Translations under genes and position numbers: made by a program
Part shown: one piece after another, positions 1 through 35,323 of the stretch
Layout: each line of letters starts with the position of its first letter
How positions within the stretch are numbered: position 1 is the stretch's first letter
The notes under the pieces: model-generated
The model's input: only the letters and a program-made list of their open reading frames with translations
What the model was told of the DNA's origin: nothing
The model's database searches: none
Origin: Candidatus Micrarchaeota archaeon
GTDB taxonomy: Archaea; B1Sed10-29; JAJRYS01
Assembly (NCBI GenBank): GCA_964643685.1
Contig: CAZXTN010000004.1
Span: 40,677 to 75,999, forward strand
Direction: 5' to 3'
Length of the DNA: 35,323 bases

Positions 1-3
1 GTT

Positions 4-39
4 AAAAAGTTCTTCAATTGAACTTTTTCGCAAGCGAAA
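4..39 (-). terminator. Hairpin(s) downstream of cca, putative terminator
   Basis: AAAAAGTTC(4-12)-N7-GAACTTTTT(20-28) is a perfect inverted repeat. It overlaps a second one, TTTCGC-AA-GCGAAA (26-39). Both lie 20-55 nt past the cca stop. Confidence 0.4.
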
Positions 40-60
40 TTCTCCGCAGGGGCGTTTTGT

Positions 61-1335
61 TTATGAGAAGTAAAATTTCAGCAGTTCTTTTTCTTTAGTG
101 ACTTTTTTGTCTTTTCTTATCTTGCTTTTTTTAGCTTCTTTTTTTAAGTAAGATGGAACTGCAGGCGATTTTTTCAAGTAATCTTCTATTAACTCAACTG
201 CTTTTGTATATTGTCTTTTTTTCCAGCAGTATACGAAGCTTCTGTGCACCCAGCAGTCTTTGTTTTTTTCCAGGAATTTTTCAGTGTTTTCCTTGTCCCA
301 TATTTCAGGGCCTTTTGCTTTTTTGTATAATGGAAGTTCGTATTCTTTCATTTCAAGCACGATTCCGCATTTCTTTTTTTCATCAGTCCAGTAGCCTGTC
401 TTGTAGACGTCAAATTCGTTTTGATAGAGGAAGTCTTTCAAGTTTTTAGTTAGCTTCTCAAGCTGAGACCAGAGTATTTCTGGTATTATGTCTGGTGCTT
501 TGAAGCTGATTGTTATCATGTTTCTTCCTTTTGTTTTTTCCTTCAAGTTGATTTTGATTTTCTTTTCTTTGAACATTTCAGGGCTTTTGTTTTTTTCATA
601 TTCTCTTGCTTTGAGTATGAACCTGCTTAGTGTTGTTTTTGAAACAGCTGCTGCTGCGTTTCTTTCCTTGTCAACTGGGTCTATGACTACGAGTGGGTCT
701 TTGAATTTAGAGTAATCATTTCTTAGTTTTTCAATGTCTATTTCAATTCTTTTGTTCCATTTGTTTGCAGCTGCTTCCATTAGTTTTTCAAGGGAGCCAT
801 AGTAAATGATGAGGAGTTCGCATAAGTATCCTGAAAATCCTTTTACTTTCTGGTCAGCGCCGTATAACTTGTTTGCTTTTAGGAACTTTTTAAGAAGGAT
901 TATGTCTTGCCTTTCCTTGTCTGTTATTTTTTCAAGCACGTACTTGTTGTGCAGAGGCGTCCTGTCAACAGCTGATTTTATCTTGCCTTTTCCTTTGTAC
1001 TCGTAGCATGGCACGATTTCTACATAGAATCCTTTTACTTTTGCTCTTACATAAGGGTGTTCTGCGTAGTGTGTTGTTGGCTTGTATCTTTTAAGTATTT
1101 TTTTTCCTAGTTGTATTCCTTTTTTTTCAAGCTCTTCCCTTGTTGTTTTTTCAGGGAAGAATACGAAGATGTCTATGTCGTTTTCTCCTGATACGAATGT
1201 GCCCCTTGCTGCTGAGCCGACTAGCATTGCCTTGTATCCTTCTTTGTTTATTTGCTTTATTATGCTGTCTGCTATGCTTGTCACTTTTTTTATCTCTTCT
1301 TTTCCTGGCATTATTTTTTCAATCAGCTTTTTCAT
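61..1335 (-). CDS. cca: CCA tRNA nucleotidyltransferase (archaeal class I)
   Basis: Nucleotidyltransferase motif VGSAARGT...DIDIF, plus AEHPY, SAVDRTPLH, GFSGYLCELL and DPVD.RNAAAA, all typical of archaeal CCA-adding enzymes. Confidence 0.95.
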   Translation of the reverse strand: MKKLIEKIMPGKEEIKKVTSIADSIIKQINKEGYKAMLVGSAARGTFVSGENDIDIFVFFPEKTTREELEKKGIQLGKKILKRYKPTTHYAEHPYVRAKVKGFYVEIVPCYEYKGKGKIKSAVDRTPLHNKYVLEKITDKERQDIILLKKFLKANKLYGADQKVKGFSGYLCELLIIYYGSLEKLMEAAANKWNKRIEIDIEKLRNDYSKFKDPLVVIDPVDKERNAAAAVSKTTLSRFILKAREYEKNKSPEMFKEKKIKINLKEKTKGRNMITISFKAPDIIPEILWSQLEKLTKNLKDFLYQNEFDVYKTGYWTDEKKKCGIVLEMKEYELPLYKKAKGPEIWDKENTEKFLEKNKDCWVHRSFVYCWKKRQYTKAVELIEDYLKKSPAVPSYLKKEAKKSKIRKDKKVTKEKELLKFYFS

Positions 1336-1377
1336 TTCCTGCGTTTCCCCTTTTTCTTTTTTTTTAACCTTATTGTA

Positions 1378-1387
1378 TTTATATAAA
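1378..1387 (+). promoter_or_regulatory. Putative archaeal TATA box for the ATPase at 1407
   Basis: TTTATATAAA lies 20-29 nt upstream of ATG 1407 in the divergent cca/ATPase gap. No RBS is visible, consistent with a leaderless mRNA. Confidence 0.45.
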
Positions 1388-1406
1388 AAGCTTTTAATTA
1401 ATAGTT

Positions 1407-2933
1407 ATGGGTGAAAAGATTGAGAGGAAGAACGCGACTATTTTTGAAGGCAGCGTGTGGAATGATTACTTCCTGAAGAAAGAGGTTTTGCCTAAGAAGG
1501 ATGAGGAGTTTGTTTCTCTTGTTTACAAGACTGCTTTGCATGAGTACTCGACTGAAGAGCTTCAGTCTCTTTTTTTGAAAAACAAGAAGCAGGAGAAGTT
1601 CATAGAAGAAACTAAGGAATTTTATAAGAAGATAACTCCTTTTATCAACTCTTTTTTAGATGAAGAAAATGAAGCCAAGGTTATTGCTTTGACGAGCAAT
1701 TACTTGAAAAAAATAGCACCTAATTTGAAGAACAGGAAAGTGATTATTAAGGAGATTGTTAAGCGTCTTTTTGGTTTTGGCGTGTTGACTCCTTTGCTTG
1801 AAGATGATGAGCTTGAGGAGATAATGGTTAATGGAGCTAAGAAGCCTATTTTTGTTTTTGACAGGACTCTTGGCTTGTGCAGGACTGACGTGCAGTTTGA
1901 ATCTGAAAAGGATATTCGTGCTTTGATTAAGAGGATAGGCTCTTTTGTTGGAAAAGAAGTTGATGAAAAAATGCCTCTGCTTGATGCTCGTTTGCCTGAC
2001 GGTTCAAGAGTCAATGCAACTCTTTCTTTAATTTCTCCTAAGGGCTCTACTATTACTATAAGGAAGTTCAGAAGAAGGCCTATTACAATTACTGAAATGA
2101 TTTCAAACGGAACTTTAACTTCTGAACTTGCTGCTTTTTTATGGATGTGTGTTGATGGAATGATGGTTTCTCCTATGAATTTGATTATTGCAGGAGGAAC
2201 TGGAAGTGGTAAGACAACTACTTTGAATGCTTTAAGCGTGTTTATTCCAACTAGAGAGAGGATTGTTACTATTGAAGATACTCTTGAGTTGAATTTGTAT
2301 GACAGGGAAAATTGGATTCAATTGGAAGCGCGGATGGGCATTAAAGAAGAAGATGAAATTAGTCTTGATGACTTGTTGAAAAATGCTATTAGAATGCGTC
2401 CTGACAGGGTGATTGTAGGAGAAGTCAGGGGCAAGGAAGCTTTGTCAATGTTCACTGCAATGGATATTGGGCATCAGGGTGTGATGAGTACTTTGCATGC
2501 TAATTCAGCAAAAGAAACTTTGCTAAGGCTCCAGTCAGAGCCGATGAGCGTTCCTGTTTCAATGTTCTCTTTGCTTGATTTGATTATAATGCAGCATAGG
2601 ATTTACTGGCCAAGGGTAGGCTTGATTAGGAGGATAATGCAGGTTTCAGAAGTAAGGGTCATGGGAGACCATGTTCTTCTTAATGACGTTTTTTCTTTCA
2701 ACAGAGAAAAAGACAAGGCTTATAGAACCAACTTGCCTTCTGAAATTTTTGAAAAGCTTTCTTTCTTAACAGGGTTTAATAAAAAAGATTTGAAAGACGA
2801 GCTTACTTTAAGGTCCTCTGTGCTTCAAGCAATGGTTGACAAGAAAATTTTTGACTCAATTAAAATTAAAAAAATTGTTGAAAACTATTGGCAGGACCCA
2901 GCTAAAGTTGCTAGAAAATTCAGCCTCATCTAA
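1407..2933 (+). CDS. CpaF/TadA/VirB11-family secretion or pilus ATPase (orphan copy)
   Basis: LEEIMVNG, LDARLPDGSRVNAT, TIRKF, Walker A GGTGSGKTT, TIEDTLEL, RMRPDRVIVGEVRG and His box GHQGVMSTLHANS. Confidence 0.92.
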   Translation: MGEKIERKNATIFEGSVWNDYFLKKEVLPKKDEEFVSLVYKTALHEYSTEELQSLFLKNKKQEKFIEETKEFYKKITPFINSFLDEENEAKVIALTSNYLKKIAPNLKNRKVIIKEIVKRLFGFGVLTPLLEDDELEEIMVNGAKKPIFVFDRTLGLCRTDVQFESEKDIRALIKRIGSFVGKEVDEKMPLLDARLPDGSRVNATLSLISPKGSTITIRKFRRRPITITEMISNGTLTSELAAFLWMCVDGMMVSPMNLIIAGGTGSGKTTTLNALSVFIPTRERIVTIEDTLELNLYDRENWIQLEARMGIKEEDEISLDDLLKNAIRMRPDRVIVGEVRGKEALSMFTAMDIGHQGVMSTLHANSAKETLLRLQSEPMSVPVSMFSLLDLIIMQHRIYWPRVGLIRRIMQVSEVRVMGDHVLLNDVFSFNREKDKAYRTNLPSEIFEKLSFLTGFNKKDLKDELTLRSSVLQAMVDKKIFDSIKIKKIVENYWQDPAKVARKFSLI

Positions 2934-2942
2934 CTCCTTTTT

Positions 2943-4502
2943 TTAAATAAGCAGGTAAATTATTAAAATTAATGCGCTTATGCTTATCACTGCAACTGCT
3001 ATTTTTTGCTTCAAACTGAATTTCACAGCGTTCTTTTTTTCTAAGACAGCTGATTCCCCAGTTCTTCTAATGAATCTATTGTCTATTAAATAAGCAATTG
3101 CGAATGAAACAAGTTCCTTGGAGTAATGGAACTTGTCAGCTATCTTTTCTAAATTAACTTCGCCATTGCTTTTTTTTATTTCACTGAAAATTTCATTTAT
3201 GAACTCTTGTTCAGTTTTTTCCTCTTTAAGTATTTCATATTTTCCATTCAAATCCTGTTTTTCAATACCAGGAGTTTCTATTCTTTTTTCAATTGCTTTT
3301 GATTTCAAGTTTATGAACAAAGTTACTGCTGCTCCTGTTACTAGAAGAAAAATGAGGTAGGATAAAAAATTGTTTTCTTGTGTTTTTTTAAGCCATACTG
3401 TTGACAAGTAAATGTTCCTGTTCAATGGCTTGTTTGAATAAGTATGCAGTTCTAACTCAGGTTCTGTGAAAACAATCCTGTAACCAACTGGCTTTTTTTC
3501 AACTGCCTTGAACGCGTCAATGTCCACCCATTTTCCCAAGTAAGCAGAAACCCAAGCATACTTAAAATTTCCTTTCTTGCCTATCACTAACTTAACAGGC
3601 ACTCCCTCTAGCGCCAATTTCTTCTTAGCATAAATGCTGTAATCCAAACTGTCAGATAATGAATTTAAATTGACATCATGCTCGTTTACAAACTCTCCTG
3701 TTCCACTTCTGCTTGTTTCACTTAATTCATCTAAAACCTGCTTCAGCTTGTCATCAACTGAACCAAATTCTTCCACTGCCCCGCTTGTCTTAACAAAACT
3801 GTTTTCTAAAAAACAAGAATAAGCCAAAGGAAAACTTGTTTTTCTCTTAAGCTGCAAATTGAAAGGGTAGTACACTACTTTAATTGAAAAAGACTGCCCT
3901 TTCTTCAATTCCCTTTCTTCAGATTTAACGCTGTAATCGCTTGTGTTCAAAGTGATTTGACGCTGGTTTTTTAAGTCTATTGGCTGCGAAAAACTCACAC
4001 CTAATGAGCTCCCTTCAAAATCAGTGTCAGTAACCACTAAGTATCTGCTGTTGTTCTTGTAGTTATCTGCTAAGAAAATAATCTTCTTGTCTTCAAAAAC
4101 CAAAGGCAAGTAAATAGAAACCCTTGCTTCTTTTTCTCTTTTGCTTTTGAAAGTGACTTCAGAGACTATCTTTTTTCCTTCTATTCTTACTTTTTCTTCA
4201 ATCTGCATGCCCTCTTTTTCAGTGCTTACTTTGAAGCTGTAACTGCTTTTTGAACCTGAAACCATGCCCTGCTGGATAGAAGGGGCAATTGTAAATGATT
4301 TTCCGTCAATGCTTACTGAGGGAATTAAGTTGATTTCATAGCCGTTGTTTACAACTGCCCTGTCAGCCAAATTCTGAGGAAGCTTCAGGACATAACTATC
4401 TGCTCTTATTAAAAACTTGTCTCCGTAAGCGCCGAAATTTTCAACTGAAAAAACAACTGCATTAAGAAGTATTATCAACAATGCTAATTTGAGCAATTTC
4501 AT
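2943..4502 (-). CDS. Membrane protein: signal peptide, beta-rich ectodomain, degenerate transglutaminase-like domain, TM, winged-helix-like domain, C-terminal TM
   Basis: N-terminal hydrophobic signal. SDSLDYS...EGVPVKLVIG...YAWVSAYLGKWVDIDAF resembles the transglutaminase core. TM FLSYLIFLLVTGAAVTLFI. The segment VNLEKIADKFHYSKELVSFAIAYLIDNRFI is wHTH-like. RBS AAAGGTG upstream. Confidence 0.7.
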   Translation of the reverse strand: MKLLKLALLIILLNAVVFSVENFGAYGDKFLIRADSYVLKLPQNLADRAVVNNGYEINLIPSVSIDGKSFTIAPSIQQGMVSGSKSSYSFKVSTEKEGMQIEEKVRIEGKKIVSEVTFKSKREKEARVSIYLPLVFEDKKIIFLADNYKNNSRYLVVTDTDFEGSSLGVSFSQPIDLKNQRQITLNTSDYSVKSEERELKKGQSFSIKVVYYPFNLQLKRKTSFPLAYSCFLENSFVKTSGAVEEFGSVDDKLKQVLDELSETSRSGTGEFVNEHDVNLNSLSDSLDYSIYAKKKLALEGVPVKLVIGKKGNFKYAWVSAYLGKWVDIDAFKAVEKKPVGYRIVFTEPELELHTYSNKPLNRNIYLSTVWLKKTQENNFLSYLIFLLVTGAAVTLFINLKSKAIEKRIETPGIEKQDLNGKYEILKEEKTEQEFINEIFSEIKKSNGEVNLEKIADKFHYSKELVSFAIAYLIDNRFIRRTGESAVLEKKNAVKFSLKQKIAVAVISISALILIIYLLI

Positions 4503-4610
4503 TTTACAGAAACACCTTTGTTAATTTAAGCAAATTCTTTATTATTAACCTGTCTTTTCCTGCTTTATTAATTGATCCCAATATTTAAACAAGTTTTTTA
4601 AAATATTCAG

Positions 4611-4642
4611 AGAAAAAGAGGAAACTGCTTTTGCAGTTTCCT
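4611..4642 (-). terminator. Intrinsic-type terminator (10-bp stem plus U-rich tail)
   Basis: AGGAAACTGC(4619-4628)-TTTT-GCAGTTTCCT(4633-4642) is a perfect stem. On the minus strand it is followed by CTTTTTCT. Confidence 0.65.
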
Positions 4643-4678
4643 TTGGCTGGGTGAAAAAATTCATTGAAGCATAATGTT

Positions 4679-4753
4679 TCATTCATTAATAGGAAGTTTT
4701 GAATAAGCCTTGATTTCTTTTCCATCAACATTCAAAGTGAGTACAAACAACAT
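4679..4753 (-). CDS. Small ORF, 24 aa (MLFVLTLNVDGKEIKAYSKLPINE), not in the ORF track
   Basis: Translated by hand. It is preceded by AAAGGTGTTCAC-ATG, the same AAAGGTGTT RBS as the gene starting at 4502, and followed by the terminator at 4611-4642. Confidence 0.5.
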   Translation of the reverse strand: MLFVLTLNVDGKEIKAYSKLPINE

Positions 4754-4762
4754 GTGAACACC

Positions 4763-4780
4763 TTTCAAAACCTTTTGAAA
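4763..4780. promoter_or_regulatory. Perfect inverted repeat abutting the sORF RBS (operator or RNA hairpin candidate)
   Basis: TTTCAAAA-CC-TTTTGAAA. Confidence 0.35.
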
Positions 4781-4837
4781 ATAGTTAAGTTAGTTAACAC
4801 TTATTTTCTATAATAACAAACAGGTTGTTTTTTCTAA

Positions 4838-6649
4838 CTAAAACGTCTTCAAAAATAAGAAATCCTTAGATTTTGTAATTTTTTTGCTGTTCACTTCGTA
4901 GAATGCCCCTGCTTCATATAATGGCTGTAAGCTTGAGTATGCTTCTTCTTTTTCTTCTTCATTGCTTCCATTTAACACAAGTCCTGAGGATAAGTCCATG
5001 TTTATGCCAAGAGCTTTGTTTGCAGCTAAGAACCTTGTCAGGGTGTCAGAATCATGTGACTCACCTAGTTTTAAGTTCAAGCTGTCTTTTTTGTTCAGTT
5101 CTCTTAATTTTTTTCCGCAGAACCTGCTTATGCTTATTGCTTGTTTCAACTGCTCTTTTTTGAAGTCAGGGGAGTTGGAGAGTATGAGAACTGATTGAGG
5201 AAGGCCTGTTAAGAGGATATTGTTCTGCATGTTATCTATTTTCAAGTAACTGCTCTTTGAAAGGAATGAGTAAGTTTCTGTCTGCATTATGTCCTGCATC
5301 TGTGCTTTTTTTATTAAGATTACTTTTTCAGCTAAGTTTATCATTGATTCCAGTTGATTGTAGAAATCCCCTTCATTTTTCGATAGTTTTGCAATTTTAG
5401 GCAAGTTAATTGAAACTGATTGCATTACTCCCGAGGCTTCAATTTTGTTCTGAATAACGCTGTTATACACCAGGGACTTGTTCCCTGTATCTTGTTTAAT
5501 CAAGTAAGCTCCTCTTGGGATTTTCATTTTTGCATTTATCCTCTTGTATTTTATAGCTATGTTCGGCCATTTGAATCTTGTGTTAGCGTAATCTCCTTTT
5601 TCCATGACTTCAAGTAAGACTTTCATAAATTTCCCGGCTTCTTCTTCATAATCTTCATATGCTCCTTTGAATTCCCCTCCTACTGACACTGCTTTTGTTT
5701 TTTTCAAAAATTTAGGAATTTCTTCTTGTAAGTTTATTGTAAAAGAATTATCAGCGTAATACTTCCTGTTTATTTCATACAAGAAAGTCTGCGCAGTTTG
5801 CTTAACTTCCTTCAAGCTCTTGTTTTTCAAATAAGGAGCTATTAGTATGTTAAAGTGGTCAAAGCCAACTCCTTTTGAAGCATAGTCTCTTGAAGTTAAA
5901 AGAGCTCTTGCTGCATGCAAAACTGCTACTGTTGGTTTCCTGGCAGGGCCTGTTGTAATCACTCCATTTAATGAAAAACCATTTTTTAGAAAATGCATTA
6001 AGTTGTTTTGAATTGACTCAGGTTTTGTAATGAAGTCACTTAAGGAATGGATGTAAATGTCTGAATTCAAGTGAGCTTCTTTAATCTTCTTAGGCATTAC
6101 TTTGGTTAAAGTATACTCTTCCATTACCTTGTTTCCAAAAAGATAATTCATCAGAGAGGGGTTCCTTTCCCTTCTATTCTCAGTTATTTTTTTAATATCA
6201 TAGACAGGAAGCCCTATCCTAGAGTAATTCATTTTTGCATTGAACAGCTTTTTCTGCAAAAGAGTAGCATTCACAACTTCTCTTATAAGAGAAGATGAAA
6301 TGTCTTTCAGCTGAAACCTTCTTATATCCCTTTCAACATCACTTGCAATATCCTCTGCAACTGCTTTTGGTATCTTAGTTTCTCTTACAAGAGACTCAGC
6401 TATTTTTTTCTTATCAAAATGCTCTATCACATTTTTTGAAGTCCTTACCTTAATTGAGTGATAGTCTTTAAACTGATTCGCTTGCTCTTCATCAATCTCT
6501 TCTAAAACCTTTGTTATCTTTTTAACCAACTGCTTTTCATTCAATCCATCAAGCTCATTTTTCAGCTTAACAGCTGCTTCAGAAGCAGCCCAGAAACTAA
6601 CTCCAGCTTGCTTGCATTTTTTAATCACAATATTAGGCGAAACAGTCAT
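4838..6649 (-). CDS. ATP-cone / class III (NrdD-like) ribonucleotide reductase homolog, apparently catalytically inactive
   Basis: ATP cone (KVRTSKNVIEHFDKKKIAESLVRETK...LIREVVN) and archaeal NrdD-like blocks RIGLPVYD, AHLNSDIYIHSL, GPARKPTVAVLHAA, GVGFDHFNILIAPY and SINLPKIA. Only 2 Cys in 603 aa. No C-terminal CxxC/CxxC and no RxxGY. Confidence 0.8.
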   Translation of the reverse strand: MTVSPNIVIKKCKQAGVSFWAASEAAVKLKNELDGLNEKQLVKKITKVLEEIDEEQANQFKDYHSIKVRTSKNVIEHFDKKKIAESLVRETKIPKAVAEDIASDVERDIRRFQLKDISSSLIREVVNATLLQKKLFNAKMNYSRIGLPVYDIKKITENRRERNPSLMNYLFGNKVMEEYTLTKVMPKKIKEAHLNSDIYIHSLSDFITKPESIQNNLMHFLKNGFSLNGVITTGPARKPTVAVLHAARALLTSRDYASKGVGFDHFNILIAPYLKNKSLKEVKQTAQTFLYEINRKYYADNSFTINLQEEIPKFLKKTKAVSVGGEFKGAYEDYEEEAGKFMKVLLEVMEKGDYANTRFKWPNIAIKYKRINAKMKIPRGAYLIKQDTGNKSLVYNSVIQNKIEASGVMQSVSINLPKIAKLSKNEGDFYNQLESMINLAEKVILIKKAQMQDIMQTETYSFLSKSSYLKIDNMQNNILLTGLPQSVLILSNSPDFKKEQLKQAISISRFCGKKLRELNKKDSLNLKLGESHDSDTLTRFLAANKALGINMDLSSGLVLNGSNEEEKEEAYSSLQPLYEAGAFYEVNSKKITKSKDFLFLKTF

Positions 6650-6652
6650 GTT

Positions 6653-6679
6653 TTTTATTTAACCACAACTTAAATAAAA
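6653..6679. promoter_or_regulatory. Palindromic pair of TATA boxes serving the divergent nrdD-like and lrp genes
   Basis: TTTTATTTAA(6653-6662)-N7-TTAAATAAAA(6670-6679). Each TTATTTAA begins 28-30 nt from one of the two start codons in a 35-nt gap. Confidence 0.6.
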
Positions 6680-6684
6680 GAAGT

Positions 6685-7104
6685 ATGGAATTAAATGAAA
6701 CAGATCTTAAAATAATCTCATTTCTCAAGAAAGACTCACGAATCTCTTACACTGACTTGGGAAAAAAACTTGACTTGTCAGACGTAGCAGTTAAAAAAAG
6801 AATAGACAAGCTAGTGTCACAGGGAGTCATTAAAAACTTTTCAATAAACATTGACAACGAAAAAATAGGCAAGAAAATAAATGCAGTTCTTCTTGTAAAC
6901 TGCGTGCCTGAAGACATAAGCAAAGTAATTCAAAAATTTGAAAAAATACAACAAGTTGAAAAAATAAACAAAGCAATCGGAGAATATGACTTAATCATAG
7001 AACTCTTATGTAAGGACATTAATGAACTGAAAGAGATAGTTGAAGAAAAATTCACTTCACTTAAAGGAGTAAACTCAATAAACACTCTAATCAAAACAAG
7101 CTAA
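6685..7104 (+). CDS. Lrp/AsnC family transcriptional regulator
   Basis: N-terminal HTH (TDLKIISFLKKDSRISYTDLGKKLDLSDVAVKKRIDKLVSQGVI) and RAM domain with GEYDL. Confidence 0.95.
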   Translation: MELNETDLKIISFLKKDSRISYTDLGKKLDLSDVAVKKRIDKLVSQGVIKNFSINIDNEKIGKKINAVLLVNCVPEDISKVIQKFEKIQQVEKINKAIGEYDLIIELLCKDINELKEIVEEKFTSLKGVNSINTLIKTS

Positions 7105-7240
7105 TTCCTCTCCTCTAATCTTTTCTTTTCAGATATATAATTAGTTTTATAAATGCATTATGGTTTCTTATTAAACAAAACTTGCAGTATAAAGCAGTTT
7201 TTTACAAGAATCTTAAAAAAGTTAAAGGTGATTACAAGAC

Positions 7241-9436
7241 ATGAAAAAAGCAATTTTAATCTTGATAATGCTTTCAATAAGCGTTTTCTCTTATTCAATA
7301 ACAACTTTCAATGACTCAACAACTTCAAAAACATTCAATTTTACTGAAGCAGGAAGCAATGCTTCAATGTGGATAACACTACCTAAAAACGCTTCAGTGC
7401 AGTATGCTTATTTTGACTTAGAAGCGCAGCCAGTTGCAAACTGGACTAACTCAACTTTCGGAAACCAATCAGAAACAATGTATGACATAATGATTTACAA
7501 CACTTCACTTGCTTATTCTGTTGGAAACCCTCCTGGAACAGGAGGAAGTGGAAGCTCTAACCCTTCCACTTTTTTCAAATGGAACGGCTCAGCATGGGCT
7601 TTTGTACAGAACTTTGATGCGACAAGAATGATGTTATACAACTTGACTTATGGATTTGCAGTAGATTACCTTGATTCTCCTAACTTAATCTCCTTCTTCA
7701 ATGGCACAGCATGGAGTGACAATAAAACCCTTGATTCCTCAATAACCCTTTATGGCGTGGATATAGACCCTTTTAATTCAAGCCATGCTTTTGCAGTAGG
7801 AGCTAACAACATAGGACAAGCTAAAATTTTTGAATTCAATGGCACTGATTGGAATGAAGACACCATCCCCTCTGTTTCCACAACCCTCTACAGCGTAGCT
7901 TTCTCAACAACCAATCCTTCAGAATTGGCAATTGCAGTGGGAAGTGGAGGGCACATACTTGAATGGAATACAACAAATTGGACAGAAGCAACTTCTCCAA
8001 CAACTCAACATTTGTTAGATGTTTCAACAAACAGTGATTATGCCTATGCAGTAGGGGATGATGGCACAATAATAAAAAGGTCAGGGGATACAGATACATG
8101 GAGTAGCATAACAAGTCCTGTATCTGGAGTCGCTTTATATAGCATTGATTTTTATTATGAAAAACCCTCTGTTTCAAGAGATGGAGCAATAGCAGTAGGA
8201 GAACAAGGAACAATAATTGAAACAAAATCAACAAATAATCAAATATGGGAAAACGTTTCCTCACCAACCACAAAAACATTGTGGACAGTTGATCATTATT
8301 CAGACACTCTCTCATTTGCAGTTGGAGACAACATGACATTCATAAGATACTACGGTTATCCAAACTGGGTTTCACTTGGCTTCGAAGATGAAAAAAACTG
8401 GAACAATTCAAAGGCAGAATTAAGAACAGCAACAGCCAACTTAACACAAACCATCCAAGACGTTTTTACAACAGACACCAACCTTCAATTAAACCTCTCA
8501 ACAGGAACACCTGCTTACATAACCCTCTCAAACATAAACATAAGCTACGGTACTCAGTTGACTGGCGTGGCTTCAGGGTTATCTTTTAAGTTGAGTGATG
8601 GTACTGATGTGTCAACTACGCCTGTTTATGAGAATTCGAATGTTTCTGTTTATAATGGTTCGACGTTGGTTGCTGTTATTCCTATTGATTTTTCTGTTCA
8701 GCCTAATTATAGTGGTTGGGTTGCTGAGGCTGGTGTTAATGATAGTGATGACAGGGCTTATGTTTTGACTAGTCCTTTGAGTGATGCTAACAACTCTCAA
8801 GCTAGTTCGAAGACTCTCTATCTAAAATATAGCAATACTACTGCAACTAAGGTGTGTGTGGCTGATTCTTCAACTGTTACTGCTGCTGATTTGAAGGCAA
8901 TTGTGACTGAAAGTGATTGTACTGGAGCTGGTTATTCTTTGGTTTCTGCTAATACTACTGAGGTTGGAGGTGTGACTTATTTTGCTTTGACTGGTTTGAG
9001 TAATTCTGGTGCTGTGCAGGTTGTGAATTCTTCTGCTGGGTCTAATCCCCCTATTTTGACTGATGCGAGTGTCTCTCCTTCGTCTGGTAATTCTGACACT
9101 TCTTTTAATTTTAGTGTTACTGTTACTGATTTGGATAATGATTCTCAGAGTGTTTCAGTGTCTATTGACGGCGTGGTTTATACCATGAGTGAAGTTGACT
9201 CAAGCGATACGACGACGAGTGATGGGAAGGCTTATTATTATGTTACTCAGTTGTCTCAGGGGACTCATACTTATTATTTCAGTTCAAATGATGGTTCTAA
9301 TACTGCTTATACTACTTCTTATTCTTTGACTGTTGGTGCTGGTACTCCTATTATTGTTTCTGCTCCTGGTTTTAATTACCTTGCTGTTTTAGTTTTGTTC
9401 CTAGCGGTTTCACTCATCTACTACAAACTAAACTAA
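7241..9436 (+). CDS. Large secreted surface glycoprotein with beta-propeller repeats, an Ig-like domain and a PGF-CTERM-like anchor
   Basis: Signal peptide. Repeated AVGxxG.I...W....SP blades (Ycf48/BNR-like). About 30 N-x-S/T sequons. C-terminal APGF followed by a TM helix. RBS AAAGGTGA upstream. Confidence 0.85.
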   Translation: MKKAILILIMLSISVFSYSITTFNDSTTSKTFNFTEAGSNASMWITLPKNASVQYAYFDLEAQPVANWTNSTFGNQSETMYDIMIYNTSLAYSVGNPPGTGGSGSSNPSTFFKWNGSAWAFVQNFDATRMMLYNLTYGFAVDYLDSPNLISFFNGTAWSDNKTLDSSITLYGVDIDPFNSSHAFAVGANNIGQAKIFEFNGTDWNEDTIPSVSTTLYSVAFSTTNPSELAIAVGSGGHILEWNTTNWTEATSPTTQHLLDVSTNSDYAYAVGDDGTIIKRSGDTDTWSSITSPVSGVALYSIDFYYEKPSVSRDGAIAVGEQGTIIETKSTNNQIWENVSSPTTKTLWTVDHYSDTLSFAVGDNMTFIRYYGYPNWVSLGFEDEKNWNNSKAELRTATANLTQTIQDVFTTDTNLQLNLSTGTPAYITLSNINISYGTQLTGVASGLSFKLSDGTDVSTTPVYENSNVSVYNGSTLVAVIPIDFSVQPNYSGWVAEAGVNDSDDRAYVLTSPLSDANNSQASSKTLYLKYSNTTATKVCVADSSTVTAADLKAIVTESDCTGAGYSLVSANTTEVGGVTYFALTGLSNSGAVQVVNSSAGSNPPILTDASVSPSSGNSDTSFNFSVTVTDLDNDSQSVSVSIDGVVYTMSEVDSSDTTTSDGKAYYYVTQLSQGTHTYYFSSNDGSNTAYTTSYSLTVGAGTPIIVSAPGFNYLAVLVLFLAVSLIYYKLN

Positions 9437-9468
9437 TAAATACGCTTTAAGCCTTAATAATTAACTAT

Positions 9469-10245
9469 ATGGGAAAAAAAATCATCCTAACACTGCTATT
9501 GCTCGTATCAATTTCAATGGCAGAAGTAACCATCTTACACCCAATAGAAAAAACCTTCAATGACAGCCTATACCTTGGAAAAATTTCACCAGGCCAAGAA
9601 CTCAAACTAGTTTTCAGCAGAGAAACAGGGCCAAACGGAAACAAAAAAACGATATTTTGGGAAAAAGCAGTAATCCCACAACAATTTCTAATCAATGAAA
9701 CAATAGAAGGAAACCAAATAACAACATGGATTAAAATACCGGAACAACATCCAACAGGAATGCTTTCCTTTAACGTGACTCTTCAAAACAACATTTTATA
9801 CATCATGCCCGAACAAAGACAGATAACAATGAACGTTTCAAAAAACTTATATTCCTTCTCCTACCCTGACTCATTCTCTTCAAAAGCAGGAGAAAAAATT
9901 GAAATTCCAGTTGAAATAATAAGTGAATCAATTGCAGAAGAAAAAATAAGAATAACAGATTCAATAAACTTCCCTCTAAAATGGACACACATGCCTGAAA
10001 TAAAATTCAATGGAAAAGGCAAGAAAACAGCAATGCTAACAGTAAACCCAAGCGAAGAAGGAGATTACAACATTGCACTTAAACTTGAAACAAGCACAGG
10101 AGAAGAAGCAGGAATAATCAAAATACACCTAAGAACAACCCCCACAATCTCTTCAAAACTAAAAGCATTTGAAGAAGGCTTCTCAGTCACGCCAATAATC
10201 ATGCAACCCTTTTACTCCTTTTTATCACTCCTCAGTTACCTTTAA
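9469..10245 (+). CDS. Secreted hypothetical protein with predicted beta-sandwich (Ig-like) domains
   Basis: Signal peptide MGKKIILTLLLLVSISMA and beta-rich segments (LTVNPSEEGDYNIAL). The family was not recognised. Confidence 0.7.
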   Translation: MGKKIILTLLLLVSISMAEVTILHPIEKTFNDSLYLGKISPGQELKLVFSRETGPNGNKKTIFWEKAVIPQQFLINETIEGNQITTWIKIPEQHPTGMLSFNVTLQNNILYIMPEQRQITMNVSKNLYSFSYPDSFSSKAGEKIEIPVEIISESIAEEKIRITDSINFPLKWTHMPEIKFNGKGKKTAMLTVNPSEEGDYNIALKLETSTGEEAGIIKIHLRTTPTISSKLKAFEEGFSVTPIIMQPFYSFLSLLSYL

Positions 10246-10309
10246 ATTCAATTTTTTTCAATCAGGACATTCAAAAACAATGAAAATAAGCAAAAAAAGG
10301 TAATTTAAA

Positions 10310-11635
10310 ATGTACTCTGAAAAAATAAAAAAAGCACTGCAGGGAATAAGCATAGGAAATGAAATAAAAATTTCATTAAAAAGCAAGAGCTATGAAGGCA
10401 AGCTCATGCCTTCAACAGAACTCAACAACCCAAACATGATAATCCTGAAATTGAAAAATGGATACAATATAGGAATAAAATACTCTGATGAAATGAAGAT
10501 ACAAAAACTAAATTCAACCAAGCAGCAGGAAAAACAAAAAATTCACTCTAAAACAAAAAATAAAACAAGCTCACTTAAGCCAAAAGTTTCAATAATAACA
10601 ACAGGAGGGACAATCACTTCAAAAATAGACTATGAAACAGGAGGAGTCACTTCACTAATCACTCCAGAGGAATTAATCTCATCAGTTCCTGAATTAAATG
10701 ACACCATAGAAATAACAGACATAATACAACCTTTCAACAGAATGAGCGAAAGCATGTCATTCAAGGACTACATAGAACTGGCAAAAACAATTGAAAAAGA
10801 ACTTCAAAAAACAGATGCAGTTATCATAACCCACGGCACAGACACAATGCATTACACAGCAGCAGCACTCTCCTTCATGTTCCATGAAACAAGAAAACCA
10901 ATCATTTTAACAGGGGCACAGAGAAGCGCAGACAGGCCTTCATCAGATGCCTTCCTCAACTTGATATTCTCAGCAAAAATAGCAGCTTCAGACATAGGAG
11001 AAGTTGGAATCTGCATGCACTCAAGCTCATCAGACGACAAAGGAATATTCATAAGAGGAACGAAAGCAAGGAAAATGCACACAAGCAAAAGAAACGCATT
11101 CCGTCCCATAAACGATTACCCAATAGCAGAAGTAACTCAAGAAGGCGTAAAGCCACTTCAAGAATATAAAAAATCAGACAAGAAATCAAAGCCAAAAGCA
11201 TTAATAGGAATGGAAGAAAAAGTTGCCTTAATCAAAGCGCATCCAAACTCAGACCCTGAAATAATTGACTTTTACATGGAAAAAGGGTATAATGGGTTGA
11301 TAATAGAAGCAACAGGACTCGGGCAAATCCCCCTCGAAACAAAAGAGCAAAGCAAAAACTGGATGCCTTATGTGAAAAAAGCAATTGAAAAAGGAATGAT
11401 AATCTGCTTCGCGCCTCAAACAATATACGGAAGACTCAACCCCTATGTTTATTCCCAAGCAAGGGAATACAAGCAAGCAGGAGTAATCTTCTTAGAAGAC
11501 ATGCTTCCAGAAACAGCTTTAATCAAGTTATCCTGGCTGCTTGGCACGAACCAAAAAAATGTTAAAGAAAAAATGCTTGAAAACTATGCAGGGGAAATAA
11601 CAGAAAAAACAAAAACAGGAACTTTCTTGTACTAA
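10310..11635 (+). CDS. gatD: Glu-tRNA(Gln) amidotransferase subunit D
   Basis: N-terminal KLKNGYNIG domain and asparaginase motifs TGGTI, HGTDT, GAQRSADRPSSDA and RKMHTSKRNAF. Confidence 0.96.
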   Translation: MYSEKIKKALQGISIGNEIKISLKSKSYEGKLMPSTELNNPNMIILKLKNGYNIGIKYSDEMKIQKLNSTKQQEKQKIHSKTKNKTSSLKPKVSIITTGGTITSKIDYETGGVTSLITPEELISSVPELNDTIEITDIIQPFNRMSESMSFKDYIELAKTIEKELQKTDAVIITHGTDTMHYTAAALSFMFHETRKPIILTGAQRSADRPSSDAFLNLIFSAKIAASDIGEVGICMHSSSSDDKGIFIRGTKARKMHTSKRNAFRPINDYPIAEVTQEGVKPLQEYKKSDKKSKPKALIGMEEKVALIKAHPNSDPEIIDFYMEKGYNGLIIEATGLGQIPLETKEQSKNWMPYVKKAIEKGMIICFAPQTIYGRLNPYVYSQAREYKQAGVIFLEDMLPETALIKLSWLLGTNQKNVKEKMLENYAGEITEKTKTGTFLY

Positions 11636-11648
11636 AGGAGTTGTAAAT

Positions 11649-12185
11649 ATGATAATTGGATTAACAGGGCTTGCTAGAAGTGGAAAAGACACAGTAGCAA
11701 ATTATCTAGAAAAAAAATACGGCTTCAAGCACCTTGATTTTGCAAGAGATGCCTTGTTCGCAGAAGCAGAGAAGAGAGGAATAGAAAAAGACAAAATTTC
11801 CCTCTCAATACTAGGAGACGAGTTAAGACAAGAGCAAGGAAGAGCAGTGCTTGCAAAAATAATAAATTCAAAAATAAAAGAAAACGAAGATTATGTAATT
11901 ACGGGATTCAGAAGCCCAGAAGAAGTTGATATGATAAGAAACGAGCACCTCAACTTTGTTTTAATTGAAATCAATGCAAGCCCTGCCACGAGGTTCAAAA
12001 GAAGAAATGAAAAAGACCCTGACAATGAAGAATTATTCAATGCCAGAGACAAGAGAGACATACACAACAAGGGATTAGGGGACGTGCTGAAAATGGCTGA
12101 CTACAAAATGCAAAACCAAGGCACTCTCGAAGAACTGTATGAACTAATTGATGCATTAATGGAAAAAATAAAAAAAGAATTCTGA
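11649..12185 (+). CDS. P-loop nucleotide kinase (archaeal CoaE/dNMP-kinase-like)
   Basis: IIGLTGLARSGKDT Walker A, GFRSPEEV and ADY.MQN.GT. Substrate not determinable. Confidence 0.8.
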   Translation: MIIGLTGLARSGKDTVANYLEKKYGFKHLDFARDALFAEAEKRGIEKDKISLSILGDELRQEQGRAVLAKIINSKIKENEDYVITGFRSPEEVDMIRNEHLNFVLIEINASPATRFKRRNEKDPDNEELFNARDKRDIHNKGLGDVLKMADYKMQNQGTLEELYELIDALMEKIKKEF

Positions 12186-12210
12186 AAAACCAGCAAAAGG
12201 GAAAATAAAA

Positions 12211-14067
12211 ATGACTGACTACAAAAAACTCGGGTTAAAAACAGGGCTTGAATTCCACCAAAGATTGGATACTCACAAGCTTTTCTGCAATTGCGAGTCA
12301 GTGCAAGAAGAAAAACCAACATTAGAAACACTCAGAAAACTAAGGCCAGTAACAGGGGAACTTGGAGAAATAGATGAAACAACAAAACTTGAATTCTTGA
12401 AAAACAAGACATTCAAATATAACTCCTACGACAAGTCAACATGCCTAGTTGAATTAGACGAAGAACCCCCTCATGAAATAAATCAAGAAGCGCTTGACAC
12501 TGCAATTGAAATTGCTCTTCTTCTAGAAGCAGATTTAGTTGACGAGCTTCAAGTAATGCGAAAAATAGTCATAGATGGCTCGAACACCTCAGGGTTTCAG
12601 AGGACAGCAATGCTAAGTGGCAACGGTAAACTTGAAAGCAAATTCGGAGAAATTCCAATAACAGGGATATTCATAGAAGAAGAGTCAGCTGGCATAATAA
12701 AAGAAGACAAAGGAATCAAAAACTACAGGCTGGATCGTCTTGGCATCCCTCTTGTTGAAATAGCAACAGGGATAATGGAATTAAACCCAAATGAAGTGCA
12801 GGAAGTTGCGCTTGAACTTGGAAAACTGTTGAGGGTAACTGGAAAAGTGCAAAGAGGACTTGGCACAATAAGACAGGATGTTAACATTTCAATAAAACAA
12901 GGAGCAAGAATAGAAGCAAAAGGACTTCAGGACTTGAAACTGCTTTCGAAAGTAATTGAATTAGAAGTTCAGAGGCAAATTAACTTGCTGAAACTAAAAG
13001 AAAAATTCACTGAAAGAAACATACAAAAAAGAAGTTATGAAGTGCAGTCATTCACTTCAATATTTAAAGATACTAAAAACAAGATGATAAAAAACGCTTT
13101 ACGCAAACAAGAAAAAGTTTATGGCTTAGTGCTTCCTAACTTCAAAGGAGTCCTTGGATTCGAGTTGTGCGACAATTACAGGTTTGGCACAGAATTAGCG
13201 GGCATTGCAAAAACATTTGGCTTGAAAGGAATCATTCACAGCGATGAAGACATGAAAAAATACGAGTTAGAAAAAGAAATGAAAAAAATATACGACGAGC
13301 ATAACTTGAAACAAGAAGATGCAGTCATATTAATAACAGGCAAGCCTTCTCAGATTACAAATGCTTTGATCAAAATAAATGAGAGGATTAACATGGTGTT
13401 TGATGGCGTACCTGAAGAGACAAGAAAAGTAATGCCAGATGGCACAACAAGGTTCATGAGATTCATTTCAGGAGAACATAGAATGTACCCAGAAACAGAT
13501 GTGCCTCCAGTGGTTATAACAAGGGAGAGGATTGAAAAAATCAAAAACCAGATTTCAAAAAAGCCAGAAGAGTTGAAGCAAGAGCTTGTTCAAAAAGGAT
13601 TGAAAGAAGATTATGCTGAAAAAGTAGTTACTTCAAAAAACCTAAAGCTTCTTCTGCCATTGATTGAAAAATATGAAAAAGCGAAAATAGCGACGCCTAA
13701 CTTAATAGTTTCTGTTGTTGAAGAAACGTTGAAGGAATTGAAAAGAGAAGGAGCAGATGTTTCAAAAATAACAGAAGAAAAACTAATTAACTTGTTTGAC
13801 TTTGTTGAAAAAGGACTGCCAAAAGAAGCAATCAAAGAAAAGCTTACTTACTTGACTGAAAATGAAAGACTAAAAGAAGAAAACCTGGAAGTAGCTACAG
13901 AAAAAGAACTAAAGCAATATCTTGAAAATACAATCAAGGAACAATCAATTGACTTGTCAGACAAAAGAAAAGCATTCAATATTATAATGGGCGAGATGAT
14001 GAAGAAATACAGAGGAAAAGCAAGCGGTTCCCTTATTGCGAAAATAGTCAAAGAAAAAATAAATTAA
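12211..14067 (+). CDS. gatE: Glu-tRNA(Gln) amidotransferase subunit E
   Basis: GLEFHQRL..KLFC, MRKIVIDGSNTSGFQRT, LDRLGIPLVEIAT, RGLGTIRQDVNISI and RMYPETD. Confidence 0.97.
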   Translation: MTDYKKLGLKTGLEFHQRLDTHKLFCNCESVQEEKPTLETLRKLRPVTGELGEIDETTKLEFLKNKTFKYNSYDKSTCLVELDEEPPHEINQEALDTAIEIALLLEADLVDELQVMRKIVIDGSNTSGFQRTAMLSGNGKLESKFGEIPITGIFIEEESAGIIKEDKGIKNYRLDRLGIPLVEIATGIMELNPNEVQEVALELGKLLRVTGKVQRGLGTIRQDVNISIKQGARIEAKGLQDLKLLSKVIELEVQRQINLLKLKEKFTERNIQKRSYEVQSFTSIFKDTKNKMIKNALRKQEKVYGLVLPNFKGVLGFELCDNYRFGTELAGIAKTFGLKGIIHSDEDMKKYELEKEMKKIYDEHNLKQEDAVILITGKPSQITNALIKINERINMVFDGVPEETRKVMPDGTTRFMRFISGEHRMYPETDVPPVVITRERIEKIKNQISKKPEELKQELVQKGLKEDYAEKVVTSKNLKLLLPLIEKYEKAKIATPNLIVSVVEETLKELKREGADVSKITEEKLINLFDFVEKGLPKEAIKEKLTYLTENERLKEENLEVATEKELKQYLENTIKEQSIDLSDKRKAFNIIMGEMMKKYRGKASGSLIAKIVKEKIN

Positions 14068-14072
14068 TAACT

Positions 14073-14972
14073 TTATTTTGTCTCTTTTATGAACTCGCAG
14101 ACTTTGCATACTTCTCCTGCAGTGACTTCCCCGCACACTTTGCACTTTTTCAGCTTCTGTTCTTTTCCAAAATTTTCTTTCAAAAAAGGAAGCATTTTAT
14201 CAAAACTATGAAGCAATCCAATTTTAATTCCAGGGTGCTTGTTTTCCAAAAAATTAAGAGACTCTCTTACATCAGCTCTCAGAGAATTCGTCACATAAGG
14301 GCATTCCATGTCATCATACTCCAATCCTTTCAGCAAGGCATAAACAACATTCTCTTTTTCACTTATTTCCCTCAATGGCTTGACTCTAGGCACGAACAAA
14401 TCGCTTTTAGTGACTCCAGTCACTGCACCGCTTCTAGCCATCCTATCTAATTCAGAGTGGAAAAAATTCATCATGATAGTCTGCGCTTCGTCATCCAAAT
14501 TATGCCCCACAGCCAAGTAATTGCATCCAAGCTCACGCGCAGCCTTGTTAAGCAAGTGCCTTCTGAACACTCCGCAGTAACTGCAAGCATGCCTCTTCTT
14601 TTTTTTCACAATCTCATCAAGTGTTTTTCCAATTTCTTCTTTAAAGGAGTAGATATGCAGAGGCACATCAATTTCTTTGCACAGCTTTTTTACAAAAGGA
14701 ATTGTCTCATTCCTGTAACCTTTAATACCTTCATCTATTGTAATTGCAACTACATTGTAGCCAAGCTTGTTCAGCACATAAAGCAAGTCAATGCTGTCCT
14801 TGCCTCCGCTTACTCCAACTCCAATTAAATCTTTCTTAGTAAACATCTTGTGTTTAGCAATTGTTCTTTTCACTCTTTTTTCATAATACTTTACAAAACA
14901 AGAATGGCAGAAGGCCTTTGAAGCATAAGGAATGTAAACAACTGCTTTTTTGCCGCATTTCACGCACTTCAT
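14073..14972 (-). CDS. ncsA: tRNA 2-thiolation protein NcsA/TtuA (TIGR00269-like)
   Basis: N- and C-terminal Zn-finger CxxC pairs, PP-loop SGGKDS, CSYCGVFRR, GHNLDDEAQT and ECPY. Confidence 0.9.
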   Translation of the reverse strand: MKCVKCGKKAVVYIPYASKAFCHSCFVKYYEKRVKRTIAKHKMFTKKDLIGVGVSGGKDSIDLLYVLNKLGYNVVAITIDEGIKGYRNETIPFVKKLCKEIDVPLHIYSFKEEIGKTLDEIVKKKKRHACSYCGVFRRHLLNKAARELGCNYLAVGHNLDDEAQTIMMNFFHSELDRMARSGAVTGVTKSDLFVPRVKPLREISEKENVVYALLKGLEYDDMECPYVTNSLRADVRESLNFLENKHPGIKIGLLHSFDKMLPFLKENFGKEQKLKKCKVCGEVTAGEVCKVCEFIKETK

Positions 14973-14979
14973 TTAAAAA

Positions 14980-15171
14980 TCAACCACCGCTTACAACAGG
15001 ATAAAGCTTAACCTTATCTCCTTCCTTTAATTTTTCATCCTCTAAAACTATTTTTCCATTCACGCTTACAACATACTCACCCGGATTCAGCTTCAATTTT
15101 TCAAAAAGAGAAGCGACGTCTTTCACACCTCTTACTCTCTTTTTCTTTCCCCTGTTTTCAACTTCAATCAT
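14980..15171 (-). CDS. Ubiquitin-like sulfur carrier (SAMP/ThiS/MoaD family)
   Basis: 63 aa, VSVNG...LKEGDKV and C-terminal VSGG. Directly upstream of ncsA. Confidence 0.9.
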   Translation of the reverse strand: MIEVENRGKKKRVRGVKDVASLFEKLKLNPGEYVVSVNGKIVLEDEKLKEGDKVKLYPVVSGG

Positions 15172-15548
15172 TTCTCAATCACTTCTTTTGCTTTTTTCAA
15201 ATCATCAACTTGAAAACCAAGAGTAACTTCCCCTCTTTCTCTTGTAATCAAGTAAACCCAGTTGACATTAACTCCGTAATGCGCGAATTTTCTAGTTATT
15301 TTAGCAAGCTCCCCTGGCTTATCCTGTATCTTAACAGTTAAAACTTCACTTGTTTCAGGTGAATAACCCTCAAGTTCAAATGCCTTCACTGCGCTTCGTT
15401 CATCTTCAGTAATCAAATGAACAAAACCCTTGTTATCAACTCCCCCTCCAAGCATTGTAATAATATTTATGCCTTTTTTTCCAAGAGTCTCGCATATCCT
15501 ATTTAACTCTCCTTTCTCGTTTTTTATCTTTAAAGTAACTTGTTTCAT
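15168..15548 (-). CDS. Tandem ACT-domain protein
   Basis: Two ACT repeats (NEKGELNRICETLGKKGINI and DKPGELAKITRKFAHYGVNV). RBS AGGAGG. Stop overlaps the SAMP start (ATGA). Confidence 0.88.
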   Translation of the reverse strand: MKQVTLKIKNEKGELNRICETLGKKGINIITMLGGGVDNKGFVHLITEDERSAVKAFELEGYSPETSEVLTVKIQDKPGELAKITRKFAHYGVNVNWVYLITRERGEVTLGFQVDDLKKAKEVIEK

Positions 15549-15646
15549 TTTCCTACCTCCTTTTTGAAATTACCCATTTAATTTATATACTTCAAAAGAT
15601 AAAAAGAGAACTACTAAATTTTAAGTTTGAATTAAGGTGCTAAGTA

Positions 15647-17260
15647 ATGAGAATCCTTGATCATACAAAATCTCTTTGCCCAAGTTGCGTTGCTGAAAAA
15701 AAATTTGATAAAATGTTAGTAGATGCCATCATCTATGAAGACAAAGGCAAGGTTTGGATTAAAAAAACTTGCCCTGAACATGGTGAAACAATTGATGTTT
15801 ACTGGGAAGATTATGAAATGTATGAGAAGGCAAAGAAGTATGCTGACATGAAAGGAGTTGAGTTAGAAAACCCCCAGATTAAAAAACCAAAGGAACAAAT
15901 AAACTGCCCGCTTGATTGCGGTTTATGCTCTCTTCACAAATCCCATTCTGCCCTTGCTAATGTTGTCATGACTAACAGATGCGACTTATCCTGCTGGTAC
16001 TGCTTTTTTTACCAAAGGCAGAATCAGCCTGTTTACGAGCCTTCAATTGAGCAGATTAGGGAAATGTTTGAGAATCTTAAAAACCAAAAACCAATTCCGA
16101 ATAATGCAATACAATTGACAGGCGGAGAACCAACCATGAGAAAAGACCTGCCTGACATAATAAGAATGGCTAAACAAATGGGATTTGACCATGTTCAGGT
16201 AAACACTAACTGTATTAACATTTCAAGAAAAGAAAATCTTGCAAAAGAATTAGTTGAAGCAGGAGCCAATGTTTTTTACACCAGCTTTGATGGAATGACC
16301 CCTGAATCCAATCCTAAGAATTATTGGGAGTTTCCGAAAGCTCTTGAAAACTTCAGAAAAGCAAATGCAGGAATTGTGCTCGTGCCAACTGTCATAAGAG
16401 GAGTAAATGACGATCAATTGGGGGACATACTTAGGTTTGCAGCTGGAAATATTGATACTGTAAGAGGAGTTGTTTACCAACCTGTTTCTCTCGTTGGCAT
16501 GATGCCTTCATCTGAAAGAGAAAAACAAAGAATAACAATACCAGGGGTTGTTAAAAGAATAGAAGAGCAAACAGAAGGACAAGTTGGAAAGGAGGACTTT
16601 TACACTATTCCCTGCGCTTCTAAAATAACTGATTTTATTGAAACACTAAAAGGAGGAAAAAGATACAGGCTGTCCTCTCATTTTGCGTGTGGTTTAGGGA
16701 CTTACATTTTCAGAAAAGAAGATGGAGGTTTACTTCCAATAACAAGGTTCATTGATGTTGACGGCTTCTTTGAATACTTGGACAAAGCAAGGGAGGAAAT
16801 TCAATCAAATAAGAACAAGCTTCTTGTTCAAGCCAAGCTTCTTAAATCACTTGGAAAATTCGTAGATAAAGAAAAAAAGCCAAAGCAATTAAAAGTTACA
16901 AAAATGCTGCTAAGTGCGCTTACAGGAGGCAATTATGACTCTTTAAGAGAGTTTCATCACAACTCCTTGTTTGTTGGCATGATGCACTTCATGGATCCTT
17001 ACAACTATGACGTGGAAAGAGTCAAGAGATGCGTGATTCACTACGCGATGCCAGATGGAAGAATTGTTCCTTTCTGCGCTTTCAATGTCCTACCTGAATT
17101 ATACCGCGACAAAGTACAGAGAGAGTACAGCATTCCAGCAGAAGAATGGGAAAAATTGAATAAGAAAAAATTAATTGAAGACAAGTACCATAGAATAATC
17201 CCACAAGGAGAAGAAGCTGAAAAAATACACTCTTTCTACTCTAAATTTAAAAAAAATTAA
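15647..17260 (+). CDS. tes: Tetraether lipid synthase Tes / GDGT-MAS (MJ0619-family radical SAM)
   Basis: N-terminal CPSC...CPEHG, CPLDCGLC..H, radical-SAM CDLSCWYC, QLTGGEPT, SFDG, LVPTVIRGVND, HFACG and C-terminal MMHFMDPYNYDVERVKRCVIHY..PDGRIVPFC. Confidence 0.88.
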   Translation: MRILDHTKSLCPSCVAEKKFDKMLVDAIIYEDKGKVWIKKTCPEHGETIDVYWEDYEMYEKAKKYADMKGVELENPQIKKPKEQINCPLDCGLCSLHKSHSALANVVMTNRCDLSCWYCFFYQRQNQPVYEPSIEQIREMFENLKNQKPIPNNAIQLTGGEPTMRKDLPDIIRMAKQMGFDHVQVNTNCINISRKENLAKELVEAGANVFYTSFDGMTPESNPKNYWEFPKALENFRKANAGIVLVPTVIRGVNDDQLGDILRFAAGNIDTVRGVVYQPVSLVGMMPSSEREKQRITIPGVVKRIEEQTEGQVGKEDFYTIPCASKITDFIETLKGGKRYRLSSHFACGLGTYIFRKEDGGLLPITRFIDVDGFFEYLDKAREEIQSNKNKLLVQAKLLKSLGKFVDKEKKPKQLKVTKMLLSALTGGNYDSLREFHHNSLFVGMMHFMDPYNYDVERVKRCVIHYAMPDGRIVPFCAFNVLPELYRDKVQREYSIPAEEWEKLNKKKLIEDKYHRIIPQGEEAEKIHSFYSKFKKN

Positions 17261-17529
17261 ATTTCAGCTAACCTTACTTTCAAATTCTTTAACTTAAAAA
17301 TTTCCTCATTCCTCTTATCAGCACTTGCTTTATTCAAAGCATCAATGATTCTCTTGTTGAACAAAATCTGCTTTTTCAACTGTATTTTGGCAGTGTTCAA
17401 GTCAATAAAATCATTTTCAAGATTAAGCAAAGCATTCCCAAGCAATTTTCTCCTCTGAGGAGTCAATACAAACACTCCGTATTTTGAAAGAGCTTGCATT
17501 GCCTCATGCTCGCTGAATTCCCTCCACAT
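17257..17529 (-). CDS. Hypothetical protein, 90 aa
   Basis: Fills the gap between tes and thrS. Helical, soluble-looking sequence with no recognised family. Confidence 0.55.
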   Translation of the reverse strand: MWREFSEHEAMQALSKYGVFVLTPQRRKLLGNALLNLENDFIDLNTAKIQLKKQILFNKRIIDALNKASADKRNEEIFKLKNLKVRLAEI

Positions 17530-17584
17530 ACTCTTTTATTAAGAACTTCAAAGAATAAATTAATTTAGCAAGAGGTAATACCCA

Positions 17585-19279
17585 ATGAGATTCTTAAGCG
17601 TGCACTCTGACTTCCTTGAATTCGAGCCGAAAAAAAAGGCATTCAAAGGAGCAGAGGAAGTAACAGAGAAAGAAAAAAAGAGAGTAGAAGAATGTCTTGT
17701 TGTTTTCACAAGCGTTGAAAAAGGAGACGACGAGTCAATAATTCCAAAATACTTAGACGAAATTGAAAAAATAGCAAGCCAAGTAAATACCAAAAAAATA
17801 ATCCTTTATCCATGGGTTCACTTGTCTTCAAACCCAAGCAAGCCAGAGGCAGCTCTTGAAATTCTTAAAAAAGCAGAAGAAGAATTGAAGAAAAAAGCAT
17901 ACGAAGTAACAAGAGCTCCATTTGGATGGTACAAGGCATTCACTGTTTCATGCAAAGGACATCCTTTATCTGAACTAAGCAGGCAAATTTCAACTGAAAA
18001 AAAACAAGAAGCAGTTGAGTCATACGACCCTGAAAAGCTTTTGAAAACAATTTCAAAAGCAACTCTCAGCAAGGAAAAACTCAAGCCAAACGATCATAGG
18101 ATAATTGGGCAGAACCTTGACTTGTTCAGCTTCTACAACGTAGCTCCTGGAATGGTATTCTGGCACCCGAAAGGGCTTGTAATAAGAAACAAGTTAATTG
18201 AATTTTGGAGAAAAAAGCATGTTGAAGCAGGATACCAGGAAATACTCACCCCCCAAGTAATGAGCGACATTCTATGGAAAACCTCTGGACACTGGGAGCA
18301 TTACAAGGATAACATTTTCACTACAAAATATGAGGATAGAAACTTTGCAGTGAAGCCAATGAATTGTCCGGGAGGAATACTTGTCTATAAAAGCAGAAGC
18401 AGAAGCTACAAAGAGCTTCCACTTAGGATGTCTGAACTGGGGGTAGTTCATAGGGTTGAATTGTCAGGTGTTTTATCCGGATTATTCAGGGTAATCCAAT
18501 TCACTCAAGACGACGCTCACATTTACTGCACTGAAGAGCAGTTGCAAGATGAAATACGAAAAGTGATTAATTTAGTTGAAGAAATTTATGCAGTATTCGG
18601 CTTTGACTACACAATGGAATTGTCAACAAAGCCTAAAAAAGCAATGGGTAGCGACGAGATTTGGGACAAGGCAGAAAACGCTTTGAAAAGAGCTCTTGAA
18701 AAAACAGGCAAGCAATATAAGATAAATGAAGGAGACGGCGCTTTTTACGGGCCGAAAATCGACTTTCATATCAAGGATTCTCTTGGACGAGAATGGCAGT
18801 TAGCTACTATTCAGCTTGACTTCCAAATGCCACAAAGATTCAAGCTAGAGTACATTGGAAAAGATGGCGAAAAGCATGTTCCAATAATGCTTCACAGGAC
18901 AATACTTGGTTCTCTTGAAAGGTTCATTGGAATCTTGCTAGAGCACACTAATGGCAACTTGCCTTTCTGGCTTGCGCCTGTTCAAGTGAAAGTGATTTCA
19001 TTCAACGAGTCAAACAAGGAATCAGTTGAAAGGTTCACTAAGCAAATGCTTGCAGAAGGCTACAGAGCTGAAACTGACACTGAGCCAGGCACAGTGCAAT
19101 CGAGAATAAGGGAAGCTGAGCTTCAGAAAGTGCCTTACATTGTAGTGATTGGAAGCAAGGAAGAAGAAAAAGGAACAATTGCAGTAAGAGAACATGGCAG
19201 TAAAAAAATAAGGTATGATGTTAAGCCAAGTGATTTTTTCAAGGAACTTGCTGAGAAAAACAACCCAGCAAAACAATGA
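17585..19279 (+). CDS. thrS: Threonine--tRNA ligase (archaeal editing domain fused to a bacterial-type catalytic core)
   Basis: N-terminal LYPWVHLSS...RAPFGWYKAF..CKGHPLSELSR, then DHRIIG, KPMNCPG, FTQDDAH, GAFYGPKID, HRTILGSLERF and an anticodon-binding domain. Confidence 0.95.
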   Translation: MRFLSVHSDFLEFEPKKKAFKGAEEVTEKEKKRVEECLVVFTSVEKGDDESIIPKYLDEIEKIASQVNTKKIILYPWVHLSSNPSKPEAALEILKKAEEELKKKAYEVTRAPFGWYKAFTVSCKGHPLSELSRQISTEKKQEAVESYDPEKLLKTISKATLSKEKLKPNDHRIIGQNLDLFSFYNVAPGMVFWHPKGLVIRNKLIEFWRKKHVEAGYQEILTPQVMSDILWKTSGHWEHYKDNIFTTKYEDRNFAVKPMNCPGGILVYKSRSRSYKELPLRMSELGVVHRVELSGVLSGLFRVIQFTQDDAHIYCTEEQLQDEIRKVINLVEEIYAVFGFDYTMELSTKPKKAMGSDEIWDKAENALKRALEKTGKQYKINEGDGAFYGPKIDFHIKDSLGREWQLATIQLDFQMPQRFKLEYIGKDGEKHVPIMLHRTILGSLERFIGILLEHTNGNLPFWLAPVQVKVISFNESNKESVERFTKQMLAEGYRAETDTEPGTVQSRIREAELQKVPYIVVIGSKEEEKGTIAVREHGSKKIRYDVKPSDFFKELAEKNNPAKQ

Positions 19280-19317
19280 GAAACTTATTTAAACTAATCT
19301 TGCTTTTTCTTTTTTTA

Positions 19318-20904
19318 ATGAGTTACTTAGATGAATTGATTGAAAGCTCTAAGAAAAAAAAAGAGGGGTTAATTGACAAAATACAGGAGAAATACTCTGA
19401 ACAAGAAAGCAAAAAAGAAGAATTTTTAAGAAAAAGAGAAGCAGGAGAACTTGAAATCAAAGGAAAAAAAGAGCTTGTCACTTCTTATGGCGAAGTTAAA
19501 GTTTACAAAGTCAAAGGAGAACAGTTATTGTATTACTCTGTTCCTGTTATCAAAGCAAAAGGCCCTGAAAAAATAATAATAAACACTATAAAAGAAGCAG
19601 CAACAAGGCTTATTACAATTTCACCTGAAGAAATACGTGAACCAGTTAAGAGAAGAAACTTTTACTTCAAGAAAGTAAAGGAGATAATTGAAAAAAGCCC
19701 TGAACTCGGGGTCCCTAAGTCAAAAATCAATTTTTACGCTGACATGGTTGTCAGGGAAATGATAGGATACGGCATATTAGACATACTGACTCAAGATGAC
19801 AAGCTTGAAGAAATAATGGTAATAGGGCCTAATAAGCCTGTTTACGTCTTTCACAGGCAGTATGATATGATGAAAACCAACATCATGTTCGGCAATGACG
19901 AAGAAATAAGAAACGTGATTGACAAAATAGCAAGGCAAGTAAGCAGGAGGGTAGACACTCAGTCTCCTTTGCTTGATGCTCGTTTGCCTGACGGTTCAAG
20001 AGTCAACGCAACTATAAAGCCAATTTCACTTGGAGGAAGCACTATCACAATACGTAAATTCAGAACAGATCCTTTTTCTGTTGTTGACTTGGTTTCGAAA
20101 GGGACAATTGACTCTGAAACAGCTGCATTCTTGTGGCTTGCTGTTGATGGTTTAGGAGCAAAACCAGCTAACATTCTAGTGTCAGGTGGAACTGGAAGCG
20201 GAAAAACAACAACACTCAACGTGCTTGCTTCATTTATTCCCGAAAGAGAAAGGATAATTACAATTGAGGATACAGCTGAACTTAACTTGCCTATTGAACA
20301 TTGGATAAGGTTTGAAACCCGTCCACCTGGCTTGGAAGGCACAGGAGAAGTTACAATGGACATTCTTGTAAAAAATTCTCTTAGAATGCGTCCTGACAGG
20401 ATTGTTGTAGGTGAAATCAGGCACGCTGAAGCCTTTACTTTGTTCACTGCAATGAACACTGGACATGACGGTTCTCTTGGAACAGTTCACGCTAACTCAG
20501 CAAAAGAAACAGTAGTAAGGCTCCTTAACCCTCCTATGAACGTGCCTCCTTTAATGGTTGATGCTTTGAATTTAATTGTAGTGCAGGCAAGAATTCATGA
20601 TAGAAGAAAAGGCACAATCAGGAGAGTAACGGAAATAGCGGAAGTCACTGGAGTGGTTGACGACAAGCCAGAAGTGCAGTTGTTGTTTGAATGGGATCCT
20701 GTTGTGGACAAGCTGAAACCAACAGGCGTTCCTTCAAAATATGAAAATCTTCTTTTAAGATACACTGGCTTGTCAAAATCAGATTTTAATGAAGAGATTA
20801 AGAAAAGGAAGAAGCTTATTGAAGAACTTGTTTCAAAAAACATAAGGGAAATGCCTAAAGTTGTTGAAGCATTTAAAAAATACAGGGCTGAGAATAATGG
20901 GTAA
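19318..20904 (+). CDS. Type IV/Tad pilus assembly ATPase (CpaF/TadA family)
   Basis: GGTGSGKTT, TIEDTAEL, RMRPDRIVVGEIR and MNTGHDGSLGTVHANS. Start moved from 19276 to ATG 19318 because TTATTTAA at 19285-19292 is at TATA distance from it. Confidence 0.93.
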   Translation: MSYLDELIESSKKKKEGLIDKIQEKYSEQESKKEEFLRKREAGELEIKGKKELVTSYGEVKVYKVKGEQLLYYSVPVIKAKGPEKIIINTIKEAATRLITISPEEIREPVKRRNFYFKKVKEIIEKSPELGVPKSKINFYADMVVREMIGYGILDILTQDDKLEEIMVIGPNKPVYVFHRQYDMMKTNIMFGNDEEIRNVIDKIARQVSRRVDTQSPLLDARLPDGSRVNATIKPISLGGSTITIRKFRTDPFSVVDLVSKGTIDSETAAFLWLAVDGLGAKPANILVSGGTGSGKTTTLNVLASFIPERERIITIEDTAELNLPIEHWIRFETRPPGLEGTGEVTMDILVKNSLRMRPDRIVVGEIRHAEAFTLFTAMNTGHDGSLGTVHANSAKETVVRLLNPPMNVPPLMVDALNLIVVQARIHDRRKGTIRRVTEIAEVTGVVDDKPEVQLLFEWDPVVDKLKPTGVPSKYENLLLRYTGLSKSDFNEEIKKRKKLIEELVSKNIREMPKVVEAFKKYRAENNG

Positions 20905-22066
20905 TTTTAACAAGCTTAAAAACATGCTGAAAAAGCAGGAGAAAAAATCAACCAAAGCTTCTGCTGGTTCTGAACAGAAAAAAATTCTTGAAGAATCAGT
21001 GCAGGAGGATTATGACAGGGAAACAATTTCAAAAATAGTCAACAGGATGAAGCAAAAGTACATTCAAGAAGGAGTTCTTAAAGAAGAGGACGAGACAGAC
21101 TCTGAATTAAGAAAAATTATCTCAGGACATAAAGAACTTCAATTAAAAGGAGGTTCTGTCTCTGAACTTCAATTATATGACAATGCCTTTGTAAGAATGT
21201 TTGGAAAATTCTACCTTCTCCTGCAGTCTCCTCTTTCTAAAATAAGCGACTTATTCTATGAAAAAATGGGCAAGAAACTTGAAGATGACTTGCTTGCATC
21301 AGGCATGCCTTACTCGGTCGAGCAATACTTGTCTTTATCCTTATCTGCCACTGTTTTTTTGTCAGCAATTTCCCTGTTCCTACTTATCATCTTTGCTTTA
21401 GCTGGAAAAATAAGCCTGCTGACAGTTGTTTTAACAGGAATTTTTGTACCTGTTTTTATCTTAGCAATTGCTTTTTTAATCCCTAACAGCAAAGCCAAAA
21501 AAATAGCCCAGCAGATAGACAAAGAACTTCCATTTGCATTGAGGCACATGAGCATTGAAATAAGAGCAGGAGTTGGAATTTACAAGACAATGGAGTCAAT
21601 TGCTTCCTCTGGTTACGGTCCTTTAAGCGACGGCTTCAGATGGGTGCTTCATCAAGTTGAAAAAGGAGTGCCAACAGAAGAGGCTCTTGCAGCATGGGCT
21701 AACAGGACAAAATCAGAGTCATTAAGCAGAGTAACTTCACACATCATAAGAGCACTTAGAACAGGAGGCAACTTATCTGAAATAATGGTTACAATAGCAG
21801 AAGATGTTTCATTTGAAAGAAAAATGAAAATAGCTGACTTCGCTGAAAAACTAAACCTCCTTGCATTATTCTTAATGTTTGCAACAGTCATCGGGCCAGT
21901 TATGCTAACTATCCTCACTACAATTGCTTCAAGCCCAACAATAAGCCAGTACTTAGGCATGTTTTCATTTTTCACAATTGAATTCCTAATGCTGACTTAC
22001 TTCCTGCTTGTTCCAGCAGCAGTGGGCTTGTTCCTTTACTTTATTAAAAGCTCTGATCCAGGGTAA
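20897..22066 (+). CDS. Type II secretion system F / TadB-TadC-like pilus platform protein
   Basis: IDKELPFALRHMSIEIRAG, YGPLS, ALRTGGNLSEIM and several TMs. ATG 20897 overlaps the ATPase stop. Confidence 0.9.
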   Translation: MGNFNKLKNMLKKQEKKSTKASAGSEQKKILEESVQEDYDRETISKIVNRMKQKYIQEGVLKEEDETDSELRKIISGHKELQLKGGSVSELQLYDNAFVRMFGKFYLLLQSPLSKISDLFYEKMGKKLEDDLLASGMPYSVEQYLSLSLSATVFLSAISLFLLIIFALAGKISLLTVVLTGIFVPVFILAIAFLIPNSKAKKIAQQIDKELPFALRHMSIEIRAGVGIYKTMESIASSGYGPLSDGFRWVLHQVEKGVPTEEALAAWANRTKSESLSRVTSHIIRALRTGGNLSEIMVTIAEDVSFERKMKIADFAEKLNLLALFLMFATVIGPVMLTILTTIASSPTISQYLGMFSFFTIEFLMLTYFLLVPAAVGLFLYFIKSSDPG

Positions 22067-22084
22067 AAAAAGGTTTGATTTAAA

Positions 22085-22969
22085 ATGAGTAAAAGTTTGT
22101 ATCAAAAATACGCGGATGCAGTTGAATTTTCAGGAATGAAAATAAAACCTCAATTCCTGTTAGTTTTAACTTTAATAGGCGTGTTTGCTTCAATCCTAAT
22201 CTCTTTCTTCATCCCCTTCATTGATTTTACAGTGTCAATACTTGCAATTCTTTTAATAATTGACATCGGCTTAGGGCTGCCTTTTTACTTGAAAGACAAA
22301 AAAATAGCTGAAATAGAATCAAAACTGCCAGACGTTCTCCGCCACATTGCAATCACAATCAAGACAGGAGGAACAATTGAAACAGCTTTAAAAGAAGCAT
22401 CAAGAGTAGACTACGGACCAATCACACCAGGATTGAAAAAAATGCTACTGCAGATAAACGAAGGCAAAACATTTGAAGAAGCATTCACAAACTTCGCATT
22501 AGAATCACACTCCAACTTGCTTGAAAAAGCGGCAATAATAATAGTAGCAGCTAGAAAAGCAGGAGGAGGGCTTCTTGAAACCCTTACTTCAATGGCAGAG
22601 GATTTCAGAGCATTATACAGGCTGCAGAGAGAAAGGCAAAGCAAAACATTCCTTCAATTCCTATTCATACTCGTTGCAGGCGTTTTCATAGCTCCATTTG
22701 TATTTGGAATCGTCAAGTCAGTTCTTCAAATACTCGTGCAAGTAGGAGGAGAACCAACAGCATCAACAGATGCTCTTGTATCGAAATTCAACACTTTGTT
22801 CAAAGTTTACTTAATCCTGCAAGCAGCTTTGTCTTCAATCGGAGCTTTCCAAGTAAGAGAAGGAAAAATATCCAAAGCAATTACATTCATTCCAATAGCA
22901 GCAATAATTTCTTATGCCATTTACATTGTTGTTTCAACTCAATTCATAGCTCTTCTAAGCGCAGGTTAA
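22085..22969 (+). CDS. Second T2SSF / TadC-like pilus platform protein
   Basis: IESKLPDVLRHIA...GGTIE.AL...DYGPI, KAGGGLLETL and TM helices. Confidence 0.9.
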   Translation: MSKSLYQKYADAVEFSGMKIKPQFLLVLTLIGVFASILISFFIPFIDFTVSILAILLIIDIGLGLPFYLKDKKIAEIESKLPDVLRHIAITIKTGGTIETALKEASRVDYGPITPGLKKMLLQINEGKTFEEAFTNFALESHSNLLEKAAIIIVAARKAGGGLLETLTSMAEDFRALYRLQRERQSKTFLQFLFILVAGVFIAPFVFGIVKSVLQILVQVGGEPTASTDALVSKFNTLFKVYLILQAALSSIGAFQVREGKISKAITFIPIAAIISYAIYIVVSTQFIALLSAG

Positions 22970-23077
22970 AGGTTTTTAAATCAAAAAAGATTAGTTTAAA
23001 CTTAAATTAAAAACAACAATCAACAAAAGTTGATTATAATTAAAAAAAATGAAAAGTAAATTTCGGAGGTACGTACC

Positions 23078-23416
23078 ATGAGAAAAGAAAAAGGACAAGG
23101 TTCCCTGGAATACTTGATTATTATAGCAGCAGTGCTAGCAATCGCAGCTATAGTAGTGTTATTCCTAACAGGAGCCTTTAAACAAACAGGAAAAGATGTT
23201 GCAGCATGTAAACAAGCAGCAGGAAGCTGTGCATCAAGCTTAGTAGGAGCACCAGATGGAACACAATGTGGAGAGACAGTATGTGCTGACTGTATTGGAA
23301 TAAATGCAACTGTTTCAACAGCAGGAACATGTGCGACAGCATGTAATGGCTCTGAATGTGATAATGTAACAGAAGCATGTAGATATGGAGCACCACAATG
23401 TATTATTACAGGATAA
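23078..23416 (+). CDS. Probable major pilin (class III signal peptide, Cys-rich)
   Basis: KG|QGSLEYLIIIAAVLAIAAIVV, RBS GGAGG, its own downstream terminator, and 10 Cys in the ~70-aa C-terminal domain. Confidence 0.85.
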   Translation: MRKEKGQGSLEYLIIIAAVLAIAAIVVLFLTGAFKQTGKDVAACKQAAGSCASSLVGAPDGTQCGETVCADCIGINATVSTAGTCATACNGSECDNVTEACRYGAPQCIITG

Positions 23417-23425
23417 AACCAACTC

Positions 23426-23452
23426 AACAGCTTCAGAACGAAGCTGTTTTTT
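23426..23452 (+). terminator. Intrinsic-type terminator after the pilin gene
   Basis: AACAGCTTC-AGAAC-GAAGCTGTT stem followed by T runs. Confidence 0.7.
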
Positions 23453-23513
23453 AATTCTTTTTTTTCAAAAAGCAATTTGCTTTAAATAATTCTATTTCTT
23501 TAAAACAAAAACA

Positions 23514-24497
23514 ATGATTGACTTTCAAAACATTTACTTCGCAACAGCCCTAGCAGGTTTTCTCGCAGCTTCATACACAGACATAAAAACACATGAAATA
23601 AATCCAATCATACCAAAACTGTTAATAGCACTCGGCTTAATCCTACATTCAACAGAAGCATACTTAACACAATCCCTCTCCCCCCTTACCCTGTCTGTTG
23701 GGACAATGATGCTCGCTTTCGCATTCTCCTACTTCCTTTACTTAATAGGGGGCTGGGCAGGAGGAGACGTAAAAATATTCACTGCGCTTGGAGCAATACT
23801 TCCAGCATACGGCAAATTCAACTTCTTCCCATTCTACGCTTTAGCAGCTTCTTTACTTGCAATCTTCCCCTTCATTCTTTTATACGTCTCTTATCACCTG
23901 CTTTTTGTAAAGGGCATTTACAAGAAATCAAAAAAAATAATCATAAAAGCAATCAAGCAAAGCATAGCAACCCCTTTCATCCTCCTTGCAGGGTATGTTA
24001 TTGCCTCTTCCATAGGCTACCCACTCCTCTCATTTCTAACAATCCCCTTGCTTTACTTCCTTAAAAAACCAGGATTAATTCTGTCACTAGCACTGACAAT
24101 TTACTCCTTCAATGCAAACTTCTACTCTTCCTTAATTCAATTCTCATTATTCTTCTGGATGTCTTTTTTGACAATTGTTTTCTTCTCTTTCTTTGAAATA
24201 GCTAAAAAGCACATATTAAGGGAAACAAAAAAAATAAGCGAGTTGAAAGAAGGAGACATTCTTGCAAAAAACTTAGTGAAGCAAAAAAACAGGCACGTGT
24301 TTAAAGAAAATTCAATTTTCAAAAATCAAGAAAACGTAGTAATATTTGCAGGCGCTTCTGGGCTTGAAAAAAAAGACATTGCTTTTTTGAAAAAATTAGG
24401 GTTTAAAAAAATTGAATTGAAAAAATCAATTCCCTTTGTTCCAATTTTTACACTCGGCTTAATTATTTTATGGCTTATCCAAACTCTTTTATACTAA
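23514..24497 (+). CDS. Prepilin peptidase, A24 family (EppA-like, extra TMs)
   Basis: Catalytic Asp motifs SYTDIK and GGWAGGDVK, many TMs, and C-terminal ELKEGDIL...IPFVPIF. Confidence 0.9.
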   Translation: MIDFQNIYFATALAGFLAASYTDIKTHEINPIIPKLLIALGLILHSTEAYLTQSLSPLTLSVGTMMLAFAFSYFLYLIGGWAGGDVKIFTALGAILPAYGKFNFFPFYALAASLLAIFPFILLYVSYHLLFVKGIYKKSKKIIIKAIKQSIATPFILLAGYVIASSIGYPLLSFLTIPLLYFLKKPGLILSLALTIYSFNANFYSSLIQFSLFFWMSFLTIVFFSFFEIAKKHILRETKKISELKEGDILAKNLVKQKNRHVFKENSIFKNQENVVIFAGASGLEKKDIAFLKKLGFKKIELKKSIPFVPIFTLGLIILWLIQTLLY

Positions 24498-24516
24498 TTT
24501 TCAGTAATTAATTTCA

Positions 24517-24690
24517 ATGAAAAAAATAGGCAACAGGGCGCAAGTAAGCGTGGAGTATCTCATCTTATTAGCATTAGGCGCAGTTGTTTCAGTTGTAATA
24601 ACAATGCTTGCTTTCAACATAATGGGAATGAAAGATAACATCAAGCAGCTGATAATTGAGTACAGGAAAAGCGCACTTGGCTTGAAGTGA
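24517..24690 (+). CDS. Small pilin, 57 aa (class III signal peptide), not in the ORF track
   Basis: Hand translation MKKIGNRA|QVSVEYLILLALGAVVSVVITMLAFNIMGMKDNIKQLIIEYRKSALGLK. Confidence 0.85.
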   Translation: MKKIGNRAQVSVEYLILLALGAVVSVVITMLAFNIMGMKDNIKQLIIEYRKSALGLK

Positions 24691-24697
24691 TTCTAAA

Positions 24698-24877
24698 ATG
24701 AAAAATTTGAAATTAAATAACAAAGCACAGGTGTCCATGGAGTACCTAATCATCCTAGCAATCTTATCTGTATTGACAGTAGTTGCAACTGCTCTTGCTT
24801 TCAACGTCATGAAAATGAAAGATTCAACAAAACTTAAAAACGAGCTGTACAAAAAAGCTTTGCTTAAAATGAATTAA
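24698..24877 (+). CDS. Small pilin, 59 aa (class III signal peptide), not in the ORF track
   Basis: Hand translation MKNLKLNNKA|QVSMEYLIILAILSVLTVVATALAFNVMKMKDSTKLKNELYKKALLKMN. Confidence 0.85.
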   Translation: MKNLKLNNKAQVSMEYLIILAILSVLTVVATALAFNVMKMKDSTKLKNELYKKALLKMN

Positions 24878-24897
24878 AAGGAAGTGAAACTTGAAAA

Positions 24898-25326
24898 ATG
24901 CTGGAAAAAAAAGAAAAAGCGCAAATTACAATAGAATACCTCATCATCCTCTCAGTGATGATTCTATTGTTTTCAGCTGTTTCAATGGATTTGATTTCAT
25001 CTTCTTTGACAAACACAATGCAAATTCAAACAAGCGAGTTGATAAGACAAGCAAACTCTTCCTTTCAGCACGCCATCACAGAACTTTCAACCCAGGCAAG
25101 CGGTTCATCTGAAACAATAAAACTAAGAAGCTCAGCTGACTGCGATTTTATTGTCATGCCTTCTTACTTGCTTGTAAACTGCTCGCCTTCATCAGCTTCT
25201 TTTAATGAATTCAACAATACTAAAATAGCAGAAGCACCGTCAGGAATTTCATACAACTGCTTGACTTGCACAGGGGGAGTCGTTACAAATGAAGAAAGGC
25301 AAATCATTCAAATTTCAAAGCAGTGA
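24898..25326 (+). CDS. Minor pilin (class III signal peptide)
   Basis: KA|QITIEYLIILSVMILLF. Confidence 0.85.
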   Translation: MLEKKEKAQITIEYLIILSVMILLFSAVSMDLISSSLTNTMQIQTSELIRQANSSFQHAITELSTQASGSSETIKLRSSADCDFIVMPSYLLVNCSPSSASFNEFNNTKIAEAPSGISYNCLTCTGGVVTNEERQIIQISKQ

Positions 25327-25681
25327 AAAAGCGCAAGTTTCATTTGAAATGATTCTTGTCCTTGCAGTTGTCACCCTTCTTGTTTCAGCAATTTTCATAG
25401 ACTTTTCAACACAAGCAAACGACACCTTCATACTTTCAAATTTAAAATCAATAGCAGAAAACAATCTGAATAAAATAAGCATTCAGAACAACTTAAACTG
25501 CTATTTAAAATCCATGTCTTTAAATGGGAAACAAGTGACTCTTGACATAGAAGGAGGTTCGCAGTGCCTTCTTTCAGCAGAGTCCCTGGCAAATGAAATG
25601 GAACTAAGATACTGCAAAGTGCCTGCAAACAATGACGAAATAATCAACTGCGGGGAAGAGTATTCATTAAAAATTATTTAA
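25289..25681 (+). CDS. Minor pilin (class III signal peptide)
   Basis: KA|QVSFEMILVLAVVTLLV. GGAG lies upstream of ATG 25289, which overlaps the previous gene by 38 nt. Confidence 0.8.
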   Translation: MKKGKSFKFQSSEKAQVSFEMILVLAVVTLLVSAIFIDFSTQANDTFILSNLKSIAENNLNKISIQNNLNCYLKSMSLNGKQVTLDIEGGSQCLLSAESLANEMELRYCKVPANNDEIINCGEEYSLKII

Positions 25682-25705
25682 ATTAAAATCAAAGAGGCTG
25701 TTAAA

Positions 25706-26104
25706 ATGAAAAAAGGAGTCACGACTTTGGATGCAATAACTGCTTTCCTCATATTGCTATTCATAGCTATTTTTATTCAAAAAACAGCAACTGTCTCGCT
25801 TTCAAATTCAGATGACTACGGTTTGCTTGTTCAATCAAAACTCTCCTCTTCTCACATGAGCTCCATCATCAATACTTTTTACTCAACAAATCCAGGGGAA
25901 AACGACAAAGTAAAACTAGCAAGTGATGAATTCTCAGCAATTTTTTTTGGAGACGAAACAGCATCATTAGAAATAACCAAGTTCCCTGAAAGCAATGAAA
26001 CAAGAACAATAACCTCTGCTGTTGGAAAAACATTTTCATCTTCATCGCCAGCTGTCAAAGGAATAACCTTGAACCAGCAGGACAAGGAGGTAAGAAAAAA
26101 TTGA
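25706..26104 (+). CDS. Minor pilin-like protein
   Basis: KKG|VTTLDAITAFLILLFIAIF. Confidence 0.75.
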   Translation: MKKGVTTLDAITAFLILLFIAIFIQKTATVSLSNSDDYGLLVQSKLSSSHMSSIINTFYSTNPGENDKVKLASDEFSAIFFGDETASLEITKFPESNETRTITSAVGKTFSSSSPAVKGITLNQQDKEVRKN

Positions 26105-26553
26105 AACAATTACTGAAAAATAAAATGGAAAAAAAAGCATGCGGAAAATCAAAAGGCCAAATTTTTACTTTAGATGCTTTCCTATCTTTCCTTCTTGTCA
26201 CAGTAGCTGTCGGCCTTATTGCAACGCAAACAAGCCAAATTTTAAACATGCCTTCAAATGAAATCCAGCAGTTATCAAGCGACTTCGCGCAAATAGCAGT
26301 TAAAAGAACCCTTGCAGTAAACGAGCCGAACAATCTGTCCTCTTCAAAAATGCCTGAGCTTGGAAATTTAATGAACAGCATTTTCCAAGGCACTGCTTAT
26401 GAATACGAAGCAGAATTATACAACAGCACAGACACTCTGGTAATTAAAAAAAATCAAGGATGCTCTTCATTCAAAAAGGTGGCTGTGACTCAAAAACCAG
26501 CAATTGTAGACAATCAAGAAGGCTATTTTAAAATGAAAATATGCAAGGAGTAA
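26101..26553 (+). CDS. Minor pilin-like protein
   Basis: KG|QIFTLDAFLSFLLVTVAVGLI. TTG start preceded by AAGGAGG; alternative ATG at 26125. Confidence 0.78.
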   Translation: MKQLLKNKMEKKACGKSKGQIFTLDAFLSFLLVTVAVGLIATQTSQILNMPSNEIQQLSSDFAQIAVKRTLAVNEPNNLSSSKMPELGNLMNSIFQGTAYEYEAELYNSTDTLVIKKNQGCSSFKKVAVTQKPAIVDNQEGYFKMKICKE

Positions 26554-26559
26554 TGAAAA

Positions 26560-26883
26560 ATGAGCAAAGGATTTTTCATGACAATGGATGCGGCAATAGG
26601 CCTGCTTGTAGTAATCTTAATAATCTCGACAGCAGTGACGTTGACAGAGTCGTCAGTGCAACATGACTTGAAAGAACTATCCAGGCAGGCAAGAGATGCA
26701 TATGATTACAATTACCTAGGAGGATTAAACAGCTTGCCTTACATTAATAACTGCCAGAACTCAGAAGTCAAAGCAGTTGTAAACTCTTTCAGATACAATT
26801 TCACAACCCATTCAATTCAAAAAGTCACTACAACAGCGTGCTTGAAAACAAGCTCACGAAAGCAAGGAGATGCTTATGAATAA
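26560..26883 (+). CDS. Minor pilin-like protein
   Basis: SKG|FFMTMDAAIGLLVVILII. Confidence 0.75.
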   Translation: MSKGFFMTMDAAIGLLVVILIISTAVTLTESSVQHDLKELSRQARDAYDYNYLGGLNSLPYINNCQNSEVKAVVNSFRYNFTTHSIQKVTTTACLKTSSRKQGDAYE

Positions 26884-27235
26884 AAAACAAAAAAATTCAA
26901 AAGGTTTTATCTTGACAGGAATCCTATTCGGACTTGCGTTAATCCTCCTCATTTACTCAAATTACCTTGCTTTTACATCAGTTAAATGGGATGACAGCAC
27001 AGTGCTTCAAATAGACGCAGTCAACAATAGAAAAACAGATGTCAGAAGGATAATAAAAGACGCAATATCAGACGGGCATTGCAGTGACTTAGAAGACATT
27101 CTTAACAACCCTCTTCTTGACTCAGATGGAGTTGAAGTTACAATAAATAACATTGACTTAACCAACTGCCCTTCTCCTTCAATCAATGTTTCAATTTCAT
27201 CTGAAAAAGTATATGAAGAATACACCTTCCCTTGA
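26876..27235 (+). CDS. Minor pilin-like protein lacking the acidic +5 residue
   Basis: SKG|FILTGILFGLALILLI. Start placed at ATG 26876, spaced from AAGGAG. Confidence 0.7.
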   Translation: MNKKQKNSKGFILTGILFGLALILLIYSNYLAFTSVKWDDSTVLQIDAVNNRKTDVRRIIKDAISDGHCSDLEDILNNPLLDSDGVEVTINNIDLTNCPSPSINVSISSEKVYEEYTFP

Positions 27236-27304
27236 ATTCAAACAAGTTAAAACCAACTGACTTCAGAAATTTTTTAAATAAGACAAGAATCATTTCCTTA
27301 AACA

Positions 27305-27625
27305 ATGGACTTTGAAGAAACTGTTCTGCTGTTCTTTACAATGACAGGCCTTGTGCTGATTACATTATTCCACCCTCTTAATTTTTACTCAAAAAAAACA
27401 ATAAAGCAAGTGAAACAAGACTGCAGCGGCTTGGTTGAAATAAAAGCAGATCTTGTGAAATTCTTTTTCTCAAAAAAAGGAACAAAAATAGGGGTCTTAA
27501 AACAAGAAAATGATTCAATACTCATTGTCCTTAAAACACTCCGCTTCCCGCAGAAAAACGTCACTTTCTTTGCCTCAGCAAGCCAAGACAACGGAACCTG
27601 CTGGCTGTTTGAACAAAAAACCTAA
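27305..27625 (+). CDS. Small membrane-anchored protein, possibly OB-fold
   Basis: N-terminal TM followed by a beta-rich domain (GLVEIKA...ILIVL...VTF). TTTAAATA lies about 25-30 nt upstream. Confidence 0.55.
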   Translation: MDFEETVLLFFTMTGLVLITLFHPLNFYSKKTIKQVKQDCSGLVEIKADLVKFFFSKKGTKIGVLKQENDSILIVLKTLRFPQKNVTFFASASQDNGTCWLFEQKT

Positions 27626-27645
27626 CAAGCAAAAGTGAAAAGCCA

Positions 27646-28752
27646 ATGATAACACAACTAATAACAGGAACTTTAATAGGCGCTTTAATAGGCTTAATTC
27701 CAGGAATGCACATAAACACTTTCCTCCCCTTCATTTCATTTTCAAAAGGAACAAACCAATCCCTTTTGATTATTTCTTCTTCAATTTCTTTCCTTTTCTT
27801 CTCAGTTTTCCCTTCAACTCTTTTCGGAGTGCCTTCTTCAAGCGAAATATACCTGCTTCCCACGCACAAGCTTGTAAAAAAAGGAAAAGCAATAGAAGCA
27901 ATTTCAACAAGTTTGGATTCAATGCTCCTTTCAGCTGTCTTCACCTTCCCTTTCATTGCATTGATTTACTTGATTTCAATTTCTGTAAAAACACTTTCTC
28001 AACTAACTCCTTTTATCCTAGTGATTGTCCTCTTGTCTTTTATCTTGAAAAGCAGAAAATCAGCTTTAATAACTTTTTTAAGCAGCGTGCTTGGAATGCT
28101 CACTTTTCACTACAACCTCCTCTTTCCTCTCCTGACAGGATTTTTCGCAGTCCCTAACTTGATACACTCCCTCAATTCCCCAAAGCCAGTTTTTCAAAAA
28201 ACAAGCACACCTCAATTTGAAAAAAAGATTATAAGAACTTCAATACTAGCTTCTTTCCTCTCCTCCTTCTTTTCATTAATACCAGCAGTTTCCTCTTCAA
28301 TTGTTTCAACAATAGGTGAAAAATTTGGAAAATTAGATGAACACGAATTCATTTCATTCATCTCAGCTTCTAACTTTTCCTACATGGCTTTCAGCTTTTA
28401 CTTTGTCTCATTAACTCAAATTGCAAGAAGCGGCTCAAGTGCAGTGATAAAACAAGTAAACGCAAACCCCTTGTTTTATGCAGGAGCTGTTCTCTTTTCA
28501 ACTGGAATCAGCTTCTTCTTAAGCAAAAAAATAGCAGCACAAGCTGTTAAAACATACCAAAAAGCAAACCAGCGCCTGCTTTCCTCAGCAGCCCTCACTC
28601 TCCTTATTTTTATTAATTTGCTGTCACAAGGCTTCAGCTTCCTTGTTTTCTTAACAAGCTCATCCATAGGACTTCTTGCAATTAAGCTGAAAGTCTCAAG
28701 AATGACCTGCATGTCTAGTTTAATAACACCAACAGTGTTCTTATTACTATGA
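27646..28752 (+). CDS. Tripartite tricarboxylate transporter TctA / DUF112-like membrane protein
   Basis: GLIPGMHIN, PSTLFGVP...LLPTH.LV.KG, ARSG and about 10 TM helices. Confidence 0.78.
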   Translation: MITQLITGTLIGALIGLIPGMHINTFLPFISFSKGTNQSLLIISSSISFLFFSVFPSTLFGVPSSSEIYLLPTHKLVKKGKAIEAISTSLDSMLLSAVFTFPFIALIYLISISVKTLSQLTPFILVIVLLSFILKSRKSALITFLSSVLGMLTFHYNLLFPLLTGFFAVPNLIHSLNSPKPVFQKTSTPQFEKKIIRTSILASFLSSFFSLIPAVSSSIVSTIGEKFGKLDEHEFISFISASNFSYMAFSFYFVSLTQIARSGSSAVIKQVNANPLFYAGAVLFSTGISFFLSKKIAAQAVKTYQKANQRLLSSAALTLLIFINLLSQGFSFLVFLTSSSIGLLAIKLKVSRMTCMSSLITPTVFLLL

Positions 28753-28787
28753 AAATCAATCGCGACTGCGTCGCTCAAGCTTTTCAT
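28749..28787. other. GC-rich intergenic stem-loop
   Basis: ATGAAAA(28749-55)...GCGAC-TGC-GTCGC(28762-74)...TTTTCAT(28781-87), nested inverted repeats. Confidence 0.35.
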
Positions 28788-28813
28788 TTTGCGTGTGTGG
28801 AGTGTGAAGTAAA

Positions 28814-29164
28814 ATGAAAATCAAAAAAGAATTGGTTGAAAAAATTTTAGTGCTCTCAAAAGAAGCTTACCCAAACGAAGTAGCAGGCATTCTCTTAAAT
28901 GACCCTGCTGATGATTTTGTAATAATGCCAGCTGAATTTTCAACTTACCAAGTGCATGTTAAAATGAACCTGATTCCAATCTACCCTAACTTGCTTGGGA
29001 CATTCCACTCCCACCCAACACCAAACAACTCCCCTTCAAAAGCAGATTTGAAATTCTTCACTTCACTTGGAAAAGAGCATTTAATCATAGGCTACCCCTA
29101 TGATTTAAATTCAATAGCTGCTTACAAGAGTAACGGAGAAAAAACAGAGATAGTGATACTATGA
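28814..29164 (+). CDS. JAMM/MPN+ metalloprotease (Mov34 family)
   Basis: YPNE and HSHPTPNNSPSKAD match E-x(n)-H-S-H-x7-S-x2-D. Confidence 0.92.
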   Translation: MKIKKELVEKILVLSKEAYPNEVAGILLNDPADDFVIMPAEFSTYQVHVKMNLIPIYPNLLGTFHSHPTPNNSPSKADLKFFTSLGKEHLIIGYPYDLNSIAAYKSNGEKTEIVIL

Positions 29165-30414
29165 CTAAAAAAATTCTAATGGTTGTCCTAGACGGGTTAA
29201 GTGGCTACCCCGGAGAATCAGCCTTAAAAAAAGCAAAAAAACCCTCTTTAAACTCACTTGTTAAAAAATCAAAATCAGGCATAATGGAAACAGTGCCAGG
29301 AGCAGCTCCTGAAAGCGATTCAGCAGTTTTATCCCTTCTTGGCTACGATCCCTTCAAATACTACACTGGAAGAGGGCCTCTTGAAGCAGCAGGAGTAGGA
29401 GTTGAAGTAAAAAAAGGAGAACTAAGCGTAAGATGCAATTTTGCCACTACAAGCGACGGCAAAAAAATAATAGACAGAAGAGTCGCACGCTCCCTTACCT
29501 CAGCTGAGTCAAAAATGCTTGAAAGAATAATCAACGCCAAAGTAAAGCTAACTGATGCTGAATTCATATTCAAAGCAACTTCACAGCACCGCGGAGTTCT
29601 TATAATCAAATCAAAGAAAAAATTATCACCTGAAATCACCAACACTGACCCTGCTTACAAGAAAGGAAAAAATGGAGTATCAGTCGCCCTACCTAAATTC
29701 AAAATGGAAGTGCAAAAAGCAGTTCCTTTAAAAAAAGACAAAGCAAGCGAATTCACAGCAAAACTAATCAACGAGTTCACTAAAAAAGCTTACGAGGCAT
29801 TAAATAACTCCACTGTAAACAAGCATAGGAAAGCAAACAAGAAACTGCCAGCTAATTTAATCTTATGCAGAGATTATGGAATTAAAAAACCAGAGTTGTT
29901 CAACATTTCAAAAAAATACAAAATGAAATGGGCTGTGCTTGCAGACATGCCTCTTGAAAAAGGAATAGGAAAACTTGCAGGCATGGACGTAATAGAATTA
30001 AGCGAGCCCACTTTTGGAAAAAAGGATTACAAGGAGAGACTAAGAAAGGTCATGAAAGCTCTTCAAGAGTATGATTCTCTATACATACACATTAAAGGGC
30101 CTGACTTGTTTGGGCATGACGGCGACTTTACTGGAAAAAAGAAGTCAATAGAAGACATTGACTCCAACTTTATCAAGCCGTTAATTGAAAAACTTGACTT
30201 CAAAGAAGTAGTGCTTGCAGTGACAGCAGACCACTCCACGCCGTGCCAGTTGAAAGCGCATTCAAAAGACCCAGTGCCCCTGCTGATTTACACTGAGGGA
30301 ATCAAGCCAGACAAAGTTGAAAAATTTGACGTTGAATCCTTGAAAAAAGGAAGCTTGAAACTCAAAGGCAAACAACTGGTTCCTAAACTAGTTAAAATAG
30401 CGCAAGGAAAATAA
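29161..30414 (+). CDS. apgM: 2,3-bisphosphoglycerate-independent phosphoglycerate mutase (archaeal type)
   Basis: LDGL, PESD..LSLLGYDP..YTGRGPLEAAG, HIKGPD..GHDG, TADHSTP and HSKDPVP. Confidence 0.9.
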   Translation: MTKKILMVVLDGLSGYPGESALKKAKKPSLNSLVKKSKSGIMETVPGAAPESDSAVLSLLGYDPFKYYTGRGPLEAAGVGVEVKKGELSVRCNFATTSDGKKIIDRRVARSLTSAESKMLERIINAKVKLTDAEFIFKATSQHRGVLIIKSKKKLSPEITNTDPAYKKGKNGVSVALPKFKMEVQKAVPLKKDKASEFTAKLINEFTKKAYEALNNSTVNKHRKANKKLPANLILCRDYGIKKPELFNISKKYKMKWAVLADMPLEKGIGKLAGMDVIELSEPTFGKKDYKERLRKVMKALQEYDSLYIHIKGPDLFGHDGDFTGKKKSIEDIDSNFIKPLIEKLDFKEVVLAVTADHSTPCQLKAHSKDPVPLLIYTEGIKPDKVEKFDVESLKKGSLKLKGKQLVPKLVKIAQGK

Positions 30415-30426
30415 AGAACTCTTCTT

Positions 30427-32214
30427 TTACATTGTGTAGTAATATTCTCCTTTTTGTTTTTGCTCTGAGTCTTTTTGCGAGTCAGGCTTGTTCATTCTAG
30501 GTCGTCCTGAATCAGGTTCTCTTCTGAAAGTAATTCCCATTTTTTTCAAAAACAAGTTCATGCCTTCATGCACGCTTGTAGGGGAGTAAGCTTTTCCTTC
30601 AACAGCAGGTGTTCCTTCAAAAACCATTATTCTGTTTGAAACCAAATCCTGGAATAAAATGTCATGGTCAATGACTAAACAAGTTGCATTTGTTTTTTCA
30701 GTTATTCTTTTAATCAACTGGCTTAGCAAGAACCTCTGTTCAATATCCAGGAAAGCGCTTGGCTCGTCTAATAAAATTGCATCAGCTTCTTTTGACAAAG
30801 CAACTGCGATTGCTACTCTCTGAGCTTCTCCTCCTGACAGCTTGTTCATCTTCTTATCCATCAAGTCGCTTACAACTCTTTTAAATTCAGAGTTGAACAA
30901 CCCGAAATTAATGTCCTGTGTCTTGATGAATTCATCAACAGTCAAGTCTATTTTTTCATAATCTAAGTATTGCGGCTTGTAGCTGATTTTCAAGTCAAGT
31001 TTGATTTCTCCTTCATTTGCTTCATCTTCGCCTGCAAGTATTTTCATGTAAGTTGTTTTTCCAATTCCATTAGCTCCTAAAATTCCAACCACTTCTCCGC
31101 TTCTTAAAGTTCCTGCTTCTGCTTCTAGCTTGAATTTTTCAAAACTCTTTGTAAAGGAAGGGTAGTTAACTTCTTTTTTTGAATCCCATTCACTTGAAGG
31201 TGGCTTAACTTCGAATTTGATTTCATAATCCCTTATTCTAATGTTTTCTTCTTTCAAATAGCCTCTTAGGAACTCGTTTATTCCTGAACGCGCGTTTTTC
31301 AAAGTTGAAATAACTCCGTATACCCCTGGTTTTCCATACAAAATGTGCACGTAGTCAGCTAAGTAATCCAAGACACCTAAGTCGTGTTCTACTACGAAGA
31401 CGCTTTTTTCTTCTCCTAGTTTTTTTATTACTCTTGCTATTTTCAGCCTTTGCTTTACGTCTAAGTAAGAAGAAGGTTCGTCGAAAAAATAAAAGTCAGC
31501 TTTTTTTGACAAGGCAATGTAAATTGCAACTCTTTGAAGCTCCCCTCCGCTTATCTTAGATACTTCCTGTTCTAAGATTTTTTCAATTTCAAGTTCTTCA
31601 ATTAATTCTTTTTTGTATTCTCCTGTTTCTTCAATTAATTCCTTAACTGTTCCATTAAAAACTAATGGTATTTTTGACACGTCCTGTGGCTTGTAAGACA
31701 ATTTTGCTTCTTTGTTGGCTATTTTTTTCAAGTAACTTTGCAGCTCAGTTCCCTTGTATTTTTCAATTGTCTTCTCCCAAGTTGCTTTTTCTTCAAAATT
31801 TCCTTGGTTTGGAATGAGACTTCCTGTTAGTATTTTTATTATTGTTGTTTTCCCAATTCCATTTGGCCCAACTAAGCCGACAACTCCTTTCATTGGCATT
31901 GGGAAGCCGTATAACCTGAAAGTGTTTTTGCCGTACTGGTGAGTTGGTTCATCCAATTCCCCTGGCAAGTTGACTATTTGGATTGCCTGGTAAGGGCATC
32001 GCTTGACGCATATTCCGCATCCAGTGCATAAATTCTCGTCAATTACAGCTATCTTGTCAAGTCCACCTACTACTTTTTTCCTGTCTCCTAAAATTATGCA
32101 TTCTGCTCCGCTTCTGTTAATAGGGCAGGAGTTGATGCATTCCTGCGAGCATTTTAAGTAATTGCATTTTTCAGGGTCAACTACTGCTATTCTTCTTTTG
32201 CTTTGCTTTTCCAT
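30427..32214 (-). CDS. rli: Ribosome recycling ATPase ABCE1/RLI
   Basis: N-terminal 2x[4Fe-4S] cysteines (CNYLKC...CP, CTGCGICVKRCP), two NBDs (GPNGIGKT, GANGIGKT, SGGE) and the TFRR...GRPR tail. Confidence 0.97.
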   Translation of the reverse strand: MEKQSKRRIAVVDPEKCNYLKCSQECINSCPINRSGAECIILGDRKKVVGGLDKIAVIDENLCTGCGICVKRCPYQAIQIVNLPGELDEPTHQYGKNTFRLYGFPMPMKGVVGLVGPNGIGKTTIIKILTGSLIPNQGNFEEKATWEKTIEKYKGTELQSYLKKIANKEAKLSYKPQDVSKIPLVFNGTVKELIEETGEYKKELIEELEIEKILEQEVSKISGGELQRVAIYIALSKKADFYFFDEPSSYLDVKQRLKIARVIKKLGEEKSVFVVEHDLGVLDYLADYVHILYGKPGVYGVISTLKNARSGINEFLRGYLKEENIRIRDYEIKFEVKPPSSEWDSKKEVNYPSFTKSFEKFKLEAEAGTLRSGEVVGILGANGIGKTTYMKILAGEDEANEGEIKLDLKISYKPQYLDYEKIDLTVDEFIKTQDINFGLFNSEFKRVVSDLMDKKMNKLSGGEAQRVAIAVALSKEADAILLDEPSAFLDIEQRFLLSQLIKRITEKTNATCLVIDHDILFQDLVSNRIMVFEGTPAVEGKAYSPTSVHEGMNLFLKKMGITFRREPDSGRPRMNKPDSQKDSEQKQKGEYYYTM

Positions 32215-32244
32215 TTTAACTTCAATCCTTTTTTGTTAATTGGT

Positions 32245-32427
32245 TTATAGAAACAGGCTCATTAAAACAAGCATGAACATGAATAAAGCAAAAAGCAGCA
32301 GCCCCCCGCTGAGCATTGCAGTCAAAGCAGGAATCCATTGCCAGTGAAAGTAAAAATGCATTGTTCCCACTAATAAGAATAATCCAATAAGCAAAGTCGT
32401 GTATGTAAAACAAGTTGGCTTGTTCAT
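32245..32427 (-). CDS. Small 2-TM membrane protein, 60 aa
   Basis: Two hydrophobic helices. Fits between the 32435 ORF and rli in the same orientation. Confidence 0.55.
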   Translation of the reverse strand: MNKPTCFTYTTLLIGLFLLVGTMHFYFHWQWIPALTAMLSGGLLLFALFMFMLVLMSLFL

Positions 32428-32434
32428 AATTCAA

Positions 32435-32794
32435 TCACTTGTATTTTTGCCGGATATATCTCCAGTGCTTTCTATCTAATTTTTTTCCATGCATCCCTAA
32501 AAATGTGTTTGCATCTCCTCTTGCAAGAATTAACAAATCTCTTAATGGAACTCCTCTTTCCATTAATTCAATTCCAATTATACAGTCTAATCCCATTCTC
32601 TCAATTTCTCTTCTAGCTTCCTCTTTTTCTCTATCTGATTTAAACACGCTTTTTCTTTTGCTTTCTCTTTGCTCTTGTATCTGTCTTCCTCTTTGCTCTT
32701 GTATCTGTCTTCCTCTTTGCCATGGTTTTAGTTTATAACCTTTTTTTTTTAGGGTTGAGTCTTTTATTCCCTCTCTCTCTCTTCTGGTTGGCAT
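32435..32794 (-). CDS. Basic hypothetical protein with an 8-aa tandem repeat
   Basis: Open 119-aa frame with QRGRQIQE twice. TTTAAATA on the minus strand about 30 nt upstream. Confidence 0.6.
   Translation of the reverse strand: MPTRREREGIKDSTLKKKGYKLKPWQRGRQIQEQRGRQIQEQRESKRKSVFKSDREKEEARREIERMGLDCIIGIELMERGVPLRDLLILARGDANTFLGMHGKKLDRKHWRYIRQKYK
32665..32720 (+). repeat. 24-nt tandem repeat, 2.3 copies
   Basis: CTCTTTGCTCTTGTATCTGTCTTC at 32665 and 32689, partial copy at 32713. Confidence 0.9.
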
Positions 32795-32827
32795 GGTATT
32801 ATATTACTTTTTTTCTTATTTAAAACC

Positions 32828-33853
32828 ATGCTGACTGTTTCAAGGTTTGAGAACAAAATCAAGCTGAAGCCGCAGATTGAAGAGGACTTGTGGCATTTGG
32901 AGAAGATAATCAAGCCAGGTGATTTTGTAAGCGCAAGCACTCACCGAAAATTTGTCTCTCCTTCTGGAAAGCAGGAGAGGAAAAGGGTGTTCATTAAGAT
33001 TAAAGTTGAAAAAGCAGAATTTCATAAGGGTTTTGGAAAATTGAGGATACTTGGTGTTATTGTTGAAGGAAAGCCAGAGGAGTATGTGCAAGTAGGAGAG
33101 CACCATTCCATTGACATTGGCTTGAATGATGAAGTAAAGATTGAAAAAGAAAAATGGCTGAAATACGACTTGGATAGGATTAAAGAAGCAGAAGCAAGCG
33201 CTGAAAAGCCAAAAATAACTGCTTTGGTAATGGATGAAAGGGAAGCTGAGTTATTTGCAGTCAAGGAGTATGGCATTTCTTCACTTGGAAAGATTAATTT
33301 AAGAGGAGCTGGGAAGTATTCAAGTGACAAAAACGCAAAAGAAAAAGAGTATGACGAGATAATAAAACTTTTGGAAAAAGCAGAGACAGATAAAATTGTT
33401 TTAGCTGGAAGCGGTTTTGAAAAAAATAATTTTTACGATTATTTGAAAGACAAGGATGCAAAATTAGCAAAGAAGATTCTAGTTGCTGACATTTCAAACA
33501 CTGGAAAGAAGGGTGTTTATGAACTTGTTGAAAAAGACGTGTTTTCAAAAATAGTCAGGCAAAGCAGGTTTGCTGAGGAGACAAAGCTGATGGAAGAGTT
33601 AGTCAAAGCAATAGTTAATGAAAAAGCAACTTATGGATTGAAAGAAGTTGAAGAAGCAGTTGATTACGGCGCAGTTGACAAGCTGCTGATTCTTGACTCC
33701 TTGTTGTTTGAAAATAAGGAAGAAATTGAAAATTTGATTTCAAAAGCTGAGAAAACAGGGGCTGAAGTTAAGGTTATTTCACATGAAAATGAAGCAAGTG
33801 AAAAGCTGAAAGCATTTACAGGAGTAGCTGCTTTGCTGAGGTTCAGTGTTTGA
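32828..33853 (+). CDS. pelA: Pelota/Dom34 ribosome rescue factor
   Basis: EDLWHL..II.PGD.V, LRILG.I..G, GEHHSI, YG..EV..A...GAVDKLLI and GVAALLRF. Confidence 0.95.
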   Translation: MLTVSRFENKIKLKPQIEEDLWHLEKIIKPGDFVSASTHRKFVSPSGKQERKRVFIKIKVEKAEFHKGFGKLRILGVIVEGKPEEYVQVGEHHSIDIGLNDEVKIEKEKWLKYDLDRIKEAEASAEKPKITALVMDEREAELFAVKEYGISSLGKINLRGAGKYSSDKNAKEKEYDEIIKLLEKAETDKIVLAGSGFEKNNFYDYLKDKDAKLAKKILVADISNTGKKGVYELVEKDVFSKIVRQSRFAEETKLMEELVKAIVNEKATYGLKEVEEAVDYGAVDKLLILDSLLFENKEEIENLISKAEKTGAEVKVISHENEASEKLKAFTGVAALLRFSV

Positions 33854-33946
33854 TTTTATTTTTTTAATGAGGTTATGTTTAGGTTCATGTCTCCTTTATG
33901 ATTCAACGGCTTCTTTTTTATTCTTTTTCTTCTTTATTTTTTTTAA

Positions 33947-35119
33947 ATGGATTCTAAAAATGTTTTTAAAGGAATTTCTTTAAATGTTCTCTTGCTTGGG
34001 GTAGTCAGTTTATTGACTGATATGGGAAGTCAGATTGTTTTTCCCTTAATCCCCTTGTTTCTTTCAACTGAATTAAAAGCAAGTGCATTGATAATTGGTT
34101 TGATTGAGGGCTCAGCTATTGCTACTGCTAGTTTTTTTAAAGTTTTTTCAGGGTATTTTTCAGATAAAAGGCATAGAAGAAAACCATTTATTCTGTCTGG
34201 TTATCTCTTGTCCTCTTTAATGAAACCTTTATTTGCTTTTGCTTATTCATGGAATTTTGTGTTATTTATAAGGATTTTTGAAAGGGTTGGGAAAGGGATA
34301 AGAGATGCTCCGAGAGATGCGCTTGTTGCAGAATCAACTTCTAGAGAATTTAGGGGTAAAGCGTTTGGCTTTCAAAGAGCATTAGATGGCATTGGTTCAG
34401 TTTTAGGGGCAATGATTGCTTTTATAATCCTTCCTTTGTTTGGTTTTAGGTTATCTTTTTTAAGTGCTCTTATTCCCTCTATTCTAGCTGTTTTTTTAAT
34501 CATGTTCATTAAAGAAAAAAGGGTTAAAAAAAACAAAGTGGCTGGCTTAAAAGTAAGTTTTTCAAAATTAAGTTCTAAACTTAAGTTTTTTATTTTAATT
34601 GTAGTTATTTTTAGCTTAGGTAACTTCGGTTACTCTTTTTTATTGCTGAAAGTTCTTTCAACTGGGTTAAAATCACAAGAAGCCATCTTATTTTACATTT
34701 TATTCTATTTTACTTATTCTCTGCTAGTCATTCCTTTCAGTTCAATTTCTGATAGAATTGGGAGGAAAAAAGTTTTATTTACAGGTTACTTAACCTTTAG
34801 TTTAACTGCTTTACTTCTTGCTTTTTCTTCGTCTGTTTTTCAATTAATTTCAATGTTTGTTTTATTCGGTTTATTTTTTGCTTTGACTGATGGCGTTGAA
34901 AGGGCTTTTGTAGTTGACTTGTCTCCTAAGCATCTAAAAGCAACTGCTCTTGGCACTTTTTACACTGTAAAAGGTTTTACAGCTATTCCAGCTGGTTTGA
35001 TAGCTGGTTTTCTTTGGGATAAAAGCCCTCATTTTACTTTCTTGTTTGGATTTGCTTTTTCTTTAATTGCTTTAGTTCTTCTTTATTTTTTCAAACAAGA
35101 CAAGTTATCAAAAGTTTGA
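33947..35119 (+). CDS. MFS transporter
   Basis: 12-TM pattern, motif A (GYFSDKRHRRK and SDRIGRK) and ERVGKGIRDAPRDAL. Confidence 0.92.
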   Translation: MDSKNVFKGISLNVLLLGVVSLLTDMGSQIVFPLIPLFLSTELKASALIIGLIEGSAIATASFFKVFSGYFSDKRHRRKPFILSGYLLSSLMKPLFAFAYSWNFVLFIRIFERVGKGIRDAPRDALVAESTSREFRGKAFGFQRALDGIGSVLGAMIAFIILPLFGFRLSFLSALIPSILAVFLIMFIKEKRVKKNKVAGLKVSFSKLSSKLKFFILIVVIFSLGNFGYSFLLLKVLSTGLKSQEAILFYILFYFTYSLLVIPFSSISDRIGRKKVLFTGYLTFSLTALLLAFSSSVFQLISMFVLFGLFFALTDGVERAFVVDLSPKHLKATALGTFYTVKGFTAIPAGLIAGFLWDKSPHFTFLFGFAFSLIALVLLYFFKQDKLSKV

Positions 35120-35128
35120 AGAATTTGC

Positions 35129-35168
35129 ATCTCTTGCCTGTGAGAACCAGGTAAGCTATTAGTAATTC
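35129..35168 (-). pseudogene. Relic copy of the 3' end of the gene entering from the right
   Basis: Reads ELLIAYLVLTGKR against ESLIAYLVLTSKK at 35274-35312. An in-frame TAA lies a few codons upstream. Confidence 0.45.
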
Positions 35169-35270
35169 AACTCCTTTCTTTTTAAAACATGCAATTAATC
35201 AAAGATTAATAGATGCCCCAGAAACAAAGTTTCTGAGGAAAAGAAAGTAGTTGGCAGTCAAAGAAAAATT

Positions 35271-35321
35271 TTATTTTTTGCTTGTTAGTACTAGATAAGC
35301 TATTAGTGATTCTAATTGTAT
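35271..35321 (-). CDS. 3' end of an unidentified gene running off the window (...IQLESLIAYLVLTSKK*)
   Basis: Open frame to the window edge. The frame is supported by the codon-wise divergence of its relic copy. Confidence 0.4.
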   Translation of the reverse strand: MQLESLIAYLVLTSKK

Positions 35322-35323
35322 CC

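Follow-up and report, generated by a model that had tools for sequence, protein, structure and literature searches.

A modular surface-protein gene and its locus

The window analysed here is a 35,323-nt stretch of one contig of a Candidatus Micrarchaeota archaeon, whose 0.7-Mb DPANN genome from a vent is represented by a 695-kb assembly of 12 contigs (92% complete). Within it we find, on the plus strand, an open reading frame of 731 aa at 7241-9436 that encodes a surface protein. A hydrophobic, signal-like segment at the N terminus is followed by a beta-propeller head and a stalk; beta-rich and Ig-like domains come next, and a PGF-like anchor forms the C terminus. Both neighbouring genes lie on the same strand: upstream a gene for an Lrp/AsnC regulator (6685-7104; open reading frame, Pfam and synteny), and downstream the 'p258' gene (9469-10245; synteny) for a 258-aa conserved secreted/membrane protein, with a fraction of G/T-ending codons of 0.23, so that a preliminary description of this DNA was right to call the next gene A/C-rich. 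In all four family genomes (4/4), the Lrp/AsnC gene directly adjoins the p258 gene and the surface-protein gene, lineage-specific at this position, is missing between them; at none of the homologue loci L002-L014 are the window's flanking genes present. No run of N lies within or adjoins the surface-protein gene.

The head occupies residues 1-343 (7241-8269, plus strand), is related to the P0004 head rather than to the P0001 one, and has an intermediate G/T-ending fraction of 0.43; a Pfam match to PF23366 (HVO_0234-like beta-propeller) covers residues 227-297 (E 6.5e-7). The stalk (residues 344-436; 8270-8548, plus strand) groups with P0004 and P0077 and is strongly A/C-ending, with a G/T fraction of 0.25. 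Predicted structure and comparison with relatives place the beta-rich domain at residues ~450-595 (8588-9025, plus strand) and the Ig-like domain at residues ~605-698 (9053-9334, plus strand); in the AlphaFold prediction of residues 340-731 from a 7-row alignment, mean pLDDT is 57, and residues 340-448 fall below 50 and are unreliable. The P-G-F motif of the sorting-signal-like tail (IIVSAPGFNY) is found at 9365-9373 (plus strand), followed by a predicted C-terminal anchor helix at residues 713-730 (9377-9430, plus strand). The protein ends in ...SAPGFNYLAVLVLFLAVSLIYYKLN, combining P-G-F, a hydrophobic helix and a basic residue as in PGF-CTERM/archaeosortase A sorting, and the same ten residues IIVSAPGFNY also end a second surface protein of the genome (C6:20601-23126). 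The curated PGF-CTERM model of NCBIfam gave no match at E <= 0.1, and the archaeosortase A model TIGR04125 gave one match, at C2:53531-53722, scoring 22.2 bits (cut-off 75).

The Ig-like domain recurs widely as a repeat unit in giant surface proteins, and the full module containing the beta-rich domain was found in 6 of the 150 best representative proteins. In related genomes the C-terminal module is carried under at least three head types (a YCF48-like propeller, FG-GAP and an unnamed head), with three copies of the shared-module family in genome G002 and two in G003, which bears out the earlier suggestion of a common C-terminal module beneath different heads.

An in-frame reversal of codon endings and the strand-linked bias of the genome

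Upon recounting the codons around 8549, we find that 8 of the 50 ahead of this position end in G or T vs 46 of the 50 past it, in exact agreement with the counts given previously, and that the reading frame continues unbroken past ...NINISY. A two-change-point likelihood scan places the maximum-likelihood island of skew at codons 437-723 (8549-9409, plus strand), with 2-lnL support extending over 8546-8582 at the 5' edge and over 9389-9410 at the 3' edge, and beats a single-rate model by ~100 lnL units. The G/T-ending fraction rises from 0.39 in the 436 codons ahead to 0.878 in the 287 codons of the island, and falls to 0/8 in the last eight codons, which with the stop codon occupy 9410-9436 (plus strand) and all end in A or C. 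Third positions of the island are composed of A.06, C.06, G.20 and T.68, and its keto-minus-amino skew drops from +0.76 at position 3 to +0.27 at position 1, turning negative at position 2 (-0.21).

At the 5' edge the codon style reverses between TAC (Y436) and GGT (G437), with 3 of 20 codons ending in G or T in each of three overlapping 20-codon windows of the stalk starting at 8411, 8441 and 8471. The alignment places this edge in the motif N-I-S-Y followed by G-T (residues 433-438; 8537-8554, plus strand), whose N, Y, G and T residues do not vary among the aligned family members (7/7). The 3' edge falls inside the predicted anchor helix; the likelihood edge at 9409/9410 thus lies where the preliminary description had seen the skew revert, near 9410 and within the helix. 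Each skew edge lies within a conserved motif, N..YGT at the 5' side and SAPGFNY/anchor helix at the 3' side.

Shifts of this size within a gene are rare in the genome. From a list of 701 open reading frames, spurious antisense frames (G/T-ending fraction ~0.9, C1:116-160 kb) were removed by position-1 purine and Phe/Ser/Cys content, leaving 618, of which the 475 with at least 150 codons and outside contig C8 were scanned. Contig C8 duplicates C1:75876-101373 at 99.95% identity, a redundancy in the metagenome bin. Under the 'island' model the surface-protein gene ranks 1st of the 475 with a delta-lnL of 99.2 (median 5.3, 99th percentile 30.8, runner-up 75.3), and just two genes exceed 40. Another surface gene (C1:1363-3249) contains adjoining patches of extreme skew of opposite sign. 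The homologous modules of five related genes show no step, their G/T-ending fraction being flat at 0.34-0.65.

Next, we compared the island with the codon usage of the whole genome. The G/T-ending fractions of neighbouring genes are correlated when the two lie on the same strand (r = +0.73, n = 354 pairs) and anticorrelated when they lie on opposite strands (r = -0.65, n = 166 pairs), and silent-site G+T vs A+C content tracks the DNA strand regionally. Since the bias is strand-dependent, the locus of opposite skew from which the cassette had been proposed to come is simply a gene on the other strand, and the island does bear the silent-site signature of other-strand genes in this genome. An example of the G/T type within the window is the Pfam-confirmed T2SSE ATPase gene (1407-2933), with a fraction of 0.67. 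Position 1 of the island (G.37, T.26, A.29, C.07) resembles that of the G/T-type genes (G.34, T.25, A.32, C.10). Codon choices of the island are at or slightly past the extreme of these genes: its four-fold sites are T.73, G.16, A.07 and C.04, vs a mean of T.61, G.15, A.17 and C.07 for the class, on two measures its bias slightly surpasses that of all whole genes in the genome, and in two-fold A/G codons G reaches 0.83 vs a maximum of 0.75 among 474 genes. Polarity changes many times per contig; the genome, in 12 contigs, has one Orc1/Cdc6 gene, at C1:188 kb.

Ancestry, copy number and junctions

When the protein is partitioned at the skew edge, the closest relative changes. Identity to P0004 vs P0001 is 36% vs 17% for the head and 40% vs 25% for the stalk, but 44% vs 64% for the island. 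The tree of the upstream part joins the surface protein with P0004 and P0077 (support 98/98), whereas the island tree joins it with P0001 (support 99/98), and AU tests reject the swapped groupings (island, p = 0.004 and 0.010; upstream, p = 0.0006 and 0.010); trees and tests comprise seven sequences, and the AU groupings were chosen with the identity values already known. The phylogenetic incongruence is significant and shows that head and stalk differ in ancestry from the island, so that the earlier view of the gene as a mosaic is supported by identities, trees and AU tests alike. The skew edge and the change of ancestry coincide within ~25 codons. The last 20 residues (712-731) are P0001-like as well (18/20 identical), although they include the last eight, A/C-ending codons; if the island was joined on by recombination, either the recipient had this tail beforehand or a shared sorting signal constrains it.

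The protein closest to the island, among 1.8-5.8 billion sequences, is 64-67% identical. We also looked for the DNA of P0001: a scan of metagenome contigs with the island protein gave 136 pattern matches, which led to one distant locus (L013, 54% identity over residues 140-274), and a scan of genome contigs with P0001 gave a sole match, L014, which is the gene of P0002 (44% identical).

The preliminary description had expected near-identical copies of the island elsewhere in the genome. A blastn search of the 695-kb, 92%-complete assembly gives a full-length match to the island itself alone; blastn and tblastn together recover, besides self, a match of 29 aa in the anchor and a single weak one in the Ig domain, and the best non-self DNA match is 50 nt at 80%. 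None of the genome's four repeat pairs (at least 250 bp, at least 78% identity) involves the island, and within 8300-9600 a search for bracketing repeats or insertion scars finds just short codon-level similarities. Two other surface genes of the genome, paralogues with 60% protein identity elsewhere, share a 299-nt tract at 97.7% identity, and surface-protein genes of this genome thus do recombine with each other.

Contigs from two other sequencing runs, X3 and X5, which were built independently, bridge both edges with 0 differences: position 8549 is crossed by X3 record 7 (7944-8647) and X5 record 22 (8404-8970), and the 3' edge by X3 record 9 (9336-10266) and X5 record 23 (9242-9422). The junctions are genuine and no assembly error, misassembly having been raised beforehand as a concern. 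In the deepest run, X1, a single unbranched contig of 15,122 nt spans the whole gene, and the alternative junctions that had been anticipated are absent from the contigs of all four runs, although contigs can hide rare variants. With the island single-copy and no alternative junction seen, the claim that the cassette was recently copied in, or is actively exchanged, is thereby largely refuted, the closest protein being only 64-67% identical.

Origin of the island

On balance, the gene is probably a recombinant mosaic, in which a P0004-like beta-propeller head and stalk would have been joined in frame to a P0001-like C-terminal module of opposite-strand bias, and the island was most likely joined on by recombination. 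The imported module would take in the beta-rich and Ig-like domains, together with the PGF-like motif and the anchor helix as far as its midpoint. Its DNA would long have evolved under the opposite strand-specific silent-site bias, and may once have belonged to a gene whose strand was the opposite one with respect to the regional keto/amino skew, in the host lineage or a close relative. Long-term evolution rather than one mutational burst is suggested by the persistence of A and C at codon positions 1 and 2 and by the 64% identity of the protein to P0001; the retained A and C likewise led us to reject a single burst of hypermutation or deamination on imported single-stranded DNA. An inversion was rejected on account of the frame, which is intact across both edges, and a DGR on account of the Pfam scan of the 30 open reading frames of the window, which found no reverse transcriptase (nor a recombinase, as previously noted for both), and of the absence of any template repeat of the island. 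The crossovers would have fallen where the family is most conserved, at N..YGT on one side and at SAPGFNY plus the anchor helix on the other. The join would be old, as a near-identical donor is gone from the assembly, and at the same time young, as silent sites would not yet have drifted back to the local A/C-rich regime. The skew step with its edges, the single copy, the genuine junctions, the two ancestries and the strand-dependence of the skew are shown, whereas in the mosaic reading we infer that recombination took place, in which strand context the donor stood and how the join is timed. Against this reading stands the fact that no donor lineage or allele was found, the nearest, P0001, being only 64-67% identical. 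The P0001-like tail with its A/C-ending last codons, the bias of the island, slightly above that of any whole gene, and the choice of AU groupings once identities were known also count against it. Furthermore, the opposite third-position bias means that donor and recipient would share little nucleotide identity even in the conserved motifs, and ordinary homologous recombination would therefore be inefficient, while abutting patches such as those of C1:1363-3249 are also expected from an unexplained local 'recoding'.

Such recoding could have taken place without any import of DNA, with the island driven to G+T and its neighbours to A+C, as in the GRINS of bacteria, in which intense-skew repeats are described as spreading by gene conversion (Nivina et al. 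2021, PMC8256042); the change of ancestry would in that case go back to an earlier domain shuffle, unrelated to the skew, at this module edge. GRINS are the closest known phenomenon, defined in section 5 of that paper as stretches of >500 bp with mean absolute GC and TA skew >0.15 in 150-nt windows that match a second region, within the cluster or genome, at >80% DNA identity. At 861 bp, with mean absolute GC skew of 0.20 and TA skew of 0.29 (24 windows of 150 nt), the island lies above the thresholds of length and intensity, and both of its skews are positive, with a window-to-window correlation inside the island of only 0.02, yet the 92%-complete assembly holds no second region at >80% DNA identity to it. 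The island shares with GRINS a length in the sub-kilobase to kilobase range, an intense excess of G over C together with one of T over A in coding DNA, the peak of this skew at third codon positions, its abrupt change beside a stretch of opposite sign, and the setting in a modular gene family with exchanged segments. Opposite intense skews abut on one strand here as in GRINS (stalk GC skew -0.16 and TA skew -0.25; tail 0/8 G/T-ending), the second surface gene has like patches, the bias of the island exceeds that of every whole gene on two measures, and the Discussion of PMC8256042 includes single-copy intense-skew regions. We nevertheless consider recoding in place rather unlikely: it does not predict a skew edge within ~25 codons of the change of ancestry, and skew in this genome is mostly regional and strand-linked, just 2 of 475 genes exceeding a delta-lnL of 40. 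We know of no mechanism that would produce it. Moreover, the host here is archaeal (the word 'Archaea' never appears in PMC8256042), the gene encodes a surface protein and not a polyketide synthase as in GRINS, and the bias has an ordinary source to hand in the regional strand-linked skew.

The other alternatives find far less support. Recent copying from elsewhere in the genome, within an active cassette-swapping, antigenic-variation-like system with near-identical donors, would suit a family in which shared C-terminal modules occur on varied heads in several copies per genome (G002 and G003), the recent 299-nt conversion tract and the 8% of the genome that is unassembled. It is already largely refuted, and to us very improbable, given that neither blastn/tblastn nor the four repeat pairs yield a second copy and that the X1 contig is unbranched, with no joints or alternative junctions in the contigs of the four runs, in which rare variants can be hidden. 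Cassette-based surface variation is exemplified by pilE/pilS and vlsE, which likewise involve a surface protein with an exchangeable segment; here, in contrast, the contigs and assembly at hand show neither silent donor cassettes nor heterogeneity in the population. Selection on codon choice within the gene, be it for slowly translated codons in C-terminal folding or secretion or through a constraint at the RNA level, would fit an in-frame switch beginning at a conserved motif, but the flat homologous modules of the five related genes make it highly improbable; the bias is the genome's strand-linked mutational signature and no special codon set, and the change of ancestry would be left unexplained. 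That the assembly joined two strains or species is conceivable in a redundant metagenome bin, as C8 illustrates, but this can hardly be maintained when separately assembled X3 and X5 contigs bridge both edges without a difference, X1 covers the stretch in one piece and no run of N lies in or beside the gene.

The mosaic reading, which we prefer, has precedents. Mosaic genes formed by intragenic recombination or partial gene transfer, the subject of a method paper (PMC3241670), similarly show segments of differing ancestry and a compositional discontinuity at the breakpoint. The mark in our case is a reversed strand-specific silent-site bias instead of GC content or sequence polymorphism, and no donor allele is in hand. 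Borrelia is a bacterium with strand-specific codon usage and strong replication skew. Such usage is also described for Lawsonia (PMC2671203) and Chlamydia (PMC2089121), where, as here, the genes of the two strands differ in their silent codon endings, G/T vs A/C; the present genome differs in being archaeal, in its many regional polarity changes per contig and in the reversal within a single gene.

If the ordinary reading holds, the gene is a well-documented example of a known process, with no new mechanism. Strand-linked silent-site bias is so strong in this genome that it serves as a natural label, by which DNA that has changed its strand context or its owner is visible to within a few codons, offering a direct, alignment-free view of module exchange in fast-evolving surface proteins of uncultured, host-dependent DPANN archaea. 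The cell surface of DPANN archaea is thought to mediate contact with the host. More tentatively, and in our judgement with the odds against it, DPANN may possess a counterpart of GRINS, a process that recodes stretches of surface genes to near-pure G/T- or A/C-ending codons, the skew-marked low-complexity modules then being exchanged; the island would in that case represent a single-copy stage and not a passive import. The locus is a clean archaeal case for asking whether GRINS-like skews are made in place or merely moved, a question that the Discussion of PMC8256042 leaves open for the bacterial GRINS.

Codon skew within the surface-protein gene

We find that the surface-protein gene (an ORF call of 731 codons at 7241..9436 on the + strand; G000:C4:47917-50112 in the source genome, G000) changes its silent-site usage abruptly at 8549. 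Our recount was identical to that of the preliminary description, with 8/50 G/T-ending codons upstream and 46/50 downstream, and the frame is indeed intact past ...NINISY. A two-change-point likelihood scan of the gene delimited a skewed island at codons 437-723 (nt 8549-9409). The likelihood gain was about 100 lnL units, and the 2-lnL support spans 8546-8582 at the 5' edge and 9389-9410 at the 3' edge. The G/T-ending fraction passes from 0.39 in the first 436 codons to 0.878 in the 287 island codons and 0/8 in the final codons, consistent with the reversion reported near 9410. Island third positions are A.06, C.06, G.20 and T.68; GC content is near 0.40 on either side of the edge, and GC skew and AT skew both reverse. 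Among G000 gene-like ORFs, the surface gene ranks 1/475 under the island model (delta-lnL 99.2; median 5.3, 99th percentile 30.8). The 5' edge falls within an N..YGT motif invariant in the family and the 3' edge lies shortly past IIVSAPGFNY, a tail with 80% nucleotide identity over 50 nt to that of a second G000 surface protein. Because codon positions 1 and 2 retain A and C and the protein sequence has been conserved, the pattern reflects prolonged evolution under purifying selection and not a single mutational burst.

The runner-up, with the second-strongest intragenic skew shift of G000 (delta-lnL 75.3), lies outside the window in a PKD/Ig-type surface protein gene, C1:1363-3249. Here a short G/T-type segment (about nt 2023-2200) lies between extreme A/C-type DNA (G/T-ending fraction 0.09 over 335 codons), with the switch at a conserved D-A-D-N-D motif in an Ig-like domain homologous to the island's.

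We consider an assembly chimera very unlikely. The stretch was found in seven listed public runs, all of them vent metagenomes that may not be independent populations, and the contigs of four were compared. X1, possibly the source sample, has a single unbranched contig of 15,122 nt across 6600-10400. Position 8549 is spanned by record 7 of X3 (7944-8647) and record 22 of X5 (8404-8970), and the 3' edge by record 9 of X3 (9336-10266) and record 23 of X5 (9242-9422). The X1, X3 and X5 contigs show 0 differences across the edges, X4 has a single C>T difference at 9538, and no joints or indels are listed in the contigs of the four runs, a contig-level comparison in which rare variants can be hidden.

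Strand-linked silent-site bias across the genome

The G000 bin spans 695 kb in 12 contigs and is 92% complete. Its ORF list was cleared of antisense ORFs by codon-position-1 purine content and Phe/Ser/Cys content, and contig C8 (25.8 kb), a 99.95% identical duplicate of C1:75876-101373 that is assembly or bin redundancy, was excluded from the statistics. We observe that keto/amino content at silent sites depends regionally on the DNA strand, with G/T-ending fractions of neighbouring genes correlated at r = +0.73 on the same strand (354 pairs) and r = -0.65 on opposite strands (166 pairs). The fraction is 0.30 or less in 118/475 ORFs of at least 150 codons, and 0.68 or more in 29/474 when the surface gene is excluded. 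Since the bias is both strand-linked and regional, the "opposite-skew locus" proposed as the source of the island is, relative to the regional bias, a gene encoded on the opposite strand.

Within the window, the + strand is G/T-rich in the left part (0.67 in the Pfam-confirmed T2SSE ATPase gene, 1407-2933) and shifts to A/C-rich in or close to the NrdD gene (4838-6649), itself with a skew shift at codon 306. Island codon choices are at or slightly past the extreme of the G000 G/T-type class: T among two-fold C/T codons reaches 0.87 (class mean 0.78, maximum over 474 genes 0.98), G among two-fold A/G codons 0.83 (0.63 and 0.75) and T at four-fold sites 0.73 (0.61 and 0.72). Position-1 composition is similar to that of G000 G/T-type genes.

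The bias is strong and its polarity changes several times per G000 contig; the sole Orc1/Cdc6 gene lies at C1:188 kb. In G001, another genome of the family, a polarity change falls exactly between the genes for the regulator Lrp (0.32) and the secreted/membrane protein p258 (0.71). Outside the window, at C1:116000-160000, strongly A-ending genes have long antisense ORFs opposite them that reach 350 codons and are rich in Phe/Ser/Cys/Leu. A naive longest-ORF caller takes these ORFs for genes whose G/T-ending fraction is near 0.9.

Mosaic ancestry and the origin of the island

The preliminary description read the island as a recent copy with near-identical siblings fused to other N-termini, which our searches do not support. 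In blastn and tblastn searches of the 92%-complete assembly the only full match is the island itself, so the expected siblings are not present; the minor matches are a 50-nt/29-aa one to the C6:20601-23126 tail and a weak Ig-domain one in C1:1363-3249. The island is likewise absent from all four G000 repeat pairs with a length of 250 bp or more and an identity of 78% or more. C6:20601-23126, outside the window, encodes an 841-aa G/T-type surface protein with the same IIVSAPGFNY tail and helix. The SAPGFNY tail occurs in 2/701 G000 ORFs, namely these two genes, and a third ORF (C10) fits merely a looser P-G-x plus hydrophobic pattern. A weak archaeosortase-like match at C2:53531-53722 (22 bits) is under the cut-off.

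The protein was matched in 9/41 related genomes, including 4/4 other family genomes (3 copies in G002, 2 in G003), mostly over residues about 344-425 to 725 only, and the codon profiles of the homologues are flat, without a step. A word-indexed search returned 8 matches and an exhaustive HMMER search 1617 at E <= 0.001, mostly to the Ig-like repeat found in giant proteins; among the best 150 matches listed, only six relatives carry the whole module (P0001, P0002, P0004, P0077, P0084 and P0088). Heads are YCF48/BNR-like propellers in our protein and P0004, FG-GAP repeats in P0084 and G002:C33, and of an unnamed type in P0001 and P0002, differences that support the proposed family of exchanged heads on a common C-terminal module.

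The suggestion that the gene is a mosaic is supported by segment identities, incongruent trees and AU tests. Identity to P0004 and P0001, respectively, is 36% and 17% in the head (residues 1-343), 40% and 25% in the stalk (344-436), 44% and 64% in the island, and 25% and 90% in the last 20 residues; in the pairwise alignment with P0001, similarity rises abruptly at YGTQLTGV. The island tree pairs our protein with P0001 (support 99/98) and the upstream tree groups it with P0004 and P0077 (98/98), and AU tests reject the pairing with P0004 for the island (p = 0.004) and with P0001 for the upstream part (p = 0.0006), all on seven sequences with long branches and with groups chosen after the identity table was known.

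The best-supported origin is recombination at conserved motifs that joined a P0004-type head and stalk to a P0001-type C-terminal module. The module DNA would have resided long in the opposite strand context before being joined to the upstream part. Recombination among surface-protein genes is demonstrably active in G000: outside the window, C1:206-504 and C2:86295-86593 share 97.7% identity across 299 nt, within paralogous surface-protein genes (C1:202-894 and C2:84050-86923) that have 60% protein identity elsewhere and no nucleotide match outside the tract. This tract, which falls in a G/T-type part of both paralogues and near contig ends, looks like one of recent gene conversion. Against a recombinant join, the donor was not found, copies of opposite skew would offer poor nucleotide homology, the last 20 residues are P0001-like although the final 8 codons are A/C-ending, and the island bias goes slightly past that of any whole G000 gene.

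Known skew systems and the locus

GRINS, the intense-skew repeats of bacterial genes, are described as stretches of more than 500 bp in which mean |GC| and |TA| skews exceed 0.15, strongest at third positions, with abrupt changes and often both signs on one strand; they are duplicates at >80% identity, tied to gene conversion and of unknown cause (PMC8256042). The island resembles them in length (861 bp), intensity (0.20 and 0.29) and third-position skew, but it is not duplicated and is therefore not to be filed as GRINS; its behaviour is that of the single-copy regions of intense skew mentioned in that paper (PMC8256042), which contains no mention of archaea. Strand-specific codon usage is well known in bacteria (PMC2671203, PMC2089121), and our literature searches, covering listings and abstracts, returned no publication about GRINS or strand skew in DPANN archaea. 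The surface gene represents a clean, skew-labelled case of module exchange among archaeal surface proteins, and the island may be linked to the unexplained GRINS phenomenon.

The 4/4 other family genomes share the order NrdD(-), Lrp(+), p258(+); in them Lrp and p258 (6685-7104 and 9469-10245 in the window) are 150-350 nt apart and have no surface gene between them, so the whole gene was either acquired at this site by the G000 lineage or lost from the others in a single event. As stated previously, the window contains no recombinase or reverse transcriptase, nor any integrase or transposase, among the 30 ORFs scanned with Pfam, and no repeats in the flanks bracket the island. At 19276-27235 we observe a type IV pilus-like locus that encodes a T2SSE ATPase, a pair of T2SSF membrane proteins and an A24 prepilin peptidase, and in which five small ORFs have no Pfam match and could be pilins; the T2SSE ATPase at 1407-2933 is the second in the window.
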